Translations under genes and position numbers: made by a program
The notes under the pieces: model-generated
What the model was told of the DNA's origin: nothing
Databases searched by the model: none
The model's input: the letters and a program-made list of their open reading frames with translations, nothing else
NCBI GenBank assembly: GCA_910585715.1
Contig: CAJUEX010000013.1
Span: forward strand, 801-64,800
DNA: 64,000 bases
DNA from: an uncultured Lachnospiraceae bacterium
GTDB lineage: Bacteria > Bacillota > Clostridia > Lachnospirales > Lachnospiraceae
Direction of reading: 5' to 3'
Part shown: piece by piece, positions 1 to 64,000 of the stretch
How positions within the stretch are numbered: the stretch's first letter is position 1
How the letters are laid out: the number at the start of each line of letters is the position of its first letter

Positions 1-768
1 CATATCGTGCCGATATCTTCTTGTTTTTTCTTCTTTTTGCAGTAATGATTCATAATAATTTTTCTGTGTTTCTTTTAACATCCGTTCATATTCAAGATAA
101 TGTTCCATCCTAATATTCATATCATATACATATAAAATAATTAATATAATCATAATCAGTCCTATAAATAAAATAAATATTAGTTGTCTTACAGTATTAA
201 TTAACTGCTCATCTTTCATATATTCTACTATCTCTTCCAGTGTAACTATTGCCATTGGCATAGAAATTCCTATAAAAACTAAAAAAATGCATGTTATAAC
301 ATTTAAATTCTTTCTTTTCATATAGCTTCTGCTTGATTTATAGAAACAAATAAAAATTAAAACCATCAAAACAATCAGATTGGATAATAGATAGGCATAT
401 TGTTCCTGTCCTAATATGACATATTTTGAAAATACAATCTCTATCATACGTGATAATATTTCATCTACAAAAGTTACCAGTAAAAATGTCATTGAAAAAA
501 ATATTAGTTTTTTTATCTTGCTTCCCTTACTTATAAATGAAAGAATGATAGGTGACAATACCATAATAATAATTTTATATGCTTCTAAAACCACAGATAT
601 TTTAGACAATACCGCTATGCAGACAGAAAATATGATTGTAACTCTCCAAAAGCCGTACATGGAAAAGCCGAAGACTTTTTCCATAAATAACCGGAATTTT
701 AACATTTCACTAAAAGCCAGTATTCCTAATCCACATCCAAAAACAATATTATGTATATTCCATATCAT
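1..768 (-). CDS. Sensor histidine kinase, N-terminal part (AgrC/LytTR-associated GHKL type); runs off the left edge of the window
   Basis: My own translation of the minus strand gives an open frame of exactly 256 codons from ATG at 768 to base 1. It is absent from the ORF track because it is truncated by the window edge. It reads MIWNIHNIVFGCGLGILAF..., shows about 6 hydrophobic helices, then a coiled segment ending in ...KTRRYRHDM. That end resembles the H-box of HPK10/AgrC-type kinases. The start overlaps the 3' end of the LytTR regulator gene. Confidence 0.6.
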   Translation of the reverse strand, partial: MIWNIHNIVFGCGLGILAFSEMLKFRLFMEKVFGFSMYGFWRVTIIFSVCIAVLSKISVVLEAYKIIIMVLSPIILSFISKGSKIKKLIFFSMTFLLVTFVDEILSRMIEIVFSKYVILGQEQYAYLLSNLIVLMVLIFICFYKSSRSYMKRKNLNVITCIFLVFIGISMPMAIVTLEEIVEYMKDEQLINTVRQLIFILFIGLIMIILIILYVYDMNIRMEHYLEYERMLKETQKNYYESLLQKEEKTRRYRHDM

Positions 769-1444
769 AAATTATCTTCCTCTTCTCAAATTCTGTTTTC
801 CTTCGTAAAGAAACCTTTATGCTATTTTCTCCTATATGTATCTGACCTTTTTTATAAAGTCCTATCCGCCCTAAATTAACAATACATTGTCGATTTACTC
901 TGCAGAACAATTCCGGTTCTAATTGTTCTTCCAATTTGTTCAACGATAACTCACTTCTAAATATTTCTTCCTTTACATAAATTTCCACATAACTATCCAC
1001 TGACATAATGTATGAAATATCCTTTTCCAAAATCTCATATCTGACTCGTTTTTTATATACTTCCAGTTTCTTTATTCCCAACATAGTTTTTACCACATCG
1101 TTTAATGCTTCTTTTATTTCCTCTTTCTGAAATGGCTTTGTAATAAACCGAAATGCATTGATTTTAAAAGCCTCTTTAAATCTTTCTGTCTTACTGGTCG
1201 ACATAATAATTTTGCATTCCCCATGTTGTTCAATAAATCTTTTCCCAGTCTCAATCCCGTCCATTTCCGGCATTTCTATATCCAAAAACAATATATCAAG
1301 AATCACATTTCCCTTTAGAAGCTTTTCTCCCGAATGATACAAATAAATCTGAATGTCCTGTTTGCACTCACACATAATTTCTGTTATTATTCTGCTTAAA
1401 GATACTAGTATTTCCTCCTCATCATCACAAATTCCTATATTCAT
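749..1444 (-). CDS. LytTR/AlgR-family two-component response regulator
   Basis: 231 aa. The N-terminal receiver domain has the acidic pocket (ICDDEEE ... DILFLDIEMPEMDG). The C-terminal part looks like a LytTR DNA-binding domain (...ISYIMSVDSYVEIYVKEE ... CRVNRQCIVNL). Confidence 0.85.
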   Translation of the reverse strand: MNIGICDDEEEILVSLSRIITEIMCECKQDIQIYLYHSGEKLLKGNVILDILFLDIEMPEMDGIETGKRFIEQHGECKIIMSTSKTERFKEAFKINAFRFITKPFQKEEIKEALNDVVKTMLGIKKLEVYKKRVRYEILEKDISYIMSVDSYVEIYVKEEIFRSELSLNKLEEQLEPELFCRVNRQCIVNLGRIGLYKKGQIHIGENSIKVSLRRKTEFEKRKIIYDMEYT

Positions 1445-1605
1445 TTTTCCTCCATTTTATGTAATATATTTATCTTTTTCTATTATTATAAATTAAATTT
1501 CATAATATGACAATAAGTTTTTACACATTATAAAAAAGCAATCCGAAAAGATGCCTTTCCAAATTGCTTTTTATTCCTTTTCAATATAATTTCTACACTT
1601 CTTAT

Positions 1606-3096
1606 TTATTCCATTCCCAAAAACTTCTTAACAACCGCCTTCATCTCATCCTTTTCGCATACTGTATCATGCAGAACCGGCGCGGTTCTGATTTCCTCTA
1701 TCGCCTTTGGAACAGTTACCCCTGAAAGCCTGCAAAGCTCATCCACCAGTTCAAAATCCGTCATGGAGTCATACTTTGAGTCAATGGCATTCATAACGCT
1801 TCTCGTAAACTTATAAGGGCTTGCAGTAGAAGCAACTATCGTCTTTGTATTATCTTTGCTTTCTTTCCGGTATTTCTCACAAACAACTCCTGCTACTGCC
1901 GTGTGGGTATCTATCACATAACCGCAATCCTCATACAGCTCCTTGATAAATGCAAAGGCTTCCTCCTCTGTAGCATAACCTCCCCGGAAATCAGCCAGCT
2001 CCTTTTTCATTTCTTCCGTAATTTCATAGGAGCCGTTCCGGCTTAAGGAATCCATCCGCTCTGCATTGGCGGCAGAATCCTCACCTGCTATTTTATAAAT
2101 CAGTCTTTCCAAATTGCTGGAAATCAGAATATCCATGGATGGAGATGATGTTAAAATGAATTCTCTGTTCCTGTCATAGGTTCCTGTCCTGAAGAAATCA
2201 TATAATACTTTATTGTCATTGGAAGCACACACTAACTTGTCAATGGGCACTCCCATATTTTTAGCATAATATGCTGCCAGAATATTACCAAAGTTACCGG
2301 TAGGCACTACCACGTTCATCTTCTCGCCTTCGGACAGCTTTCCGTTTGCCAAAAGCCGTGTGTAGGCATATACATAATAAACTACCTGTGGCACTAAACG
2401 TCCGATGTTAATAGAGTTTGCAGAGGAAAACTGAAATCCCTTTTCATTCATTTCTTTTGCAAGCGCCTCATCCGCAAACAGCTTTTTTACTCCGGTCTGG
2501 GCATCGTCAAAGTTTCCATGGATTCCTACCACATGGGTATTGGCTCCCTTTTGTGTTACCATCTGCTTTTCCTGAATAGGGCTTACTCCGTTCTTTGGGT
2601 AGAACACGATAATCTTCGTTCCCGGAACATCTGCAAAGCCTGCTAAAGCTGCTTTTCCGGTATCCCCGGAGGTAGCTGTCAGAATCACGATATCATTTTT
2701 TACATTATTTTTCTTTGCTGATGTAGTAAGCAGATGGGGCAGAATAGAAAGCGCCATATCCTTAAACGCAATGGTGGCGCCGTGAAACAGTTCCAGATAA
2801 TACACACCTTTTGCTTCTGCCAAAGGCGCAATTTCTTCTACATCAAATTTGGAGTCATATGCGCTGTTAATGCAATGCTTCAGCTCTTCTTCCGTAAAAT
2901 CTGTCAAAAACAGCTTCATGACCTCATAGGCTGTTTCCTGATAATTCATTTTGGAAAGTTCTTCCATGGACAGGGAAAGCTTTGGCAGGCTGGTTGGAAC
3001 AAACAGCCCTCCGTCTTTTGCCAGTCCTTTTAAAATTGCTTCGGAAGCCTTTACAGGTTCACTGTTGCTGCGTGTACTTTTGTATAAAATTTCCAT
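1606..3096 (-). CDS. thrC: Threonine synthase (long form)
   Basis: 496 aa. The N-terminus MEILYKSTRS...ASEAILKGLAKDGGLFVP and the PLP-lysine context FHGATIAFKDMAL are typical of ThrC. Confidence 0.9.
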   Translation of the reverse strand: MEILYKSTRSNSEPVKASEAILKGLAKDGGLFVPTSLPKLSLSMEELSKMNYQETAYEVMKLFLTDFTEEELKHCINSAYDSKFDVEEIAPLAEAKGVYYLELFHGATIAFKDMALSILPHLLTTSAKKNNVKNDIVILTATSGDTGKAALAGFADVPGTKIIVFYPKNGVSPIQEKQMVTQKGANTHVVGIHGNFDDAQTGVKKLFADEALAKEMNEKGFQFSSANSINIGRLVPQVVYYVYAYTRLLANGKLSEGEKMNVVVPTGNFGNILAAYYAKNMGVPIDKLVCASNDNKVLYDFFRTGTYDRNREFILTSSPSMDILISSNLERLIYKIAGEDSAANAERMDSLSRNGSYEITEEMKKELADFRGGYATEEEAFAFIKELYEDCGYVIDTHTAVAGVVCEKYRKESKDNTKTIVASTASPYKFTRSVMNAIDSKYDSMTDFELVDELCRLSGVTVPKAIEEIRTAPVLHDTVCEKDEMKAVVKKFLGME

Positions 3097-3290
3097 AGTA
3101 TGTATCCCTCACATTTTATTGATATCACTTATAAATTTGTGCACTGTTTTGGGCCAGCTTAAAACCTCTTGTATCCATCATATACCAACCCACAAGCTTA
3201 CATCTTTCTTTACACAGTGCCTATTTTATCATATCAACATACCACTTGCAAGAAATACACGTAAAAAGAGTGAAAAAATACTATGGATTC

Positions 3291-3881
3291 TTATCTGTAA
3301 AAATCATGCCCCCCATAGGAACATACTTTTTGAAGCTTTCTCTGGAACCACCCGACCTTATCCCGGGATGCCTTGCTTACTGCTACGAAATAAAGGGCTC
3401 CTCCTGATATATCCTCTCCGTAAATTGCCCTGTCAACGGCTCTTACCGTCTCCGCTGTTACTCTTACGGAATAAAACCTTCCGTCCCTGGTAGGCGCAAA
3501 CTGCGTTTTGCCTCCACTGCTTTGAAATACTACTTCTGTTACCGTATTGGGAAACTTTCTGCTGTTCACCCGGTTCAACACTACATTTGCAACAAGGAGC
3601 TTTCCCTCTTCTCCTTCCCCGGATGCCTCTGCCTCTACGATTCTAAGTAGATTGTTATAATCTGTATCATTTAAGTCGTATAATTTTTTTCTTTCTAAAA
3701 TTTCTTCGTCTATTATTCTGGGGTTAGACACCGCTTCCTCTAATTGTTTTTCATAAATGCTGCTTATCAATCTGTACTTATCCTCTTCCACTTCTTCCTC
3801 TTGTAATGGATTTTGGAAAATCAGCAACAGGATTAAGATGCATTCCACACCAATTACTGTCTTCCCAATTGTTTTTTTCAT
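3291..3881 (-). CDS. Cell wall hydrolase, SleB/CwlJ-type (Hydrolase_2 domain), membrane-anchored or secreted
   Basis: 196 aa with an N-terminal hydrophobic segment. The motif LLRIVEAEASGEGEEGKLLVANVVLNRV...FPNTVTEVVFQ...QFAP is characteristic of this family. Confidence 0.75.
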   Translation of the reverse strand: MKKTIGKTVIGVECILILLLIFQNPLQEEEVEEDKYRLISSIYEKQLEEAVSNPRIIDEEILERKKLYDLNDTDYNNLLRIVEAEASGEGEEGKLLVANVVLNRVNSRKFPNTVTEVVFQSSGGKTQFAPTRDGRFYSVRVTAETVRAVDRAIYGEDISGGALYFVAVSKASRDKVGWFQRKLQKVCSYGGHDFYR

Positions 3882-4110
3882 TTTGCCTCCTTAAGCAGGA
3901 AAATTAAAATGGTTTGAAAACTTCCTGCAATGAAACAGAAATAAATCTGCTTTTTTTGTTACAAGACGTAATACTTTCGTAACATCTCAATGATTATTCT
4001 ATACAGCCACTTGGTAAAATATACTTGATTTGAGTATTTTTTTTGAAAATGATATACTAAGAAATAATAAGATATGACAATAAGGAAAAGTTTGTGAGTG
4101 ATTTCGACCT

Positions 4111-4905
4111 ATGAAACAGTTTTCAGGTGTATTTTCTGCAAGAAAAAAAAATGGAGAACTTTATTATCGCTCCTCCATCACATATCAAAAAAAACATATC
4201 AGCCTTGGCAGCTTTTTAAAAGAAACAGAAGCTCACAAGGCTTATTTGGAAGCCGGTCAGATATTAAAAAATACACAGTTGACCGTAGACCATTATCAGC
4301 CTTGCGTCCTTTCTTTTGAAAAGGCGGTAATTTTATTTAATTTTCGTGACAACGGCATGTATATCGGCACTCCTGTTTATATCCGAAACCGCTTTTTTCA
4401 ATATTATCTTTCCAAAGAGCTTGTGCTTACCTTTGATATTGACGATTTATTTTATTATTCTGTCCATAAAATCATGAAACGGGGAGGACACTTTTTTGTT
4501 GCCGATTACGGCATGCAGGTAAACATCCTGAACCGGTATGGAATCCGGAATTTTGGAGTAAAAAACCGGGACTATCTTTTTAAAAACGGGGATGATACAG
4601 ACTTTCGCTATGAAAACATTCAAATTATCAATCGTTTTCACGGAGTTTTTCAGATAAAGAAAAAAGAAGAAATATTTTATAAGGTGAAAATACACATAAA
4701 CGGCGATTATGTGGTGGGAACGTATTCGGACGAAATCACAGCTGCTATTGCTTTTAACAAGGCAGCCGATATCGTTAAGCAAAAAGGGATTCAAAAAAAT
4801 TTCCCGGTAAATTTTATTGAGAATTTACTGCCTTCCCAATATGCGGATATTTATTCACAAATAAAAATTTCTGACAGGATTTTAAAAATAAATCAGGTAT
4901 TATGA
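4111..4905 (+). CDS. Hypothetical protein with two AP2/ERF-like DNA-binding repeats
   Basis: 264 aa. Two segments fit the AP2 pattern GV...G...I....K...LG.F...EA..AY..A: FSGVFSARKKNGELYYRSSITYQKKHISLGSFLKETEAHKAYLEA and FHGVFQIKKKEEIFYKVKIHINGDYVVGTYSDEITAAIAFNKAA. It is one of the few plus-strand genes. Confidence 0.5.
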   Translation: MKQFSGVFSARKKNGELYYRSSITYQKKHISLGSFLKETEAHKAYLEAGQILKNTQLTVDHYQPCVLSFEKAVILFNFRDNGMYIGTPVYIRNRFFQYYLSKELVLTFDIDDLFYYSVHKIMKRGGHFFVADYGMQVNILNRYGIRNFGVKNRDYLFKNGDDTDFRYENIQIINRFHGVFQIKKKEEIFYKVKIHINGDYVVGTYSDEITAAIAFNKAADIVKQKGIQKNFPVNFIENLLPSQYADIYSQIKISDRILKINQVL

Positions 4906-4930
4906 ATCTCCATAATACCTGATTTATTTT
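4885..4930. terminator. Bidirectional hairpin terminator between convergent genes
   Basis: Perfect 20-bp inverted repeat: aaaataaatcaggtattatg (4885-4904) pairs with cataatacctgatttatttt (4911-4930), with a 6-nt loop. A/T runs flank both sides. It overlaps the stop codon of the 4111..4905 gene. Confidence 0.6.
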
Positions 4931-4947
4931 TCTATGCTTTCCTGCCA

Positions 4948-6120
4948 TCACCGCATATCATAATTCACAAAAGAAATATTCAGATTGGCCTCTCCTTCAA
5001 TCCCGGCAATTTTCCCATGCTGAGTATACTGCCACATGGAAAAGGTATATGGATAGTCCGGAATGTCCTCTGACTGTGAAAGCCATATTGCGTACTTTCC
5101 GAGCTTTGTTAAATCCACCTTCCGAAGAAGCCAGTATTTATTTCCATATATCATGGAATTATATCCTGCTTTTTCTATCCGGTCACAAAAGGCGGCAGCT
5201 ATCTCCGTAAGCTGCATTTTACTAAGGTTATCGGTTCTTGCTTTATCATTGGAAATCATATCCATATGAAACACTACCGGATATGTAATACTATATCCTT
5301 CCAGATTAGCTATCACTAACTCTGCTTCCTCTATTGCCTCTTCCGCTGTCACAGCCTGAGAATAAAAAGTAACCCCAACGCTCAGTCCTGCCTTTTTTGC
5401 ATTGTCCATATTGGCAATAAAGTTTTCATCCACCGAAAGCTCCCCTGTACTATATCCTCTGGAGCCAACCCGTATCATTGCATATTCAATCCCGGCATTT
5501 TTCAACTGGCTGAAATTAACTGTTCCTGTGGATTTACTTACATCCACCCCCATATAAGATATTTTCTGTCCGTTTTCATAATACTTCATAAGCGGTTCCT
5601 GACTGACCAGCCCTACATAGTCATATTTATTTCTGGCTATATAGGAATTTATCATTATCCACTGTTCACTTCCGTCCGGAAAGGTTACTTTGGTCTTTGT
5701 TCCCCCTTCCGACAAATCCTCTTCTTTTTTCAAATCTCCCTCTTTTTCCAAAAGCTCCTGTGCCTTTTTCCCATAGTCATTTTCCGAAAGGGTTTTGTTT
5801 TCCCCTAAATTGTCGGAATCTTCCTTATACATATCCCAAAAGTCCAGCTGGTCAGAGGTAAGCGTGGATTCTCCCAGCTCTAACTCCGAAGCATTTTCTT
5901 CCTCAAGCAAAGCTTCCTGTTGTTCTTTCTCCGCAGCCGCCCTTGCCCTTTCGCTGTAGCGTTCTTCTCTGTTTGACACAAGCACCACACATAAAATAAG
6001 AAGGATAAAGCTGATTACCCCTACAGACATATAAATAACCGGCAGTCCGGTCTTGTTATCATCACTGTTAAAATCATCTGTTAAACCCATATAACCTCCA
6101 TATCGCTGTTGCCTTTTCAT
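4948..6120 (-). CDS. GH25 muramidase (lysozyme) with N-terminal membrane anchor and acidic linker
   Basis: 390 aa. The TM segment is LPVIYMSVGVISFILLILCVVLV. The C-terminal domain GVDVSKSTGTVNFSQLKNAGIEYAMIRVGSRGY...VGVTFYSQA... matches the GH25 pattern. Confidence 0.8.
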   Translation of the reverse strand: MKRQQRYGGYMGLTDDFNSDDNKTGLPVIYMSVGVISFILLILCVVLVSNREERYSERARAAAEKEQQEALLEEENASELELGESTLTSDQLDFWDMYKEDSDNLGENKTLSENDYGKKAQELLEKEGDLKKEEDLSEGGTKTKVTFPDGSEQWIMINSYIARNKYDYVGLVSQEPLMKYYENGQKISYMGVDVSKSTGTVNFSQLKNAGIEYAMIRVGSRGYSTGELSVDENFIANMDNAKKAGLSVGVTFYSQAVTAEEAIEEAELVIANLEGYSITYPVVFHMDMISNDKARTDNLSKMQLTEIAAAFCDRIEKAGYNSMIYGNKYWLLRKVDLTKLGKYAIWLSQSEDIPDYPYTFSMWQYTQHGKIAGIEGEANLNISFVNYDMR

Positions 6121-6388
6121 GCTTTCATTGTTTACTCTTGCTCTTATGCTTGTTCTAGTTTACCACAAATTGCTTTTTAGGGGAATATGGGATTTTCAGG
6201 AGAAGGAACGAAAGCTTTTGGATATTTTTTAATATCTATCGACTTACTCTGTTAAATGCCATATAATGAATTCATGCAGTCATCAAAAACAATAACTTAC
6301 ATAAGAGAATGCAAAAGCATGGGGAACTGGTTAAGATTAAAAGAGACTCTCTCTTAGTAAATATAAACAATGTAAGGAGAAAACTAAT

Positions 6389-7375
6389 ATGATTTCAAAA
6401 ACAGACCAAAAACCATTAAATGAAACACTAAACACTGAAAATTCCCAAAATCCGGAAACTGAAAATAAGACCGTGAAACGCATAATTATGTATCTTGCCG
6501 TTACTTTTCTCATAACCTATCTTTATGAAATCGGTATCGTCTGGCCTGCCCTAAAAAGTGCAAACCCTCTGATGGCCGCACTTTCTCAGATTTTAATAGG
6601 CGTTGTCATGTTCTTTCCTTCCCTTGGGGTATTGATTACCAGATTTGTTACAAAAGAGGGCTTTCACAAAGCCATGCTCCGGCCCAATCTGAAAGGACAT
6701 ATCATCTACTATATCATGGCATGGTTTGGTCCAAGTATATTGATTGCAATCGGTGCCCTTGTTTATTTCCTTCTTTATCCGGACGCCTTTGACCCTTCCA
6801 TGTCCAATATGCTGAATCTTTTAAGAGAACAGGCTGCTGCTTCAGGTGCAGAAGCTTCCGCTCTTTCCGCTATATCTCCTGTCGTGCTTTATGCACAGCT
6901 TGTCTTTGGAGTACTGTTTGCTCCGGTTTTAAATTTCTTTACCTGCTTTGGAGAAGAATGGGGCTGGAGAGGCTATCTGCTCCCTAAAATGAAGGAAAAA
7001 CTGTCCCTGTTCCCCATGCTTTTAATAAATGGCATTATCTGGGGGCTGTGGCATGCTCCTCTAACCGCAATCGGCCATAACTACGGTCTGGATTATCCCG
7101 GATTTCCTTATATGGGAATTTTGGCAATGTGCCTGTTTTGTACGGTTATGGGGATTCTTTTCTCTTATGTGACCTTAAAAACCGGAAGCTGTCTGCCTGC
7201 CGTACTGGCCCACGGCGCATTAAACGGTTTTGCCAGCGCTCCTGCCCTTTTTACAAAGGCCGGATTTGGAAATCCCTTTGTGGGTCCGCTTTCCACCGGG
7301 ATTATAGGAGGGATTGGATTTATTTTGGCTGCAGGGATTGCGCTTGTTTTACTTTTTAAGAAGGATGAAGAATAA
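6389..7375 (+). CDS. CPBP family intramembrane glutamic endopeptidase (CAAX protease / Abi-like)
   Basis: 328 aa, polytopic. The three CPBP motifs are present: EEWGWRGYL, WGLWH and LAHGALNGF. Confidence 0.8.
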   Translation: MISKTDQKPLNETLNTENSQNPETENKTVKRIIMYLAVTFLITYLYEIGIVWPALKSANPLMAALSQILIGVVMFFPSLGVLITRFVTKEGFHKAMLRPNLKGHIIYYIMAWFGPSILIAIGALVYFLLYPDAFDPSMSNMLNLLREQAAASGAEASALSAISPVVLYAQLVFGVLFAPVLNFFTCFGEEWGWRGYLLPKMKEKLSLFPMLLINGIIWGLWHAPLTAIGHNYGLDYPGFPYMGILAMCLFCTVMGILFSYVTLKTGSCLPAVLAHGALNGFASAPALFTKAGFGNPFVGPLSTGIIGGIGFILAAGIALVLLFKKDEE

Positions 7376-7404
7376 TTTTTTAGAGGATTTGGAGAATCCG
7401 GTTA

Positions 7405-8292
7405 TTACAGGCGCTCCCCTGCGATGTTTTTAAATCCTTCTCCAAAAATCTCACTGGCGCTGGAAACAATGGTAAAGGCATTTTTATCGATTTCCTTTAC
7501 AGCCTCTTCAAGCTTGGCTGCATGGTGTTTTTTTACGACGCATAAAAGAATCTTCTTTTTATCCCTGCTGTAAGCTCCTGCTCCTTCCAGATAGGTGACG
7601 CCCACTTCCAGTTCTTCTATCAGGGCGGCGCTTAGGAGCTCCGGCTCTTTGCTGATGATAAAGAACATTTTGGCTTCGTCCCTTCCGTATAAAACCAGAT
7701 CCATTACAGATGCAGTTACCACTACGCTGATTCCCGCATATAATGCGGTTTCCAGATTTTTAAATAAAATTCCCGACAGAGCCACAACCGCAGTATCGAT
7801 AACCAGAAACAGGGTTCCTGTTTTTAAATGCTTATATTTCAGCCTGAGGATTTTTATGATGATGTCGATGCCGCCGGTGGTGGCTTTATGCTTGAAAATA
7901 ATTCCAACGGAGCCTCCTACTAAAACTGCTCCCGTAATGGCGGCTAACAGCTTGTCCTGGGTCGGTGAAGGATAAAGGGACCATAGATTGGTAAAGAAGG
8001 AAACAAGCACGATGGAATACAAGGTAGACAAAATAAACCGGAAACCGAATTTCCATATACCCAGAATTAAAATGGGGATGTTCAGCAGAAAAATCAAGGT
8101 TCCTGTTTCTATGGGGACAAATCTGCTTATAATAATGGAAATGCCGGTAATGCCTCCCGGAGCCAGATTATTAGGGTCTAAAAACAGGGCAATTCCTGCC
8201 GCATATGCAATTGTTGCAAAAAATATTACTGTATAATTTAAAATATGCTTTCTCATATGGTTAGCATATGAAAAAGCATATTTTTTATTCAC
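7405..8292 (-). CDS. YitT family membrane protein (DUF161 repeats plus DUF2179 C-terminal domain)
   Basis: 295 aa. The N-terminal half is polytopic and contains GGITGISIII. The soluble C-terminal domain reads LLCVVKKHHAAKLEEAVKEIDKNAFTIV. Confidence 0.75.
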   Translation of the reverse strand: MNKKYAFSYANHMRKHILNYTVIFFATIAYAAGIALFLDPNNLAPGGITGISIIISRFVPIETGTLIFLLNIPILILGIWKFGFRFILSTLYSIVLVSFFTNLWSLYPSPTQDKLLAAITGAVLVGGSVGIIFKHKATTGGIDIIIKILRLKYKHLKTGTLFLVIDTAVVALSGILFKNLETALYAGISVVVTASVMDLVLYGRDEAKMFFIISKEPELLSAALIEELEVGVTYLEGAGAYSRDKKKILLCVVKKHHAAKLEEAVKEIDKNAFTIVSSASEIFGEGFKNIAGERL

Positions 8293-8409
8293 TTATTTTT
8301 TTACAGAAATGCTGGCACATTGGTATTTTGCAAAACTATGAGGATACCTGAATGTCAATATATTTGTACGTTTTTGTACGTTAAATATTTGTTTGAAAAT
8401 ATTTCTACG

Positions 8410-9633
8410 CTAAATATTGGTACGGACAATTTTGGGCTGATAGCCTCCTGTGTATAATGCATCGATAATCTGGTTCTTATGGTCGGTTCCAAATGCCTCC
8501 ATGGTAATTCGAAGCTCCACAGCCGCATTCCGGTTGGTGGAAACAAACTGATTGTGCTCTAGCTTGATCACATTGCCGCTTTCCTTTGCAATTACATCCG
8601 CCACCTTGGAGAGCTCTCCCGGCTTATCGGGAAGCAGTACGGAAACGGTAAAAATACGGTCCCTGAAAATCAGCCCCTGCTGCACTACCGAGGACATGGT
8701 AATCACATCCATATTTCCGCCGCTTAAGATTGCCACTACCTTTTTATCATTTACATCCAGTTTTTTCAATGCGGCTACCGTTAGCAGGCCGGAATTTTCC
8801 ACTACCATCTTATGGTTTTCCACCATATCAAGGAAAGCCACAACTAACTCTGCATCCTCTACTGTAATAATATCATCCAGATTTTTCTTTATATATGGGA
8901 AGATATTGGTTCCCGGAGTCTTTACGGCGGTGCCGTCCGCTATTGTATTTACAGTGGGAAGGGTCACTACCTCTCCCGCTTTCAAAGAGGCCTCCATGCA
9001 GTTTGCTCCTGCCGGCTCCACGCCGATTACCTGAATCTTCGGATTCAACAGCTTTGCCAGGGTGGAAACTCCTGTTGCAAGCCCGCCTCCTCCGATTGGT
9101 ACTAAAATATAATCCACTAACGGAAGCTCCTTGATGATTTCCATGGCAATGGTTCCCTGACCGGTAGCAACTGCCGGGTCGTCAAAGGGATGGATAAACG
9201 TATAGCCGTGTTCATCCGCCAGCTCATAGGCTTTTGCGCAGGCTTCATCATACACGTCTCCGTAAAGAACCACCTCAGCTCCGTAGCTTTTTGTCCTGTT
9301 CACCTTCATTAATGGGGTTGTGGTGGGCATGACGATAACTGCCTTTGTGCCATATTTTTTTGCCGCATAGGCAACACCCTGGGCATGGTTGCCTGCAGAG
9401 GCTGTAATAATGCCCTTTGAACGTTCTTCTGCTGTAAGGGTGCTCATTTTGTAGTAAGCGCCCCTTACCTTGTAAGCCCCTGTAAACTGCATGTTTTCCG
9501 GCTTTAAATATACCTTGTTGCCGGTCTGGGCGCTGAGATATTCACTGTAGACTAACTCCGTAGGCTGGGTAACCTCCTTTACCTTTTCGGAAGCTTCTTC
9601 AAACTGCTTTAATGTAAGCATTTCCTGTTCCAT
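8410..9633 (-). CDS. ilvA: Threonine ammonia-lyase (threonine dehydratase) with C-terminal ACT-like domain
   Basis: 407 aa. It has the PLP-lysine motif ENMQFTGAYKVRGA, SAGNHAQGVAYAA and the glycine loop PIGGGGL. Confidence 0.9.
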   Translation of the reverse strand: MEQEMLTLKQFEEASEKVKEVTQPTELVYSEYLSAQTGNKVYLKPENMQFTGAYKVRGAYYKMSTLTAEERSKGIITASAGNHAQGVAYAAKKYGTKAVIVMPTTTPLMKVNRTKSYGAEVVLYGDVYDEACAKAYELADEHGYTFIHPFDDPAVATGQGTIAMEIIKELPLVDYILVPIGGGGLATGVSTLAKLLNPKIQVIGVEPAGANCMEASLKAGEVVTLPTVNTIADGTAVKTPGTNIFPYIKKNLDDIITVEDAELVVAFLDMVENHKMVVENSGLLTVAALKKLDVNDKKVVAILSGGNMDVITMSSVVQQGLIFRDRIFTVSVLLPDKPGELSKVADVIAKESGNVIKLEHNQFVSTNRNAAVELRITMEAFGTDHKNQIIDALYTGGYQPKIVRTNI

Positions 9634-9675
9634 ATAATACCTTCTTTCTTTTATTTCCTGTTATTTTCCACCGCA

Positions 9676-9706
9676 GGCACATAAGGGATTTCCTCCCTTA
9701 TGTGCC
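9676..9706 (-). terminator. Strong hairpin between ftsY and ilvA; possible terminator or attenuator
   Basis: Perfect 13-bp stem ggcacataaggga / tcccttatgtgcc with a 5-nt loop. No clean U-tract follows on the minus strand, so the role is uncertain. Confidence 0.35.
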
Positions 9707-9798
9707 ACGGTATATGTTTCTGTTTCAGTGCTTTTCACTTCAGACATATTACCATCAAAATGTATTTTCACCTGCAAACACATTTTCAAAATATATCG

Positions 9799-10740
9799 TC
9801 ACTCTTCGCCCGTATTCACATCAAACAACGCATTTACAAATGCATCCGAATCAAACTTCTGCAAATCATCAATGGATTCGCCGATTCCAATGTATTTTAC
9901 AGGCACCTTCAGCTCTGACTGGATGGCAACTGCAATGCCGCCCTTTGCCGTTCCGTCCATCTTTGTCAAAATGATTCCGGTAATTTCCGCCGCCTCGCAA
10001 AATTCTCTTGCCTGCACAAGGGCATTCTGGCCGGTTGTGGCATCCAGTACAATCAGATTTTCCCTGTGGACTCCCGGAAACTCCCTGTCAATGATACGGT
10101 TTATTTTTTTCAGCTCTTCCATCAGGTTTTTCTTATTGTGGAGCCTTCCTGCCGTATCGCACAAAAGCACATCCGTCTTTCTTGCCTTTGCCGCATTGAC
10201 TCCGTCAAAAATCACGCTTGCCGGGTCAGCCCCTTCCACCCCGGAAACAATTTCCACGCCTGCCCTGTGGGACCATTCGTTTAACTGCTCCACTGCCGCT
10301 GCCCGGAAGGTATCTGCCGCAACCATCAAAACCTTTCTGCCCCGCTCTTTTAATTTTCCTGCAAGCTTTCCTACGGTAGTGGTCTTTCCCACTCCGTTTA
10401 CACCAATTACAAGCACAACGGACTGCTTTGTTTCAAACTCATAGGCGGCTTCCCCTACCTGCATCTGCTCCTTGATGTTTTCAATCAGAAGCTCCTTGCA
10501 TTCAGCCGGCTCCTTGATATGCTTTTCCTTTACCTGAGCCTTCAGGTTGTCCAGAATAGACATGGTGGCATTGACGCCAATGTCCCCCATAATGAGAATT
10601 TCCTCAAGCTCTTCATAAAACTCCTCATCTATAGAGGAAAATCCATGAAATACCGCATCGATTCCGTTTACAAAGCTGTCTCTTGTTTTTGTAAGTCCCG
10701 CCTTTAAGCGGCTGAAAAATCCTTTTTTTTCTTCCATCAA
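9799..10740 (-). CDS. ftsY: Signal recognition particle receptor FtsY
   Basis: 313 aa. SRP-GTPase motifs are present: GVNGVGKTTTVGKLA, DTAGRL and TKMDGTAKGG. The start overlaps the smc stop. Confidence 0.95.
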   Translation of the reverse strand: MMEEKKGFFSRLKAGLTKTRDSFVNGIDAVFHGFSSIDEEFYEELEEILIMGDIGVNATMSILDNLKAQVKEKHIKEPAECKELLIENIKEQMQVGEAAYEFETKQSVVLVIGVNGVGKTTTVGKLAGKLKERGRKVLMVAADTFRAAAVEQLNEWSHRAGVEIVSGVEGADPASVIFDGVNAAKARKTDVLLCDTAGRLHNKKNLMEELKKINRIIDREFPGVHRENLIVLDATTGQNALVQAREFCEAAEITGIILTKMDGTAKGGIAVAIQSELKVPVKYIGIGESIDDLQKFDSDAFVNALFDVNTGEE

Positions 10741-13700
10741 TCCATCAAATCCTTATCAATTAAATTTACGCTTACTAACGCCGATACACCCTTTTCCTGC
10801 ATGGTAATACCATATAGCCTGTCCGCCTTTTCCATGGTTCCCCGCCTGTGGGTAATGACGATGAACTGGGTATGCTTTGTGAGCTTATGTAAATATTTTG
10901 CAAAGCGGCTGACATTGGTCTCATCTAATGCCGCTTCAATTTCGTCCAACAGACAAAATGGCGAGGGCTTTAAGTTCTGAATGGCAAACAGCAGGGAAAT
11001 GGCAGCCAACGCCTTTTCTCCGCCGGATAACTGCATCATGTTCTGCAGCTTCTTTCCCGGAGGCTGTGCAATAATCTTAATGCCCGCTTCCAGAATATCC
11101 TCATCCTCCATCAGCTCCAGAGTGCCTTTTCCGCCTCCGAACAGCTCCTTAAATACTTTGTCAAACTCTTTTGTAATTTCTTCAAATTTCTCTGCAAACT
11201 GTTTCCGCATGGCAGCATCCAGCTCATCAATAATGCCAAGGAGAGTCTGCTCCGCCTGTACCAAATCGTCATGCTGGTTCTTTAAAAATTCATAGCGCTC
11301 CATTAAGTTCTTATAATCCTCAATGGCATTTACGTTAACATCCCCTAACTTCTTAATGGCGTCCTTTAATGCAAAAATTTCCTTTTTCATGGCAGGCAGG
11401 TCTGTCAGCTCTTCATTTTTCATGGACGCCGCATCGCTTAAGGTTATCTCATATTCATTCCACATATAATTTATCTGGGATTCTATGGATTCCTCCAGAC
11501 GTTCCTTCTGGCTTCCCAGACGATAGACTTCTTTATCTAAGGAGGTCATCTGCTCCGCCATCTTTTCTCTTTCCGTAAAGAAGTTCTTCTGCTTTTCGGA
11601 AAGCTCTTCTTTTCTGGCAATGTCCTGATTAAGCTTTTCTTCCGACTCGCCCTTCATGGTATAGGAAGCGGCAATGGTCTTTTCAATTTCTCCGATATTG
11701 CCTTCTTTCTGCTCTGCTTCCAGTAAAAGCTTCTCCAGATTTTCGTTAATCTCCGCTAACTCGCTTTGGTATCTGCCTATTTCCCCTAAAATACGGTCAA
11801 TATTTTCCTGCTCGAATTCCTGCTTCTGTATAAGCTTTTCCGCTTCCATATCCAGCTCGGAAACCTTTGCGGACTGGCTGCTTTCCTGTTCTCTTTCTTC
11901 CTCTAAGACAGTCTGGAACTCACTAATCTGCTTTTCAATGTTCTTTTCCATTTCTTCGGAAGCCTTCAGTTCATTTAAAATTGCCTGCTTTTCTTCTGTC
12001 AGCTCTTTAGCCTGGAATTCCAGCTGGTTCTGTTCTTCCTTCAGCTCTTCAAAGCCTTTTCCAACCTCGCTTTTCTTTTCCTCCGCCTTCATCACGTTGA
12101 GCCGCTTGGTATTCTGCTCGATAAAGCGCTTTTGAAGCTGTTCCTTTCCTTCCTCGATTTCCTTGCGAATTTTATTTCTTTCCGCTTTTGTCTGCTCAAT
12201 TGCATCTAACAGCGCATCAATTTCCTTTAAATGCCCTGCCACCTGCTCCTTTAGCTGCTCCATTTCCCTTCTGCGCCCCAAAAGGTTGCTGGAATTTTTA
12301 AAGGCACCGCCGGAAATGGCGCCTCCGGGCACCAGCAGCTCTCCCTCTAAGGTCACCATCCTTACCCCATAATCGAACTTTCTGGCAATCTTTACCGCAT
12401 GGTCCACGTTATCGACGACGACAATTCTTCCCAGCATGGCCTTTGCCACATTTTCATATTTTTTCTCTACCTTTACCAGCTCATTTGCCATGCCGATGGC
12501 GCCCTGCTCCTTCAGCACTTCGGGAGTTTTAAACTCCTGAGGATGCAAAATGCTGGTAAGGGGAAGGAAGGTAGCCCTGCCGTATTTATTTTTCTTTAAA
12601 AAGCCAATCATCTTTTTGGCGGTCTCTTCATCATTTGTAACGATATTCTGAATATTGCCTCCAAGGGCGGTTTCAATTGCGGTTTCATATTTTGGCTCCA
12701 CCTTGATGATATCCGCCACAACGCCGATGATTCCCGGATTTTTTTCTTTTTCCTCCATGACCCTCCGGATGCTGTTTCCATAGCCTTCATACCGCTCTGT
12801 CAGGTTGGTAATGGACTCCAGCTTTGACTTCTCCTGATGATACAAAACCTGGGTATCCCGAAGCTTTTTATCTGTTTCCGCCAGCTTGTCCGTTGCCTCA
12901 TGGTTCTTTTCTTCCAGAAAGCTCTGCTGTTCATTGAGCTTTTCAATACAGTCCGTCACTTCCTGAAATTCCGCTTCTAACTGCTTAATGACCTCAAGCT
13001 GCTCCGCTTCATCGGATTTTGCCCGCAAAATACGGGAATTCAGCTCTGACTTGCGGATGGAAATCTGCTCTAACATCGTATCGAAACGGCCGATTTTGGA
13101 TTTTATGGTAGCCCTTTCATTTAAGGCATTGATAATAGTATTTTTTCCTGCCTCAATGCTTTCATTCAGCTCCTCCATATGCTTCTGCATGGAAAGAAGC
13201 TGCTCCTTTGCTTCCTTTCTCACAAGCTCCAGATTGGCAAGCTGATCATCAAACTGCTTCTTTTCTTCCATGATTTCCTGCTTGTCCGCTTCTCTTTTGG
13301 CAATATCCCCTTTAATGTTTTTCTGTCTGGTAAGGAAGTGCTCTTCATTTGCCTTTGCGGACTTAATCTGCTCCTTTAAGACATTGATTTCTCCCTCCAG
13401 CTTTCCTCGAAGCACACTGGAATTGGACAGCATTTCCCTTGCGGAAACAATTGCCTTGTCCAGCTCTTCAATTTCATTCTGCACAGCCTCGTATTCATTT
13501 TTGATATTCTCGTATTTGGAAGAGGTGGACTCTAAGTCATCTTTTGCAATCCGGTATTTTTGCTCCAGCTGGTTCAGTTCTTCCTTTAACCGGCTGTTTT
13601 CCAAAAGGAATACGTTCACATCCAGCGTCTTTAACTCTTCCTTTTTCTTTAAATACACCTTTGCTGTTTCCGACTGCTTTTCCAAAGGCCCGGTCTGCTT

Positions 13701-14297
13701 TTCCAACTCTGACAAAATATCGTTAACACGGACTAAGTTCTGTTTTTCATCCTCCAGCTTTTTCTGGGCGGTAGTCTTTCTTCTTTTAAACTTTACGATT
13801 CCTGCCGCCTCATCAAAAAGCTCCCTGCGCTCTTCCGGCTTGCCGCTTAAGATTTTATCAATCTGTCCCTGCCCGATAATGGAGTAGCCTTCTTTTCCGA
13901 TACCCGTATCATAAAAAAGCTCGTTCACATCCTTTAGGCGGCATGCCGTGCCGTTAATGAGATATTCGCTTTCACCGGAACGGTAAATCCGCCTTGCCAC
14001 CGTCACCTCTTCATAGTCAATGGCAAGGGAATGGTCGCTGTTATCTAACGTGATTGCCACATACGCATAGCCAAGGGGTTTCCTGTTTTCCGTACCGGAA
14101 AAAATAACGTCCTGCATGGAAGCTCCTCTTAACTGTTTGATACGCTGCTCTCCCAAAACCCACCGCACCGCATCGGCAACATTGCTCTTGCCGCTTCCGT
14201 TAGGCCCTACGATACCTGTGATTCCGTTATGAAATTGAAAGTTGATTTTATTGGCAAAGGATTTGAATCCGTGCACCTCAATACTTTTTAAATACAT
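10737..14297 (-). CDS. smc: Chromosome segregation protein SMC
   Basis: 1186 aa. It has the Walker A motif GPNGSGKSN, long coiled coils, a hinge (GVVADIIKV...), the signature LSGGEK and Walker B FCLLDEIEAALD. Confidence 0.95.
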   Translation of the reverse strand: MYLKSIEVHGFKSFANKINFQFHNGITGIVGPNGSGKSNVADAVRWVLGEQRIKQLRGASMQDVIFSGTENRKPLGYAYVAITLDNSDHSLAIDYEEVTVARRIYRSGESEYLINGTACRLKDVNELFYDTGIGKEGYSIIGQGQIDKILSGKPEERRELFDEAAGIVKFKRRKTTAQKKLEDEKQNLVRVNDILSELEKQTGPLEKQSETAKVYLKKKEELKTLDVNVFLLENSRLKEELNQLEQKYRIAKDDLESTSSKYENIKNEYEAVQNEIEELDKAIVSAREMLSNSSVLRGKLEGEINVLKEQIKSAKANEEHFLTRQKNIKGDIAKREADKQEIMEEKKQFDDQLANLELVRKEAKEQLLSMQKHMEELNESIEAGKNTIINALNERATIKSKIGRFDTMLEQISIRKSELNSRILRAKSDEAEQLEVIKQLEAEFQEVTDCIEKLNEQQSFLEEKNHEATDKLAETDKKLRDTQVLYHQEKSKLESITNLTERYEGYGNSIRRVMEEKEKNPGIIGVVADIIKVEPKYETAIETALGGNIQNIVTNDEETAKKMIGFLKKNKYGRATFLPLTSILHPQEFKTPEVLKEQGAIGMANELVKVEKKYENVAKAMLGRIVVVDNVDHAVKIARKFDYGVRMVTLEGELLVPGGAISGGAFKNSSNLLGRRREMEQLKEQVAGHLKEIDALLDAIEQTKAERNKIRKEIEEGKEQLQKRFIEQNTKRLNVMKAEEKKSEVGKGFEELKEEQNQLEFQAKELTEEKQAILNELKASEEMEKNIEKQISEFQTVLEEEREQESSQSAKVSELDMEAEKLIQKQEFEQENIDRILGEIGRYQSELAEINENLEKLLLEAEQKEGNIGEIEKTIAASYTMKGESEEKLNQDIARKEELSEKQKNFFTEREKMAEQMTSLDKEVYRLGSQKERLEESIESQINYMWNEYEITLSDAASMKNEELTDLPAMKKEIFALKDAIKKLGDVNVNAIEDYKNLMERYEFLKNQHDDLVQAEQTLLGIIDELDAAMRKQFAEKFEEITKEFDKVFKELFGGGKGTLELMEDEDILEAGIKIIAQPPGKKLQNMMQLSGGEKALAAISLLFAIQNLKPSPFCLLDEIEAALDETNVSRFAKYLHKLTKHTQFIVITHRRGTMEKADRLYGITMQEKGVSALVSVNLIDKDLMD

Positions 14298-14308
14298 ACA
14301 ACACCTGC

Positions 14309-14995
14309 TTATTTCTTCATTTTCAACAAGGCTTCATAGGCCGCCTGCTGTTCCGCATTTTTCTTGTTCCTGCCGGCGCCCGTGCCAATCTGTTTATTTT
14401 GAAGCATTGCAGCCACATGAAACAGCTTATTGTGTTCCGGGCCCTCTTCCTTTAAAAGGACGTAGGTAAGCTCTCCCGCCTTCTTTTCCTGAACAAGCTC
14501 CTGAAGGATGGATTTGGCATCATAAAATAATTTTTTATGCTCTAAATCGTTTAAGACAAATCTTTTGATAAATTCTTTGGCACATTCCATGCCTCCGTCC
14601 AGATAAATAGCGCCAATCACCGCTTCTACCGAGTCTGCAATAATGGATTCCCGCTCTCTGCCTCCGGTTGCTTCTTCGCCCTTTCCGAACAGCATATATT
14701 TTCCAAGCTCTAATTCCCTGCCTGTAATGGCAAGAGCCTGTTCGCAGACAATGCTTGCCCTTGTTTTAGTCAGGTCACCCTCCGACATTTCCGGGTCTGC
14801 AAAATAAAGAAATTCACTGCTGACTAACTCTAATACTGCATCCCCTAAAAACTCTATCCGTTCATAATGAGCCTGCTGGTTGATTTTCTGCTCATTAGTA
14901 AAGGAGCTGTGAGTCATAGCCTGCTTTAAAAACCTTTTATCCTGAAAGGTATATCCTATTTTTTCTTCTAACCTGCTTAATGAATATTCTTCCAT
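14309..14995 (-). CDS. rnc: Ribonuclease III
   Basis: 228 aa. The RNase III signature ERIEFLGDAVLEL is followed by a C-terminal dsRBD. Confidence 0.95.
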   Translation of the reverse strand: MEEYSLSRLEEKIGYTFQDKRFLKQAMTHSSFTNEQKINQQAHYERIEFLGDAVLELVSSEFLYFADPEMSEGDLTKTRASIVCEQALAITGRELELGKYMLFGKGEEATGGRERESIIADSVEAVIGAIYLDGGMECAKEFIKRFVLNDLEHKKLFYDAKSILQELVQEKKAGELTYVLLKEEGPEHNKLFHVAAMLQNKQIGTGAGRNKKNAEQQAAYEALLKMKK

Positions 14996-15157
14996 TTTAC
15001 TTCATTCCCCGTTTTTCTTTGGGTAGTTACCTCCTTATTACTTCTGGATTTTATATGTTCTGTGAAATCCATATCCCGATTCCTGTGGGAGAAACTGTCT
15101 GAACTGTTATTTAAAATTCGCACATAACATACAATAGGGTGCCGCAATGCGGCACCT

Positions 15158-15388
15158 CTAATTCATTTTTTCCTCAATCAGCCTTACTGCCTCTTCTACT
15201 GTTTTGATTTTTTCTACCTCTTCCGGCAGGACATCAATAGAAAGCTCTTCTTCCACCCCTGTCATAATCTGAAACATATCTAAAGAATCCGCTCCAAAAT
15301 CATCTGCAAAAGAATTTTTCAGGGAAATCTCGCTTTCATCCACATTCAGCACATCAACCATAACCCTTTTTAATACTTCAAATCCCAT
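15158..15388 (-). CDS. acpP: Acyl carrier protein
   Basis: 76 aa, acidic, with the phosphopantetheine attachment motif GADSLD. Confidence 0.9.
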   Translation of the reverse strand: MGFEVLKRVMVDVLNVDESEISLKNSFADDFGADSLDMFQIMTGVEEELSIDVLPEEVEKIKTVEEAVRLIEEKMN

Positions 15389-15400
15389 GGGTTTTTCCCC

Positions 15401-16414
15401 CTATTCATCCTTCAGTAATATCTTCTCTTTGATTTTTTCGTTAATTTCCTGTTCCTTAAAGGTAATGCACTGTAAAATGGAATTTTTGATTTCTATGGAT
15501 TTTGAACTTCCATGGGTCTTCACCACCAGACCGTTCAGCCCAAGCAAGGGCGCTCCTCCATACTGCTCTAAATCAAAATCCTTTAAGGTTTCCTTTAATG
15601 CCGGCTTTACCAAAAGCGCTCCTATCTTGCTGCGTAAGGAAGTCATCATGCCTGCCTTCACCTTTTTGATAAGAGTGCCTCCCACCCCTTCATACAGCTT
15701 CAAAATCACATTTCCCACAAATGCCTCGCATACGATTACATCGGCAAGCCCTGCAGGAATATCCCTTGCTTCAATGCTTCCGATAAAGTTGATTTCGGGA
15801 CAGTTTTTCAACATGGGGAAGGTTTCCTTAACAAGGGCATTTCCCTTTTCCTCCTCTGCACCAATGTTCACAATGGCAACCTTTGGATTCTTTACGTTCA
15901 TCACATGCTCCATATACACAGAACCCATTTTGGCAAACTGGAGAAGGTGGGAGGGCCTTGCATCCACATTGGCTCCGCAGTCAATCAAAAGGGAAGCTCC
16001 TTTTTCCGTTGGAATAAGGGGGGCCAAAGGCGCTCTTTCAATTCCTTTAATCCTGCCTACCAGTACCTGTCCGCCCACTAAATTGGCGCCGGTGCTTCCT
16101 GCCGACACATAGGCATCGCAGGTGCCCGCCTTTACCATTCCCATTGCTCTTACAATAGAAGAATCCTTTTTCTTCCGGATTGCATTTACGGGAGGCTCGG
16201 CAGTTTCAATAATCTCTGTGGCATTTACGATTTCAAGCCTGTCTTTATCGTAAGTAAATTCAGCCAGATGCTTTTTTAACAGTTCTTCCTGCCCCACTAA
16301 AAACACCTTTACTCTTTCATTTTCATTCAGGGCTTCCACAGCCCCTTTTATTATCTCAGCAGGCGCATTATCCCCGCCCATTGCATCCACTGCAACATTT
16401 ACTAATCCTGACAT
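15401..16414 (-). CDS. plsX: Phosphate acyltransferase PlsX
   Basis: 337 aa. VAVDAMGGDNAP at the N-terminus and KTHGSS near the C-terminus are typical of PlsX. Confidence 0.95.
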   Translation of the reverse strand: MSGLVNVAVDAMGGDNAPAEIIKGAVEALNENERVKVFLVGQEELLKKHLAEFTYDKDRLEIVNATEIIETAEPPVNAIRKKKDSSIVRAMGMVKAGTCDAYVSAGSTGANLVGGQVLVGRIKGIERAPLAPLIPTEKGASLLIDCGANVDARPSHLLQFAKMGSVYMEHVMNVKNPKVAIVNIGAEEEKGNALVKETFPMLKNCPEINFIGSIEARDIPAGLADVIVCEAFVGNVILKLYEGVGGTLIKKVKAGMMTSLRSKIGALLVKPALKETLKDFDLEQYGGAPLLGLNGLVVKTHGSSKSIEIKNSILQCITFKEQEINEKIKEKILLKDE

Positions 16415-16479
16415 ATGTGTATTCTCCTGTTTTCTGTAAAAAGACCTTCATTTAAATATACTAAAACAGGCGGAAAAAA

Positions 16480-16581
16480 TCAAGGTGTTTCCTGCGGAAA
16501 TCCATTTTCATGAAATTCTTTAGACAGATAATGCCTGAATCTATTTGTGACTACTTCCTCAAAAGTCTCATAAGACATCAT
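16480..16581 (-). CDS. Possible 33-aa small ORF upstream of plsX
   Basis: My translation gives MMSYETFEEVVTNRFRHYLSKEFHENGFPQETP, preceded by GGAGGAAAAATTTT. It is below the track cut-off and I recognise no homology. It could simply be the plsX leader. Confidence 0.2.
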   Translation of the reverse strand: MMSYETFEEVVTNRFRHYLSKEFHENGFPQETP

Positions 16582-16607
16582 AAAATTTTTCCTCCTTCCG
16601 GGCATAA

Positions 16608-16634
16608 GAAAAAGCTGAGGATTTCTCCTCGGCT
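16608..16634 (-). terminator. Rho-independent terminator after the HipA-like locus
   Basis: The minus strand reads AGCCGAGGA-GAAA-TCCTCAGCT followed by TTTTTC. This is a 9-bp stem with one mismatch. Confidence 0.5.
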
Positions 16635-16656
16635 TTCCATGTGTCCTGTTTTTATT

Positions 16657-17549
16657 TTATGCAATTCCATATTTCCTGAAAATAAGGTTGAGTTCCTCCC
16701 TGCTGATTTTCCCTGGAAGGTAATATGCTTTCACGCTTGCCTCCACTGCCTCAAACAGCAGGTCAAACTGAATCCAGTCCTCCGCATCGTAATACTCCTG
16801 CAGCTCCTTAAAATCACTCTGCAAGCCAGCCGGAAGGCTGTCGGGCAGGGCGATTGTTTTATCATTATACATGCTGTCTGCCCCTTTCTTTTCGTTCCTG
16901 TATTTCCCCGGCTTCACCAGCTTTCTTTCATCAGACAGAACCTCCAGCATCTTTTCCTCGTCCCATTTGCAATTCAGGCAGTTGCCGTTGTCATAGACAG
17001 GGGCAATACGCTTGCTGCCGTCCATGCCTAAAACAATCCCCCAGTTACTATTGTTTCTGTCCGGGTTTCCAAGCAGGGCATCCACCACGAACATATCCCA
17101 GAAGTGCTCCCTGATACCCTGCACATCAGTTAAGAACGGATGCTCCTGTATCGTCATCAGGATTTCGTACAGGTCAACACCTATGCCGTTTGTCTCATTC
17201 CCATCAGAATCCAGAAAATACGGCTCAAATGTTACCTTAATTTTGTCAAACTCATACAGCTTCTCTCCGTCCTCTAAAAAATCTCCACAAGCAACAACGA
17301 TTTTTCCTTTCTTTCACCAAGCATGGTTTCATGCACCTGAAAACCGAGCATTCGGTAAACTTGCGAACCGATGTATTCACATACCGGACTGTTGTAGTAA
17401 CTGAGCCGGATATTTTTCATTCCCTGTTCCCTTAGATTTCCCGGAAATTTCAGTATATAATCCCTTCCGTTATAGGAAATGCCCATTTTTCTTCCGGCAG
17501 TTCCCCCATACATTCTCTGGTACTGTTCATATCCGTTAAAGTCTGCCAT
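16657..17549 (-). pseudogene. HipA-like serine/threonine kinase, split by a frameshift
   Basis: Two ORFs lie in different frames: 17274..17549, with a HipA-like N-terminus, and 16657..17157, with the kinase core LLGNPDRNNSNWG. The downstream frame stays open back to 17313 and reads VVACGDFLEDGEKLYEF.... The total span of 893 nt is not divisible by 3. The frame change must lie within 17277-17313, which includes an A/G-rich tract (17297-17313). Confidence 0.7.
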
Positions 17550-17603
17550 TTTTTTCTCTTTCTATCTGAAATCTTTCTAAAAGAAATTTCATATCCTTTA
17601 AAA

Positions 17604-18386
17604 TCAACCTTCTATATGAAATATTCTTTCCGTATTTTTCCTTGCATTTTCCATCAATACATCCTCTGATACTTTCATATATTTTGCCAGTTCCCTCACA
17701 ACATACTTAATATTCTGCGGCACATTGGTCCTGTCAAGCCCCGGAACGTTCTTAGGCGTTAAATACGGCGCATCCGTCTCCACCAGAATCCGGTCCAGAG
17801 GAATGATATGCACCGCCTCCCGCAATTCCTTCCCCCGGCGGTCGTCACAAATCCATCCGGTAATTCCTATGGAAAATCCCATGGAAAGATATTTGTCCAG
17901 ATTTTTCATATCTCCTGTGAAACAATGCACAACCGAGTTCCTGCATAAATCCGGATGCTTTTTGAATCTTTTTATAAAATCATCGGCTGCGCTACGCTCA
18001 TGAAGGAACAACGGCATATTCAGTTTCTCGGCAAGCACAATATGTTTTTCCAGACATCTTATCTGATTTTCCTTCGCGGAAAACATCCTGTCATAATCCA
18101 GCCCACATTCCCCTATGGCAACTATTTTCTTATTTTCCGATACAATCTGCTCTATAAGCTTAAAATCCTCCTGCTTTGCACGGTCCGCATTATGAGGATG
18201 GATTCCTGCTGTGCCAAAAGCCTCATGGGTCTTTACAAAATCATTGATTCTCTTATTCTCCTTCATATCTGTTCCGGTGAGAATACAGCATACTCCATCA
18301 TCACCTGCCTCACTGATAATCCTTTCAGGCTCCGGAAACTGTTTACAAAAAAGATTCAAACCTATATCATAATATTTTACCTGCAT
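17604..18386 (-). CDS. TatD family metal-dependent hydrolase/DNase
   Basis: The start is taken at MQVKYYDIGLNL, which has AGGAG upstream. The track ORF begins 14 codons earlier. TatD motifs are present: GIHPH, IGECGLDY, LFLHER, HCFTG and ETDAPY. Confidence 0.85.
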   Translation of the reverse strand: MQVKYYDIGLNLFCKQFPEPERIISEAGDDGVCCILTGTDMKENKRINDFVKTHEAFGTAGIHPHNADRAKQEDFKLIEQIVSENKKIVAIGECGLDYDRMFSAKENQIRCLEKHIVLAEKLNMPLFLHERSAADDFIKRFKKHPDLCRNSVVHCFTGDMKNLDKYLSMGFSIGITGWICDDRRGKELREAVHIIPLDRILVETDAPYLTPKNVPGLDRTNVPQNIKYVVRELAKYMKVSEDVLMENARKNTERIFHIEG

Positions 18387-18448
18387 ATCATTTTTCTCCT
18401 GTTTCTTAATACACAATACTAAAATCAAGTCTTAATATACATTCCATA

Positions 18449-19378
18449 TTACACGATTACAATACATACCTCATGAATGATTATTCTTTTATCCTTTTTC
18501 CTTATTACATCCATTATGGTTTTTCTAATCTGGTTACAAACCATATCTTCCTCATTGTGATAAAACCTGTTATGTACATAGCTCTCATACTCCAAAAGCT
18601 CTAATCCGAAACTGTAACTATCGTATTTTTTTCTTGATGTCATATGGACTTCAACAAATACCGTCTTCAATTCAACAGGTCTGTCTATATAGTTAAAATA
18701 AGAAGGACTGAATATCATATATGACTTAGAACTAACCATGCATAAATCCATTCTCTCCGAAATCGCATTTCGTAACTCGTCTCTGGTTAAATATGCAATA
18801 TCCTTTATGGAATACTTTAAAAGCTTATCCAGCGGAGTATTGTCCAGTTTCCCCGACCTCGCCTTGTATAAAATCTTTTCCCGCTCTTCGTCTTTTTCTT
18901 TTTCTATATTCACCTTTTGCTTTTTATAAAAATACTGAGGGTATACCCTGCCCTTATAAACATATACATTGCACAGTTGCTGCGCATTGACATACTCAAA
19001 AGGACATTTTCCATAATCACCGAATTCTGCAAAATATGCTTTCCTGTCGATATGATAACATACCTTTATTCTATATACTATTTTAGAAGAATATGGTCCG
19101 CATACCTTTTTTTCCTTTGTATATATGGATACTACCTTTCCTTTATATTCTTTCCCTCTGGCTATAGCCTTTTTCCTCTTATGCTCCTTCGGATACCATA
19201 TACAGAAAACAATTGCTTCCAACATACAAAAACCGGCAAAGCTATATGCTATATTGTCTAAAAAAGCCTTATTAATCCCATAAACATATATACAGGTTAA
19301 TAGAATCCATATTTCCAATACTGCAATCACAACATGCAGATATCTTATCTCTTCAAATCTATTATATAGTCTTTTCAT
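18449..19378 (-). CDS. Hypothetical membrane protein (two N-terminal TM helices, DUF3592-like segment)
   Basis: 309 aa in a visibly AT-rich stretch. Two TM helices are followed by GKEYKGKVVSIYTKEKK...YRIKVCYHIDRKAY, which resembles DUF3592. The C-terminal half is unrecognised. Confidence 0.55.
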   Translation of the reverse strand: MKRLYNRFEEIRYLHVVIAVLEIWILLTCIYVYGINKAFLDNIAYSFAGFCMLEAIVFCIWYPKEHKRKKAIARGKEYKGKVVSIYTKEKKVCGPYSSKIVYRIKVCYHIDRKAYFAEFGDYGKCPFEYVNAQQLCNVYVYKGRVYPQYFYKKQKVNIEKEKDEEREKILYKARSGKLDNTPLDKLLKYSIKDIAYLTRDELRNAISERMDLCMVSSKSYMIFSPSYFNYIDRPVELKTVFVEVHMTSRKKYDSYSFGLELLEYESYVHNRFYHNEEDMVCNQIRKTIMDVIRKKDKRIIIHEVCIVIV

Positions 19379-19437
19379 ATAGTCCCCTGATTCATAATCC
19401 CCTAATTTATAAGACTACTATACCTTTTATCCCACCA

Positions 19438-21450
19438 TTACTCTTTTTTCCTGCTAATCCAGACTCCCAGCCCGAGAAAAGCTGCTCCCACAACAACCAT
19501 CCCCGCAAATACCAACACCTGTGAACCCCCAAAATTCAGATTCATCAAGGCAGGGAATCTATCCTCAAGCTGTTCCTGATACTTACTGACAAATAGAGAA
19601 ACAAAATTATTTGCAAAATGCATAAGCATAGCCGGAAAGATACTGCCGGTCCGATATACTAAAACAGCCAGCAGACATCCCAAAAAGGCGGTAGGAATCA
19701 GCTTTACAAGGCTGAAATGATAGCATCCGAAAATAAACCCTGTCATAAGCACTGCTGCAGCCGGCTTTGTTTTCACTTTCATAATGCCAAATGTAAAGCC
19801 CCGGAACATAAGCTCCTCCCCAATGGCAGGCAATACCGCCATAACAATCACCACAGCCGGGAACGGCGCCTGCAAAAGAACATCGAACTGCTTCTGAAGG
19901 CTTTCACTGCTGTCCTTTAAAAACATGGATAACACACTGCTCAACACCAGGTTCAGACAGAAGCCCCCCACAAAAAAGCAAAGCGCGGACAACACCCCCT
20001 TCACCCCGGGAGCCTTTAAAGAAAACAGCTTTTTAAAATCCGTTTTCACATACCAGCCATAGCCAACCGGAAGAAGCAATATCAACAACTGTTGTACGAA
20101 AACCCCTGCAAAGCCCAGCTTTACGGTGGCAAAAGAACCTACATAAAATATTCCCAGAATTAAAATACACAAAAGCAGCAGCAAATCCCCGTAGCCCGGC
20201 AGCTGTCCCTGTTTCATCTCGCTTCTTTTATGGAAAATCTTCACACTTGTAAAGCCTTCTGCAAATAGAACGGATTCGCTGTTATAAATTCTGCCAAGCA
20301 CCATAACGGTAAGCAGGCTGTATGCCACATTGCAGAAAAGAACCACTGCAAAAAGCCCATAGTTGTACTGAAAGCTGAACAAATCTTTAATCAGCAAAGT
20401 AACATTGATAACCGGAACCGCCGCCGTTGCAGCCGTCAGTTTTAAATCCGGCAGCATTCCCGCATAGCTGGAAAACATAAATACCAACAATACCGGCGTA
20501 ATATAATTGTTTGCTTCCTTGAAGCTTTTTGCAAAAATGCAGACACACATGCAGACAGCCGTTACAAGCAGTGCAAATACAAGCATAATGACAATGGAAA
20601 ATAAAGTAGCAGGCACAAAGGTTGCAAAATCAAAAGACAGATTCTGCACGCTCTCCGCAAAAAAAACAAACATAAACCCGAATGCCGCCATCATGGAAAG
20701 AATATTTAAAAAAGCCGAGGTACAGGCGATAACGGATACTGCTAAAAATTTACTCATAATCAGTTCAAAATTTGTAACAGGCAGAGTGAGAAGCGTTTCT
20801 AACGTTCCTCTTTCCCGTTCTCCTGCCGTCACATCGATTGCCGGATACATAGCTCCTAAACAAATGCTTGTAATCATCAAAAAGGGAATGATGGAGCCAA
20901 GCATGCTGCCCATGCTTTCTTCTTTGGATGACATGTCTGTTTTTTCATAGTTAATGGGATAAAGCACTACATTCTCGTCCAGTCCCGAATCCTCTACCGC
21001 TTCCTTCCTAAGCTCCTCCCTGAAAAGCTCCAGACCGTCATAAAGCACATCTGCCGCTGTGACAGAATCCGTTTCCGCAGATAAATAATGAATGGAATAA
21101 AAAACCCTTCCTTCCTTTTCTTCTGCTGTCACATAAGCATTAAGCTCTTTTTCCACAAGGGCATTTTCAGGGTTCTCGGACTCAACTATTTTCAGCTTAT
21201 AAGACAATTCCTCCTCGTGCTCCTTCAGCACATCCTGAATCCTCTCTGCCTCTTCCACCTGATAAAAGGCTGCCTTATAAATCTTTTCCTCCTGGTCTGA
21301 CATCACGGCGCTTGTAATCAGAGTCATAGCCACGATAAGCAAAGGATATAGCAAAAGAGGAACAAGCACCATCATAATCAATGTTTTTTTGTCCCGGAAG
21401 ATATCCGTCAGTTCCCGCTTAAAAAGCGATTTTATTCTTTTCGTACTCAT
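19438..21450 (-). CDS. Fusion protein: ABC-2 (NatB-like) permease plus C-terminal CPBP intramembrane protease domain
   Basis: 670 aa. The N-terminal roughly 400 aa look like an ABC-2 permease with a large extracytoplasmic loop. The C-terminal part has the CPBP motifs EELMFRGF, FGCYHF and MLMHFANNF. The start overlaps the stop of the ATPase gene. Confidence 0.75.
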   Translation of the reverse strand: MSTKRIKSLFKRELTDIFRDKKTLIMMVLVPLLLYPLLIVAMTLITSAVMSDQEEKIYKAAFYQVEEAERIQDVLKEHEEELSYKLKIVESENPENALVEKELNAYVTAEEKEGRVFYSIHYLSAETDSVTAADVLYDGLELFREELRKEAVEDSGLDENVVLYPINYEKTDMSSKEESMGSMLGSIIPFLMITSICLGAMYPAIDVTAGERERGTLETLLTLPVTNFELIMSKFLAVSVIACTSAFLNILSMMAAFGFMFVFFAESVQNLSFDFATFVPATLFSIVIMLVFALLVTAVCMCVCIFAKSFKEANNYITPVLLVFMFSSYAGMLPDLKLTAATAAVPVINVTLLIKDLFSFQYNYGLFAVVLFCNVAYSLLTVMVLGRIYNSESVLFAEGFTSVKIFHKRSEMKQGQLPGYGDLLLLLCILILGIFYVGSFATVKLGFAGVFVQQLLILLLPVGYGWYVKTDFKKLFSLKAPGVKGVLSALCFFVGGFCLNLVLSSVLSMFLKDSSESLQKQFDVLLQAPFPAVVIVMAVLPAIGEELMFRGFTFGIMKVKTKPAAAVLMTGFIFGCYHFSLVKLIPTAFLGCLLAVLVYRTGSIFPAMLMHFANNFVSLFVSKYQEQLEDRFPALMNLNFGGSQVLVFAGMVVVGAAFLGLGVWISRKKE

Positions 21451-22247
21451 GCTTCGTCCGCTCCTTCCATGATGACATGAAATGCATCCCTTAGATTTTC
21501 TGTTTTCGTCTCTTCCATAATTTTTGCAGGAGTCCCCTCCTTTAAAACCCCGCCCTTATAAATCATTAAGATGCGGTCACACAAAAACTGTGCTTCTTCT
21601 AAATAATGGGTGGAATACAATACAGTCTTTCCAAGCTTTTTCTGCTCCTTCATAAAATTTACAATAGCATCCGCTGACAAAATATCCAGTCCCAAAGTGG
21701 GCTCATCAAATATATAAATATCAGGGTCGTGAATGAGACATCTGGCAATGGAAGCACGCTGGGTCTGCCCGGTAGACAGTTTTTCAATCCGGTTATCACC
21801 AAAATCCTTCATATCAAGCACCTTAAAAATCTCTTCAATCCGCTTTTCACATTCCTCTTTGGAAAGGTTATAAATATCGCCCAGCATCTTAAGCATTTCT
21901 CTTGTGCTAAGCCTGTGGTAAAGCTTTGTGTTGCCGGATAAATAGCCGATATTCTTTTTCATCTCCACCGGCTCTTCAATCAGGCCTCCCTGTGCATCCC
22001 CCATGACCACCCTTCCGTCAGTAGGCTCCATCAGTGTGCCTAACATGCGAAGCAGCGTAGTCTTTCCTGCCCCATTTGGTCCTAAAATACCTAAAATCTC
22101 TCCTGAGCCCACTTCTAAAGAAATATCCTTTACCGCATAAAATTCTTCCTTTACCGATTTCTTTTTCAAGCCTTTTCCTTTTTTATCCTTCTCCTCTTCC
22201 AGCTTTGTCCGTATGAACACTTTGCTTAAATGCTCCGCCTTCAGCAT
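21447..22247 (-). CDS. ABC transporter ATP-binding protein (NatA-like)
   Basis: 266 aa with Walker A GPNGAGKTT, signature LSTGQTQR and Walker B IYIFDEPTLGLD. Confidence 0.9.
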   Translation of the reverse strand: MLKAEHLSKVFIRTKLEEEKDKKGKGLKKKSVKEEFYAVKDISLEVGSGEILGILGPNGAGKTTLLRMLGTLMEPTDGRVVMGDAQGGLIEEPVEMKKNIGYLSGNTKLYHRLSTREMLKMLGDIYNLSKEECEKRIEEIFKVLDMKDFGDNRIEKLSTGQTQRASIARCLIHDPDIYIFDEPTLGLDILSADAIVNFMKEQKKLGKTVLYSTHYLEEAQFLCDRILMIYKGGVLKEGTPAKIMEETKTENLRDAFHVIMEGADEA

Positions 22248-22334
22248 ATCCTTTCCTCCGTTTCACCTATAATTACAAGTTGTAAAATTGCCGTTTGTTC
22301 CCACCGACAGCCAGGTAGGCAGCCATGCCTGCTT

Positions 22335-23096
22335 TTATTCATTTTTTGCCTTCCACTTTTCATATAAATCCGGTCTTCTTTCCTTCGTGCGCTTTATTGA
22401 CTGTTCCCGCCTCCAGTTTTCAATATTGGCATGGTGTCCTGAAAGCAGCACCTGCGGCACTTTTTTCCCCTGCCACTCTTCCGGCCTGGAATACTGGGGA
22501 TATTCCAAAAGGTCCTCATGAAAAGACTCAAACTCTGCTGATACGTCATTATTCAAGACTTCCGGCACCAAACGGGAAATGGCATCAATCATCACCATTG
22601 CCGGAAGCTCTCCTCCGGTAAGCACATAATCGCCAATGGAAACATAATCCGTTACGATTTCCTCCAGAACCCTTTCATCTATTCCTTCATAATGCCCGCA
22701 CAAAAAAATCAGGTCCTCCTCCTTTGCCAGCTCCTTTGCCATATTCTGGTTAAATACAGCCCCCTGAGGCGTCAGATAAATTACCCTTGGCTTACCAGAC
22801 TTATTAGCATTGGCTAACTCATCTTCCTGTCCTTCTTGCGCTTTTTCATTGTCCGGTCCGGCAATCCTTTCCTCCACAGCCTTATAAGCGTCATAGACAG
22901 GCTGTGCCTGCATGAGCATTCCGGCACCGCCCCCATATGGATAATCATCCACCTTTTTATGCTTATTTTTCGTATAATCCCGGATATTTACCGCTTCAAT
23001 CTCTATAAGCCCCTGCTCGCATGCCCTTCCCAATATGCTTGTATGAAGTCCCTGCAGGACCATTTCCGGAAATAATGTCAACACATGAAATCTCAT
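22335..23096 (-). CDS. trmD: tRNA (guanine37-N1)-methyltransferase
   Basis: 253 aa. MRFHVLTLFPEM..., DDYPYGGGAGM and GHYEGIDERV are typical TrmD motifs. Confidence 0.95.
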   Translation of the reverse strand: MRFHVLTLFPEMVLQGLHTSILGRACEQGLIEIEAVNIRDYTKNKHKKVDDYPYGGGAGMLMQAQPVYDAYKAVEERIAGPDNEKAQEGQEDELANANKSGKPRVIYLTPQGAVFNQNMAKELAKEEDLIFLCGHYEGIDERVLEEIVTDYVSIGDYVLTGGELPAMVMIDAISRLVPEVLNNDVSAEFESFHEDLLEYPQYSRPEEWQGKKVPQVLLSGHHANIENWRREQSIKRTKERRPDLYEKWKAKNE

Positions 23097-23599
23097 AGCA
23101 GCCCTTCCATCATACGGACTTTAACAAAGCCCTCTTTTACATTTACTTCTAAAATGCACTGTTTAATTGCCGGAATCAACACTTCCTTTTCTTCCGCCAT
23201 TTTTACCACATATACATCATTCGCCCCGGTCTCCATCACATCCTCCAACATGCCAATGGGGTTTCCTTCCTCGTCGATTACCGAAAGCCCAATCAAATCC
23301 GCAATGAAGTATTCATCCATCCCAAGCTTTACCGCATTCTCTCTGGTTACAAAAAGCTCTTTCCTTCTATATTTTTCTATTTGATTTATATCATCAATGC
23401 CCTTGAATTTCAGTATCACAAACTGCTTGAAGAATTTTACGCCTTCCACCTCAAGGTTCAATTGCTCTTTTCCCGTTTCCAAAATAAGCTGTATTCCCTT
23501 CTTAAACCGCTTCACATCATCCGTAGTGGGAAACACCTTCACTTCTCCCTTAATCCCATGAGTGGATGTAATCACGCCCACCTTAAATAAACCATCCAT
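23093..23599 (-). CDS. rimM: 16S rRNA processing protein RimM
   Basis: 168 aa. It has GVITSTHGIKGEVKV and a C-terminal PRC barrel. It overlaps trmD in an ATGA junction. Confidence 0.9.
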   Translation of the reverse strand: MDGLFKVGVITSTHGIKGEVKVFPTTDDVKRFKKGIQLILETGKEQLNLEVEGVKFFKQFVILKFKGIDDINQIEKYRRKELFVTRENAVKLGMDEYFIADLIGLSVIDEEGNPIGMLEDVMETGANDVYVVKMAEEKEVLIPAIKQCILEVNVKEGFVKVRMMEGLL

Positions 23600-23710
23600 T
23601 TCCTTTCCTCCTGCATTTATTCATCATATCATAAACGCCTCCCATATGAAAGCTATATCATCTTTAAGTTTCTCAATTCGTAACAGTTCAAATCGCGATT
23701 TACCGTTATA

Positions 23711-24439
23711 TTAATTTATTATACATATAATCGGAATAAGGAGCCAGCCAGCTGCTTCAAAAAATACTGCAAACCAATAAATGAACCGATGCAGTATTGC
23801 TCTGCTGCTGCAAACGGCGGAGCCTGTTACATGTCCCAATATAATCATAATGCAATTTGGCATCAGATTATGCTCTAAGTAATGTTTCTCATACATTACA
23901 TAAGCGATTGGCAGGAACAGAGCTGCCACCAGCACTAAAGCCTTATATAGTTGATACATCTTTTGTTTTATTGATAAAGGTTCCTTCATAATATCAATTG
24001 CAATATCCGCTATCACAATATCTGATTTTTTTTGTGTCCTTATATGTAGAATCAATGCAGGTTTTCCCTTTGGCGGCATTGTAGAGATGATGTAACCTTT
24101 TCCCTGATGCACCAGACGGTAACTCAATTGTATGGCTGAAGTTCCAATACGATCAATTGTTTCAACTTCATAGCTTCCAGCAGGTATATGCAGAATCTGA
24201 TTTGTCAACCGGTTACGCGTACAAATTATCCATATCAGAAAACAGAAACAGATAGCTGAAAGGAATCCTAATAAAATACCAAGAGATGCTTCTATCCCCC
24301 ATAAAGCTATAGCTGACAGGCAGAATCCGATAGTAAGAAGCACTAACATCAAATACCTCCTGATAGGAATCAGCCGCTCTGCCTTAACTGCAATGCAGGC
24401 AAAACCCAGAACAATTAATTCATACCCGATAATTCCCAT
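23711..24439 (-). CDS. Hypothetical polytopic membrane protein
   Basis: 242 aa, AT-rich. Three or four N-terminal TM helices are followed by a soluble beta-rich middle part and C-terminal TM helices. I recognise no family. Confidence 0.55.
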   Translation of the reverse strand: MGIIGYELIVLGFACIAVKAERLIPIRRYLMLVLLTIGFCLSAIALWGIEASLGILLGFLSAICFCFLIWIICTRNRLTNQILHIPAGSYEVETIDRIGTSAIQLSYRLVHQGKGYIISTMPPKGKPALILHIRTQKKSDIVIADIAIDIMKEPLSIKQKMYQLYKALVLVAALFLPIAYVMYEKHYLEHNLMPNCIMIILGHVTGSAVCSSRAILHRFIYWFAVFFEAAGWLLIPIICIIN

Positions 24440-24521
24440 TTTTTATTCCTTTCTTATATTTCGCAATTTAATTTTCTTTGGTTTTCCTTTTTTCATACAC
24501 AGTGCCAAAACTATCTCCCCA

Positions 24522-24548
24522 GAAAAAAAGGGTGCCCCTCAGGCACCC
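24522..24548 (-). terminator. Rho-independent terminator after the KH-domain gene
   Basis: The minus strand reads GGGTGCC-TGAGG-GGCACCC followed by TTTTTTT. Confidence 0.65.
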
Positions 24549-24554
24549 ATCCAC

Positions 24555-24782
24555 TTAGATGATTTCCACATCCACTTTTTGATTTTCTCCAAAAGAAGCT
24601 GCCTTTACAACAGAGCGAATCGCCTTTGCAATTCTTCCCTGCTTGCCGATAACTTTTCCCATATCAGCCTGAGCCACATGAAGCTCTAAAATCAGGGACT
24701 TTCCTTCTTTTTTCTCAGTTACCACAACTTCCTCCGGATTGTCAACAAGTGCTTTTGCAATCACCTCAACCAATTCCTTCAT
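24555..24782 (-). CDS. KH domain RNA-binding protein (YlqC/UPF0109)
   Basis: The start is taken at MKELVEVIAKALVDNPEEV, with GGAGG 6 nt upstream. It contains the KH GXXG motif GKVIGKQGRIAKAIR. Confidence 0.85.
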   Translation of the reverse strand: MKELVEVIAKALVDNPEEVVVTEKKEGKSLILELHVAQADMGKVIGKQGRIAKAIRSVVKAASFGENQKVDVEII

Positions 24783-24826
24783 AGTACACCTCCAAAAGTG
24801 CAATGACAAGTTTTTAGATTCCGCAA

Positions 24827-25072
24827 TTATTTTTCAATTCCTGCTGCTTTAAAAATCTTGCCTACTACTTCTGTCGGCTGCGCACCGTTAGCAAGCCATT
24901 TCTTTGCTAACTCTTCATTTACCTTGAAAGTACTTGGATCTGTATTTGGATCATAAGTTCCAATCTCCTCGATAAATCTTCCATCTCTTGGAGAACGGGA
25001 ATCTGCTACTACGATTCTATAAAAAGGAGCCTTTTTCTGTCCCATTCTTCTTAATCTGATTTTTACTGCCAT
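24827..25072 (-). CDS. rpsP: 30S ribosomal protein S16
   Basis: 81 aa, beginning [35 protein letters not shown]. Confidence 0.95.
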
Positions 25073-25145
25073 TTCTTTTCACCTCCGAAATTATTTTTCA
25101 TTATATATCAGTTCAACCGAATAAATATCCGGCTTAACAGCTCAC

Positions 25146-26495
25146 TTAAAAGGGAAATTTGAATCTACCCTTTTTACCCATGCCGCCCATCATGCCCGGC
25201 AATTGCTTCATCATTTTCTGGCTCTGCTCAAACTGCTTGATAAAACGGTTCACTACTCCAATGTCCACTCCGGCGCCTTTGGCAATCCGGTGCTTTCTGC
25301 TTGGATTTAAAAGCTTTGGGTTCTGCCTTTCTGCTACTGTCATGGATAGCACGATGGCTTCCATTCTGGCAAGCTGCTTTTCATCCACCATGGACTCGAT
25401 ATCTCCCATTTTGGCGCCCATACCGGGCATCATGCTTAAAATAGAGGACAATCCGCCCATATTGCGCATCTGCTTCATGCTTTCCAAGTAATCCTCAAAA
25501 TCAAACTTACCCTTTTTCATTTTGGCAGCCATCTGTTTTTCTTTTTCTTCATCGATATCCAGATTGGCCTGTACCTTATCAATGAGAGTCAGCACGTCTC
25601 CCATTCCCAAAATGCGGCTTGCCATCCGGTCCGGATAAAACTGCTCCAAATCCGACAGCTTTTCACCCATACCGACAAATAAAATAGGCTTGCCGGTTAC
25701 TGCCTTGACGGAAAGTGCGGAACCTCCTCTGGAGTCGCCGTCCATTTTGGAAAGGATAACTCCGTCGATTCCCACCTTTTCATCAAATTCCTTTGCCACG
25801 TTGACTGCATCCTGACCGGTCATGACGTCTACCACCAGAATGGTCTGATGGACTTCTACATTTGCCTTGATTTCCTGTAATTCTTCCATCATGGCTTCAT
25901 CTATGTGAAGACGGCCTGCAGTATCTAAAATCACCACATTGTGGCCGTTTTTCTGGGCATGCTCAACAGCCGCTTTAGCAATATCCACCGGGCTGTGATT
26001 TTCTCCCATGGTGAACACATCCACCTGCTGCTTTTCACCGTTTACCTGTAACTGCTTAATGGCTGCAGGCCTGTAAATATCACAGGCTGTCAGCAGGCAC
26101 TTTTTGCCTTTTAGCTTCAACTTTCCTGCTATCTTTGCCGTGGTGGTGGTCTTACCTGCACCCTGAAGGCCGCACATCATAATGACGGTAATGGACTTTC
26201 CGGGCTGCATTTTGATTTCTGTGGTCTCGGAACCCATCAATGCCGTCATTTCCTCGTTTACGATTTTAATGACCATCTGTCCCGGATTCAAACCGTTCAT
26301 CACGTCTGCGCCAATGGCACGTTCCTCTACGGATTTAATAAACTGCTTTACCACCTTGAAGTTTACATCGGCTTCTAACAATGCCATCTTTACTTCTTTT
26401 AAAGCAGCTTTTACATCTTCCTCCGTAAGCCTGCCTTTGCTCTTTAATTTTTTAAATACATTTTGTAGTTTATCTGTTAAACTTTCAAATGCCAT
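25146..26495 (-). CDS. ffh: Signal recognition particle protein Ffh
   Basis: 449 aa. It has GLQGAGKTTT, DTAGRL, a variant of the TKLDG motif (SKMDGDSRGG) and a methionine-rich M domain. Confidence 0.95.
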   Translation of the reverse strand: MAFESLTDKLQNVFKKLKSKGRLTEEDVKAALKEVKMALLEADVNFKVVKQFIKSVEERAIGADVMNGLNPGQMVIKIVNEEMTALMGSETTEIKMQPGKSITVIMMCGLQGAGKTTTTAKIAGKLKLKGKKCLLTACDIYRPAAIKQLQVNGEKQQVDVFTMGENHSPVDIAKAAVEHAQKNGHNVVILDTAGRLHIDEAMMEELQEIKANVEVHQTILVVDVMTGQDAVNVAKEFDEKVGIDGVILSKMDGDSRGGSALSVKAVTGKPILFVGMGEKLSDLEQFYPDRMASRILGMGDVLTLIDKVQANLDIDEEKEKQMAAKMKKGKFDFEDYLESMKQMRNMGGLSSILSMMPGMGAKMGDIESMVDEKQLARMEAIVLSMTVAERQNPKLLNPSRKHRIAKGAGVDIGVVNRFIKQFEQSQKMMKQLPGMMGGMGKKGRFKFPF

Positions 26496-26498
26496 AAA

Positions 26499-26834
26499 TT
26501 ATAATTCCTCTAATATCTCATTGATGAGAGCCTCTAAACTCCGGCTCAAGGTCTTATCTTCCAATTTGTCCAGCACTTCCTTTAATGCATGAACCTTTTC
26601 CTTTGTCCTTGTAAACTTTTCCACCAGATGCAGCCTGCTTTCATACTCTGAAAGACTCTTATCGCACCGTTTTATCAGGTCATGAACCCCCTGCCTGGAA
26701 ATCCCGTGCTCATCGGCAATTTCCGAAAGGGACATGTCATGATACACTGCATCCTCGTATATGCGCTTCTGGTGTTCTGTCAAAAGCTCGCCGTAAAAAT
26801 CGTACAGCAGACCCTGTTCTACAATCTTTTCCAT
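26499..26834 (-). CDS. ylxM: YlxM/UPF0122 putative helix-turn-helix protein
   Basis: 111 aa. LLYDFYGELLTEHQKRIYEDAVYHDMSLSEIADEHGISRQGVHDLIKR sits in the conserved position upstream of ffh. Confidence 0.85.
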   Translation of the reverse strand: MEKIVEQGLLYDFYGELLTEHQKRIYEDAVYHDMSLSEIADEHGISRQGVHDLIKRCDKSLSEYESRLHLVEKFTRTKEKVHALKEVLDKLEDKTLSRSLEALINEILEEL

Positions 26835-26923
26835 CGTATCACCTGTTTTTTTCTGATACCTTTGCTATCATACACTAAGGTTATGATGGTGTCAAGTATT
26901 TTTTCTTGACAGATAGATGATCG

Positions 26924-27147
26924 GTAACAGTTCAGCCCTCCGCTTTCCACCACAGGAATCAGAACCGGCGGCAGGCAGAAAGTGATTTCTAAAGGAGTCC
27001 TTATAAAAGCGCCAGCGCTTAGCGAGGTATTTTCGAGCTTAGCACTGTTGCGTTTTTATCAGAGCGAGAGCGGGACGACGTAGAAACACTTTCTGCCTGC
27101 CGCCGGTTCTGATTCCTGTGGTGGAAAGCGGAGGGCTGAACTGTTAC
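26924..27147. repeat. Long palindromic intergenic element, copy A: 61-bp perfect inverted arms around a 102-nt core
   Basis: 26924-26984 is the exact reverse complement of 27087-27147; I checked this base by base. The core contains ...ggagtccttataaaagcgcc...gttgcgtttttatcagagcgagagcggg..., which is homologous to the core of copy B. Confidence 0.9.
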
Positions 27148-27162
27148 ATCTATTACGATAAA

Positions 27163-27516
27163 TCACTTGTATTCACCATTTATCTTCAATGCCATCTCTG
27201 CAAATTCATTATAATTACTTAATACGCGCTTGTATGCTTTAATTTCCTCTTCACTTACTTCTCCATTTGTCTCTAACGACATTTCTATTGAATATTGGTT
27301 TGATATTTTATCATAAGTGATATGTGCATCAGCAGATTTCACAACCTCTAAATCTGTAAAGGTCTCTTCAATTATCCCGGCTAAGTGCGTACCGTATATT
27401 TCTTTTTTATCAATTTTATGATTCCACATTCCAAATATACAATAGCCCAAAAACAAGCACACAAAAAGGATTAGTCCTCCTAAAAAAAAGTATTTCTTTT
27501 CTATTCGTTGTCTCAT
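27163..27516 (-). CDS. Hypothetical membrane-anchored small protein
   Basis: 117 aa with one N-terminal TM helix (FFLGGLILFVCLFLGYCIFGMW) and an acidic soluble domain. It overlaps the upstream gene by 4 nt. Confidence 0.55.
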   Translation of the reverse strand: MRQRIEKKYFFLGGLILFVCLFLGYCIFGMWNHKIDKKEIYGTHLAGIIEETFTDLEVVKSADAHITYDKISNQYSIEMSLETNGEVSEEEIKAYKRVLSNYNEFAEMALKINGEYK

Positions 27517-28139
27517 GGCGCCGTACCAAATGATAATGTGCTGTTAAATGGGTCATAGCTTGCTGCAAACAATCTTGAATAAGAAGAACCAAGATAAGTC
27601 ATATCCAACCATAATGCATGATAATAATTTGTAGAGGATTTGTTATCTTCATCCCACTTACAACTCCAAAGTTTGTTTTTTATTGTATATGTACCTCTCA
27701 AATTGCTAATGTAGCCCGCTTCTCCATTTGGATACCATGTACACTCAAGCTGAACTACTATCACCAAAGTTTCAACACCCGCCATATTATGATTGATATT
27801 GTATATCTTAGTGGAAGTTTTCTTACCCGCTCTTGCTAAATCCATACTGGTTCCTACGCAGGACATAGTAATTGTTCCTCCATCTGAAGTTGTACCAAGT
27901 ATTATTGATTCCCCAGTCTTCAATTCATAACATGTGTCAGGCATCTGTTCGTTTTCTTTCTCATCTATCATTTGTATATTTTCTTTTTCCGGCAGACCTG
28001 TCTCTGCAATTCCTACTGTTTTACAACTATCTGCCAGATTGGATTCTGCAGGTGTCTTAGCAGATGCAGTTTGTGGCATTGCATAGAAAAAATTCATAAA
28101 AATGAGTAAAGCAATGCCCATTTTGCATAATAGTTTCAT
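27513..28139 (-). CDS. Hypothetical secreted protein
   Basis: 208 aa. The signal peptide is MKLLCKMGIALLIFMNFFYAMPQTASA. The mature part is Cys- and aromatic-rich and I recognise no family. It has its own AT-rich upstream region. Confidence 0.6.
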   Translation of the reverse strand: MKLLCKMGIALLIFMNFFYAMPQTASAKTPAESNLADSCKTVGIAETGLPEKENIQMIDEKENEQMPDTCYELKTGESIILGTTSDGGTITMSCVGTSMDLARAGKKTSTKIYNINHNMAGVETLVIVVQLECTWYPNGEAGYISNLRGTYTIKNKLWSCKWDEDNKSSTNYYHALWLDMTYLGSSYSRLFAASYDPFNSTLSFGTAP

Positions 28140-28272
28140 ACCCCAATTCTCCTATTGATTTTTTTTAATAATACATGATTAAACAACCATTGTCAATATC
28201 TTGTAATTTATTATCTCTTATATTTTTTATTCTGTTGTTTATATTTGAAAGAACAATTAAAAAAACACAGCC

Positions 28273-29502
28273 TCACCTTCCCCCAACCTGGTGCCTTGAA
28301 AATCCCCTTCCCGTAAATACCATACACAAAACTGCCGCCGCCCCATAAGCGATACAGAGCATGGAAATATAGGAAAGCACCACATTCCCTATCTGACAAC
28401 TGTTATAAGTAGACAGCACTTCCTTAAAATCCGTAATGTACACAGGCCTTAAAAATAAAATCCAGTTTATCAGACGGCTGTTTTTGGAAAAAGGAATAAA
28501 TATAGTTCCAAGAAGCAACAGGAAATCTACCGCAAGCACTATCAACGGATTTTTGCTGCGGGCTGACAGCAGCATGGAAAAGGCACCTATAAAGGCTGCC
28601 ATCAAAAGCATTATCCCTAAATGTACTGTCACAGCTTGTAATACGGTCCAGTCGTAGGGAGAATTTTTGGAAAAAAGCTGTACCGGCAAATTGTAGCCTT
28701 CCACACCAAAAACTGCCATAAGGCTTCCTGCCGATATGACTGCGCAAAGCAGCGTATAGCCTACGGAAAAAAGGAAGACAGCAATCATCTTTGCACCTAT
28801 AAGCTTTGTCTTTCCAAACTTTGCCGTAAGAATCAGGGCGTCTGTCCGATTTTGGTACTCTCCCGCAAAAACAGGTGCGATACAGATACTGATGACAAAA
28901 AGCGAATAGAACAAAGCACCTATATTATTCCAGATAAAATTCCATGTTTCTGTATTTCCAAATAAAAAAGGTGTTTTTACTGTTTGTGCTTTCTCCATCC
29001 AGAACTGCTTTTCTTTTTCCGTATAATTTCCATAAGAGTAATCCATATTCAGACCGTTTCTTATTTTTTCCAGCCGCCTTTCATAAAAGCCGATTCCATT
29101 GGTTGTGTCAATAGAAGCTAAATCCTCCCATGCCCATTGTTCATTCCATTCTGAATAGTTGCTGCAGACTATTGAAAAAAGACGTGTATTGGGTGAAATC
29201 AGCCACCAGCCGTAGCCCTCTTCTCCCGGTTCCAGTTTCTTCAGCTGCTTTTGATAATCCGTTACGATTTCTGTAAGATACTCCTCGCTTAAAACCCCTG
29301 TCTGGGCTTTATCATATTCCGCCTGCATTTTTACTGCTTTCAGTCCTTTTACGATTGGCGCCTCTTTGTTCAACCGGAAGTCCTCGCTTTTTACACTATA
29401 ATAATTAACAAAAAGCAGTAAAAGCAATCCGAGAAACATGGCTGTCCTGTTTACTTTCTTTTTCCATATTTTTTTCAGTTCAAACCCGATTAAGCTTAAC
29501 AT
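28273..29502 (-). CDS. ABC-2 type transporter permease
   Basis: 409 aa. An N-terminal TM helix is followed by a large extracytoplasmic loop and 5 C-terminal TM helices. It overlaps the ATPase gene by 7 nt. Confidence 0.7.
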   Translation of the reverse strand: MLSLIGFELKKIWKKKVNRTAMFLGLLLLLFVNYYSVKSEDFRLNKEAPIVKGLKAVKMQAEYDKAQTGVLSEEYLTEIVTDYQKQLKKLEPGEEGYGWWLISPNTRLFSIVCSNYSEWNEQWAWEDLASIDTTNGIGFYERRLEKIRNGLNMDYSYGNYTEKEKQFWMEKAQTVKTPFLFGNTETWNFIWNNIGALFYSLFVISICIAPVFAGEYQNRTDALILTAKFGKTKLIGAKMIAVFLFSVGYTLLCAVISAGSLMAVFGVEGYNLPVQLFSKNSPYDWTVLQAVTVHLGIMLLMAAFIGAFSMLLSARSKNPLIVLAVDFLLLLGTIFIPFSKNSRLINWILFLRPVYITDFKEVLSTYNSCQIGNVVLSYISMLCIAYGAAAVLCMVFTGRGFSRHQVGGR

Positions 29503-30368
29503 TTTGTTCCCTCCTGAAAATAGTATAAATACAAATCCTCCAAAGTTCCCTTTACACTGATGCCATTTTCAAAGGGCTTTGTTTCACTAATGATGCGAAA
29601 GGTGGTTTTTCCGTCATTATGATGCATATTTGCCACGTTGAAATTTTTCACAATATGCTCTGTTTCTTTCTCATCACGGACGCATTCCCATACCTTTCCT
29701 TCCACATGCTGTTCCATTTCCCCTACGGTTCCCGTAAGCTTCAGCTGACCGTCCTTCATAAGAAGTATCCTGTCGGCAATGGCTTCCACATCCGATACGA
29801 TATGGGTGGACAACAGCACGATTTTATTTTTTCCAAAATCCGCTATCAGGTTCCGAAAGCGCACTCTCTCCTTGGGGTCAAGTCCTGCGGTAGGCTCATC
29901 CAGTATAAGAATCTTCGGGTCGTTTAACATTGCCTGGGCAATTCCCAGCCTCTGCTTCATTCCTCCGGAATAGGTTTTAATCCTCTTTTTCATCACCTGC
30001 AAAAGCCCTACCTGCTCCAAAAGCTGCCTTGTTTTGTCCTTTGCCTTTCCATAGGGAAGTCCTTTTAAGGAAGCCATGTACATCATAAACTCGCAAGCGG
30101 TAAAATCCGGATAATATCCGAAATCCTGCGGCAGATATCCCAACAGGTTCCGAAACTCCTCCCCCATCTCCATATTGTTTCTGCCATCCACCTTGATTTC
30201 TCCTCCTGTAGGCGTCAGGATGCCGCAAAGCATGCGCATAAATGTGGTTTTTCCGGCTCCGTTTGCTCCTAACAGCCCATAGACGCCTTCTCCCAGCTTT
30301 ATGGATATCCGGTCTACGGCAATTTTGTTTTTATATTGTTTCGTTACTCTGTCAATTGAAAGTTCCAT
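29496..30368 (-). CDS. ABC transporter ATP-binding protein
   Basis: The start is taken at MELSIDRVTKQYKNK; the track ORF starts 27 codons earlier. It has Walker A GANGAGKTT, signature YSGGMKQR and Walker B ILILDEPTAGLD. Confidence 0.9.
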   Translation of the reverse strand: MELSIDRVTKQYKNKIAVDRISIKLGEGVYGLLGANGAGKTTFMRMLCGILTPTGGEIKVDGRNNMEMGEEFRNLLGYLPQDFGYYPDFTACEFMMYMASLKGLPYGKAKDKTRQLLEQVGLLQVMKKRIKTYSGGMKQRLGIAQAMLNDPKILILDEPTAGLDPKERVRFRNLIADFGKNKIVLLSTHIVSDVEAIADRILLMKDGQLKLTGTVGEMEQHVEGKVWECVRDEKETEHIVKNFNVANMHHNDGKTTFRIISETKPFENGISVKGTLEDLYLYYFQEGTKC

Positions 30369-31084
30369 ACGTATTTCTCTCCGTTTCTGGTAATCATTAT
30401 TATTTGTCTTATCAAAAGCAGCAGGAATATGCCTGCCGCAAGCAGCCAACCGCCTATATACTCCATTTCATAAATAACCGGCTTCCTATAGGCGGCTGTT
30501 CCAAAGGCAATCATCACCCCGGCGCTGATGGCAAAGCACACAAAGGAAATATCCCCTGCCTTCATATAACAGACTGTAAGCAGCGTGAGAAAGCTGGTTA
30601 TCAGATAAGGTAGCAGCAGATAAATTCCCGCCTGCCAGTAAGTTACCTTATGCTCCATTGCCAGAAACGGCGCCAAAAGCAGAAATAAAAGCATATTCAT
30701 CATTCCCAGAAGATTGATTCGGATAAGAAGCACATTTCCCAGAGAAAATCTGGTGGACATTTCCAGTTCTTCCATCCGGTACTGCCTGGAACGGATAAGC
30801 TCCATGGAAGCAAACAGGGCAAACATGGGGGTAAGGGCGGAAATCATGCCGATTTCCTGTCTGTTTCCAAAAAGCAGCCTGTCCTTCTGGCATAACAGGA
30901 ACAACAGGAAGAAAATCCCCACGGAGCCTATCCAGGTTCTCTTTTTTATGAATTTTGCCTGTAACAGCCATAGCTGCCATTTGGGGATTCTCGGATAAGA
31001 CAGTGATTTTAAAAACTCTTCCCTTCTGTCCGGAAGAGGGGCTTCAAATGCTTGTAACAGCCCGTTTTTCAGCTTTTTATTCAT
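30344..31084 (-). CDS. Putative anti-sigma factor, polytopic membrane protein
   Basis: The start is taken at MNKKLKNGLLQAFEAP..., in an ATGA overlap with the sigma gene stop. A short cytoplasmic N-terminus is followed by about 6 TM helices. The function is inferred from its position after an ECF sigma gene. Confidence 0.5.
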   Translation of the reverse strand: MNKKLKNGLLQAFEAPLPDRREEFLKSLSYPRIPKWQLWLLQAKFIKKRTWIGSVGIFFLLFLLCQKDRLLFGNRQEIGMISALTPMFALFASMELIRSRQYRMEELEMSTRFSLGNVLLIRINLLGMMNMLLFLLLAPFLAMEHKVTYWQAGIYLLLPYLITSFLTLLTVCYMKAGDISFVCFAISAGVMIAFGTAAYRKPVIYEMEYIGGWLLAAGIFLLLLIRQIIMITRNGEKYVWNFQLTE

Positions 31085-31560
31085 AGAAAATCCTCCTTTT
31101 TTAAATATTTTTTTAATTCCTGACATGCTTCTTTTGTTTTGCGGTAAACAACAAACCTCGAGCAATTTGTTATCCTGCTGATTTCTTCTACCGACACTTG
31201 GTTTACATAACGAAGCAGCAACAGCTCCTGCTTCTCTTCCGTAAGATGGTTCAGCGCCTGCTTTAGTGCAATGGCAGAATCTAAATCCATTTCCTTTCCG
31301 GCATCTGTCTTTTGCAACAGCTTTCCCTCATCCGGAAGCTCTCTTATGCTGCTTTTCTGTTTTCTGAAATAGTCCACACACAGATTCTTTGCAATAGTAT
31401 ATAAATATGCCAAAGGCTTTCCCCGGCTGATATAGGTGTTTTGGCTGAAGTAGCGCAGGAAGGTTTCCTGGGTCAGGTCTTCTGCCAGATGGGGGTTTTG
31501 GACTTTAAAATAGCAGTATCTGTAGATTTTGTCGTATTGTTCTTCTATTTCCAATGGCAC
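31081..31560 (-). CDS. ECF-type RNA polymerase sigma-70 family factor
   Basis: 159 aa with a GTG start and AGGAGG upstream. Region 2 reads AEDLTQETFLRYF...YLYTIAKNLCVDYFRK. Region 4 reads LLLLRYVNQVSVEEISRITNCSRFVVYRKTKEACQELK. Confidence 0.85.
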   Translation of the reverse strand: MPLEIEEQYDKIYRYCYFKVQNPHLAEDLTQETFLRYFSQNTYISRGKPLAYLYTIAKNLCVDYFRKQKSSIRELPDEGKLLQKTDAGKEMDLDSAIALKQALNHLTEEKQELLLLRYVNQVSVEEISRITNCSRFVVYRKTKEACQELKKYLKKEDFL

Positions 31561-31611
31561 ATGGGCTTCCTCCTTTCTTTTGCGGGTGGAGTTTTTGCTG
31601 TTTTCCGCTAT

Positions 31612-31752
31612 CTATTTTCTAATATCTATTTTCTAATATCTGTTTTCTGCTTTTTGTTTTCTGCTTTTTGTTTTCTGCTTTTTGTTTTCTGCTTTTTGTT
31701 TTCTGCTTTTTGTTATTTGTTTTTTGTTTACTGCTTTTATTTTCTGATTTTA
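31612..31752. repeat. Tandem repeat tract of 14-bp units upstream of the ECF sigma gene
   Basis: ctattttctaatat occurs twice (31612-31639). gttttctgcttttt occurs as 5 perfect copies (31642-31711). Degenerate units gttatttgtttttt, gtttactgctttta and so on follow. Confidence 0.9.
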
Positions 31753-31917
31753 TTTTAGATTATTTTTCTTTCATTAGGTATAACGTTTTTTATGAGGATT
31801 ATGTGCGGAGAATTTTTGTGACAGATTGCTTTTGAATAAAATCATTTATAATATAAGATGATTTATGTATGGAATTGAGAAATTAAAAAAGCAGGTGGGA
31901 AGTATGATGAGAGAACA

Positions 31918-32064
31918 CAGGAGCCGCCATAACATTCTATATTCTTCCGAACACACTTATGCCCTGCGAAGACACAACAGCCCCAGCGCACCGGAATACG
32001 GTGCGTTAGGACTGGCGACTTTGCCAGGGTCCGGAAAAAATATGGAATGCTATGACGGCTCCTG
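31918..32064. repeat. Possible third, degenerate member of the palindromic element family (copy C)
   Basis: The outer 14-nt arms are caggagccgccata (31918-31931) and tatgacggctcctg (32051-32064), with one mismatch. An inner hairpin cgcaccg-gaata-cggtgcg is followed by ttag, resembling the central hairpin of copy B. The flank cacagga resembles the arm of copy A. Confidence 0.35.
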
Positions 32065-32097
32065 CTGGGTATTGAAAAAATTTTTCTATTATCTTAA

Positions 32098-32379
32098 TTA
32101 TTCAGCAAATAAATCTGCATGTGTTCCTGTATCAATCAATGTTAGTGTCAGTACATCATCTTCTATAAGATATATTAACAGCCAGTCGGGTTGTATATGA
32201 CACTCTCGATATCCTTTATAATTTCCAATCAGGGCATGATCCCTGTTTTTAGCTTCCAAAGGGATTTTATGCAACAATTTCTCTACAATATCCTGCAACA
32301 AAGAAATGTCCAGCCCTCGCTTTTTTGCAAGTTTCAATCCCTTTTTAAACTTTCCTGTAAGGATTAATTCATAATTCAT
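32098..32379 (-). CDS. yafQ: Type II toxin, YafQ/RelE family mRNA interferase
   Basis: 93 aa. FKKGLKLAKKRGLD...NRDHALIGNYKGYRECHIQPDWLLIY...DTGTHADLF matches the YafQ pattern. It overlaps the antitoxin gene by 4 nt. Confidence 0.8.
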   Translation of the reverse strand: MNYELILTGKFKKGLKLAKKRGLDISLLQDIVEKLLHKIPLEAKNRDHALIGNYKGYRECHIQPDWLLIYLIEDDVLTLTLIDTGTHADLFAE

Positions 32380-32648
32380 ATGTCCAAATCCTCCAATGCT
32401 TCTGAAAAGCTGCTATACCGTTTTGCATTGGGATCCTTGCTGAGCTGTTTTGCTTCCTCCATAGCTTCCATTACTTCTGGCTTATATCTGGGAATTTCCA
32501 CGCTAAAGGGAAGTCCGCCCCGCATAATGGATTGTCTCAAAAACATATTCACAGCGCTGGACATATCAATTCCAAGCTGGTTAAAAAGTTCTACTGCCTG
32601 TTTCTTAACATCCTCTTCTATTCTTATCTGAGTTTGCACAGTGGCCAT
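32376..32648 (-). CDS. dinJ: Type II antitoxin, DinJ/RelB family
   Basis: The start is taken at MATVQTQIRIEEDVKKQAVELFNQLGIDMSSAVNMFLRQ, a ribbon-helix-helix pattern typical of DinJ. Confidence 0.8.
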   Translation of the reverse strand: MATVQTQIRIEEDVKKQAVELFNQLGIDMSSAVNMFLRQSIMRGGLPFSVEIPRYKPEVMEAMEEAKQLSKDPNAKRYSSFSEALEDLDI

Positions 32649-32754
32649 TTCATCACCTTCTTTCTTTGTTTTCATTGTAAACCAAATTGTTTACGCTGTC
32701 AATTGTTCAAGTGTAAAAAGGCTAATTCTTACTTTCTATTTTATTCAATCCTGC

Positions 32755-34650
32755 CTATTTTATTTTAATTTTCACTTTTGACCTTTTGTTGCTTCCGTCC
32801 GTGGACCTTGCGGTGATGGTGACGTTTTTTCCTTTTCCGGCCTTTTTGGCGGTTATCTTTCCCTTACTGTTGACAGTGGCATATTTATTGTTGGAGCTTG
32901 TCCATTTCAAGGATTTATTGGCATTCTTTCCGGTAGTCCCTACGGTTGCCTTTATGGTCATGGTCTTTCCGGTCTTTAAGGTCTTCCCGGATGCCTTCAG
33001 CTTTATACTTTTGACAGCATGCTGCATAATCTTTATCTTTATCCGGGCTTTTTTTGCACTTCCATCCTGTGCCGCTGCGATAACGGTTACCTGCTTTCCA
33101 ATGCCTGCTTTCTTCAAGGTTATGGTGCCATTCTTGTCCACAACGGCATATTTTCCATTGCCGGTTTCCCATTTAACAGCATTGTTTGTGGCATTTTCCG
33201 GAGTGAGCTTCAGGGTCAGTTTTACTTTCTTTCCGGCAGCCAGCTTTCCGGAAGGTGCCTGAATGGAAAGCTTTTGCACCTTTATTTCATAAATCTTTAT
33301 GGAAGTCTCTGACACATCACTTATCCGATAGCCCCTGCATACTGCTACCGCCTTAATGGTCATGTTTCGGTCTATGGTGATTTCTCCCGTGTAACGGATA
33401 CTTGCCGTGGTTGGCATGGTTCCGTCCGTTGTATAGTATATGTCTGCCTCCTTAGTCCCACAGCTTAAGGCCAGCTTTGTATTTTTCACCACTGTGCTTC
33501 CTGAAGAAAGTGAGGCAGTGGGTATTGCCGCTTTTTCATCCCCTCCCACGCCACTGGTACCATCATTTGTCATAAACCAGTGGGCAGATGACAAATTGAT
33601 ATGCAGAGCCGGACAGATGCCTGGACCGGAAAGAATCCAAAGATTACCTTCTAATCTAACATCACCGCCAACCCTATACACATATGCTGCTGAATGACTG
33701 GGTTCTCCGCAGCCCGGAGAACCCAGCCACCAATAGCGATCTATCCCTCTGGCTTTGGAATAGTCACTGGCATCTATCCTTCTGGTCTTAGAGTTTATTT
33801 TATAATCACTGCAAAATCCATACGCTTCATTGGTCACTTCCCCTATAGACAGCAAATAGACGTTATCCTCTGTATCCTTTCCGCCTGCTGTGCCGTACTC
33901 CGGATTATCCTCATTCACTACCCTGTGGGCTACAATAGCTCTTTGTTCTTCGCTGTTAAAAGCAGCATTATAAAAATAGTCATTCAGCCAATTCCTTTTT
34001 GGGCTTTCTTCCCACTGATTTCTACTGCCATAACCGCAATCAATTGCTGTATCCGCTACTACAAACAGGGTATTCCCGTTATTTTCCAACACCTTCCATT
34101 TGATTCGTTCCCATTTAAAATAAAGGTATCCATTGTTAGCTACATCATCCTCATACTCCTCATAATCTGCCTCATATTCGCTAATCCTGCGGTACTTGCT
34201 TCCATTGACCCATACATCTTCTATTCCTGCCTCTATCTCTATTCCGCAAACAGGAATAGCCTTATCAATGGCTGCTCTCGTTGCCCCGTCTGTAACCTCG
34301 CTTTGGGGGTAACTTCCAAAGTATATAAAATCAAAGTCCGTATCATCTAAATCACCATTTTCTTTGTTGCAGTGGTGAACCGGGTTTGCCGGACCTGTTG
34401 TTGCCGCTCCCGCCTGTATTTCAGACTGACCTTGTCCTGAAACGGCAGCTTCAATAGTTTCTTCCGATTCCATTTCCTCACTTTCAGGAAATTGGTTTTC
34501 GCTGACTGTTGGAATTGCTTCTCCTGTCACTTCATTCCCGCTGACTGCCCCATTTGCAGCAAATGCTATATTCGTCTGGAACAACAGGAGGATTGACAAC
34601 AGACATGTCATGACAACTCTTCCTGAACTTTTCTGTCTTTTCCTGTTCAT
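32755..34650 (-). CDS. Secreted multidomain protein, paralog 1: signal peptide, acidic linker, DUF6273-like core, CHB_HEX_C-like domain, 2 x Big_2
   Basis: The start is taken at MNRKRQKSSGRVVMTCLLSILLLFQTNIAFA, with GGAG upstream. Core motifs are PANPVHHC, YFGSYPQSEVTD, YFKWERIKWKVL, WWLGSPG and ICPALHINLSS. ADIYYTTDGTMPT...MTIKAVAV is chitobiase C-terminal-like. Two lysine-rich Big_2 repeats end in TITARSTDGSNKRSKVKIKIK. Confidence 0.8.
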   Translation of the reverse strand: MNRKRQKSSGRVVMTCLLSILLLFQTNIAFAANGAVSGNEVTGEAIPTVSENQFPESEEMESEETIEAAVSGQGQSEIQAGAATTGPANPVHHCNKENGDLDDTDFDFIYFGSYPQSEVTDGATRAAIDKAIPVCGIEIEAGIEDVWVNGSKYRRISEYEADYEEYEDDVANNGYLYFKWERIKWKVLENNGNTLFVVADTAIDCGYGSRNQWEESPKRNWLNDYFYNAAFNSEEQRAIVAHRVVNEDNPEYGTAGGKDTEDNVYLLSIGEVTNEAYGFCSDYKINSKTRRIDASDYSKARGIDRYWWLGSPGCGEPSHSAAYVYRVGGDVRLEGNLWILSGPGICPALHINLSSAHWFMTNDGTSGVGGDEKAAIPTASLSSGSTVVKNTKLALSCGTKEADIYYTTDGTMPTTASIRYTGEITIDRNMTIKAVAVCRGYRISDVSETSIKIYEIKVQKLSIQAPSGKLAAGKKVKLTLKLTPENATNNAVKWETGNGKYAVVDKNGTITLKKAGIGKQVTVIAAAQDGSAKKARIKIKIMQHAVKSIKLKASGKTLKTGKTMTIKATVGTTGKNANKSLKWTSSNNKYATVNSKGKITAKKAGKGKNVTITARSTDGSNKRSKVKIKIK

Positions 34651-34714
34651 ATAATTTCTCCTTTTACAAAAAATACGATACATTTACGTTTCATGGAATA
34701 TGTATGCCTATATG

Positions 34715-34873
34715 CTATTTACTTTTCATATTACAGATTCCTTTTTCTATTGTAACTCCGCTCATGCCTGCTAATAATAAAAATAATCCTGTAGAGGACT
34801 TTGAAAAACTCATCCAAATAAAGCTTGCTATCAGCCCGGCAATTCCCACAATAAGTAATGCATATTTTTTCAT
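34715..34873 (-). CDS. Possible 52-aa two-TM small membrane protein between paralogs 2 and 1
   Basis: My translation gives MKKYALLIVGIAGLIASFIWMSFSKSSTGLFLLLAGMSGVTIEKGICNMKSK, with AGGAGA 6 nt upstream of the ATG. It is below the track length cut-off. Confidence 0.35.
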   Translation of the reverse strand: MKKYALLIVGIAGLIASFIWMSFSKSSTGLFLLLAGMSGVTIEKGICNMKSK

Positions 34874-34883
34874 ATCAGCTCTC

Positions 34884-36560
34884 CTATTCTATCCTAATTT
34901 TGACTTGTGCTTTTTTATTGCTGCCATCCGTGGACTTGGCGGTAATGGTAACCGTCTTTCCTTTTCCGGCCTTTTTGGCGGTTACCTTTCCCTTACTGTT
35001 GACAGTGGCATATTTCTTATTGGAGCTTGTCCATGTAAGGGACTTATTAGCGCTCTTTCCGGTAGTTTTCACCGTTGCTTTTATGGTCATGGTTTTTCCG
35101 GCTTTTAATTTTTTAGCAGGAGCCTTCAAGGTTATTTTTTTCACTGCGTGCTTCATGATTTTAAACTTACAGGAAGCTTTTACCTGACTGCCGTCTAAAG
35201 CTGATGCCGTAATGGTCACGTTCTTTCCGGCGCCTGCTTTTTTTATGGTTACTTTCCCCGTTTGGTCTACGGAAGCATATTGGGAATTGCTGCTTTGAAA
35301 GCTTACGGCTTTATTGTCAGCGTTTTCCGGAAATACCTGCAGGGTCAGGGTTACTTTTTTTCCTGCTGCAAGTTTTCCTGAGGGAGCTGTTAACGTCAGC
35401 TTCGTTACCTTTGTCTCTTTTGCTTTACCGGGATCATCTGACACCGTTGTTTCCTCTCCCCCATTTCCACTGGTACCGTCATCTGTCATGAACCAGACAT
35501 CAGAAGATAAATCAATATGCAAAGCCGGGCAGACACCTTTGTCCCTAAGTTCAACCTTTTTATCGATACACCACCCTTTTATTCCAACACACTCAACAGC
35601 ATCGTAATAGTAGCGAGAACGCAGCCAATAATCGCCGTTGTATCTGTAATCAGCCGAACTGCTTCTGGTTGCACCTCTGGCATTGGCATAATCACTCACT
35701 TTCGCTCTTCTGCTCATGGAATATACTGAGGTATCATCACAAAACCCATATTCCGGATTGGATACTTCTGTCTTGGATAATATATAAATATCATTACTTG
35801 TTGCCCATTCATTTTCAGTTATGACTGTCTGCATTACAATGGCACTTTGCTCCCTGTAATTAAAAGCCGAGCTGCAAAAGCTGTTGTTCAGCCAACTCCT
35901 GATTTCGCTGATCGCCCAACCCTTATAGCTGCTTTTGGTATCAAAAATTTTACAATCTATCGCCTTATCCGCTGTTACAAATAAGGTTCTCCCATTATTT
36001 TTCAGCACCTTCCACTTAATCCGTTCCCATTTAAAATAACGAAAGCCACTATGCTTCACCTCATCAAAATAAGCATCATTATTGGTGTCCGCTTTACTGA
36101 TTCTCCGGTACTTGATTCCGTTTACCCATACATCAATCCCTGTCTCTGCTGCTTTGGATGTGGTGATTGCCTTTTCAATGGCAGCTATAGTGGCGCTGTC
36201 TGTTACCTCACTTTGTGGATAGCTTCCAAAATATACATAGCTAAAATCCGTATAGTCTGAGCCGTCATCTTTTTTGGTACAGTGATGAACCGGATTTGCA
36301 GGACCCGCTGCCCCTGCCTGAATCTCAGTCAGACTTTCACCTGAAACAGCTTCTTCCCCTTCTAAGGGCTGATTTTCGCTGACTGTGCCAATTGCCTCCT
36401 CTCCTGCCGGCTGATTCCCGCTGATTGTTCCAATTGCCTCCTCTCCTGCCGGCTGATTCCCGCTGATTGTTCCAGCCGTGGCAAATGCCACATTTGCCTG
36501 AAACAACAAAAGGAGAGACAACAGAAGTGCGGTTATGTTTATGCTGCGTTTCTTATTCAT
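34884..36560 (-). CDS. Secreted multidomain protein, paralog 2: signal peptide, repeat linker, DUF6273-like core, 2 x Big_2
   Basis: 558 aa. The signal peptide is MNKKRSINITALLLSLLLLFQANVAFA. It has the same core motifs (PANPVHHC, YFKWERIKWKVL, YWLRS, VCPALHIDLSS) and the same Big_2 pair as paralog 1, but no CHB_HEX_C-like domain. Confidence 0.8.
   Translation of the reverse strand: MNKKRSINITALLLSLLLLFQANVAFATAGTISGNQPAGEEAIGTISGNQPAGEEAIGTVSENQPLEGEEAVSGESLTEIQAGAAGPANPVHHCTKKDDGSDYTDFSYVYFGSYPQSEVTDSATIAAIEKAITTSKAAETGIDVWVNGIKYRRISKADTNNDAYFDEVKHSGFRYFKWERIKWKVLKNNGRTLFVTADKAIDCKIFDTKSSYKGWAISEIRSWLNNSFCSSAFNYREQSAIVMQTVITENEWATSNDIYILSKTEVSNPEYGFCDDTSVYSMSRRAKVSDYANARGATRSSSADYRYNGDYWLRSRYYYDAVECVGIKGWCIDKKVELRDKGVCPALHIDLSSDVWFMTDDGTSGNGGEETTVSDDPGKAKETKVTKLTLTAPSGKLAAGKKVTLTLQVFPENADNKAVSFQSSNSQYASVDQTGKVTIKKAGAGKNVTITASALDGSQVKASCKFKIMKHAVKKITLKAPAKKLKAGKTMTIKATVKTTGKSANKSLTWTSSNKKYATVNSKGKVTAKKAGKGKTVTITAKSTDGSNKKAQVKIRIE
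36388..36471. repeat. Perfect 42-bp tandem duplication inside paralog 2
   Basis: 36388-36429 is identical to 36430-36471 (ccaattgcctcctctcctgccggctgattcccgctgattgtt). It encodes the duplicated peptide ISGNQPAGEEAIGT. Confidence 0.95.
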
Positions 36561-36577
36561 ACTCCCTATTCCTTTGC

Positions 36578-38434
36578 TTATTTTATAGTAATTTTTACGG
36601 TTGCTTTTTTATTGCTTCCGTCCGTGGATATTGCAGTTATGGTCACGCTCTTTCCTTTCCCTGCCTTTTTTGCCGTTACCCTGCCCATACTGCTGACGGT
36701 TGCATATTTTTTATTGGAGCTTTTCCAGATTAAGGACTTATTTGCATTTTTTCCGGTAGTTTTCACAGCTGCCTTTATGGTCATGGACTTTCCCGCTTTC
36801 AAAGTTTTCTTTTGTGCTTTTAGTTTTATGTTCTTTACTGCATGTTTCATAATTTTAAAGCGATAAGCGGATTTCACCTTACTGTTTCCACAAGCTGATG
36901 CCGTTATGGTAACACTCTTTCCAATTCCCGCTTTTTTTACTGTGACAGTTCCATTTTTATCTACGGAAGCATATTTCTTATTGCTGCTCGTCCATTGCAC
37001 TGATGCGGCAGATGCCCCTTTGGGAGTCGTCTTTAAAGTCAGCCTGACTTTTTTTCCTGCCGCCAGTTTTCCGGAAGGTCCTGTGACGGAAAGCTTCTTT
37101 AAAGCTTTTACTGTAATTGTGATGGAAGCGTTGCAGGCAGCGCCACCGGATGTATAAGACACGGTCAGGGTTTTCTTTCCGGGGGTATTCATATTGATTT
37201 CTGATGCATTCGTGATATATTTACCGGATTTCAATTCTTTTGCTGGATGTTGTTTATAAAAAGCAGTTATCTTCAGGTCATCGATAGTCAGAGCTTCTCC
37301 TGCGTAGTAGACAGTTTTTTCTTTAGAAGCCTGAAGGCTTACAGGTATCTTTTCCTCGCCCGCTTCCCCACTGGTACCATCATCTGTCATAGACCAAAGG
37401 GCAGAGGACAGATTAATTTGCAGCGCCGGGCAAATACCATAGTTCGAGGAATTAAATGCCCCAATGTCCAGCTTTCCATTAACTGCCATGACATCATTGC
37501 CATTTTGAGCGGGAGAGCGCAACAACCAGGCGCAGCCGTCTTTTCTGCTTCCTTTTGCATAGGTATAACTGCTTGGCTGAACTATCCTGCTCATAGATGC
37601 TTCATTATAACTACAGAATCCGTATTGTTCATTTGTCACTTCTCCTATGGACAAAAGCCAGACTTTATCATTTGTGTTATTTCCACCTGGCGTACCATAG
37701 TCCGGATTATTATCATTCACCACTTTCTGTGCCACAACGGCATTTTGCTCACTGTTACTAAAAGCCGTGTGATAAAAACTGTCGTTTAACCACTTCCTTA
37801 AGGTGCAGGTTTCCCATGTAACATATCGCCCTTCTTCATCGAAAGGTTTATAATCAACTGCTTTGTCTGCCACTACCAATAAAGTCTTCCCATCATTCTT
37901 AAGTACTTTCCACCGGAGTCTCTCCCATTTAAAATAGCGGTAGCCTTTATTCGTTGGTTCCCAGTCAAACCATGAATTACCAGAATCCTTTTTACTGATT
38001 CGACGGTACTTAATACCATTCACCCATACATCCTTCCCTACTTCTGCCGCTGTTCCGGATGCGATAATTGCCTTGTCAATGGCATCTATGGTTGCTTTAT
38101 CCGTCACCTCACTTTGGGGATAGCTGCCAAAATAGATATAGCTAAACTCTGTGGTATGGCGACTGTGATCATGAATCGGATTTACAGGACCTGTAATGTC
38201 TCCTGCCTGTATTCCCGGCAGGCTTTGGCCGGAAATGGTAATTTCCGGTTCGTTTCCGCTGACTGCATCATTTTCCCCCAATATAAAATCAGAGGAAGAA
38301 GTGTCTGCTGCTTCCTCCCCTTCTCCTGCCCTGTTATCACTGACTGTCTGTGCAAAAGCAGGCAGTCCTCCCGTGGAAAACAATAGCACAGCCGCTAATA
38401 AAAGCGGCAAAAACCGTATGTTCTTTCTTTTCAT
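36578..38434 (-). CDS. Secreted multidomain protein, paralog 3: signal peptide, DUF6273-like core, group-3-like Ig domain, 2 x Big_2
   Basis: 618 aa. The signal peptide is MKRKNIRFLPLLLAAVLLFSTGGLPAFA. It has the core motifs PVNPIHDH, YFKWERLRWKVL, WLLRSP and ICPALQINLSS. The middle domain KTLTVSYTSGGAACNASITITV looks like a bacterial Ig-like group 3 domain. It lies only 17 nt upstream of paralog 2. Confidence 0.8.
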   Translation of the reverse strand: MKRKNIRFLPLLLAAVLLFSTGGLPAFAQTVSDNRAGEGEEAADTSSSDFILGENDAVSGNEPEITISGQSLPGIQAGDITGPVNPIHDHSRHTTEFSYIYFGSYPQSEVTDKATIDAIDKAIIASGTAAEVGKDVWVNGIKYRRISKKDSGNSWFDWEPTNKGYRYFKWERLRWKVLKNDGKTLLVVADKAVDYKPFDEEGRYVTWETCTLRKWLNDSFYHTAFSNSEQNAVVAQKVVNDNNPDYGTPGGNNTNDKVWLLSIGEVTNEQYGFCSYNEASMSRIVQPSSYTYAKGSRKDGCAWLLRSPAQNGNDVMAVNGKLDIGAFNSSNYGICPALQINLSSALWSMTDDGTSGEAGEEKIPVSLQASKEKTVYYAGEALTIDDLKITAFYKQHPAKELKSGKYITNASEINMNTPGKKTLTVSYTSGGAACNASITITVKALKKLSVTGPSGKLAAGKKVRLTLKTTPKGASAASVQWTSSNKKYASVDKNGTVTVKKAGIGKSVTITASACGNSKVKSAYRFKIMKHAVKNIKLKAQKKTLKAGKSMTIKAAVKTTGKNANKSLIWKSSNKKYATVSSMGRVTAKKAGKGKSVTITAISTDGSNKKATVKITIK

Positions 38435-38460
38435 TTGTATTCCCCCTTCTTAAAATTTTA

Positions 38461-38868
38461 TTATTTCAAATAGTCATTTAACTCATCAATCTTCACTACC
38501 GTCATGCCATGTTCCGGATTGCCAAGCACTAACAGCTGGTCTCCCTTTTGGATATGTAATACCTTTCTTGCCTTCTGGGGAATGGGCATCAAGCCCCCTT
38601 CCCCTACTTTTACAATTCCAAACACATATTTCCCGGTCTGTGCGGCAAGCTCTCCTTCCCCTATCCGGCGTTCTCTTTCGCTTAATGTCAGTTCGTCCAG
38701 GGAGCTTTCATACAAATCCATCAGTTTTTTGCACTTTACTACATCGGGCAGGGTTTCACCCGCTTCCCATTTTGCAATGGTCTGGCGAGAAACGTCTATT
38801 CTCTCTGCCACATACTCCAATGAGAAGTTTTTTTCTTTTCTCAGCTTCTTTAGTCTTTTTCCTATCAT
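38461..38868 (-). CDS. XRE-family HTH regulator fused to a SpoVT/AbrB-like domain
   Basis: 135 aa. The HTH is LKKLRKEKNFSLEYVAERIDVSRQTIAKWEAG. The C-terminal part GIVKVGEGGLMPIPQKARKVLHIQKGDQLLVLG is looped-hinge AbrB-like. Confidence 0.8.
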   Translation of the reverse strand: MIGKRLKKLRKEKNFSLEYVAERIDVSRQTIAKWEAGETLPDVVKCKKLMDLYESSLDELTLSERERRIGEGELAAQTGKYVFGIVKVGEGGLMPIPQKARKVLHIQKGDQLLVLGNPEHGMTVVKIDELNDYLK

Positions 38869-38898
38869 GTCTTTTCCGTCTCCTGCCTTACTACCTAA

Positions 38899-39020
38899 AA
38901 TTATATAAATTGCACAAAACTATTACAATAAACTTTCCTTAACATATATGTCATGAAAAGTTACAGTCATAACTATGTGCCTTCTTACCAGTAATATCCC
39001 TTAGGCAGTAAAAAGGTTGC
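38899..39020. repeat. Duplicated intergenic module, copy 1 (upstream of the XRE-AbrB gene)
   Basis: About 120 bp are clearly alignable by eye with 41286-41417. Shared blocks include ttatataaatt.cac.aaac.attacaataaactttccttaaca and ctaatatccc...aaaaaggttgc. Confidence 0.85.
38900..38928 (-). promoter_or_regulatory. Predicted sigma-A promoter for the XRE-AbrB gene and possibly the paralog 3-2-1 genes downstream
   Basis: The minus strand has TTGTAA (38928-38923), a 17-nt spacer and TATAAT (38905-38900). This lies about 30 nt upstream of the start codon and its AGGAGA ribosome-binding site. Confidence 0.5.
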
Positions 39021-39076
39021 ATAGCAAATAAAAAAATTATGACAGGACCACTCACTTGGTGGAAGTTGTAAGAAAA

Positions 39077-41161
39077 TTATTTTATCTGAATCTTCACCGC
39101 CGCCTTTTTATTGCTCCCGTCCGTGGATTTGGCGGTAATAGTAACCGTCTTTCCTTTCCCGGCTTTTTTGGCGGTTACCTTTCCCTTACTGCTGACGCTT
39201 GCATATTTTTTGTTGGAACTTGTCCATTTCAGGGATTTGTTGGCATTCTTTCCGGTGGTTTTTACAGTGGCTTTTATGGTCATGCTCTTTCCGGCTTTTA
39301 AAGTCTTCTTTGGCGCTTTCAGCTTTATGGTTTTTACGGCATGTTTCATAATTTTTATTTTTATGGACGTCTTTTTGCCGCTTCCGTCCTGGGCTGTTGC
39401 TGTTATGGTTACCGTTTTCCCTATGCCTTTCTTTTTCAGGGTTATCTTTCCGTTTTTATCCACAGCGGCATACTTTTTATTGCTGCTTTTCCATTTGACG
39501 GCTTTATTTCCGGCATTTTCCGGGGTGAACTTCAGGGTCAGTTTCACTTTCTTTCCGGCGGCAAGTTTTTTGGAAGGGGCTTTAATAGTGAGCTTTTGGA
39601 CTTTCTGTCTGCTGCTGCCATTATTTTGACTGCCGTTTCCATTGTTGCTTCCATTTCCATTATTGTTTCCATTTCCGTTATTTCCTCCACTGCCGCTCTT
39701 TTTCAGCGTGTAAGTAAACTCTGCCACGTCGCTTTGACGGCAGCTCCGGCTTACCGCAATCGCCTTAACGGTCATGTTCCGGTTTATTGTAATTGTTCCC
39801 GAATAAAGAGTGCCTGCCGTGGTAGGCGTAGTTCCGTCTGTAGTATAGTATATACTGGCTCCGGGGGTGGCACAGCTTAAGCTCAGCTTTGTGTTTTTTG
39901 CAACACTGCTTCCTGTCGGAAGGGAAGCTGTGGGCATGGCTGCCTTTTCGTCCCCGCCCTCGCCGCTGGTTCCGTCATCTGCCATGTACCAAAGGGCAGA
40001 TGAAACGTTTATATGCATGGCCGGACAGACGCCGCATATGTTCCCTAATACAATAGGTCCGCCAGAATATATGACGGCCCCCCATTGGACCACATACATA
40101 GCACGTTCACGGCAATCCGACGTCACACCTGGAGCGAGAGGCGAACGCAACCACCATGTGCAGGAATCCTTATCAACAGTTCCAACACTACTACTCTGAC
40201 GATCATTCTCATAATGACTTACACCTCTTGTAATAGCATAGCTGCTTGCTTTCATCATACGGCTTCGGCTTCCGGCTTCCTTTTTAGTACAAAATCCATA
40301 TTCTCCATCCGACACTTCTTCTGCAGACAAAAGATATATCTTATCATCCGTATCATCATTTGTATTATCATTTGTATGGTATTCGTAACTGATATTTTCT
40401 ACAGTATGCATTATAACAGCGCTTTGCTCAATATTGCTAAAGGCTGTATTGTAAAAGCCGTTATTCAGCCAGTTCCTCATAGTGCTGGTTTTCCATACAT
40501 TATTTCTATATTTTTCATTAAAACGTTTACAGTCAATTGCCTTATCCGCTACTACGAACAAAGTATTTCCGTCATTTTTCAGTACCCTCCACTTTATCCG
40601 TTCCCATTTAAAATAACGGTAGCCATTGTTTGGCACATCATCAAAATATCCGTCATAAGTTGTATCATCTTTGCTGATTCTCCGGTACTTAATTCCGTTT
40701 ACCCATACATCCGTCCCTGCATCCGCTGGTATTCCGGATGTGCTGACGGCCTTATCAATAGCTGCTATGATGGCGCCGTCTGTCACCTCGCTCTGTGGAT
40801 AGCTTCCAAAGTATATGTAGCTGAAATCCGTATAGTCTAAATTACTTCCCTCTTTTATACAGTGGTGGACCGGATTTGCCGGTCCGGTTACTGCCCCTGC
40901 CTGTATTTCCGGCAGGGTCTGCCCGGAAACGGTGTCTTCCTCTTCGTCCGGACTTTCCCCGGCTCCCGGTTCTTCATTTGTACAAGGTCCGTTTTCGCTG
41001 ACTGTTATTGCCGGCTCTTCCTCCCTTGCTGTCTCATTGCTGTCGGCTATGCCACTTGAAGCAAAAGCCGTGCCTGTCTGGAACAGCAGAAGGATGGACA
41101 GCAATACTGCCAAAACTGCCTTTTCTTTTTTCCTCTGTAACCATTTTTGTTTCCTTTCCAT
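39077..41161 (-). CDS. Secreted multidomain protein, paralog 4: signal peptide, acidic linker, DUF6273-like core, CHB_HEX_C-like domain, Asn/Gly linker, 2 x Big_2
   Basis: 694 aa. It has a signal peptide (...LAVLLSILLLFQTGTAFA) and the same core motifs. ASIYYTTDGTTPT...MTVKAIAV is present. The low-complexity linker reads SGSGGNNGNGNNNGNGSNNGNGSQNNGSS. Confidence 0.8.
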   Translation of the reverse strand: MERKQKWLQRKKEKAVLAVLLSILLLFQTGTAFASSGIADSNETAREEEPAITVSENGPCTNEEPGAGESPDEEEDTVSGQTLPEIQAGAVTGPANPVHHCIKEGSNLDYTDFSYIYFGSYPQSEVTDGAIIAAIDKAVSTSGIPADAGTDVWVNGIKYRRISKDDTTYDGYFDDVPNNGYRYFKWERIKWRVLKNDGNTLFVVADKAIDCKRFNEKYRNNVWKTSTMRNWLNNGFYNTAFSNIEQSAVIMHTVENISYEYHTNDNTNDDTDDKIYLLSAEEVSDGEYGFCTKKEAGSRSRMMKASSYAITRGVSHYENDRQSSSVGTVDKDSCTWWLRSPLAPGVTSDCRERAMYVVQWGAVIYSGGPIVLGNICGVCPAMHINVSSALWYMADDGTSGEGGDEKAAMPTASLPTGSSVAKNTKLSLSCATPGASIYYTTDGTTPTTAGTLYSGTITINRNMTVKAIAVSRSCRQSDVAEFTYTLKKSGSGGNNGNGNNNGNGSNNGNGSQNNGSSRQKVQKLTIKAPSKKLAAGKKVKLTLKFTPENAGNKAVKWKSSNKKYAAVDKNGKITLKKKGIGKTVTITATAQDGSGKKTSIKIKIMKHAVKTIKLKAPKKTLKAGKSMTIKATVKTTGKNANKSLKWTSSNKKYASVSSKGKVTAKKAGKGKTVTITAKSTDGSNKKAAVKIQIK

Positions 41162-41285
41162 CTCAGCTTCCCCTTTCCTCTTGCTTACTGTCTGAAATTG
41201 TGATAAATATGTAACCTTTTAATGATTCGACTACATCTTAATGCCGATTGCGGATTAAATTTTATTGTAATTGTTTATACCTAAT

Positions 41286-41314
41286 ATTATATAAATTACA
41301 CTAAACGATTACAA
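41286..41314 (-). promoter_or_regulatory. Predicted sigma-A promoter for paralog 4 (duplicate of the XRE promoter)
   Basis: The minus strand has TTGTAA (41314-41309), a 17-nt spacer and TATAAT (41291-41286). This leaves a leader of roughly 120 nt before the ATG at 41161. Confidence 0.45.
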
Positions 41315-41417
41315 TAAACTTTCCTTAACATACCTCCAACATATATGTTACGAAAACTTACAGCCATGATTATGCAAGCTCTTATTACTAATATCCCATA
41401 GAAGCCAAAAAGGTTGC
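41286..41417. repeat. Duplicated intergenic module, copy 2 (upstream of paralog 4)
   Basis: This is the counterpart of 38899-39020, with a small insertion (acctccaac). Confidence 0.85.
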
Positions 41418-41494
41418 TTCCTAAAAAAACGGACAATGCTCCTTTTGCATCGTCCGTTTTCAAAAAACATTCTTATTTTATTCTGTTTATTCCG

Positions 41495-42874
41495 TTATTC
41501 CGCCTTCAAAAACGCCTCATACCCTCTTTTCACTTCATAAAGGTCAGCCTTGCTGGTAGCCTCATAAGGCGCATGCATATTCAATACCGGAACGCCGCAG
41601 TCAATTACATTCATTCCATACAGGGAAAGGATATAGGCAATGGTCCCGCCGCCGCCTGCGTCCACCTTTCCAAGCTCCGCCGTCTGGAACGCCACATCCG
41701 CCTCTTCCATGATTTTCCTGAGAAATCCGATGTATTCCGCATTGGCGTCATTGGAGCCTGCTTTTCCTCTTGCTCCGGTATATTTTTTCAAGATCATTCC
41801 GTGTCCTAAATATGCCACGTTATTTTTATCAAAGCTGGAAGCATAGCCCGGGTCAAAGCCGGCTCCCACATCGGAAGACAGCATTCTGGAATTGGCAAGG
41901 CACCTTCTGAGGGCAAGCTCAGAAAACTGCCCCGTAAGCTCCATGATTTCCGCCACGCAGTTTTCAAAGAACTTTGACTGCATGCCGGTTGCTCCCACGC
42001 TGCCGATTTCCTCCTTGTCCACAAGGATGCAGCAGCCGGTGCGTTTTACCTTCTTCACCTGCAGCATGGCTTCTAAAGAGCTGTAGGCGCATACTCTGTC
42101 ATCCTGCCCGTAAGCTAAAATCATGCTACGGTCAAAGCCTGCCTCCTTTGCCTTTCCAGCCGGAACCACTTCCAGCTCCGCCGATATGAAATCCTCTTCC
42201 TCTATGTCGTATTCCTCTTTTAAAATCTTTAAGATTCCTGCCTTTACCTTGTCCTTTTCTTCCTTTTCCAAAGGCTTATTGCCCACGATGATATCCAGAG
42301 CTTCCCCTTCGATTACTTTATTTGCCTTTTTCTCCATCTGCTCCCCTGCCAGATGCACCAGTAAATCCGAAATAAAAAATACCGGGTCGTCCTCATCCTC
42401 GCCTATATTTATGAGAATGGAAGAACCGTCTTTTTTTACAACCACTCCGTGAATGGCAAGGGGAATGGTTACCCACTGGTACTTTTTGATACCACCGTAA
42501 TAGTGGGTGTCCAAATAGGCAAAGTCCCCTTCCTCATACAAAGGATTCTGCTTGATATCCAGCCTTGGGGAATCAATATGGGCGCCTAAAATATTCATGC
42601 CCTCTTCCAAATCCTTTGAACCCATATGGAACAGAATCACATTTTTATCCATATTGACCGCATAAACCTTATCTCCGGCCTTCAGCTTTTTCTTTTCCCT
42701 GCGGATACGCTCTAACTCCACATAGCCTTCCTCTTCAATCCGGTTTACGATTTGGGATACGCATTCCCTCTCTGTTTTTCCTTCATCCAGAAAATTACGG
42801 TAATTTTTACTAAGTGTTTCCAGTTCCTTTAACTGTTCTTTTGTATACTTGTTCCAAATGCTTTCTCTTTTCAT
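41495..42874 (-). CDS. M18-family aminopeptidase
   Basis: 459 aa. GAHIDSPRLDIKQNP, THYYGGIKKYQW and EEIGSVGATG are typical of aspartyl/aminopeptidase-1-type M18 enzymes. Confidence 0.85.
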   Translation of the reverse strand: MKRESIWNKYTKEQLKELETLSKNYRNFLDEGKTERECVSQIVNRIEEEGYVELERIRREKKKLKAGDKVYAVNMDKNVILFHMGSKDLEEGMNILGAHIDSPRLDIKQNPLYEEGDFAYLDTHYYGGIKKYQWVTIPLAIHGVVVKKDGSSILINIGEDEDDPVFFISDLLVHLAGEQMEKKANKVIEGEALDIIVGNKPLEKEEKDKVKAGILKILKEEYDIEEEDFISAELEVVPAGKAKEAGFDRSMILAYGQDDRVCAYSSLEAMLQVKKVKRTGCCILVDKEEIGSVGATGMQSKFFENCVAEIMELTGQFSELALRRCLANSRMLSSDVGAGFDPGYASSFDKNNVAYLGHGMILKKYTGARGKAGSNDANAEYIGFLRKIMEEADVAFQTAELGKVDAGGGGTIAYILSLYGMNVIDCGVPVLNMHAPYEATSKADLYEVKRGYEAFLKAE

Positions 42875-42996
42875 TCTGTCTCTGCTCCTTCCTGTTTAGA
42901 CTGTTTCTTTCTATTCAGCATTTCCTGTCTGCTGCTTTTCTATGTCTTATTTTCCGTAACAATTCAGACAGCGGCTTTTCTATTATCATAAACTAT

Positions 42997-43794
42997 TTAC
43001 AGGCTTACAATACTTTTCTTTGGACATTTTTTCTCACATGCGCCGCAGCCCACACATTTTTCCTGGTCAATGGAGGCATGGAAATCAGATACGGTTACGG
43101 CTTCGTGCTCACACTGCTTTACACAAATGCCGCAGCCGATACAGCCTGCCTGACAGTCCTTCATGGTAACAGGCCCCTTTTCTTTAGAGGAACATGCCAC
43201 CGCATACCGGCTCTTGTAAGGAATCAGCTCAATTAAATGCTTGGGACATACCTCCACGCATTTCCCGCAAGCTTTACATGCCTCTTTGTCCACTACCGCC
43301 ACTCCGTTTACCACATGAATGGCGTCAAAAGGACAAACCTTTACACAGGAGCCAAATCCCAGACAGCCGTCATTACAGCTTTTGGGACCGCCGTTAGGCA
43401 CAAAAGCAAGCATCCGGCAGTCCTCCACTCCGGTATAGTCATAATCCAGCCTTGCCTTGTCACAGTCACCGGCACACTTTACGAAAGCTATCATTTTTTC
43501 TCCTGCCTCCGCTTCCACACCCATAATTTCCGCAATCTTTTCTCCTACCGGCTCGCCGCCAACCGGACAGGCATTTACGGCTGCCTCTCCTTTTGCAATG
43601 GCTGCAGCCAGTCCGGAACAGCCTGCAAACCCGCAGCCGCCGCAGTTATTTCCGGGAAGCGCCGCCAAAACGGCTTCTTCCTTTTCATCCACTTCCACCT
43701 TGAACTTGATGCCTGCCGCTCCTAAAAACAGCCCGATGAGCAGGCCTGTCACGCTGATGACTCCTGCCGCAATGAAAATTCCAACAATATTCAT
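42997..43794 (-). CDS. rnfB: Rnf electron transport complex subunit B
   Basis: 265 aa. It has an N-terminal TM helix, the CGGCGFAGC cluster and several CxxCxxCxxxCP ferredoxin motifs. Confidence 0.9.
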   Translation of the reverse strand: MNIVGIFIAAGVISVTGLLIGLFLGAAGIKFKVEVDEKEEAVLAALPGNNCGGCGFAGCSGLAAAIAKGEAAVNACPVGGEPVGEKIAEIMGVEAEAGEKMIAFVKCAGDCDKARLDYDYTGVEDCRMLAFVPNGGPKSCNDGCLGFGSCVKVCPFDAIHVVNGVAVVDKEACKACGKCVEVCPKHLIELIPYKSRYAVACSSKEKGPVTMKDCQAGCIGCGICVKQCEHEAVTVSDFHASIDQEKCVGCGACEKKCPKKSIVSL

Positions 43795-43806
43795 AGTCTC
43801 ACCCTC

Positions 43807-44382
43807 CTATAACAGGCCGGAAAAGCCGCAAAAGGCAATTGCCATAAGCCCTGCCGTCACTAAGACGATTGGCATTCCCCGAAAGGGCGCCGGCACGTCA
43901 TTGTGCTCCATCTTTTCCCGGATTCCCGCAAGAATAATAATGGAAATGGTAAATCCAAGAGCGGTAGAAAAACCGTTTACCACACTTTTTAAAATTCCAT
44001 AGGTTTTCTGCACATTGGTAAGGGCAACTCCCAGCACTGCACAGTTGGTTGTAATCAAAGGAAGATACACGCCTAAGGATTCATAAAGAGGCGGCATATA
44101 CTTTTTCAAAAACATTTCCACAAACTGTACCAGCGCCGCAATCAGCAAAATAAACACAATGGTCTGCAAATATGTTATGTTTAAAGGCTGCAGCAAAAAC
44201 TGGTAAATAACGCTACACACAAGGGAAGCCAGCGTTATTACAAAGATAACTGCCGTTCCCATGCCTGCTGCCGTTTCCACCTTTTTGGAAACCCCAAGGA
44301 AGGGGCAGAGTCCCAGAAACTGGCTAAGCACCACATTGCTTACAAGTGCGGAACCGATGGCTATGATAATCAACTCACTCAT
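43807..44382 (-). CDS. rnfA: Rnf complex subunit A
   Basis: 191 aa, polytopic, with LGLCPFLGVS and PLITTNCAVLG. Confidence 0.9.
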   Translation of the reverse strand: MSELIIIAIGSALVSNVVLSQFLGLCPFLGVSKKVETAAGMGTAVIFVITLASLVCSVIYQFLLQPLNITYLQTIVFILLIAALVQFVEMFLKKYMPPLYESLGVYLPLITTNCAVLGVALTNVQKTYGILKSVVNGFSTALGFTISIIILAGIREKMEHNDVPAPFRGMPIVLVTAGLMAIAFCGFSGLL

Positions 44383-45295
44383 TGTTTTGTTCCTCCCTTT
44401 CCTTTTTTTCCTCTTTATTTTCTTCTATATTTCCCTTTTGGGAATCCTTCTGTTTCTCCTCTTTCTTCTGTTGCCCGGCTTCTTTCTGTTTCTCTTCTTT
44501 ATTCCGCAGCCCGGCTTCCTTTTGATTTTCTTCTTTCTTTCCTACAGATCCTTCTCCTGCCTCGGTATCATAAAACTTTCTCCTGCCACAGCCCTTTTCC
44601 CCGCAGTTCATACAGTCTTCGCTGCAGCCGGAACCGATTTTGCTCATATCCTTTCCTTTTTTCTCACCTTCCAGCTTTACTTTATTCTGGATGGCAGTCA
44701 GGCAGGCAAGTACAAAGAATGCTCCCGGCGCCAGAACAAAAATGCTGGCCGGAGTAAAAAATGCAATTTCCTTTCCTCCAAGCAGCCATGGATGGTCAGC
44801 AGTAGGCATAACATGAAATCCAAACAAATCCCCTGCTCCCAACAGCTCCCTTACTGCGCCAATACAGGTTAAGGCAATGGAAAATCCAAGACCCATTCCA
44901 AGACCGTCAAAAAAGGATGGAATCACCGGATTTTTAGAGGCATAAGCTTCTGCTCTTCCTAAAATGATGCAGTTTACCACGATTAAAGGAATGTAAATTC
45001 CAAGGGCTCCATATAAAGAAGGAAGAAAGCCTTCCAAAAGCAGCTCCAGCGTGGTTACAAAGGAAGCAATAATAACGATAAAAGCCGGAATCCTTACTTT
45101 ATCCGGAATAATATTTCTAAGAAGCGCTATAAAAACATTGCTTAAGGCGAGCACCACCGTAGTGGTCAGTCCCATGCCAAGGCCGTTGATGGCAGATGTG
45201 GTAACTGCCAGGGTGGGACACATGCCTAACATAAGCACAAAGGTTGGATTTTCCTTCACAATGCCGTTTATCAGTCTTTCTTTTCCACTATTCAT
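44375..45295 (-). CDS. rnfE: Rnf complex subunit E with an about 100-aa C-terminal extension
   Basis: 306 aa. The core (residues 1 to about 205) has LGMCPTLAVT and PLIVVNCIILGRAE. The extension has CSEDCMNCGEKGC and a Lys/Glu-rich repetitive tail. Confidence 0.85.
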   Translation of the reverse strand: MNSGKERLINGIVKENPTFVLMLGMCPTLAVTTSAINGLGMGLTTTVVLALSNVFIALLRNIIPDKVRIPAFIVIIASFVTTLELLLEGFLPSLYGALGIYIPLIVVNCIILGRAEAYASKNPVIPSFFDGLGMGLGFSIALTCIGAVRELLGAGDLFGFHVMPTADHPWLLGGKEIAFFTPASIFVLAPGAFFVLACLTAIQNKVKLEGEKKGKDMSKIGSGCSEDCMNCGEKGCGRRKFYDTEAGEGSVGKKEENQKEAGLRNKEEKQKEAGQQKKEEKQKDSQKGNIEENKEEKKEREEQNNE

Positions 45296-45914
45296 TGCTG
45301 CCGCCTCCCTTCAGGATTTCTTCATATTTCTCATGAAAATAAGCCAGCCCGCCATTGACTCCGTTAGTCACCGCATTAGTAGTAATGGTGGCTCCGCTTA
45401 TGGCATCAATCTCGCTTTCGGACATGGAGCCCGATTTGGTGTAAGAAAACTGCTCCACCTTTTTATTGGCAAACTGGGGCTTTAACACTTCCTCCGCCCT
45501 CATTCCAAGTCCCGGAGTTTCTCCAATTGCCAGAATGGAAATGCCGTTTAAAGTGCCGTCCGCCTGAATGCCCATCATAAACTGAATATCTCCCCCGTAG
45601 CCCTCATGGTCGGTTACGGTAAGCACAAGTCCTATGGGGTTATGGCTTCCGTCTTTTGCAAGCATCACATTGTCTATGGAAACCTGTTCAAATCCAAGCT
45701 CCTTTAAGATTTCCCCGTTTTCCGCCTCTTCCATGGTTTCTGTTTCCTCAAACTCCACTGCTGAGGGAAATACCTCCTGACAGGCTTCCTGCTTCGTCTT
45801 AAGCTCCTGATTCTCAATAGGCGCTTTTGTCACCTCATAAACAAGCCCCAGGGCACAACCGGCAATCAGGGTAATCAAAAACAGAATCAGCGTATCTCTT
45901 AACATACTTTTCAT
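45288..45914 (-). CDS. rnfG: Rnf complex subunit G (FMN-binding)
   Basis: 208 aa with an N-terminal TM helix and the FMN attachment motif IDAISGATITT. Confidence 0.9.
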   Translation of the reverse strand: MKSMLRDTLILFLITLIAGCALGLVYEVTKAPIENQELKTKQEACQEVFPSAVEFEETETMEEAENGEILKELGFEQVSIDNVMLAKDGSHNPIGLVLTVTDHEGYGGDIQFMMGIQADGTLNGISILAIGETPGLGMRAEEVLKPQFANKKVEQFSYTKSGSMSESEIDAISGATITTNAVTNGVNGGLAYFHEKYEEILKGGGSNE

Positions 45915-46843
45915 GCCTTTTCCCCTCCTTTGCCAAAGCTTTTTGGAAGTGTCACTCTTTCAATCAGGGGCACTAGCAGATTGCCTAAAATAATCGCATA
46001 GGAAACCCCTTCCGCACTAGCCCCGTAAATACGGAAAATCCCTGTGAGAATGCCAAGGATAATACCGTATACATACTGGCCTCTTTTTGTAATAGGTCTG
46101 GTGACATAATCCGTCGCCATAAAAAAGGCGCCTAGCATCAATCCGCCGCCTGCAAGCTGGGCGCTTATGTAAGCCGGGCTGAAACCATGTCCGGAAAATA
46201 AAACAAGGAATACCACAAAGGAACCAAGATAGCTGAAAGGAATCTTTAAATCAATTGCCCCCGCAAAAAGAAGGATGCAGGCTCCAATTAAAATGGCTAT
46301 CATGGAGGTCTCGCCTATGGTTCCTGCCGTCTTACCGATTATCATGGACATGGTGTCTACGTTTTCCCCTGCCTTTAATGCCGCTAAAGGAGTTGCTCCT
46401 GTATAACCGTCACACTCAAAGTCGGTCATAATGGAGGTAAAGGAAATCAGCAGAAAACATCTGGCTCCCAATGCGGGATTCATGAAATTCTGTCCAAGAC
46501 CCCCAAAGAGCATTTTCACTACGATAATGGCAAAAGCCCCTCCGATGACTCCAATCCACCAGGGTGCCCGGGGCGGCAGGTTCAATGCCAGCAAAAGTCC
46601 CGTCACTACTGCGGATAGGTCGCTGATGGTATTTTTCTTTTTACATATTTTGTTAAAGATGGTTTCTGATAATACGGCAGAGGCAACTGTAACCAGAATC
46701 AGAACCAGTGCGGGGATTCCAAAATTATAGATTCCAAAAATAGTTGCAGGTAATAATGCCAGTATGACGCAAAGCATAATATTGCCGGTAGTCACCTTAG
46801 ACCGGATATGGGGATTTGATGAAACCTTCATTAAATCGCTCAA
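45911..46843 (-). CDS. rnfD: Rnf complex subunit D
   Basis: 310 aa, polytopic. The flavin attachment region reads GYTGATPLAALK. Confidence 0.9.
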   Translation of the reverse strand: MSDLMKVSSNPHIRSKVTTGNIMLCVILALLPATIFGIYNFGIPALVLILVTVASAVLSETIFNKICKKKNTISDLSAVVTGLLLALNLPPRAPWWIGVIGGAFAIIVVKMLFGGLGQNFMNPALGARCFLLISFTSIMTDFECDGYTGATPLAALKAGENVDTMSMIIGKTAGTIGETSMIAILIGACILLFAGAIDLKIPFSYLGSFVVFLVLFSGHGFSPAYISAQLAGGGLMLGAFFMATDYVTRPITKRGQYVYGIILGILTGIFRIYGASAEGVSYAIILGNLLVPLIERVTLPKSFGKGGEKA

Positions 46844-46855
46844 GTTTGTTCCCTC

Positions 46856-48175
46856 CTATTTTTTCTTTTTTCCCAGTATGATTTTTCTCATGGACTTTAT
46901 GGACTGGGTCAAAGGCCGTTTTGCAGGACAGATAAAGCTGCAGCAGCCGCATTCACAGCATTCCATGCCGTTGTACTTCAAAAACTTTTCTTCTTCATAA
47001 TGCTCTGCAAAGTCCGCAAGCCTGCTTGGCAGTACCCGTCCGGGACAGACCTCCACACACCTGCCGCAATTGATGCAGGGTCCCGGCTCCATGGCAGACA
47101 CATCATCCCTGGTGAGGCAAAGCAGTGCCGATGCCGTTTTGGTGGTGGGCACATCCAGGTCAAAAATGCCAAAGCCCATCATGGGCCCTCCGGAAATAAT
47201 CTTTACCGGTTCTTCCTTAAAGCCCCCTGCTTCTTCAATCAGCTCATGATAATTAGTGCCGATTCGCACCCGGAAATTCCGCGGGTTATTTATGGCATCT
47301 CCCGTAACGGTTACAATCCGGTACATAAGGGGCTTCCCTTCCCTGACCGCCCGGTTGATGGCTACGATGGTATCCACATTGTTCACCACACATCCTGCAT
47401 CTGCCGGAAGCTTCGTGGAATCAATGGCACGTCCGGTTGCCGCATAAATCAGCTGCCTTTCCGCTCCCTGGGGGTACTTGGTCTTCAAAGGCTTCACCTG
47501 AATATCCGGTTCATCCTTTGTAAGCTCTTTTAATATGTGAATGCAATCAGGCTTATTATCCTCCACTGCCAGAATTCCCTTTGCATTGGGAAACAGGGCA
47601 AGGGAAACCTTCAGCCCCTCAACGAGCTTTTCCGGCTCCTCCAGCATCCTTCTGTAATCGGAAGTCAGATAAGGCTCGCATTCCGCACAGTTTGCAATCA
47701 CATAGTCAATTTTATCCGGCTCCTTTGGAGACAGCTTTACATGGGTTGGAAATCCGGCTCCGCCCATTCCTACGATTCCCGCCTCTTTTATCTTTTCTAT
47801 AATCTCTTCCCTTGTCATTTCCGAAAGGGGCTTTACCGGCGCATATTCCACCTCTTCATACTTTCCGTCATTTTCTACCACAATGGACATAACGCTGTCC
47901 CCTACCACTACACGCCTTGGCTCAATTGCCTTCACCGTGCCGGAAACCGTGGCATAAATCGGCGCCGAAACGTAACCTGCCGCCTCGGCAATTTTCTGGC
48001 CTGCCAGCACCTTATCCCCTTTTGCCACAACAGGCACCGCCGGCGCTCCGATATGCTGTGATAAAGGGTACACTAAATCTCCTTTTGGGTTTACATCTAA
48101 AATGGGTTTGTCCTTGCTTAAATCTTTTCCGTCATAGGGATGAATCCCTCCATGAAATGTTAATCTTCCTCCCAT
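46856..48175 (-). CDS. rnfC: Rnf complex subunit C
   Basis: 439 aa. It has GIVGMGGAGFPTHVK and two 4Fe-4S motifs, CINCGRCVEVCP and CCECGCCSFICP. Confidence 0.9.
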   Translation of the reverse strand: MGGRLTFHGGIHPYDGKDLSKDKPILDVNPKGDLVYPLSQHIGAPAVPVVAKGDKVLAGQKIAEAAGYVSAPIYATVSGTVKAIEPRRVVVGDSVMSIVVENDGKYEEVEYAPVKPLSEMTREEIIEKIKEAGIVGMGGAGFPTHVKLSPKEPDKIDYVIANCAECEPYLTSDYRRMLEEPEKLVEGLKVSLALFPNAKGILAVEDNKPDCIHILKELTKDEPDIQVKPLKTKYPQGAERQLIYAATGRAIDSTKLPADAGCVVNNVDTIVAINRAVREGKPLMYRIVTVTGDAINNPRNFRVRIGTNYHELIEEAGGFKEEPVKIISGGPMMGFGIFDLDVPTTKTASALLCLTRDDVSAMEPGPCINCGRCVEVCPGRVLPSRLADFAEHYEEEKFLKYNGMECCECGCCSFICPAKRPLTQSIKSMRKIILGKKKK

Positions 48176-48322
48176 GCCCTGCCCTTCCTTCTTTTCGGTT
48201 TTGTCTTTTTATCCAAATATGTCTGATTCTCTTTTATCTTATTCTGTAAGTCATGTGCCAAGCACTAAAACAGCTTACCTTTCCATTCTACTATTTTTCC
48301 TGACAAAATACTACAGAAAAAG

Positions 48323-49237
48323 CTATTTTATTTTTGAATACTTCTCATCCAGATACCCAATATACTCTTTTCTTTGAACTTCCCCTTTATTGTCGGCATA
48401 CCACTTATAGCTTTCCGCCAGACCGTCAGCCAAACTTGTCTGCTCTTCCTTAAAATACTTATTTTGCAGCGATACATCCAGCCGGTACTCATAATCATAA
48501 AAGCAAAAATAATCCCTCTGATTCTTTTCCTCATAAAGATTTACAAAATCCACTTCTGTTTCACCAACTGCCTGATAGCAGGTTTCAACCCACTGTTTAA
48601 TTGTGACAGTCTCTGAATTTCCAACATTAAATATATGTTCTTCCACTTCTCCGTCCATTAATATCTCAATAAATTTACACAAATCCCCCACATAAAAAAA
48701 CTGTAGCTTCATTTCCCCTTCCCCCGGCAGGTAAAACTTTCTTTTCCTTTCTGCGCATTCAAACACAAATGCTGCCCGGTAAAGATTTTCCATGGGGCCA
48801 TATAAATATGGCGGCCTTAAAATATAGGCTTCGGGAACCCTGGAAAGCAAATATTCCTCCGCTTCCCTTTTATTGGTTCCGTATTCCTTCCATATCGGAT
48901 TATATTCACACTGTTCCTGCTCGCTAACCGATTCTTTATGTATTCCGTACACTGCGCTTGAGCTTATAAATATGTACTTTTTAAAACCGTTGACAGCATC
49001 CAGCAGTTTTTTTATATCCTCCCTTGTGTATGCATTCACATCAATTATAGTGTCAAATTCATAATTCCTTAATTTATTTCCTATATAATTTCGGTCACAC
49101 TCTATTAAATGCACTCCGGCAACCTGCCGCCTTGTATTTCTATTCAAAACAAACACTTCATAGCCTTTTTGCAAAAAATAAGAGGCAATAAAACGGCTCA
49201 CAAAAACCGTCCCGCCGGTTACAAGTATTTTTTTCAT
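48323..49237 (-). CDS. NAD-dependent epimerase/dehydratase family protein
   Basis: 304 aa with the Rossmann motif ILVTGGTVFVSRF and an SDR-like YxxxK region (YGTNKREAE). Confidence 0.8.
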   Translation of the reverse strand: MKKILVTGGTVFVSRFIASYFLQKGYEVFVLNRNTRRQVAGVHLIECDRNYIGNKLRNYEFDTIIDVNAYTREDIKKLLDAVNGFKKYIFISSSAVYGIHKESVSEQEQCEYNPIWKEYGTNKREAEEYLLSRVPEAYILRPPYLYGPMENLYRAAFVFECAERKRKFYLPGEGEMKLQFFYVGDLCKFIEILMDGEVEEHIFNVGNSETVTIKQWVETCYQAVGETEVDFVNLYEEKNQRDYFCFYDYEYRLDVSLQNKYFKEEQTSLADGLAESYKWYADNKGEVQRKEYIGYLDEKYSKIK

Positions 49238-49433
49238 TCACCCATCCTCCATTTTATTTATCCATAAAAATTATCATATCTGGCAGCAAAAATGTCAATA
49301 TTGAAACCAACTTTTCACAAGTCAAAGTTGAAAAATCCTCCCCAAATATGCTATGATATTTCAAAAGCAGTTTCAAGCTATAGCAATTATTTTTACCATT
49401 TTTACAGATGGGACAACAAATACAGGAGGCATT

Positions 49434-50591
49434 ATGAAAACGATAAGAACAGCAATAGACTTTCCAAATCCATCCTATCCGTTAGAGCATATAGACGAAC
49501 TTTCCAAAATTTTATTCGTTGATATTGAAACAACAGGTTTTGCAGCAAAATCCTCTTATTTATATTTAATCGGCTGCCTGTGTTATGAGGAAGGAGGCTG
49601 GCAGTTAATACAGTTCTTGGCAGAGGACTACATTGAAGAGCCTTTTATCTTACAGGAATTTTTAGTTCTTTGTAAGGAATACCACACTTTAATTCATTAT
49701 AACGGCAACAATTTTGACCTGCCTTATTTAAGGCAGAAATGCGAACAATTCGGGCTAAAGCCTCCCTTTGACCAGATAAATACGGATAATATGGATAATC
49801 CGGAAAATACAGAACGCACAGCCATGAACGGGATTGACATTTACAAGCGTATTTCCGGCTTTAAAAATATTCTTCATCTGGAAAACTGCAAACAGAAAAC
49901 GCTGGAAAACTTCCTTGGAATTTCCAGAGAAGACAAATACAACGGAGGAGAACTGATTTCCATTTATCACGATTATGCTAAAACAAAAAAACCTGAATTA
50001 TTGGAGCTTCTTCTGCTTCATAACAAGGAGGACATGCAGGGTATGTTCGCATTGCTTCCCATATTATCCTATATGGACATACTGCTTGTTCCTTTCCGGG
50101 TGGTAAAGGTTCAGGCAAATCATTACGACAATATATCCGGCACCCGCTCCTATGAGGTGTTAATGAAAATAAAATTCCACACCGCCTTCCCAAAACCAAT
50201 AGCCATCCACAAAAACGGCTGTCATTTCAGCGGTCAGGGCAAAGAAGGCTATTTAAAGGTTCCCTGCCTGAAAGAAGAACTGAAATTCTTTTATTCAAAC
50301 TACAAGGATTACTACTACCTTCCCATGGAAGATACGGCACTGCACAAATCCGTAGCCGCCTATGTAGACAAAGACTTCCGCAAACAGGCAACCGCAGCTA
50401 ACTGCTACACAAAAAAACAAGGCACCTACCTCCCGGAATGGTCTCCCCTCTTTACCCCCATCTTCAAAAAAAGCTATCAGGATAACGACCTGTTCTTTGA
50501 ACTGACCGAAGAAATGAAACGCAGCCCGGAAGAATTTACAAAATACGCCCTCCACATCATGGATATGCTGATTCATGAAGGAAAAAAATAA
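49434..50591 (+). CDS. RNase H-like / YprB-type predicted exonuclease domain protein
   Basis: The start is taken at MKTIRTAIDF, with AGGAGG upstream; the track ORF starts 27 codons earlier. ILFVDIETTGF and HYNGNNFDLPYL are DEDD/RNase_H_2-like motifs. Confidence 0.7.
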   Translation: MKTIRTAIDFPNPSYPLEHIDELSKILFVDIETTGFAAKSSYLYLIGCLCYEEGGWQLIQFLAEDYIEEPFILQEFLVLCKEYHTLIHYNGNNFDLPYLRQKCEQFGLKPPFDQINTDNMDNPENTERTAMNGIDIYKRISGFKNILHLENCKQKTLENFLGISREDKYNGGELISIYHDYAKTKKPELLELLLLHNKEDMQGMFALLPILSYMDILLVPFRVVKVQANHYDNISGTRSYEVLMKIKFHTAFPKPIAIHKNGCHFSGQGKEGYLKVPCLKEELKFFYSNYKDYYYLPMEDTALHKSVAAYVDKDFRKQATAANCYTKKQGTYLPEWSPLFTPIFKKSYQDNDLFFELTEEMKRSPEEFTKYALHIMDMLIHEGKK

Positions 50592-50626
50592 TAACGGTTC
50601 AGACAGCATCTCACCCACAGGAATCG

Positions 50627-50683
50627 GAATACAGATTTGACAAAATCTATAGCCAGAATACGGATTTGACAAAATCTATAGCC
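50627..50683. repeat. Two tandem 28-bp direct repeats
   Basis: gaatacagatttgacaaaatctatagcc (50627-50654) and gaatacggatttgacaaaatctatagcc (50656-50683) differ at one position. Each contains the small palindrome agattt-gaca-aaatct and a TTGACA hexamer. Confidence 0.9.
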
Positions 50684-50695
50684 TTTCGATACACA

Positions 50696-50843
50696 GTAGG
50701 AACCGGCAGATGATAGAGAAGTCTTGGAGGCCTTAATGAAAACGCCGGTACTAACGCACCGTATTTTGGTGCGTTAGTACCGCTGCGTTTTCATAGAGCG
50801 AGAGCGTGCCCCCAAGACTTCTCTATCATCTGCCGGTTCCTAC
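50696..50843. repeat. Long palindromic intergenic element, copy B: 32-bp perfect inverted arms, nested perfect stems and a conserved core
   Basis: 50696-50727 is the exact reverse complement of 50812-50843. Inside it, atgaaaacgc (50736-50745) pairs with gcgttttcat (50785-50794). Also ggtactaacgcacc (50747-50760) pairs with ggtgcgttagtacc (50768-50781). The core motif agagcgagagcg is shared with copy A. Confidence 0.9.
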
Positions 50844-50935
50844 GTCCTCCCCACCAAAGCCCCCCATACCTAAAGAAAAGCGCCCCCAGAGCCTAATTCC
50901 AAGCCCCAAAGCCGCTTTTTCCCAACCTTCCATTA

Positions 50936-51715
50936 TCAAAACCGCTCATAAAAAAACGAATTCTTCCTTCTGTAATTCATTTCCTTATAATTAATAATCT
51001 GTTCCGTACTGCCAATAAACAGGGAGCCCCCCTTTTTCAGAGAGTCATAAAACTTCCGGAATATCTCCTCTTTTGCTTCCTCCGTAAAATAAATCAACAC
51101 ATTCCTGCACACTATCAAATCACAATTTTTTTCATAAGTGTCTTTTAACAAATTGTGCTGCCGAAACTCCACCCTTGCCTTAATCTCCTTGGAAATCTGG
51201 TAAGAAGGACCGATTTTCGTGAAATATTTTTCTTTTAAATCCCTTGGCACGGAAAGAACGCTTTTTTCCGAATACAAGCCGGTCTTCGCCTTGGCAATTA
51301 CCTGCTTATCAATATCCGTGGCAATAATCTTTATCTGGGAAAGAGGCAAGTGTCTGGACAATGCCATAACTAATGAATATGGCTCATCTCCTGTAGAACA
51401 GGCAGCGCTCCATATCTTCAAGTTCCTTCCAAACCTGTTTATCAACTCCGGAAAAATTTCTTTATCCAACAGTTCCCATTGTTCCGGATTCCGGTAGAAC
51501 TCCGATACGTTAATGGTAAGGTAATTTACGAATTCATCGAATTTTTCCCGGTTCTCTTTTAAAAGCTGAATATATTTTTCATAGCCGGTAATACCATTTT
51601 TCCCAATTAACGTATCGATACGGCGCTTCATCTGCTTTTCCTTGTAGGCATTCAAATCTATCTGGGTCAATGCAAAAACTGCACCTTTAAAATATTCATA
51701 ATCATAAGCCGGCAT
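50936..51715 (-). CDS. cheR: Chemotaxis protein methyltransferase CheR
   Basis: 259 aa. TINVSEFYRNPEQW, IWSAACSTGDEPYS and VCRNVLIYF are typical CheR SAM-methyltransferase motifs. No other che genes are in the window. Confidence 0.85.
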   Translation of the reverse strand: MPAYDYEYFKGAVFALTQIDLNAYKEKQMKRRIDTLIGKNGITGYEKYIQLLKENREKFDEFVNYLTINVSEFYRNPEQWELLDKEIFPELINRFGRNLKIWSAACSTGDEPYSLVMALSRHLPLSQIKIIATDIDKQVIAKAKTGLYSEKSVLSVPRDLKEKYFTKIGPSYQISKEIKARVEFRQHNLLKDTYEKNCDLIVCRNVLIYFTEEAKEEIFRKFYDSLKKGGSLFIGSTEQIINYKEMNYRRKNSFFYERF

Positions 51716-51734
51716 GTTGTACCTACCTTATTTT

Positions 51735-52889
51735 TTATTCTTCCGATTCTGCTTCTGCTGCAATGACAGCTTCAATATCTACAGAAACAACATCTGCATC
51801 CTCTTCCGGTGTATCCTCTTTCTCTTCTGCCGGTTCCGGTGCAAGCAAAGCTTTTATGCTCAGGCTGATTTTCTTATCCGCCTCATTAAAGTCAACAATC
51901 TTAGCTGTCACTTCCTGCCCGATGCTCAGCACGTCAGCAGGCTTTTCAATATGCTCTTTAGAAATCTGGGACACATGTAAAAGCGCATCTACACCTTCTT
52001 CCAGCTCCACAAATGCACCGAAGTCTGTCATTCTTGCCACTTTGCCGGTTACAGTATCTCCCACTGCATATTTCTTTTCTGCATCCTTCCAAGGATTCAA
52101 TTCATCAAACTTTAAGCTGAGGGCAATCTTGGTTCCTTCAATTTCCTTGATAAGAACTTTCAGTTCCTGTCCTACCTTAAAGGTCTTCTTTGGATTCTCT
52201 ACCCGGCCCCAGGACATTTCTGAAATATGAAGAAGTCCGTCAGCACCGCCCAAATCAATAAATGCGCCGAAGTCTGTCACGTTCTTGACAGTACCTTCCA
52301 CTACATCCCCTTCTTTGATTCTTGCAAATAATTCCTTCTGCATTTCTTCTTTCTTTGCAACTAAAAGCTGCTTGCGGTCACCAATATATCTTCTTCTCTT
52401 TGGATTATATTCACTGATGACGAATTCTATTTCTTTTCCTGCATAGACAGACAAATCCTTTTCATATACATTCGATACAAGGCTTGCCGGAATGAAGATT
52501 CTCACTTCATCCAGTACCACGCTTAAGCCGCCGTCCAATACCTGCGCCACCTTGGCAGTAAGCACTTCTTTGTTTTCAAAGGCTTCCTGAATTCTCTTAT
52601 TGCCTTTTTCAGCAGCAAGGCGCTTGTAGGAAAGAATAACCTGTCCCTCTCCGTCGTTTACTTTGACTACTTTCACTTCCATAGTGTCTCCGACTTTTAA
52701 GATAGTCGTTAAATCTGCATTTGGCTCGTTTGTGTATTCATTTCGTGTAAGAATACCGTCTGATTTATATCCAATATTCAGGATGGCTTCGTCTTCTTTT
52801 ACAGCAATGACTTTTCCCTCGACTACCTCTCCGTTTCTGATTGTTTTAAATGATTGGTCTAACATTTGTTCAAAAGTTAATTCTGACAT
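51735..52889 (-). CDS. rpsA: 30S ribosomal protein S1-like protein (four S1 domains)
   Basis: The start is taken at MSELTFEQML, with GAGGAGG 9 nt upstream. It has four S1 repeats (GEVVEGKV, LTAKVAQV, DVVEGTVKNVTDFGAFIDLG, DTVTGKVARMTDFGAFVEL) and an acidic tail. Confidence 0.85.
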   Translation of the reverse strand: MSELTFEQMLDQSFKTIRNGEVVEGKVIAVKEDEAILNIGYKSDGILTRNEYTNEPNADLTTILKVGDTMEVKVVKVNDGEGQVILSYKRLAAEKGNKRIQEAFENKEVLTAKVAQVLDGGLSVVLDEVRIFIPASLVSNVYEKDLSVYAGKEIEFVISEYNPKRRRYIGDRKQLLVAKKEEMQKELFARIKEGDVVEGTVKNVTDFGAFIDLGGADGLLHISEMSWGRVENPKKTFKVGQELKVLIKEIEGTKIALSLKFDELNPWKDAEKKYAVGDTVTGKVARMTDFGAFVELEEGVDALLHVSQISKEHIEKPADVLSIGQEVTAKIVDFNEADKKISLSIKALLAPEPAEEKEDTPEEDADVVSVDIEAVIAAEAESEE

Positions 52890-53718
52890 AATTTTGAACC
52901 TCCTCAATAATATTATTTGGGGTGGATGCCCCTGCGGTAATTCCCACCGAACAAGCGGGCCCAATCTGTTCCCTTTTTAAATCGCTCAGTGTCTGTATGA
53001 AATAAGTGTTCTCACATTCTTCCCTGCAAATCTCGTAAAGCTTGCGGGTATTGGAGCTGTGAGTACCGCCTATCACTATCATTACATCAACTTCCCTTGC
53101 AATTTCTCTTGCCTGGGTCTGCCTCTCCTCAGTTGCGTTACATATAGTATTCACAACAATACCATCATAACCTTTTTTCTCAAAAATTTCAACCAATTCT
53201 TGAAATTTATTGTAATTAAATGTCGTTTGGGAAACGATACAGGCTTTTTCGCCCTCTTTCAAGGTGAAATTCTCCATTTCTTCCCTTGTGGCAATGACCG
53301 TTGCGCTGCCTCCCACCCAGCCTGTAATTCCTTCTACCTCCGGATGGCGGGAGCTTCCGATAATGATAATGTGCCTTCCCTTCCCGCTTTCCTCCTCCAC
53401 GATTTTATGAATCTTCTTTACAAAGGGACAGGTTGCATCAATTAAGGAAAATCCCATTTTTTCAATTGCTTCGTAAACCTTTTTTTCCACTCCATGGGAA
53501 CGAATGATAACAGTGCCCTTTTCCTGTTCCTTAAGCTCCTCTACATCATTCAGTACCCGGACACCTTTTTCCTCCAAATCCTTTACCACCTGGTCATTAT
53601 GAATGATGGGGCCTAATGTATAAATATTTCCGCCCGCTTCAATCTGTTTATAAACCTGGTCCACTGCCCGTTTCACTCCAAAACAAAAGCCTGCGGTTTT
53701 TGCAGTTTTTACTTCCAC
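52870..53718 (-). CDS. ispH: 4-hydroxy-3-methylbut-2-enyl diphosphate reductase
   Basis: 282 aa. GFCFGVKRAV, DATCPFV and GGTHSSNTRKL are IspH/LytB motifs. Confidence 0.95.
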   Translation of the reverse strand: MEVKTAKTAGFCFGVKRAVDQVYKQIEAGGNIYTLGPIIHNDQVVKDLEEKGVRVLNDVEELKEQEKGTVIIRSHGVEKKVYEAIEKMGFSLIDATCPFVKKIHKIVEEESGKGRHIIIIGSSRHPEVEGITGWVGGSATVIATREEMENFTLKEGEKACIVSQTTFNYNKFQELVEIFEKKGYDGIVVNTICNATEERQTQAREIAREVDVMIVIGGTHSSNTRKLYEICREECENTYFIQTLSDLKREQIGPACSVGITAGASTPNNIIEEVQNYVRINF

Positions 53719-54003
53719 ATTTTTTCCTCCTGCCCGGTTTTTTCCCGGCTTTTTTATAATAAATTAGTATGAACTTTCTGTATTTTTCTGCCGGATTCGT
53801 CCATATATGTGCATATGTTATGCACAAACGTTAATCCTGTATCCAGTGTACTGTACCATTAACATTCAGGCAAATCTGCTTGTCTATTTGCCCGTCTGCT
53901 ACGTTGGATTTTCTAGATGCAGACCCGCTACACCGTTGAAAATCCACCTTGCATACGAACAAATATCCTGCGCAGATTTACCTGAAATCAATGGTACAGC
54001 ACA

Positions 54004-54660
54004 CTAGCGGCACATGGCAAGTATAGTCTCCACCACCTGGTCCACATCCATATCCGAGCTGTCTAATAAAACCGCATCTTCCGCCTGTCTGAGCGGAGAC
54101 ATTTCCCGGGTCATATCCCGCTTGTCCCTTTCAATGATATCCGCTTCTATCACATCCAAATCACAGCTTTCTCCCTTAGTTTTCAATTCCTCATATCTGC
54201 GCTTTGCCCGGACTCTTGAGCTGGCCGTCAGATACACCTTTACATCTGCATCCGGCAACACGCATGTGCCGATATCCCTGCCATCCATGACTACCTGATT
54301 TGTTTTAGCTAACTTTTGCTGAAGCTCCACCAGCTTTATGCGCACATCCTTATTAACAGAGCTTGCCGAAGCCATGTTACCCACCTCTTCTGTTCTGAGA
54401 TATGGATTTACATTTTCTCCGTTCAGCCATACTATCTGTTCTCCATTCTCATAGGATATGGTAATATCCGCCTCCCTGCATGCTTCACTGATTTTCTCTG
54501 TTTCGGAAGGCTTTATTCCCTTCTGTATGAGGTAAAAAGCCATTGCCCGGTACATAGCCCCCGTATCCACATATATAAAGCCTTTTTCCTTTGCTATTCT
54601 TTTTGCAATAGTACTTTTTCCCGCTCCTGCCGGTCCGTCGATGGCAATACTATAACTCAT
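54004..54660 (-). CDS. cmk: Cytidylate kinase
   Basis: 218 aa with IAIDGPAGAGKST, YVDTGAMYRA and MDGRDIGT. Confidence 0.95.
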   Translation of the reverse strand: MSYSIAIDGPAGAGKSTIAKRIAKEKGFIYVDTGAMYRAMAFYLIQKGIKPSETEKISEACREADITISYENGEQIVWLNGENVNPYLRTEEVGNMASASSVNKDVRIKLVELQQKLAKTNQVVMDGRDIGTCVLPDADVKVYLTASSRVRAKRRYEELKTKGESCDLDVIEADIIERDKRDMTREMSPLRQAEDAVLLDSSDMDVDQVVETILAMCR

Positions 54661-54776
54661 ATCCTGTTCTTCCTTTCTCCTGTTTCTACCTGATTCTTGC
54701 TTTTGAAGCTTTTTCTATCGCTCCCTGTCTGCCGTCTTATTTATTCTGTCATTTCCATTACCTTATCTTTATTCTT

Positions 54777-56060
54777 TCATTCTGCCATCGCCATGCCTGC
54801 TGCATATCCGGTAGACCATGCTATCTGAAGATTAAAGCCTCCGGTCACGGCATCTAAATCCAACAGTTCCCCGGCAAAATACAATCCCTTTACTTTTTTT
54901 GATTCCATAGTGGAAGGATTTACTTCCTTTATGGAAACCCCTCCCTGGGTAATAATAGCTTCTTCAAACCCTCTTGTGCCTGATATTGTCATAGTCATAT
55001 GCTTTACCAGATTTAAAAAAGCCGTTCTTTCTTCTTTGGAAATCTCATTGCATTTCTTATCCGGAGCAATCGGGGACAATTGAACCATCACCGGAACCAG
55101 CTTTGCCGGGAAAAGACTTCCGAGAATATTTTTAAACTGCTTGTTATGGTTTGCTTCAAACTCCCTGAGCAGCCGGCTGTCCAGCTGCTTTTCAGAAAGA
55201 GCCGGCTTTAAATCCAGCATAAGAACCGCCGGTTCTTCCAGCTTTTTAGTCAGATAGCTGCTTGCCGTAAGCATCAAAGGACCGCTGACTCCAAAATGGG
55301 TAAACAGCATTTCTCCAAACCCTTCATAAAGCATCTTTTTCCCCTGCTTTATTTTTACAGATACATTTTTTAATGACAGCCCCTGAAGCTTCCGGCACCA
55401 GCTTTCCTCTACAACAAAAGGCACTAATGCCGGATAAAGTCTGGTCACTTTATGCCCTGCTTTCTTTGCCATGCCATGTCCGTCGCCGGTGGAACCGGTG
55501 GATGGATAGGAAACCCCTCCGGTTGCAAGCAGTACCATGTCTGCTTCTATTATGGTTCCGTCCTCTAACAGCACTCCTTTGACCGCAGGCTTTTGGTCCT
55601 TTGAAGCGCAGGACTCCTCTCCTGCCTCAGACAAAAAACCTTCTTCAAAAAAGAGCAGTTCCTTTACCTTTGTATTCAGCCGTACTTCCACCCCCAGCCT
55701 TCTAAGCTCATACTGCAATGCCCGTATAATATCCGAAGAATGGTCTGATACAGGAAATACCCGACTTCCCCTTTCTATCTTTAAAGGAACTCCTAATTCC
55801 TCAAAAAAGCTCATTACCATACGGTTGTCAAATCCATAAAAGCTGCTGTACATAAACTTTTCATTGGTAACCATATTGGCAAATAACTCTTCCACCTGAC
55901 AGGCATTTGTTACGTTGCATCTGCCTTTTCCGGTAATAAAAAGCTTTTTCCCCAATTTTTCATTTTGCTCTATAAGCGTTACCCTGCTGCCTGCCCTTGC
56001 TGCAAAAATGCCTGCAATCATTCCAGCCGGGCCGCCGCCTGCAATACAAATCTTATTCAT
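54777..56060 (-). CDS. NAD(P)/FAD-dependent oxidoreductase, HI0933/BaiN-like family
   Basis: 427 aa. It has the dinucleotide fold IAGGGPAGMIAG, plus KLFITGKGRCNVTN and GGFNLQIAWSTG. Confidence 0.8.
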   Translation of the reverse strand: MNKICIAGGGPAGMIAGIFAARAGSRVTLIEQNEKLGKKLFITGKGRCNVTNACQVEELFANMVTNEKFMYSSFYGFDNRMVMSFFEELGVPLKIERGSRVFPVSDHSSDIIRALQYELRRLGVEVRLNTKVKELLFFEEGFLSEAGEESCASKDQKPAVKGVLLEDGTIIEADMVLLATGGVSYPSTGSTGDGHGMAKKAGHKVTRLYPALVPFVVEESWCRKLQGLSLKNVSVKIKQGKKMLYEGFGEMLFTHFGVSGPLMLTASSYLTKKLEEPAVLMLDLKPALSEKQLDSRLLREFEANHNKQFKNILGSLFPAKLVPVMVQLSPIAPDKKCNEISKEERTAFLNLVKHMTMTISGTRGFEEAIITQGGVSIKEVNPSTMESKKVKGLYFAGELLDLDAVTGGFNLQIAWSTGYAAGMAMAE

Positions 56061-56985
56061 TCTTTTTTTCTTCCTTCATTAGAGGATAATTCAGCATAGG
56101 CTCTTCATCAATAAAATTAATCTCATCGTTTAAGTATACCTGATAGTTAGCCCAGGCTTCCTCCAAAGCCTCCAGATTCGTCTTTACATCCTGAGGGCAT
56201 TTTAAACAAAGAGCCACTACCAAAGCATTAATCACACTAAGGGGCGCTACAAGAGAATCCACAATGGAAACCATATCGCTTCTTGCTAACAGATTACAGG
56301 AAGAATACAGATTCATGGGTGAATGAACCGTATCTGTTATGGTAATGACTTTTGCATTTCTGTCTCTTGCAAATTCCATTGCTTTTAAAGTCCTCATGGA
56401 ATATCTTGGAAAGCTTATACCAATAACTACATCCTCTTCATTTACGCGAATCATCTGTTCAAAAGTCTCACTGACTGAGGTTGTCCTGATCAGACATACA
56501 TCTCCCCGAATCATAGTCAGATAAAAGCTTAAAAAATCAGCTAAAGGCTCGCAGCTTCTGATTCCTACAATATAGACATGCTTTGCTGCCAATATAGTGT
56601 CCACTGCCGTCTCAAAAGCAATGGGGTCTAAATTTTCTATAGTATCGGCAATTTTGTTCATGTCAGACGTCAATACGGAGGTCAGTATTTCTGACTGGGT
56701 GCTCCTGCCATACTTGGCATCTATTCTCTGTACCGAATTCAACTTATTCTTTACCCAGTCCTCCAGCGCCTTTTGGAATTCCGGATATCCGTCATAACCG
56801 ATTCCCGAAGCAAAACGCACTACTGTTGACTCACTGATGCCAAGAGTCTCTCCAAGCTTTGCTGCCGTCATAAAAACCGCCTGGTCATAATGATCCGTAA
56901 TATAAGCGGCAATCGCTTTATGACTTTTGCTCATAGTGCTGAATTTTTCGTTGATTCTGGTAATAATGTCATTCTGATTGTCCAT
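56053..56985 (-). CDS. MurR/RpiR family transcriptional regulator (HTH_6 plus SIS)
   Basis: 310 aa. The N-terminal HTH is TAAKLGETLGISESTVVRFA, and a C-terminal SIS domain follows. It overlaps the downstream gene by 8 nt. Confidence 0.85.
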   Translation of the reverse strand: MDNQNDIITRINEKFSTMSKSHKAIAAYITDHYDQAVFMTAAKLGETLGISESTVVRFASGIGYDGYPEFQKALEDWVKNKLNSVQRIDAKYGRSTQSEILTSVLTSDMNKIADTIENLDPIAFETAVDTILAAKHVYIVGIRSCEPLADFLSFYLTMIRGDVCLIRTTSVSETFEQMIRVNEEDVVIGISFPRYSMRTLKAMEFARDRNAKVITITDTVHSPMNLYSSCNLLARSDMVSIVDSLVAPLSVINALVVALCLKCPQDVKTNLEALEEAWANYQVYLNDEINFIDEEPMLNYPLMKEEKKNE

Positions 56986-56997
56986 TTTATCCCCCCG

Positions 56998-57570
56998 TTA
57001 TGACTGAAAATATGCCTGATAAGAAGCCTTTAGCAAATCCATTGTCTCTGCTTCTTCCAAATCATAATCACCTGTAACTACCATGCAGGCAGCTCCATGA
57101 ATGAAAATCCACATTTTCATAAACAGTTCACTGGGATTTTGAGCCCCGGCGGTTTTTGCCTTGTTGATTTCTTTTACCAAAGCTCCTTCCCTGCCGTTTA
57201 ACAGCTCATACAGACTTTTGCCATATCTGTTTTTAGACAAAAACAGCACTTCAAACAAATGAGGCTCCACCTGGGCAAATTTAATATAGGCAAGTCCCAG
57301 ATTGATAAAAGGAGTATCGTCCATTTTGGGGAAGCCTTTATAAAATTCCGAGAAATATCGAATCACTTCATCATAAACCTGAGAATAAAGTTCATCCATA
57401 TTTTTATACACCCGGAAGATTGGCTGGGTGGAACATCCGATTTTTCCTGCCAGCCTTCTGGCCGTCAGCATTCCATGCCCCTCTTCCTTTGTAAGCTCAA
57501 AGGCCGCTTTAATGATATCTGCTCTTGTGGTTGTTTCTTTTCTTGCCATATTCTGCTTTGCCCTTTCCAT
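56998..57570 (-). CDS. TetR/AcrR family transcriptional regulator
   Basis: The start is tentatively taken at MERAKQNMARKETTTRADIIKAAFELTKEEG; MARKE is an alternative. The HTH is TARRLAGKIGCSTQPIFRVY. Confidence 0.8.
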   Translation of the reverse strand: MERAKQNMARKETTTRADIIKAAFELTKEEGHGMLTARRLAGKIGCSTQPIFRVYKNMDELYSQVYDEVIRYFSEFYKGFPKMDDTPFINLGLAYIKFAQVEPHLFEVLFLSKNRYGKSLYELLNGREGALVKEINKAKTAGAQNPSELFMKMWIFIHGAACMVVTGDYDLEEAETMDLLKASYQAYFQS

Positions 57571-57743
57571 GGTTCTTCTTTGTCCTGCTGTACTATTAGC
57601 ATTTCGGGACAATATGATGTTATTTTCAGGTACAAAAATAACATATGTTATCACACATACTTTATTTTAGTATAAAATAAATATTATGTCAACTGTTTTT
57701 TTCTGTGTAACCTAACAGCAAAAATGCAAAAAAAAAGCGCTTT

Positions 57744-57779
57744 ATAAAAGGAGTATCACAGAATAATTTGTGATACTCC
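57744..57779 (-). terminator. Rho-independent terminator after paralog 5
   Basis: The minus strand has GGAGTATCACA-AATTATTC-TGTGATACTCC, an 11-bp perfect stem, followed by TTTTAT. Confidence 0.65.
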
Positions 57780-57791
57780 TTCCTTGGTCAC

Positions 57792-59684
57792 CTATTTAAT
57801 TTTAATCTTCACCTTCGCCTTTTTATTACTTCCATCTGTAGAAGTTGCTGTAATGGTAACCGTTTTTCCTTTTCCTGCTTTCTTTGCTGTTACCTTTCCT
57901 TTCTTATTTACGGTAGCATATTTGGTATTGGAGCTTTGCCATTTCAATGTCTTATTCACGCTCTTTCCGGTAGTCTTCACCGTCGCCTTGATGCTCATGC
58001 TCTTTCCTGCTTTTAAGGACTTTGCAGAAGCCTTCAGCTTAATGCTCTTTACCGCATGCTTCATGATTTTTATTTTTATGGAAGCCTTCTTGCCGCTTCC
58101 ATCCTTTGCCTCTGCCGTGATAGTTACGGACTTGCCGGCTCCTGCTTTTTTCAGAGTGACTTTTCCGTTTTTGTCTACAGTCGCATATTTTTCGTTGCTG
58201 GTCTTCCATGTCACTGCTTTGTTAGAAGCGTTTTCCGGAGTTACGTCTAAAGTGAGTTTCACTTTCTTTCCTGCGGCAAGCTTCTTGGACGGAGCATGGA
58301 TTTCTATACCCTGTACTCCTTTAACCTCTTCCTTGCTGTTTTCTTGAATCTTATAAGAGAATTGTGCCACCCCGCTAGCTTTATAGCCCTCACATACAGC
58401 AATTGCCTTAATTGTTACATCATGTTCAAGAATAATTGCTCCTGCATAAACCATACTGTCTGTAGTAGGTTCTGTTCCATCAATTGTATAGTATATGTTA
58501 GCTCCGCTAGTTGCACAAGTTAAAAAAAGTTTTGTATTTTTTACCACACTGCTTCCTGAAGGAATTGTAGCTTCAGGCCTAGCTGCTTCTTTTTTGTCAG
58601 TATCATCCTCTGCTAAAGACCAGCTATCGTATATTTGATTTATGTTCAAAACCGGACATACTCCAAGTTCACCGGCTTCAACAAAAGTTCCCCCGTATGC
58701 TACATACCCATTTTTGTCCACAAAAGCAGCATAATCGCTATGAGCGCCGGAAGAACGCAACCACCACATTTCATTACTATCAAATCCCATACGCGCACCT
58801 CTGGCACAGGCATAATCAGTATTTTTTATTATCCGACTCAGGGAATAAGTATTGAAATTGCTGCAAAATCCATATCTATCATTAACTATCTCATGCAAGG
58901 ATAACATATAAACCTTATCATAAGTAGCATATCCACCTTCCGTCTCATAACGGGGGTTATCTTCATTTGCTATTCTTTTTTCTACAATTGCTTTTTTTTC
59001 GTTATCGCTAAAAGCTGTATCATAAAAACTGCCATTCAGCCAACTTCTAATCGTACTGGATTCCCATGTAACATCTGCATGATTATTATTATATTGTTGA
59101 TTGTCCAATGCTTTATCTGCTACCACAAGCAACTGATAGCCATCATTATTTAACACTTTCCATCGAATTTTCTCCCATTTAAAATAGCGATAAGGCTTAT
59201 CCCCGAAATATGCATAATTATATACATCCTCGTTGCTAATCCTCCGATATTTTGCACCATCTATCCATACATCTATGCCATTTTCCGCTGGCTTTCCATT
59301 TGTACTAATAGCCTCATCAATACGTGCTGTCATAGTGCTATCCGTCACTTCTTGCTGTGGATAGCTCCCAAAATATATATAACTGAATTTCGTATAATCT
59401 GTACCATCATCTAATTTTGTGCAGTGATGAATCGGATTAGCAGGTTTTCCTATTCCTGTACGCAAATCATTCTCACTTACATTATTTACTGAAAGCCCTT
59501 CCTGCGGCTGGCTGTTGATATCTTCATCCCCATTATCACTTTGTTCCAGATTTCCCATTACTTCATTTTCACTAATGGTATTTGCAAATACAATAACATC
59601 TTGAACGTTAAAAAAAATTATTGCCACTAACAGCATTGATAAAGCTTTCCTCACATTTTTCTTATTATTACCCTGTTCCTTCAT
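57792..59684 (-). CDS. Secreted multidomain protein, paralog 5: signal peptide, DUF6273-like core, CHB_HEX_C-like domain, 2 x Big_2
   Basis: 630 aa. It has the same motif series (PANPIHHC, YFGSYPQQEVTD, YFKWEKIRWKVL, WWLRSSG, VCPVLNINQ), ANIYYTIDGTEPT...VTIKAIAV and two Big_2 repeats ending TITATSTDGSNKKAKVKIKIK. Confidence 0.8.
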   Translation of the reverse strand: MKEQGNNKKNVRKALSMLLVAIIFFNVQDVIVFANTISENEVMGNLEQSDNGDEDINSQPQEGLSVNNVSENDLRTGIGKPANPIHHCTKLDDGTDYTKFSYIYFGSYPQQEVTDSTMTARIDEAISTNGKPAENGIDVWIDGAKYRRISNEDVYNYAYFGDKPYRYFKWEKIRWKVLNNDGYQLLVVADKALDNQQYNNNHADVTWESSTIRSWLNGSFYDTAFSDNEKKAIVEKRIANEDNPRYETEGGYATYDKVYMLSLHEIVNDRYGFCSNFNTYSLSRIIKNTDYACARGARMGFDSNEMWWLRSSGAHSDYAAFVDKNGYVAYGGTFVEAGELGVCPVLNINQIYDSWSLAEDDTDKKEAARPEATIPSGSSVVKNTKLFLTCATSGANIYYTIDGTEPTTDSMVYAGAIILEHDVTIKAIAVCEGYKASGVAQFSYKIQENSKEEVKGVQGIEIHAPSKKLAAGKKVKLTLDVTPENASNKAVTWKTSNEKYATVDKNGKVTLKKAGAGKSVTITAEAKDGSGKKASIKIKIMKHAVKSIKLKASAKSLKAGKSMSIKATVKTTGKSVNKTLKWQSSNTKYATVNKKGKVTAKKAGKGKTVTITATSTDGSNKKAKVKIKIK

Positions 59685-59942
59685 ACTTCAATTTCTCCTT
59701 TTTTACATAATTTCTATTTTTTTAATAGATATCCTTTCTTTTTTCACTAGCCTTATAATATTATTTTATTATTATTTTGTCAACTATTCTAATGATTTTT
59801 AGTTTTTAAATAAAACAGATAAAAAATGTGCATTCAAAAAAAATAAAAGTCTTTTCAAAATCTGTCATATACACGACAAGATACATGAAAAGACTTCTAC
59901 TTATATTACTTTTAACACACTTCATAATTTACTCCCATGAAG

Positions 59943-60440
59943 CTACCCCTGTTCCACATACTCCGCCAACACCCGATGCATCCCGGGATATTCCTTCTTC
60001 ATCCGCACCGGCACCATATCCCTGTTCACAAATCCATGCTCCGACTCTCCAACCGCATGAACCACACCATTATCCTTCCCAATAATCTCATAAGAAACCC
60101 GGAACCGGACACCATTAAAATAAGTAATCTTCAAATATATGCAAACCCTGTCTCCATACCGGATTGCACTCTTATACTTACATGTTACCCCCAGCACCGG
60201 AATCAGGATACCCGTCTCTTCAATCTTATCATAGGGCAGTCCAATCTGCTCCAAAAAATCGCTCCTTGCCTCCTCAAACCACCTGATATAATTGGAATGA
60301 TGGACAATTCCCATCTGGTCCGTTTCATAATAATGAACCCCTCTTTCATAAGGTCTTATTTCCTTTTTGACTGTTTCAGTCACTCCATCTCTTTCCATCA
60401 TCCTGCTTCCTCCATGCCATTCATTCTTCATTATCTTCAT
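59943..60440 (-). CDS. Acyl-CoA thioesterase (4HBT / YbgC-like hotdog fold)
   Basis: 165 aa in the track; the true start may be one of the internal Met codons (MMERDG). The motif is VHYYETDQMGIVHHSNYIRWFEEAR. Confidence 0.8.
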   Translation of the reverse strand: MKIMKNEWHGGSRMMERDGVTETVKKEIRPYERGVHYYETDQMGIVHHSNYIRWFEEARSDFLEQIGLPYDKIEETGILIPVLGVTCKYKSAIRYGDRVCIYLKITYFNGVRFRVSYEIIGKDNGVVHAVGESEHGFVNRDMVPVRMKKEYPGMHRVLAEYVEQG

Positions 60441-60449
60441 AAATACAAA

Positions 60450-60896
60450 TTATATATGCGCCTCAATATTACGAACATCAGTACCCAAACTGCTTTTAAC
60501 GACCTCTATCACGTTGTCTTTCTCAAACTGCTCCGGATTACTTATACAAATCTGACAACAGGCAAATCCACAAGGAAACTCATAATTCAAATCATTCAGT
60601 GAAACAATCCTTTTACAACATGGCATTTCTGCTTCCAAAGACATGAACTCTTCTTCGCCGGCTTTTCCCATGGCTCCTCCCCACCAGTCAAAATCAAGCT
60701 CTGCGCCGCATTGGGGACAGGAAATTTTTTCGAGATTTGCCCCGCAATCAACAAAAACCGGCGTTTCAGCGGACGTCATTTCACTATCATCACAGTCTAT
60801 CTGCCTTTCAAGAAAAGCCTTCACCGATTGGAGCGCTGACACTGAACCTTTATAAAACGGGTTTTTGGGTATTATTTTCACAATATGCTCCGACAT
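60450..60896 (-). CDS. Hypothetical Cys-rich protein (zinc-ribbon-like CPQCG motif)
   Basis: The start is taken at MSEHIVKIIPKN, with AGAGGAGGGG upstream; the track ORF extends 74 codons further without support. It has CPQCGAELDFDWW, MPCC and FPCGFACCQIC. I recognise no family. Confidence 0.55.
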   Translation of the reverse strand: MSEHIVKIIPKNPFYKGSVSALQSVKAFLERQIDCDDSEMTSAETPVFVDCGANLEKISCPQCGAELDFDWWGGAMGKAGEEEFMSLEAEMPCCKRIVSLNDLNYEFPCGFACCQICISNPEQFEKDNVIEVVKSSLGTDVRNIEAHI

Positions 60897-60960
60897 ACAT
60901 TCCCCTCCTCTGGCTGCCTCGTGATTTGTTGATACATATTTTTCCTGAAAATTAAGTATA

Positions 60961-61134
60961 TCACATTCCCGCTGACAGTCCAACCCACCTTGAAAACAAA
61001 CCATTCTCAAGCATGAAAAACCAGATATAAAAACCGTATATGAAAACCTGCATATAAAATCCCCATATAAAAAGCCATAGCAGTTCAAACATCCTCTTTC
61101 CCTGCGGCTGGATGACAAACTTTTCTTTCAACAT
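60961..61134 (-). CDS. Possible 57-aa aromatic-rich single-TM peptide
   Basis: The start is taken at MLKEKFVIQPQGKRMFELLWLFIWGFYMQVFIYGFYIWFFML, with GGGAGGG upstream. I recognise no homology. Confidence 0.3.
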   Translation of the reverse strand: MLKEKFVIQPQGKRMFELLWLFIWGFYMQVFIYGFYIWFFMLENGLFSRWVGLSAGM

Positions 61135-61318
61135 CGCTACCCTCCCGCCCCGATAAAAACACAGCAGTTCCAAACTCGCCTTCAGAGATGTATTGTCAAG
61201 TGTGTTTGTAGACTTTTTCACAAATTTAGTTAATACAACACAAAAAATATGTATCCTATCACTTCGTCATGATACACTTTTTTGTATGGCAATCCGTCTT
61301 TATTCCATTTATACAAGA

Positions 61319-63004
61319 TTAATCTTCTTCAAAATCCGCATAAATATCCCGAATATTCTTTTCTATATTTACTCCATGAATATATCCGAAGTTTATTTTT
61401 CGCTCACGTATTACATTCATGAACTGATAATATTTTGAATGACTGATAGTATCCGTAAAGAAATAGACATAATCCGCTTTATCAACAATCGAAACATCTG
61501 TCGATCCACTGGCCTCTGGATTGATAAATATCCAGTCTGGAAATTCTTTCTTCATCTTCGATAACCAATTAGAATGTCCTCCCACTATAACGATCCGGTA
61601 ACCGGCAATCGTTTCCCTCATACTTTCAATCTTCTTATCTGTTATGGGATTATCGCTTTCTGTCAATTTATACACATAATTTCTAAGCACTGCCAATTCA
61701 CGTTTCGATGCTTCCAGCTGTTTTCTGATATCTTTTGCTTCCTCTTCAAGCATTCTTTTCTCCGCCAGACCAGCACGCAGACTACTGTTATCAGATTCAA
61801 GCTTGTGAACTTTACGACGTAATTTATCCACTTCCTCAATGAGCACGGACTCATCATGTCTACATCCATCTGTTCCGGCATGTTCTGTGAAATCCTTTAC
61901 CTGCCTTTCCGTCTTATCATTCTCTGGTCTGCCAGTCTTGACCTGCACATCCTCCGGATGAAACATCGGTGGAAATTCATCATAATAAAGTGTTCCGGAT
62001 TCTCCATAAGCCAATATCCTAAGCGTTTCAGCCAGCCATGACGAATTGCACGTCATCGCGCTTGCACAATGAAGGATCATTCCATAAAGCGTAAGCTCCT
62101 CTGCGGAATATTCTCTATTGCTTTTATGAAAAGTCTTCTTCAATATAGAAAGCACAATGGCAAGGCGGTCTTCCACCCCTCTGTCATTTTCATCACACCA
62201 ATCTGCATATTCCGGACTATACCCCAGCCATTGAAATACATTTCTGAGGAATTTCGACATCTTTGCATCTAGGGAATATAATTTCTTCTGATCGAAGCGC
62301 TCACCAATTTCCTTCCGACAATCCTTAAAGCTGTCACCCACAGCCTCATCAAACGAATATCCGCCGTTTAAATCAAATTGATTGCTGTATTCATTTAAGA
62401 TTCCATATACAATGTTACATTCTCCATCCATCTTAATACCATGTATTGGAGCTATACATAAAATCCTTGACAGATTTGTATAGTAATAATTTCTTCTTCC
62501 TTCCGGCTTTGCCAATGCCAGCAGTTCACTGAGCGATATCGTGCTGAATCTTTTGAGTGTCCGGTATTCCTTTTTGTAATATGTTTTATGTAAATATAAA
62601 AACAAAGCCTTCGTATATTCACTTCCGCTATTCATTGCGTTCATCATCAGACCAAGCGTAAATCTGTTGAACATCAATTCCGGCCAGTCTTCACCGGACT
62701 CGATATCGAAATACTCTACATCTTGGTGTTTTGAAATGTTTGCAAATTCATGAGCATAAAAATCCCTTGCAATCAGCGGAAAGTCTTCCCTCATCTCATC
62801 ATTTATAAAAAAATCAACAAAAAAACGTTCACACCCGTATGTATCTGGCGACATTCCATTGAAATCCCACATCAGCTTTTTATCACCCTGAATTTTCATC
62901 ATATAATTGACAAAGTTTCCGCCCGATTCTATCATGTTCTGAAGCAGATTATTTAATTCATCTGTACTTGGCAACCCATCAAGCGGAAAATTAACATTCT
63001 TCAT
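61319..63004 (-). CDS. Hypothetical 561-aa protein: unknown N-terminal domain, coiled coil, DUF2325-like C-terminal domain
   Basis: The start is taken at MKNVNFPLDG, with AAGAGG 10 nt upstream; an alternative start at 63055 is possible. The C-terminus YRIVIVGGHSNW...ADYVYFFTDTISHSKYYQFMNVIRERKINFGYI fits my recollection of the DUF2325 pattern (..VGG...D.V...T...SH). Confidence 0.6.
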   Translation of the reverse strand: MKNVNFPLDGLPSTDELNNLLQNMIESGGNFVNYMMKIQGDKKLMWDFNGMSPDTYGCERFFVDFFINDEMREDFPLIARDFYAHEFANISKHQDVEYFDIESGEDWPELMFNRFTLGLMMNAMNSGSEYTKALFLYLHKTYYKKEYRTLKRFSTISLSELLALAKPEGRRNYYYTNLSRILCIAPIHGIKMDGECNIVYGILNEYSNQFDLNGGYSFDEAVGDSFKDCRKEIGERFDQKKLYSLDAKMSKFLRNVFQWLGYSPEYADWCDENDRGVEDRLAIVLSILKKTFHKSNREYSAEELTLYGMILHCASAMTCNSSWLAETLRILAYGESGTLYYDEFPPMFHPEDVQVKTGRPENDKTERQVKDFTEHAGTDGCRHDESVLIEEVDKLRRKVHKLESDNSSLRAGLAEKRMLEEEAKDIRKQLEASKRELAVLRNYVYKLTESDNPITDKKIESMRETIAGYRIVIVGGHSNWLSKMKKEFPDWIFINPEASGSTDVSIVDKADYVYFFTDTISHSKYYQFMNVIRERKINFGYIHGVNIEKNIRDIYADFEED

Positions 63005-63042
63005 ACATGTTGTACCTCTTATCGCTTTATACCTTGAATTTT

Positions 63043-63672
63043 TCAAGGTCTGCACATCTTTATTTGTGCATCAGTTCCTGCCAGAAACAAAATATCTGAC
63101 TCCGTCTCCTTACAGCAACCCTGTATCCTGTCCAGTTCCCCCTTATGTCCCACCCTCTCAACATTCCATGTGGAATTTTCATGATATTTCCACACCCATA
63201 GTTTCAATATTACTTTAACGGGAGCAACCTCTCCTCTTTTAAAAAGCCCTGTCACTGAATGATCCAGATATTTTTTTCTGATTTCCTCATCAGCAGTCCT
63301 GCCCTTGAATATAATTCTGCCAGCATCAACCACTTCATTGTAGGGAATGGTTTCCCGCACCTCATTTTCGGCTGGAAGCCATTTATCTATATGATATACT
63401 TCTTTCACAATCCCATAAACAACAGCTAAAGCATAGTCTGCCTTCTCTACACTGGCAATCTTTCTCTTTCAGCAGCCCCGTGTCACGTCATACAGCTCGG
63501 TTTCACTCATGCCCTCACGATACGACTTGTTGATTTTGATAATTACGATAGCTTCCTGTATCGAAGGAGGGGATACATATGGAAAATAAAGCGGAAGGTA
63601 AGCACTATTGGTGTTCGGAATGATTTTGGAACTTGTCGGTATTGTAGTGACAGTCATCAGCATCATCGTCAC
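63043..63672 (-). pseudogene. Decayed uncharacterised gene with an in-frame TGA
   Basis: ORFs 63469..63672 and 63043..63408 are in the same frame. They are separated only by TGA at 63469-63471, and the read-through gives ...ELYDVTRGC*KRKIASVEKADYALAVVYGIVKEVYHIDKW.... The 5' end overlaps, in antisense, a small plus-strand ORF. Confidence 0.45.
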
Positions 63673-63742
63673 AATAACCAGTATCCGACAGACCGGAAGA
63701 AATAAAAAACATCAAAAAAGCAACCACACCGACCAAAGTTAG
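63620..63742 (+). CDS. Possible type I toxin-like / holin-like small hydrophobic peptide (40 aa)
   Basis: My translation gives MILELVGIVVTVISIIVTITSIRQTGRNKKHQKSNHTDQS: one TM helix and a basic tail. Alternative in-frame TTG and GTG starts lie at 63608 and 63611, downstream of GGAAGG. The stop codon sits inside a strong terminator hairpin. Confidence 0.4.
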   Translation: MILELVGIVVTVISIIVTITSIRQTGRNKKHQKSNHTDQS

Positions 63743-63753
63743 GTTGCTTTTTT
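63714..63753 (+). terminator. Hairpin terminator, potentially bidirectional
   Basis: aaaaaagcaacc (63714-63725) pairs with ggttgctttttt (63742-63753). The 6-bp GC-containing stem is extended by A/T pairing, with a 16-nt loop. Confidence 0.55.
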
Positions 63754-64000
63754 GATTTGCATCTTTAACTGAGGCGAACCGTTGCTATATGGTAACACCT
63801 TTTTCTATAAAATATGTTAGCACTTATCAGTGTTTCCGTCAACAACTTTTTCAAAATAACGCCATTGGCATTTCTAATGCAATGGGGGAACTTTGTTCCC
63901 CTTTAACTACTCCATAAACTGAGACGCATATGTTGTATTTTAACAGATGCACATTTTCGGTAAAATACAGCGTTTTACAGAAATGTTTACATCTACAGTT

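Follow-up and report, generated by a model that had tools for sequence, protein, structure and literature searches.

A non-autonomous foldback MITE with IS66/ISBst12-like ends upstream of ylxM in an uncultured Lachnospiraceae bacterium

The segment 26924-27147, which is located upstream of ylxM in the 64,000-nucleotide stretch of uncultured Lachnospiraceae DNA analyzed here (the window), is a non-autonomous, non-coding MITE and one member of a large, abundant Lachnospiraceae family. With its IS66/ISBst12-like ends, the family is a new representative of a known type of element; it is not a new RNA gene, RNA class or switch. The explanation that best joins all observations, and that we consider likely, is that the MITE is moved by an IS66/ISBst12-type enzyme, contains a terminator-like core, undergoes arm conversion at the DNA level and, in the case of the copy upstream of ylxM (copy A), represents a lineage-specific insertion.

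Copy A is a complete type-A copy of 224 bp (26924-27147), composed of terminal repeat, long arm, core, long arm and terminal repeat. Its ends were set by the conserved terminal repeat GTAACAGTTCAGCC, which copy A and 25 other bounded copies carry at either end. The left terminal inverted repeat, kept at the outer ends of type-A copies, occupies 26924-26937 on the + strand; the right one, assigned on the same basis, occupies 27134-27147 on the - strand and reads GGCTGAACTGTTAC on the + strand. The left arm (26924-26984, +) is 61 nt in length; upon re-checking, it is the exact reverse complement of the right arm (27087-27147, +) at 61/61 positions, as stated in the first-pass annotation, and the arms co-vary among copies. 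The weaker pairing reported farther out is also present, with ATAGAT facing ATCTAT beyond a 5-nt bulge, and covers only 6-7 bp. A repeat finder returned 64-nt arms at 98% (26924-26987 and 27084-27147) with a spacing of 96 nt. Between the 61-nt arms lies the conserved, asymmetric core of ~102 nt (26985-27086, +), which alignment and covariance model showed to be common to copies B and C of the window and to all family members. The copy A region folds strongly on both strands (-175.5 kcal/mol, z=-21.2; -165.5 kcal/mol, z=-20.5), and 0/200 shuffles were as good. No conserved reading frame was seen across the aligned copies of the family.

Further copies, as anticipated from copies A and B, exist in large numbers and were recovered by both core-pattern and covariance-model searches. 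The core pattern matched at least 95 stretches, of which nearly all belong to 18 Lachnospiraceae/Clostridia MAGs; 18 Lachnospiraceae MAGs yielded more than 100 copies, and the covariance model detected ~119 full-length cores in 769 kb. One MAG alone contains at least 36 loci. The copies are 196-230 bp in length, and the family foldback consists of arms of ~50-65 bp around an asymmetric core of ~100 nt.

Several relatives reside in the window itself. Copy B (50681-50865, +), assigned by covariance model and alignment, has the same core, short arms (50696-50731 and 50808-50843) and outer ends GCCTTTCGATACACA ... GTCCTCCCCACCAAAGCC, without the GTAAC terminal repeat. Its arms form a 36-nt repeat, 97% complementary, with an inner perfect 15-bp hairpin. 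The alignment agrees with the earlier description that the centres of copies A and B are homologous and that their long arms have little sequence in common. The locus of copy B is also occupied in two further genomes (L049 and L073). Copy C (31911-32077, -) is a diverged core relative whose arms, ~26 bp in length, are imperfect (covariance model 51.1 bits, E~1e-14); its core match at 31933-32049(-) had been overlooked by the first-pass annotation. Also overlooked were two core-less end modules. One of them, TAACAGTTCAGAC...CCCACAGGAATCGG plus a small hairpin, lies upstream of rnc (15040-15111, -); the other runs from the stop codon of a 412-aa gene onward (50590-50651, +), and a 2 x 29-bp tandem repeat (50627-50683) comes after it. 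A possible copy D (61117-61232, -) is degenerate, weak and doubtful (14.1 bits, E~0.05).

The two copies had initially been described as not MITE-like. This description is contradicted by the conserved terminal repeat, by 8-bp target duplications and by an empty site in the window for a sister-strain copy. Among the 26 elements bounded by terminal repeats, the 8-bp flanks are at least 7/8 identical in 14 (9 perfect), compared to 0/26 in an offset control. The empty target site is located at approximately 6208-6218; the corresponding site of the sister strain (L059:3076-3299) is filled by a 224-bp type-A copy between the duplication AAAGTTTC, which constitutes a presence/absence polymorphism with a precise empty site. 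Judged from these comparisons, the family is recently mobile. Owing to the non-autonomous nature of the element, the missing transposase gene in its neighborhood is expected. For copy A, the 8-bp flanks (GATGATCG and ATCTATTA) are identical at 2/8 positions, namely there is no target duplication. An IS630/Tc1-like MITE with TA duplication (TA precedes ACAGTTCAG) was also considered, and was dropped because the 8-bp duplications and the GTAAC end are clear. Blastn searches of the element against plasmid and phage collections gave no match. In IMG/VR, the core pattern had 0 matches, and the terminal-repeat pattern had single chance-level matches only, with no inverted pairs. Our literature search on Lachnospiraceae MITEs or ISBst12-derived MITEs found nothing relevant.

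The ends of the MITE resemble those of the ISBst12 group, for which, within the IS66 family, an 8-bp target duplication has been reported (PMC11946415, PMC12898284). ISDge4 of this group has the end GTAACTGCTCAGCA and an 8-bp direct repeat (PMC12898284); the MITE repeat GTAACAGTTCAGCCC is identical to this end at 11/14 positions. One IS on the Geobacillus kaustophilus plasmid pHTA426, whose transposase matches Pfam DDE_Tnp_IS66 (E=1.9e-64), has the terminal repeats GTATCTATTCAGCCC / GTAACTATTCAGCCC and the 8-bp duplication GACGAGTT; GTAACAGTTCAGCCC and GTAACTATTCAGCCC are identical at 13/15 positions. Like ISBst12-group ends, the MITE repeat starts with GTAA and is accompanied by an 8-bp duplication. 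In 55/83 metagenomic relatives, GTAAC-NNN-TCAG-SC ends are located 1.5-1.9 kb apart, and perfect 8-bp duplications are present in 10. The MITE terminal repeat fits this ISBst12-group consensus from 55 metagenomic ISs, a fit that has to be read with the search in mind, as the regular expression fixed positions 1, 2, 9, 11 and 12.

We also searched for a partner IS. In 769 kb of Lachnospiraceae loci, loose terminal-repeat pairs 0.9-3.5 kb apart corresponded to separate MITEs or chance only, and tblastn with the pHTA426 transposase found nothing; multi-copy ISs are usually lost from MAGs. The same query matched 190 plasmid records, with Lachnospiraceae absent from the ten commonest genera and from the 40 listed records. 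Exact GTAACAGTTCAG ends were present in none of 80 metagenomic IS loci. As no transposase gene with matching ends was found, we infer the cognate enzyme from the ends only: a single-ORF IS66-family (ISBst12-group) DDE transposase, encoded elsewhere, would recognize the ~14-bp repeats GTAACAGTTCAGCC, and insertion through an 8-bp staggered cut would generate the target duplication.

That the arms differ among copies yet stay complementary within each copy, first noticed for copies A and B, holds across the family. In the covariation check, paired cells amounted to 98.4% and compensatory pairs to 32/77, a result reached by 0/500 shuffles; slid controls gave 34-44%. Differences between copies more often affect both arms in a compensatory manner than one arm only (185 vs 72; 82 vs 52). 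One 13-nt indel and one 12-nt cassette are mirrored in both arms, and in two copies the core bulge is mirrored to the opposite side. The first-pass annotation had offered selection for the folded structure or hairpin-templated conversion as the cause. The mirrored multi-base changes and symmetrised copies support the latter; the former, in the sense of RNA selection, is opposed by the lack of orientation bias, the symmetric mismatches and the lack of an Rfam family.

The case for RNA deserves consideration in full. The hairpin and core might be selected as the fold of a transcript, being an RNase III target, an mRNA stabiliser or a regulatory RNA (non-coding or cis-acting), with mobility as a secondary property. 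The covariation in arms and core stems is strong, different genera share the highly conserved asymmetric core, bulge variation is limited to GC-GNRA-GC, and Watson-Crick pairs replace the tandem G·A pairs in some copies, all in line with such an RNA. However, the orientation of the copies relative to flanking genes is unbiased (34 vs 33), and among the arm mismatches G·T (45) and A·C (40) are balanced; because a helix formed by the RNA of one strand would be expected to accept G·U only, these equal numbers count against RNA. Furthermore, the terminator-like core would halt transcription before the second arm in either direction, the element contains no promoter and belongs to no Rfam family, and stepwise compensatory substitution cannot yield mirrored multi-base indels. 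At gathering score, no part of the window matched an Rfam 15 family; when the element and its surroundings were searched permissively, a plant microRNA-precursor model was the only hit (58 bits vs the cut-off of 90), as any long hairpin would give. Taken together, the evidence points to DNA over functional RNA; selection on folded RNA is disfavoured, and we regard an RNA origin of the pattern as improbable.

Conversion at the DNA level, in which a change in one arm would be copied to the other, is the explanation that we prefer. Candidate routes are a template switch within one strand at the quasipalindrome and gene conversion between the arms, and preferential spread of perfect-arm copies may contribute; selection for an RNA fold would then be unnecessary for arm complementarity. 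The mirrored arm changes fit arm-to-arm, hairpin-templated conversion, and template-switch mutation at quasipalindromes is established in E. coli (PMC7202029). Older copies, which occupy the same locus in two genomes, have arm mismatches (L021, 57/61; L098, 56/61); in-place conversion is therefore not fast.

Two other DNA-level explanations of the hairpin were evaluated. In the first, the element would be mobilized in single-stranded form by an HUH enzyme, as are REP/REPIN with RAYT or palindromic derivatives of IS200/IS605, and the hairpin would be the recognition structure. The long hairpin with its conserved asymmetric bulge and the requirement for within-copy complementarity agree with this, and mini-hairpins of d(GCGNRAGC) type are stable in DNA. 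However, the 8-bp and 9-bp target duplications and the conserved terminal inverted repeats are DDE hallmarks, and to our knowledge HUH elements make no target duplication. Elements derived from REP/REPIN-RAYT or IS200/IS605 would lack duplications and terminal repeats and show strand bias; here both are present and no strand bias was seen. As the ends also match those of IS66-family ISs, we judge HUH-mediated movement very improbable. In the second, recombination between the 61-bp inverted repeats would flip the 102-nt core as an invertible switch. A short asymmetric segment does lie between inverted repeats, and a crossover from arm to arm would invert it. The core, however, contains no sigma-70-like promoter, nor is there a promoter elsewhere in the element; no invertase is encoded nearby, according to the first-pass annotation and to our ORF and Pfam survey; the core points the same way in each of the four assemblies of the species; and numerous dispersed copies with target duplications are unexpected for a switch. 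The invertible segment proposed earlier is thus unsupported, and we find it hardly credible.

The core itself contains two distinct parts. The first (27003-27059) is an A-tract, an imperfect hairpin and a T-tract, arranged like a bidirectional intrinsic terminator; its folding energies are -22.2 and -19.3 kcal/mol for the + and - strands, respectively. Its flanks, AAAACG...CGTTTT, are unchanged in 71/71 copies, and the core stem pairs co-vary. On both strands, the combination of G+C-rich hairpin and U-tract that defines a bidirectional intrinsic terminator is found at the sequence level. In copy A there is one terminator-like match, on the - strand, where the U run after the hairpin consists of 4 U only. 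The core looks like a bidirectional terminator, with A-tract, hairpin and T-tract in order. The second part is the invariant bulge AGAGCGAGAGCG (27061-27072, +), with the family consensus GAGC-GRRA-GCG, which is compatible with a GC-GNRA-GC mini-hairpin. In 30 copies picked independently of the search pattern, the two middle purines are its sole variable positions; AGAGCGAGAGCG itself has 2 exact occurrences in the window, compared to 0.18 expected. Such GNRA-compatible variation could reflect a single-strand structure (RNA or ssDNA) on one particular strand. With the covariance model of the core, copies A and B score 122.8 and 104 bits, respectively.

Two further interpretations of the core were rejected. 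A k-turn at the tandem G·A pairs is in the wrong register, and in some copies these positions form ordinary Watson-Crick pairs. A small peptide was considered owing to the Shine-Dalgarno-like sequence and ATG of B-type copies; type A has ATA in place of ATG, so no peptide is conserved.

The core is better conserved than the termini, and at least three kinds of outer end carry it: GTAAC with 8-bp duplication, CACGGAAATCAAT with 9-bp duplication (these duplications were counted by hand) and the B-type ends. This is the reverse of what is expected for a transposase-defined family, and it hints at a function residing in the core.

Copy A lies 15 nt past the stop codon that closes the upstream operon, and 13 nt ahead of the conserved promoter block of ylxM. 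The ylxM promoter (26867-26895, -; TTGACA, 17 nt, TATGAT; 11/12 match) is outside the element, just downstream on the - strand, and its block is retained by related species, in which only 105-128 nt lie upstream of ylxM and the element is absent. By this comparison, copy A is a lineage-specific insertion. It also lies at a synteny break beside ylxM-ffh, and this break, together with the lack of target duplication, suggests that its flanks were exchanged through recombination between copies. Copy A would probably end transcription from upstream, and the role as terminator or insulator that had been raised for it is plausible.

A stronger version holds that the family as a whole is a host-selected, portable bidirectional terminator or insulator, with the core as the functional unit and various transposon ends carrying it. 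The A-tract/hairpin/T-tract arrangement in both orientations and the sharing of the core among three terminus classes are consistent with this. So is gene placement: genes reading toward the element mostly end ~0-20 nt from an arm, gene starts are farther off, and between the operon end and the ylxM promoter no terminator other than copy A is visible. Copy B, moreover, is ~92% conserved at its shared locus despite an unrelated left flank. However, 13/95 copies, as well as the L059 insertion, are flanked by divergent genes, which need no terminator between them; cheR beside copy B appears, from the alignment, to own a terminator; and placement after stop codons may merely mark tolerated insertion sites. 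Nor does a terminator account for the GGAGYCC segment or for the GAGC-GRRA-GCG bulge and its invariance. Host selection of this kind is, in our opinion, unlikely.

More speculatively, the core may be a self-contained module, consisting of the bidirectional terminator, the GC-GNRA-GC mini-hairpin and a G·A-containing helix, that was captured by at least three transposon termini and selected across Lachnospiraceae genera, its long arms being held in perfect complementarity by frequent hairpin-templated (template-switch) conversion. We put this forward tentatively and think it rather doubtful; if true, quasipalindrome conversion could be studied genome-wide in a natural system, and the family would act as a mobile insulator by which operon boundaries are reshaped.

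For annotation, a name and a model are now available for a repeat abundant in uncultured gut and rumen Lachnospiraceae, and the repeat is tied to a poorly studied single-ORF branch of IS66. Since copies occur at operon boundaries and contain a terminator-like core, they may rewire transcription units. With regard to DNA repair and evolution, such mirrored changes provide a clean, naturally occurring record of probable conversion between the arms of inverted repeats in bacteria. It was also observed that the repeat breaks metagenomic assemblies, as several contigs begin or end inside the element.

Among known systems, the MITE resembles ISBst12-group ISs (ISDge4 and the ISGka4-like IS on pHTA426) in its repeat, GTAAC + 3 nt + TCAG + C/G + C, and in the 8-bp target duplication. 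Those ISs are 1.5-1.7 kb in length and encode a transposase, whereas the MITE is 196-230 bp and has no transposase gene; its interior, a long perfect foldback around a conserved core, has no evident similarity to the IS interior when compared by eye, and no partner IS with ends identical to its own was found. Correia elements of Neisseria, ERIC/IRU of enterobacteria, and RUP and BOX of Streptococcus pneumoniae are small, non-coding, multi-copy and intergenic, with terminal inverted repeats; they fold as long hairpins and can affect transcription or termination of their neighbours. The MITE resembles them in this, but has neither sequence nor host in common with them, and the target duplication of Correia and RUP is TA, not 8 bp. 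In the MITE, moreover, the centre is most conserved, the arms and even the termini vary, and arm changes are mirrored and multi-base. REP/REPIN with RAYT are likewise palindromic intergenic repeats that stay complementary within the hairpin from copy to copy. REPINs have conserved arms, variable loops and a linked HUH transposase, without the combination of terminal repeat and target duplication; in the MITE family, target duplications were looked for and found.

Quasipalindrome template switching perfects imperfect inverted repeats and copies multi-base changes from arm to arm (PMC7202029). The mirrored indels, cassette and symmetrised cores of the MITE match template switching or arm-to-arm conversion; this is a process of mutation rather than a family of elements, and we infer its action here from sequence patterns only. 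Finally, the core appears similar to bidirectional Rho-independent terminators in having a G+C-rich hairpin between A-tract and T-tract. Different from ordinary terminators, it lies inside a mobile foldback, has a long interrupted stem and contains an extra invariant bulge of 12 nt.

Copy A, the 224-bp palindromic element at 26924–27147 before ylxM, belongs to a Lachnospiraceae MITE family that has the ends of ISBst12-group (IS66-family) insertion sequences (ISs). With no Rfam family and no literature match, this family is taken to be previously undescribed. As the first-pass annotation had stated, the arms of copy A (26924–26984 and 27087–27147) are exact reverse complements at 61/61 positions; the repeat finder reported 64-nt arms (98%), 96 nt apart. 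The 271-nt region of copy A folds with −175.5 kcal/mol on the plus strand and −165.5 kcal/mol on the minus strand, ∼21 standard deviations under dinucleotide shuffles on both strands. Its relative, copy B (element 50696–50843), contains 36-nt arms (97%) and one inner, perfect 15-bp hairpin. The centres of A and B align and the arms have little in common, exactly as had been described; AGAGCGAGAGCG occurs only twice in the window, in A and B, versus 0.18 expected. The copy B locus is also occupied in a Robinsoniella MAG (flanking genes 85% identical) and in CANCYR, where the copy is ∼92% identical, with one compensatory pair change and an unrelated left flank; copy B is an old insertion.

Element ends were located by aligning each left flank to the reverse complement of the right flank. 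A-like copies are bounded by GTAACAGTTCAGCC...GGCTGAACTGTTAC, and with boundaries at G and C the 8-bp flanks are at least 7/8 identical in 14 of the 26 bounded elements and perfect in nine, compared to 0/26 in the offset control. In a sister strain, one 224-bp copy (L059:3076-3299) is located between AAAGTTTC duplications; the window possesses the matching empty site, uninterrupted, at ∼6208–6218. Given these terminal repeats, duplications and empty site, the earlier case against MITE identity fails.

Copy A, placed between the stop codon of a 117-aa gene and the ylxM promoter, is a lineage-specific insertion, because the element is absent before ylxM in related species: where YlxM is 78–94% identical, the region upstream of ylxM contains no element and is just 105–128 nt in length. 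The stop codon lies 15 nt from copy A; on the opposite side, the conserved ylxM promoter block (TGTCAAGAAAAAATACTTGACA, 17 nt, TATGAT) starts 13 nt from its end. Synteny also breaks at this site, since the upstream gene differs between species. Copy A lacks a target duplication (2/8 flank identity). Since type-A copies (those with GTAAC terminal inverted repeats) have equally perfect arms without duplication and with an 8/8 duplication, duplication loss is not simple ageing; as the simplest reading, we infer that flank exchange by recombination between copies explains the missing duplications. About 1.8 kb upstream of ylxM, one related species encodes a group II intron reverse transcriptase (L221:1-1237, RVT_1 and GIIM), and a DUF6273 gene separates the two; this too suggests that the stretch directly preceding ylxM-ffh is a hotspot of mobile DNA and rearrangement.

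The search of related genomes proposed by the first-pass annotation returned many copies. The pattern GTTTTYAT(N)AGAGCGAGAGCG, scanned in one genome per species, matched at least 95 stretches; among the matches listed, all except 3 chance ones belonged to 18 MAGs of uncultured Lachnospiraceae/Clostridia, which come from mouse, rumen and further gut sources. MAG CANCYR01, which is ∼95–96% identical to the window, has at least 36 loci, and the Robinsoniella MAG has ∼25 among the matches listed. Within the 769 kb of sequence fetched, a covariance model trained on 71 cores identified ∼119 cores of full length; 30 of these miss the original exact pattern. In four assemblies of the window's species, copy A is the same except for 2 SNPs, and two of the four break inside it. 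Palindromes tend to cause assembly breaks, and this one is a recurrent breakpoint in these genomes; many MAG contigs start (L003:1, L004:1, L019:1, L073:1, L084:1, L091:1) or stop (L070, L005) inside the element. Non-type-A copies often form adjacent pairs of opposite orientation, the minus-oriented one always first, with A+T-rich spacers of 30–600 nt (L083:849-1115, L028:5842-6107, L014:2142-2540, L078:1020-1394, L068:2589-3060, L040:4804-5290, L082:4493-4944, L041:6618-7094 and L015:3940-4425).

Sensitive blastn, and later the covariance model, detected further relatives in the window: a diverged third copy, C (31933–32049, minus strand, 51 bits), a doubtful fourth, D (61117–61232, minus strand), and two core-less modules (15040–15111, minus strand; 50590–50651, plus strand). 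Both modules match the outer part of the arm of A (TAACAGTTCAGAC...CCCACAGGAATCGG): they bear the type-A end TAACAGTTCAGAC, the CCCACAGGAATCGG block and a small hairpin. Rfam has no family for A, B, C, D or the modules. The minus-strand module lies within the leader of rnc, which encodes RNase III (14309–14995, minus strand); the other begins at the stop codon of an RNase_H_2/PolB-exo-like gene (412 aa), and a 2 × 29-bp tandem repeat (50627–50683) comes after it. Short tandem arrays (31585–31771, 14-nt unit, ∼8 copies; 61013–61077, 13/27-nt unit) adjoin C and D, respectively. Copy C neighbours a relB/yafQ toxin-antitoxin pair (32098–32675) and an ECF-type sigma factor gene (31081–31560). Large paralogous genes run along the minus strand at 32755–41161 and 57792–59684; they share repeat blocks of 65–92% identity, relatives of their products have DUF6273 and Big_2 domains, and they look like a diversifying surface-protein family.

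The core, the ∼102-nt asymmetric centre (26985–27086 in A), is more conserved than the termini. In all copies, the first arm is followed by (A/T)AGGAGYCC, TTAT-AAAAACGCC, a co-varying hairpin, GCGTTTTTAT(C), AGAGCG-RR-AGCG, YGRCGACG and the second arm. In the 30 copies outside the search pattern, two purines alone vary in the 12-nt bulge (GAGA, GAAA, GGGA, GGAA), so it is always GC-GNRA-GC; this would fit an RNA or single-stranded DNA mini-hairpin and, just as well, a protein site on double-stranded DNA. The same core, with the same inner arms, is combined with three types of outer end: GTAAC ends, with duplications of 8 bp; CACGGAAATCAAT ends (terminus CACGGAAATCAATTTTCAG), with duplications of 9 bp in 5/5 copies (L006:7215-7450, L013:5102-5338, L017:7002-7237, L025:1952-2186 and L058:5594-5845; four perfect, one 8/9); and B-type GGCNTTTCGATACACA...GTCCCCTTATCCAAATCC ends without clear duplication. 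The 9-bp duplications and CACGGAAATCAATTTTCAG ends would imply a second transposase specificity; 9-bp repeats are known for ISLre2-type elements (PMC8024623).

The A-tract/hairpin/T-tract module of the core folds both ways (−22 and −19 kcal/mol in A; −42 and −40 kcal/mol in B) and, judged from sequence, reads as a putative intrinsic terminator in either direction. If efficient, it would halt RNA polymerase before the second arm, a further argument against a full-length hairpin RNA. The first-pass annotation had proposed, as one of two options, selection for a folded structure (RNA or cruciform/ssDNA). Selection on the transcript of one strand is not supported: an RNA helix should accept G·U and reject A·C, whereas the arm mismatches are nearly symmetric (G·T 45, A·C 40, other 26), and orientation between co-directional genes, called with a rough gene caller, is balanced (34 versus 33). 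By the same gene calls, 15 elements lie between convergent and 13 between divergent genes. Genes heading toward an element typically end ∼0–20 nt from the arm and gene starts are further off, which could reflect tolerated positions or target preference. The suggested invertible segment is not supported either.

The arms do co-evolve. Pairing holds in 98.4% of arm and stem cells across the 25 full type-A copies; 32/77 pairs show compensatory changes (190 cells; 0/500 shuffles as high), and sliding the partner by 1–3 columns lowers pairing to 34–44%. Two-arm compensatory differences outnumber one-arm differences in both the 196-bp (185 versus 72) and 224-bp (82 versus 52) subfamilies, which are separated by a 13-nt indel on both arms. 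The 196-bp subfamily has alternative 12-nt cassettes, the same on both arms; L005 has a second outer arm, symmetrically duplicated; and in L024:1081-1309 and L044 a one-sided core bulge is mirrored to the opposite side. Stepwise compensatory substitution cannot yield such mirrored multi-base changes, whereas arm-from-arm copying can. One possible route for such copying is the known process of template switching during replication of a quasipalindrome (PMC7202029); another is gene conversion between the inverted repeats. Given the covariation and mirrored changes, hairpin-templated conversion, as first proposed, is a good explanation. Arms are perfect in 25/78 copies, the others having a few mismatches, and one locus filled in two genomes (L021, L098) shows 4–5 one-arm differences each; arm conversion is not instantaneous.

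Among the fetched Lachnospiraceae loci, plasmids and metagenomic IS loci, no IS had ends identical to those of the MITE. MAGs usually lose multi-copy ISs, so this says little, and from sequence we infer a putative cognate transposase for the MITE. Among 83 metagenomic transposase loci (41–64% identity), 55 have paired ends 1.5–1.9 kb apart, with the consensus GTAAC-T-(A/G)-(C/T)-TCAG-(C/G)-C, and 10 ISs have perfect 8-bp duplications. Many of these ISBst12-group ISs (L228-L232, L233-L312) are stand-alone 1.5–2 kb contigs; in several, the stop codon of the transposase frame, the TGA of ...CTGAATAGTTAC, lies within the right terminal repeat. Terminal repeats of IS66-family elements begin with GTAA and are flanked by 8-bp duplications (PMC11946415); ISDge4, which belongs to the single-ORF ISBst12 group, carries the end GTAACTGCTCAGCA and an 8-bp repeat (PMC12898284). 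The single-ORF IS66-family IS of the Geobacillus plasmid pHTA426 (Pfam DDE_Tnp_IS66, E=1.9e-64) is bounded by GTATCTATTCAGCCC / GTAACTATTCAGCCC and flanked by the duplication GACGAGTT; its end is identical to the MITE end GTAACAGTTCAGCCC at 13/15 positions. The MITE end matches the ISBst12-group signature, with an A at position 6 that is rare among the ISs (4/110).

Follow-up and report, generated by a model that had tools for sequence, protein, structure and literature searches.

What does an uncultured Lachnospiraceae bacterium do with four tandem genes for secreted proteins that share a DUF6273 domain and a lysine-rich C-terminus, and what made the copies differ? We analyzed the array within a 64,000-nucleotide stretch of one contig (the window). 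The reading that we favor, with somewhat better than even confidence, is that the locus is a diversified, regulator-controlled repertoire of Sec-exported, probably surface-retained binding proteins.

Gene layout, protein architecture and promoter blocks

The first-pass annotation described four co-oriented tandem genes, and all four are present on the minus strand where it placed them. A fifth copy, at which it had only hinted, lies outside its interval, 17 kb from the four-gene tandem. The genes are as follows:

32755-34683, minus strand: P1, ORF of 642 aa; head 33562-34392, CHB_HEX_C_1 spacer, Big_2 pair 32758-33282
34715-34873, minus strand: pep52, ORF of 52 aa with an AGGAGA ribosome-binding site
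34884-36560, minus strand: P2, 558 aa; head 35478-36302, no spacer domain, Big_2 pair 34887-35411
36578-38434, minus strand: P3, 618 aa; head 37379-38188, Big_3 spacer, Big_2 pair 36581-37105
38461-38868, minus strand: regulator, 135 aa, XRE-family helix-turn-helix (HTH); first gene of a probable operon
39077-41161, minus strand: P4, 694 aa; head 39974-40882, CHB_HEX_C_1 spacer with an N/G-rich linker, Big_2 pair 39080-39604
56998-57654: TetR-family gene, downstream of P5
57792-59684, minus strand: P5, fifth paralog, 630 aa; head 58605-59444, CHB_HEX_C_1 spacer, Big_2 pair 57795-58319

P1 probably starts at Met12 (position 34650), where there is an AAGGAGA ribosome-binding site; a start here yields 631 aa, the length called by NCBI. 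The array is flanked by housekeeping genes (Rnf complex, M18 aminopeptidase), and the arrangement is syntenic across species. The possible 52-aa membrane peptide exists as an ORF with two hydrophobic segments, is annotated as a gene in the NCBI record and starts 10 nt past the P2 stop. It has no family match and did not turn up in any of the 77 related loci.

The proteins follow a common plan of signal peptide, acidic linker (pI 4.1-5.1; in P2 with a tandem TISGNQPAGEEAIG repeat), DUF6273 head of about 275 aa, optional Ig-like spacer and 175-aa lysine-rich Big_2 pair. Every domain in the originally proposed scheme of swapped middle modules was matched by Pfam: DUF6273 in P1-P4 (E 8.5e-14 to 3e-26), two Big_2 domains in each of the four, CHB_HEX_C_1/Fn3_assoc in P1 and P4, Big_3 in P3, and an empty middle in P2. 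The conserved-block motifs quoted with that scheme are present and mostly invariant. At the N-terminus each protein has a single hydrophobic segment, and after it an AxA-type site (…AFA|A/T/Q/S). As the annotation had also stated, recognized anchors are lacking in the array proteins: we found no LPxTG motif and, by Pfam, no choline-binding or SLH repeats.

The regulator and the genes downstream of it, in the order regulator-P3-P2-pep52-P1, form one probable operon. Intergenic gaps from the regulator to P1 are 10-31 nt, with P3 starting 26 nt past the regulator gene, and each gene is preceded by a ribosome-binding site. P4 is monocistronic, with a separate copy of the promoter block in front of it. 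P5 lacks the shared block.

38892-39039, minus strand: promoter block copy B, upstream of the regulator; -35 TTGTAA and -10 TATAAT at 38928-38900
38931-38962: 32-bp near-palindrome of copy B, AACTTTCCTTAACATA / TATGTCATGAAAAGTT, abutting the -35 box; candidate operator
41278-41425, minus strand: promoter block copy A, upstream of P4; same -35 and -10 at 41314-41286

Copy A carries the same palindrome with its half-sites 11 nt apart (41317-41359). The XRE-type HTH of the regulator is well supported (HTH_3, E 9e-16), while the C-terminal half of the protein falls below the AbrB threshold (TIGR01439, E 4e-4; 20 bits, where the cut-off is 28) and matches Pfam MazE_antitoxin weakly (E 0.023). The regulator is kept at this locus in at least five species (L003, L004, L008, L024 and L085), and the promoter/palindrome block of about 90 nt is nearly invariant in five genomes. 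These observations support the earlier suggestion of local transcriptional control. Judging from position and conservation, the regulator may control the array, and it would set expression through the conserved palindrome beside the -35 box, which stands before both the operon and P4.

The DUF6273 head and its variable segment

DUF6273 is a very common, uncharacterized domain type. AlphaFold2 modeled the head with high confidence (pLDDT 92.7, pTM 0.91), and the only significant PDB match of that model was 9qa6, an IgA peptidase structure that includes the N-terminal domain (NTD) of the enzyme (E 1.6e-4, probability 1.00, 257 alignment columns). The TM-score of 0.41 is modest and the identity is 18%. 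In a viral structure library the top matches had E values of 6.5e-7 to 5.4e-6, and three of them were named DUF6273. An isolated sub-domain model (pLDDT 78) gave nothing significant in Foldseek; the best PDB hit had E 0.77, with PvdO at 1.9 and CLEC-2 at 2.6.

The NTD of the IgA peptidase (IgAse) is described as C-type-lectin-like and dispensable for catalysis; IgAse is the only studied protein with this head domain, and removal of the NTD had no measurable effect (PMC12237041, PMC12402451). In gut phages, DUF6273 is a C-lectin-like target of diversity-generating retroelements (DGRs), with the variable region (VR) at the C-terminus of the domain (PMC10743442, PMC11792537). The head is thus tied to a solved structure, a published C-type-lectin-like fold and a DGR-diversified receptor-binding role in phages. 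The first-pass annotation had considered the core to be without an assigned function. As regards function that still holds; as regards structure, fold and the phage role it is outdated. It had also proposed structure searches on the core, and these matched no characterized enzyme family but do lead, through 9qa6, to the published fold assignment.

Among the paralogs, the most variable part of the head is the segment between the WWLRSP and CPAL motifs:

33604-33732: P1 hypervariable segment
35520-35630: P2 hypervariable segment
37421-37528: P3 hypervariable segment
40016-40156, minus strand: P4 hypervariable segment (WWLRSP…GVCPAM)
58647-58766: P5 hypervariable segment

Identity among paralogs is 16-37% here and omega is about 0.5-1.2, against 0.11-0.26 for the remaining head; the entropy maximum of a 60-sequence family alignment is the same segment. 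The VRs of two real phage DGR targets (L109 and L099), in which 13/13 and 16/16 mismatches, respectively, fall on template adenines, coincide exactly with it. This correspondence, together with gene content that varies by strain and species, supports the earlier view of a diversifying surface or adhesin-like family. The head, as the outward N-terminal end of the protein, would bind its ligand through a surface beta-hairpin in this segment, and hairpin differences may give the paralogs different specificities. Many charged head residues (D113, R132, E148, D175, E184, R202 and R225) are invariant and may just as well belong to a conserved active or binding site apart from the variable hairpin. 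The family as a whole does not conserve the HHC motif, which is missing in P3.

Since phage DGRs often target DUF6273, and the Ig domains of the array match phage structural PHROGs, we considered whether these are receptor-binding proteins of phage origin or are diversified by a DGR elsewhere in the genome. This seems very improbable. The 64-kb window contains neither an ORF for a reverse transcriptase nor a stray template repeat, and none of the 77 related chromosomal loci has a reverse transcriptase. The flanks are of the housekeeping type and syntenic across species, the proteins carry Sec signal peptides, and just two weak matches (26% identity) were found among 50,697 phage records. Under our preferred reading of a surface-protein repertoire, the genome itself encodes the diversity, and no retroelement generates it.

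The cationic tail and recombination in the array

The Big_2 pair has a net charge of +32 to +46 and a pI of 10.5-10.95, while the remainder of each protein is acidic or neutral. It is also the most conserved part of the paralogs, with 77-87% amino-acid identity and omega of 0.04-0.14. The same cationic pair recurs in many otherwise unrelated surface proteins of Lachnospiraceae. Of 120 database matches, 118 have a tail, with net charge of +22 to +51, that ends three residues or fewer from the C-terminus; almost all of these matches are N-terminally truncated fragments, so full architectures are incompletely known. In 12 tail-bearing sequences the N-terminal modules are unrelated (LRR/BspA-like, FIVAR, MucBP, Flg_new, discoidin-like). 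Such a strict place behind unrelated modules looks like that of a localization module, not a substrate-binding one. In the syntenic L024 array the C-terminus is an Ig-like module unrelated in sequence but just as cationic (+46, +48), which argues for charge over a specific recognition surface. Position, charge and a published suggestion for another Lachnospiraceae protein (see below) are consistent with the tail keeping the protein attached to the anionic cell wall by non-covalent contacts, with the CHB_HEX_C_1 or Big_3 spacer, where there is one, standing between head and tail.

The same proteins might instead be soluble, released enzymes or binders acting on dietary or host glycans, the head providing a catalytic or sugar site and the Big_2 and CHB domains serving as spacers or carbohydrate-binding helpers. 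CHB_HEX_C_1/Fn3_assoc is typical of glycosidases, the head has many invariant polar residues and no wall anchor was recognized. We nevertheless think this unlikely, because no catalytic family was matched in Pfam, NCBIfam or PDB, the homologous IgA peptidase domain is dispensable for catalysis, and the cationic module keeps its extreme C-terminal place behind unrelated modules. That same strict placement, with very strong conservation over unrelated N-terminal modules, would also suit a sorting or export signal with a machinery of its own to read it, much as type IX secretion cargo carries Ig-like C-terminal domains. We give this little credence, since no candidate machinery adjoins the genes, classical Sec signal peptides are present and L024 swaps in an unrelated module of equal charge.

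The 3' Big_2-coding ends had been put forward as very similar substrates for gene conversion, and it could be supposed that conversion or recombination through them is the main source of both the similarity and the diversification of the array. The stated similarity holds only in part: positions 32790-32940 and 34920-35070 agree at 85% once one of them is shifted by 1 nt, and at 34% as given. This 150-nt P1/P2 stretch is a local maximum: the whole Big_2 pair has 59-80% DNA identity among paralogs, and the longest BLAST matches between paralogs have 70-78%. The same stretch holds the best case for conversion (a run of 13 third-codon matches within about 15 codons, p = 0.005, borderline), and synonymous divergence (pS) in the second Big_2 domain is slightly lower among array members (0.51-0.64) than against P5 (0.73-0.80). 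Against this, all regions, Big_2 included, are close to saturation at synonymous sites (pS 0.51-0.80), and no tract passed Bonferroni correction in a GENECONV-style permutation test, where the longest concordant runs were 9-25 nt. Strong purifying selection accounts for the similarity of the Big_2 ends, and the paralogs are old. Conversion through the Big_2 ends is therefore an improbable main mechanism, the more so since the junctions visible between strains lie elsewhere.

Those junctions show that the array has been reshaped by homologous recombination between repeats, and a comparison across strains and species, as the annotation had proposed for copy number, found that gene content at the locus differs. 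P4 is a presence/absence cassette of about 2.4 kb, missing in several near-identical strains and bracketed by direct repeats that are promoter block copies A and B. The second case is in P3:

38105-38152, minus strand: P3 recombination junction, in DNA coding for …FSYIYFGSYPQSEV

Upstream of the junction, P3 corresponds to head 1 of a 1003-aa two-headed allele in L085, and downstream to head 2, with 29-30 identities per 30-nt block on both sides. One- and two-headed alleles differ by 1155 nt in frame, with the crossover in the YFGSYPQSEV motif. The substrates of visible recombination are the duplicated promoter block and the DNA coding for this head motif, not the Big_2 ends.

Comparison with known systems

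The known system closest to the heads is the NTD of Thomasclavelia ramosa IgAse/ThomasA (residues 31-321, PDB 9qa6), which also carries Pfam DUF6273. Both are N-terminal in secreted multidomain Firmicute surface proteins, directly after the signal peptide, both are followed by beta-sandwich domains, and each is roughly double a canonical C-type-lectin-like domain in size. In IgAse an M64 metallopeptidase comes next and an SPxTG sortase signal closes the protein, whereas the window proteins have neither a catalytic domain nor a sortase motif. The IgAse NTD has a structural zinc site formed by D78/H90/C126 (PMC12237041, PMC12402451). Its closest fold is reported to be the C-terminal domain of Legionella Lcl (PDB 8Q4E; PMC12237041). 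Lcl was not among the Foldseek matches of our head or sub-domain models; it has no sequence relationship to the window proteins and belongs to a Gram-negative context with another architecture.

DGR targets of gut phages (tentaclins and Faecalibacterium prophage targets; PMC10743442, PMC11792537) share Pfam DUF6273 with the window heads, match them structurally at E of about 1e-6 in the viral library and likewise have Ig-like domains after the head; the VRs of two real DGR targets align exactly with the hypervariable segment of the paralogs. The phage proteins are parts of virions, whereas the window proteins are Sec-secreted chromosomal products whose heads have an extra N-terminal sub-domain or insertion of about 85 aa that the short phage form lacks. 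Phage diversity comes from adenine mutagenesis; that of the window comes from old paralogs and recombination, at loci that, unlike the phage DGR systems, have no reverse transcriptase and, in the window, no template repeat.

For the tail, the nearest parallel is RiGH26, one of the surface glycanases of Roseburia intestinalis and another modular secreted Lachnospiraceae protein without LPXTG, whose two terminal Ig-like domains we liken to the Big_2 pair by description only. RiGH26 was located at the cell surface by immunofluorescence, and its authors proposed that the Ig-like domains mediate attachment to the cell (PMC6385246). Where RiGH26 displays a catalytic GH26 domain and CBMs, the window proteins have the DUF6273 head.

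Paralog genes, export and proposed local regulation

The first-pass annotation proposed four co-oriented paralogs with a common plan and alluded to a fifth copy. Both proposals held: ORF calls with Pfam placed a DUF6273 domain and a pair of Big_2 domains in each of the four, and tblastn of the paralogs against the window recovered P5, 17 kb from the array.

32755-34683 (-): P1, 642 aa; CHB_HEX_C_1/Fn3_assoc middle module
34715-34873 (-): 52-aa ORF between P2 and P1
34884-36560 (-): P2, 558 aa; middle without any Pfam domain
36578-38434 (-): P3, 618 aa; Big_3 middle module
38461-38868 (-): XRE-type regulator
39077-41161 (-): P4, 694 aa; CHB_HEX_C_1/Fn3_assoc middle module
57792-59684 (-): P5, the distant fifth paralog, CHB-type plan

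All five proteins can be aligned end to end, and the core motifs quoted in the annotation are invariant or almost so among them. DUF6273 (PF19789) scored 74.8, 52.2, 92.7, 83.6 and 87.9 bits in P1 to P5 against a gathering threshold of 23.5, and each paralog carries two C-terminal Big_2 domains (PF02368) above threshold, at 69-87 bits. The middle modules had been described as swapped between copies, and Pfam assigned them in just that way. P2 residues ~29-58 (window ~36387-36476) form a low-complexity linker with two copies of a 14-aa tandem repeat, TISGNQPAGEEAIG, and in P4 an Asn/Gly-rich low-complexity linker, GSGGNNGNGNNNGNGSNNGNGSQNNGSS, lies ahead of the Big_2 pair at residues ~490-517.

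The predicted signal peptides were borne out by a basic N-terminus, one hydrophobic segment and an AxA-type cleavage motif in each of the five, after which all have an acidic linker (pI 4.1-5.1). For P1 the most likely start is Met12 (34650), where there is a good ribosome-binding site and where the NCBI record places it too. The annotation saw no LPXTG, choline-binding or S-layer anchor, and neither did a motif scan with Pfam: the paralogs contain no [LSN]PxT[GAS] motif, Pfam reported no CW_binding_1 or SLH repeats in them, and their sole hydrophobic segment is N-terminal, so there is no C-terminal hydrophobic tail. A PADLOC scan gave the paralogs no defence-system match. In a PHROGs scan they matched on generic Ig domains, with the head matching one family of unassigned function, phrog_9958. 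Rfam and tRNA scans of the 64-kb window found nothing. The G+C content of window positions 1-2000 is 31%, against 37-48% elsewhere in the window.

On the minus strand the order is Rnf operon, M18 aminopeptidase, P4, regulator, P3, P2, 52-aa ORF, P1, RelB/YafQ, ECF sigma/anti-sigma and ABC transporter. From the regulator to P1 the intergenic gaps are 26, 17, 10 and 31 nt (the last is 64 nt with the Met12 start) and every gene is preceded by a GGAGG-like ribosome-binding site, an arrangement compatible with a single operon. The 52-aa ORF, which may be translated, follows a good ribosome-binding site, has two hydrophobic stretches, is an annotated gene in NCBI, and occurs as an identical sequence on 10 contigs. 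It has no family match and is missing from all 77 related loci.

The same promoter-like element, TTGTAA-17-TATAAT, is found upstream of both the regulator and P4, in each case within a common block of ~130-150 nt. The regulator-upstream block is nearly invariant in five genomes whose proteins are 75-97% identical, and its 32-bp near-palindrome (38931-38962), a candidate operator, adjoins the -35 box. The palindrome's copy at P4 (41317-41359) has half-sites 11 nt apart. From this position, conservation and duplication, the regulator would control both promoters. It had been called an XRE-AbrB protein. The XRE part is secure (HTH_3 at residues 6-60, 58.2 bits, E 8.6e-16), and the C-terminal half scored 20.1 bits against AbrB TIGR01439 (cut-off 28.3, E 3.9e-4) and 15.1 bits against Pfam MazE_antitoxin (cut-off 24.7, E 0.023). 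P5 has no shared promoter block and is therefore presumably under separate regulation; a TetR-family gene (56998-57654, -) lies directly downstream of P5.

Directly downstream of P1 are a RelB antitoxin and YafQ toxin (32098-32675, -) with a strong promoter-like site of their own (TTGACA-17-TACAAT, 32702-32674). The pair occupies the same place in the related locus L004 (92-95% identity) and adjoins DUF6273 genes in L020. Further downstream of the array, 28273-31560 (-) encodes an ECF-type sigma factor, a putative anti-sigma factor (multi-pass membrane protein, no Pfam match) and an ABC transporter pair, of which the sigma and anti-sigma genes keep their synteny in L004.

The DUF6273 head and its hypervariable segment

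The Pfam DUF6273 model spans just the C-terminal ~150-180 residues of a conserved head of ~275 aa. Used as a query, the P3 head gave 226 relatives, the best of them 57% identical; those with a named source were hypothetical or DUF6273 proteins from Lachnospiraceae or Roseburia MAGs. Relatives come almost entirely from animal-gut MAGs of Lachnospiraceae. Against 1.84 billion representatives, a head profile found 32,067 family members (12,721 at E <= 1e-30), counted as representatives of 50% identity clusters, which makes this one of the larger uncharacterised families in gut Firmicutes. Many members carry 2-20 heads, and protein length reaches 6,979 aa. Further modularity is visible in relatives at L024 (5505-9900), L003, L007 and L026 and in proteins P0249-P0396.

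AlphaFold2, given a 60-sequence alignment, modeled the head confidently as a single domain (pLDDT 92.7, pTM 0.91). Among 350,542 PDB chains, Foldseek yielded only one match at E <= 0.001: 9qa6, with E 1.6e-4, probability 1.00, 257 columns, 18% identity and a query-normalised TM-score of 0.41. This entry is the cryo-EM structure of the Thomasclavelia ramosa IgA peptidase including its N-terminal domain (residues 31-321), which is annotated DUF6273 and described in two 2025 papers as an irregular alpha/beta domain whose C-type-lectin-like core is about double the usual size, lacking the canonical long calcium/carbohydrate-binding loop and the tethering disulfides and having the Legionella Lcl C-terminal domain as its nearest fold (PMC12237041, PMC12402451). 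According to the same papers, IgA cleavage proceeds without this domain, whose function is not known. The structural zinc site of the peptidase is D78/H90/C126; among 60 aligned members of the head family, neither His nor Cys occupies an invariant position.

In a viral structure library the top matches to the head model had E values of 6.5e-7 to 5.4e-6, and three were named DUF6273. This domain has been described as a C-lectin-like target of diversity-generating retroelements (DGRs) in gut phages, with the variable region (VR) at the domain C-terminus (PMC10743442, PMC11792537). The head is homologous both to the IgA peptidase's N-terminal domain, which it matches over its whole ~275 aa, and to DGR targets. 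Its C-type-lectin label rests on the literature, because the isolated DUF6273 sub-domain gave a weaker model than the full head (pLDDT 78) and no significant PDB match. A PDB sequence-profile search with the head alignment did not recover 9qa6; its match to a phycobilisome-related cyanobacterial protein (E = 0.037) was spurious.

Between WWLRSP and G(V/I)CPAL the paralogs are only 16-37% identical, with omega about 0.5-1.2, against 0.11-0.26 elsewhere in the head. Entropy in the family alignment of 60 sequences also peaks here, and the head model predicts a beta-hairpin for this segment. Two of 23 viral contigs with a head homologue, both from IMG/VR, carry a reverse transcriptase and the diagnostic repeat pair, and make handy reference cases for the family:

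L109, 1977-4141: DGR cassette on DUF6273; 13/13 mismatches at template adenines
L099, 796-3058: DGR cassette on DUF6273; 16/16 mismatches at template adenines

Their variable repeats encode the stretch that begins just after WWLR(T/S)P, or at the WW motif itself, and runs to the (C/R)PAL motif. Sequence comparison thus puts the paralogs' hypervariable segment at the position equivalent to these VRs, without implying that the paralogs belong to DGRs. The position hypermutated in phages is therefore where the window paralogs vary most, and in the window this variation is fixed in old paralogs.

Could the paralogs themselves be targets of a DGR at the locus? We rejected this, since searches of the window and of 77 related chromosomal loci for a reverse transcriptase and for repeats were negative. 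No YxDD-motif ORF longer than 200 aa is present in the 64-kb window, and no reverse transcriptase was found across the 77 loci. A self-BLAST of the window showed nothing beyond matches between paralogs, the promoter-block repeat and one unrelated match of 62 nt (15052-15111 versus 50590-50651, inverted, 81% identity); no template/variable repeat pair showing adenine-specific mismatches was among them. The first phage match, L086, also lacks a DGR. That the genes came from a phage or a DGR, as homology to DGR targets might suggest, is very unlikely. The head occurs in three settings that have had no experimental connection: an IgA protease, DGR-diversified phage receptor-binding proteins and chromosomal paralog arrays.

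The cationic C-terminal tail and its possible role in retention

The last 175 residues of each paralog, the Big_2 pair, have a net charge of +32 to +46, a pI of 10.5-10.95 and 21-29% lysine; outside the pair each paralog is acidic or neutral. Searching with the pair retrieved 344 proteins at E <= 1e-10. In 118 of the best 120, no more than 3 residues follow the pair before the C-terminus, and across those 120 its net charge ranges from +22 to +51. The modules that precede it in 12 inspected sequences are unrelated ones: LRR/BspA-like, FIVAR, MucBP, Flg_new, discoidin-like, Big_3 and DUF6273, a partial view of the architectures, most database entries with the pair being N-terminally truncated fragments.

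The syntenic array L024, from a goat-gut MAG, lacks the paralog-type Big_2 pair. Its proteins end instead in a sequence-divergent fn3-like plus Big_2 module with charges of +46 and +48, so that another, equally cationic Ig-like module stands in place of the pair and substitution by a known anchor is ruled out. As evidence for retention this is suggestive, not decisive.

Strict C-terminal position, indifference to the passenger, extreme conservation and maintained charge are together what is expected of a localisation module, and the simplest reading is that the pair would bind anionic wall polymers non-covalently. We found nothing direct in the literature on lysine-rich Big_2 domains as wall anchors: the Butyrivibrio genome paper discusses CW_binding_1 only, and the sole support is a suggestion made for Roseburia RiGH26 (PMC6385246). 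The main rival, a less probable one, is that the proteins are released, either as enzymes or as soluble binding proteins. It draws on the many invariant polar residues in the head, no DUF6273 domain having a known function; the placement of the tail looks more like that of a localisation module. The reading with most support is a repertoire of secreted binding proteins under the regulator's control, probably retained at the wall, in which the head would bind a ligand in a hairpin-dependent manner and binding specificity would reside in the variable hairpin. A cationic Ig-like pair common to many unrelated Lachnospiraceae surface proteins offers a testable answer to the retention question. If true, surface proteomes would become easier to predict for an abundant gut family in which proteins of this kind mostly have no classical anchor.

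Recombination, strain variation and a proposed cassette model

The annotation noted that the 3' Big_2-coding ends are very similar at the nucleotide level and might serve as substrates for recombination or gene conversion. The similarity is real, in that the two 151-nt stretches singled out are 85% identical after a one-base shift, but it is a local peak only. DNA identity between paralogs by BLAST is 65-78%. By region (Nei-Gojobori), pS is 0.5-0.8 everywhere, with synonymous sites near saturation even in the second Big_2 domain, which is 77-87% identical between paralogs at the amino-acid level (omega 0.04-0.14). These values point to an old module under strong purifying selection and not to homogenisation in recent times. 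Gene conversion through these ends found no support: in a GENECONV-style permutation test over 970 polymorphic sites, no tract passed Bonferroni correction, and the longest concordant runs were 9-25 nt. One borderline case, a P1/P2 run of 13 matching third-codon positions in Big_2b (p = 0.005), falls within the stretch that the annotation had picked out.

The window is 100% identical to CARDCQ010000014.1 (GCA_948957445.1) over the 13 kb compared, and its best match among GTDB species representatives is 68% identical. The arrangement RnfB-aminopeptidase-regulator-[DUF6273 genes]-RelB/YafQ recurs in related MAGs with differing gene content: L004 has a single gene of the Big_3 type (flanking proteins 92-97% identical), L008 a CHB-type gene, L024 at least 4 genes, and L003 a two-headed CHB gene followed by the regulator and a Big_3-type gene. 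Several related MAGs have five to seven loci. No head in those genomes is more than 57-71% identical to a window head, and a tree of 66 heads is star-like.

Variation among strains in recombination and copy number, which the annotation anticipated, was detected as presence or absence of P4 and as one- and two-headed alleles of P3. P4 is absent between the aminopeptidase and the regulator in L079, L081 and L082, which have an identical regulator protein (the DNA of L079 and L081 is 98% identical to the window in the regulator region), and likewise from L085 (91-95% identical). In L085 one stretch of 148 nt matches each of the window's two promoter copies, which marks P4 as a ~2.4-kb cassette between direct repeats. 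After the regulator, L085 encodes a 1003-aa protein, P0243, with a signal peptide, head 1, CHB, head 2, Big_3 and two Big_2 domains. P3 corresponds to head 1 of P0243 up to the motif encoding YFGSYPQSEV and to head 2 beyond it, with 29-30/30 matches per 30-nt block on either side and an in-frame difference of 1155 nt. The P4 cassette and the P3/P0243 junction together indicate that recombination between repeated heads and between repeated promoter blocks remodels the locus. These strain-level events use the promoter blocks and a head motif, not the Big_2 ends proposed earlier.

A fuller model can be built on this, although as a joint proposal we consider it unlikely to be right in every part. 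Recombination-driven cassettes would supply strain-specific, lectin-like heads under one dedicated repressor, the equivalent, encoded in the genome, of the action of DGRs on this hairpin in phages. The proposed targets of the heads are host mucosal ligands, for example IgA or mucin glycans, since the only studied relative belongs to an IgA protease. For Lachnospiraceae surface proteins the Big_2 pair would serve as a widespread, previously undefined non-covalent cell-wall anchor.

The locus is a compact, tractable case: a shared scaffold carries five natural head variants, near-identical strains differ naturally in cassette gain or loss and in one- or two-headed alleles, and one conserved regulator comes with a clear candidate operator. 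What is new is that the IgA-peptidase domain, the DGR variable position and arrays of chromosomal paralogs are explicitly tied together, along with two concrete between-strain recombination events, a defined candidate operator and a testable hypothesis of a widespread cationic Ig-like retention module. The main value is that an abundant DUF becomes experimentally approachable, a good entry point and not a surprise. Because variable surface-protein families are common, nothing here is surprising in kind: the paralogs belong to a catalogued but uncharacterised family and follow the familiar pattern of variable surface proteins.
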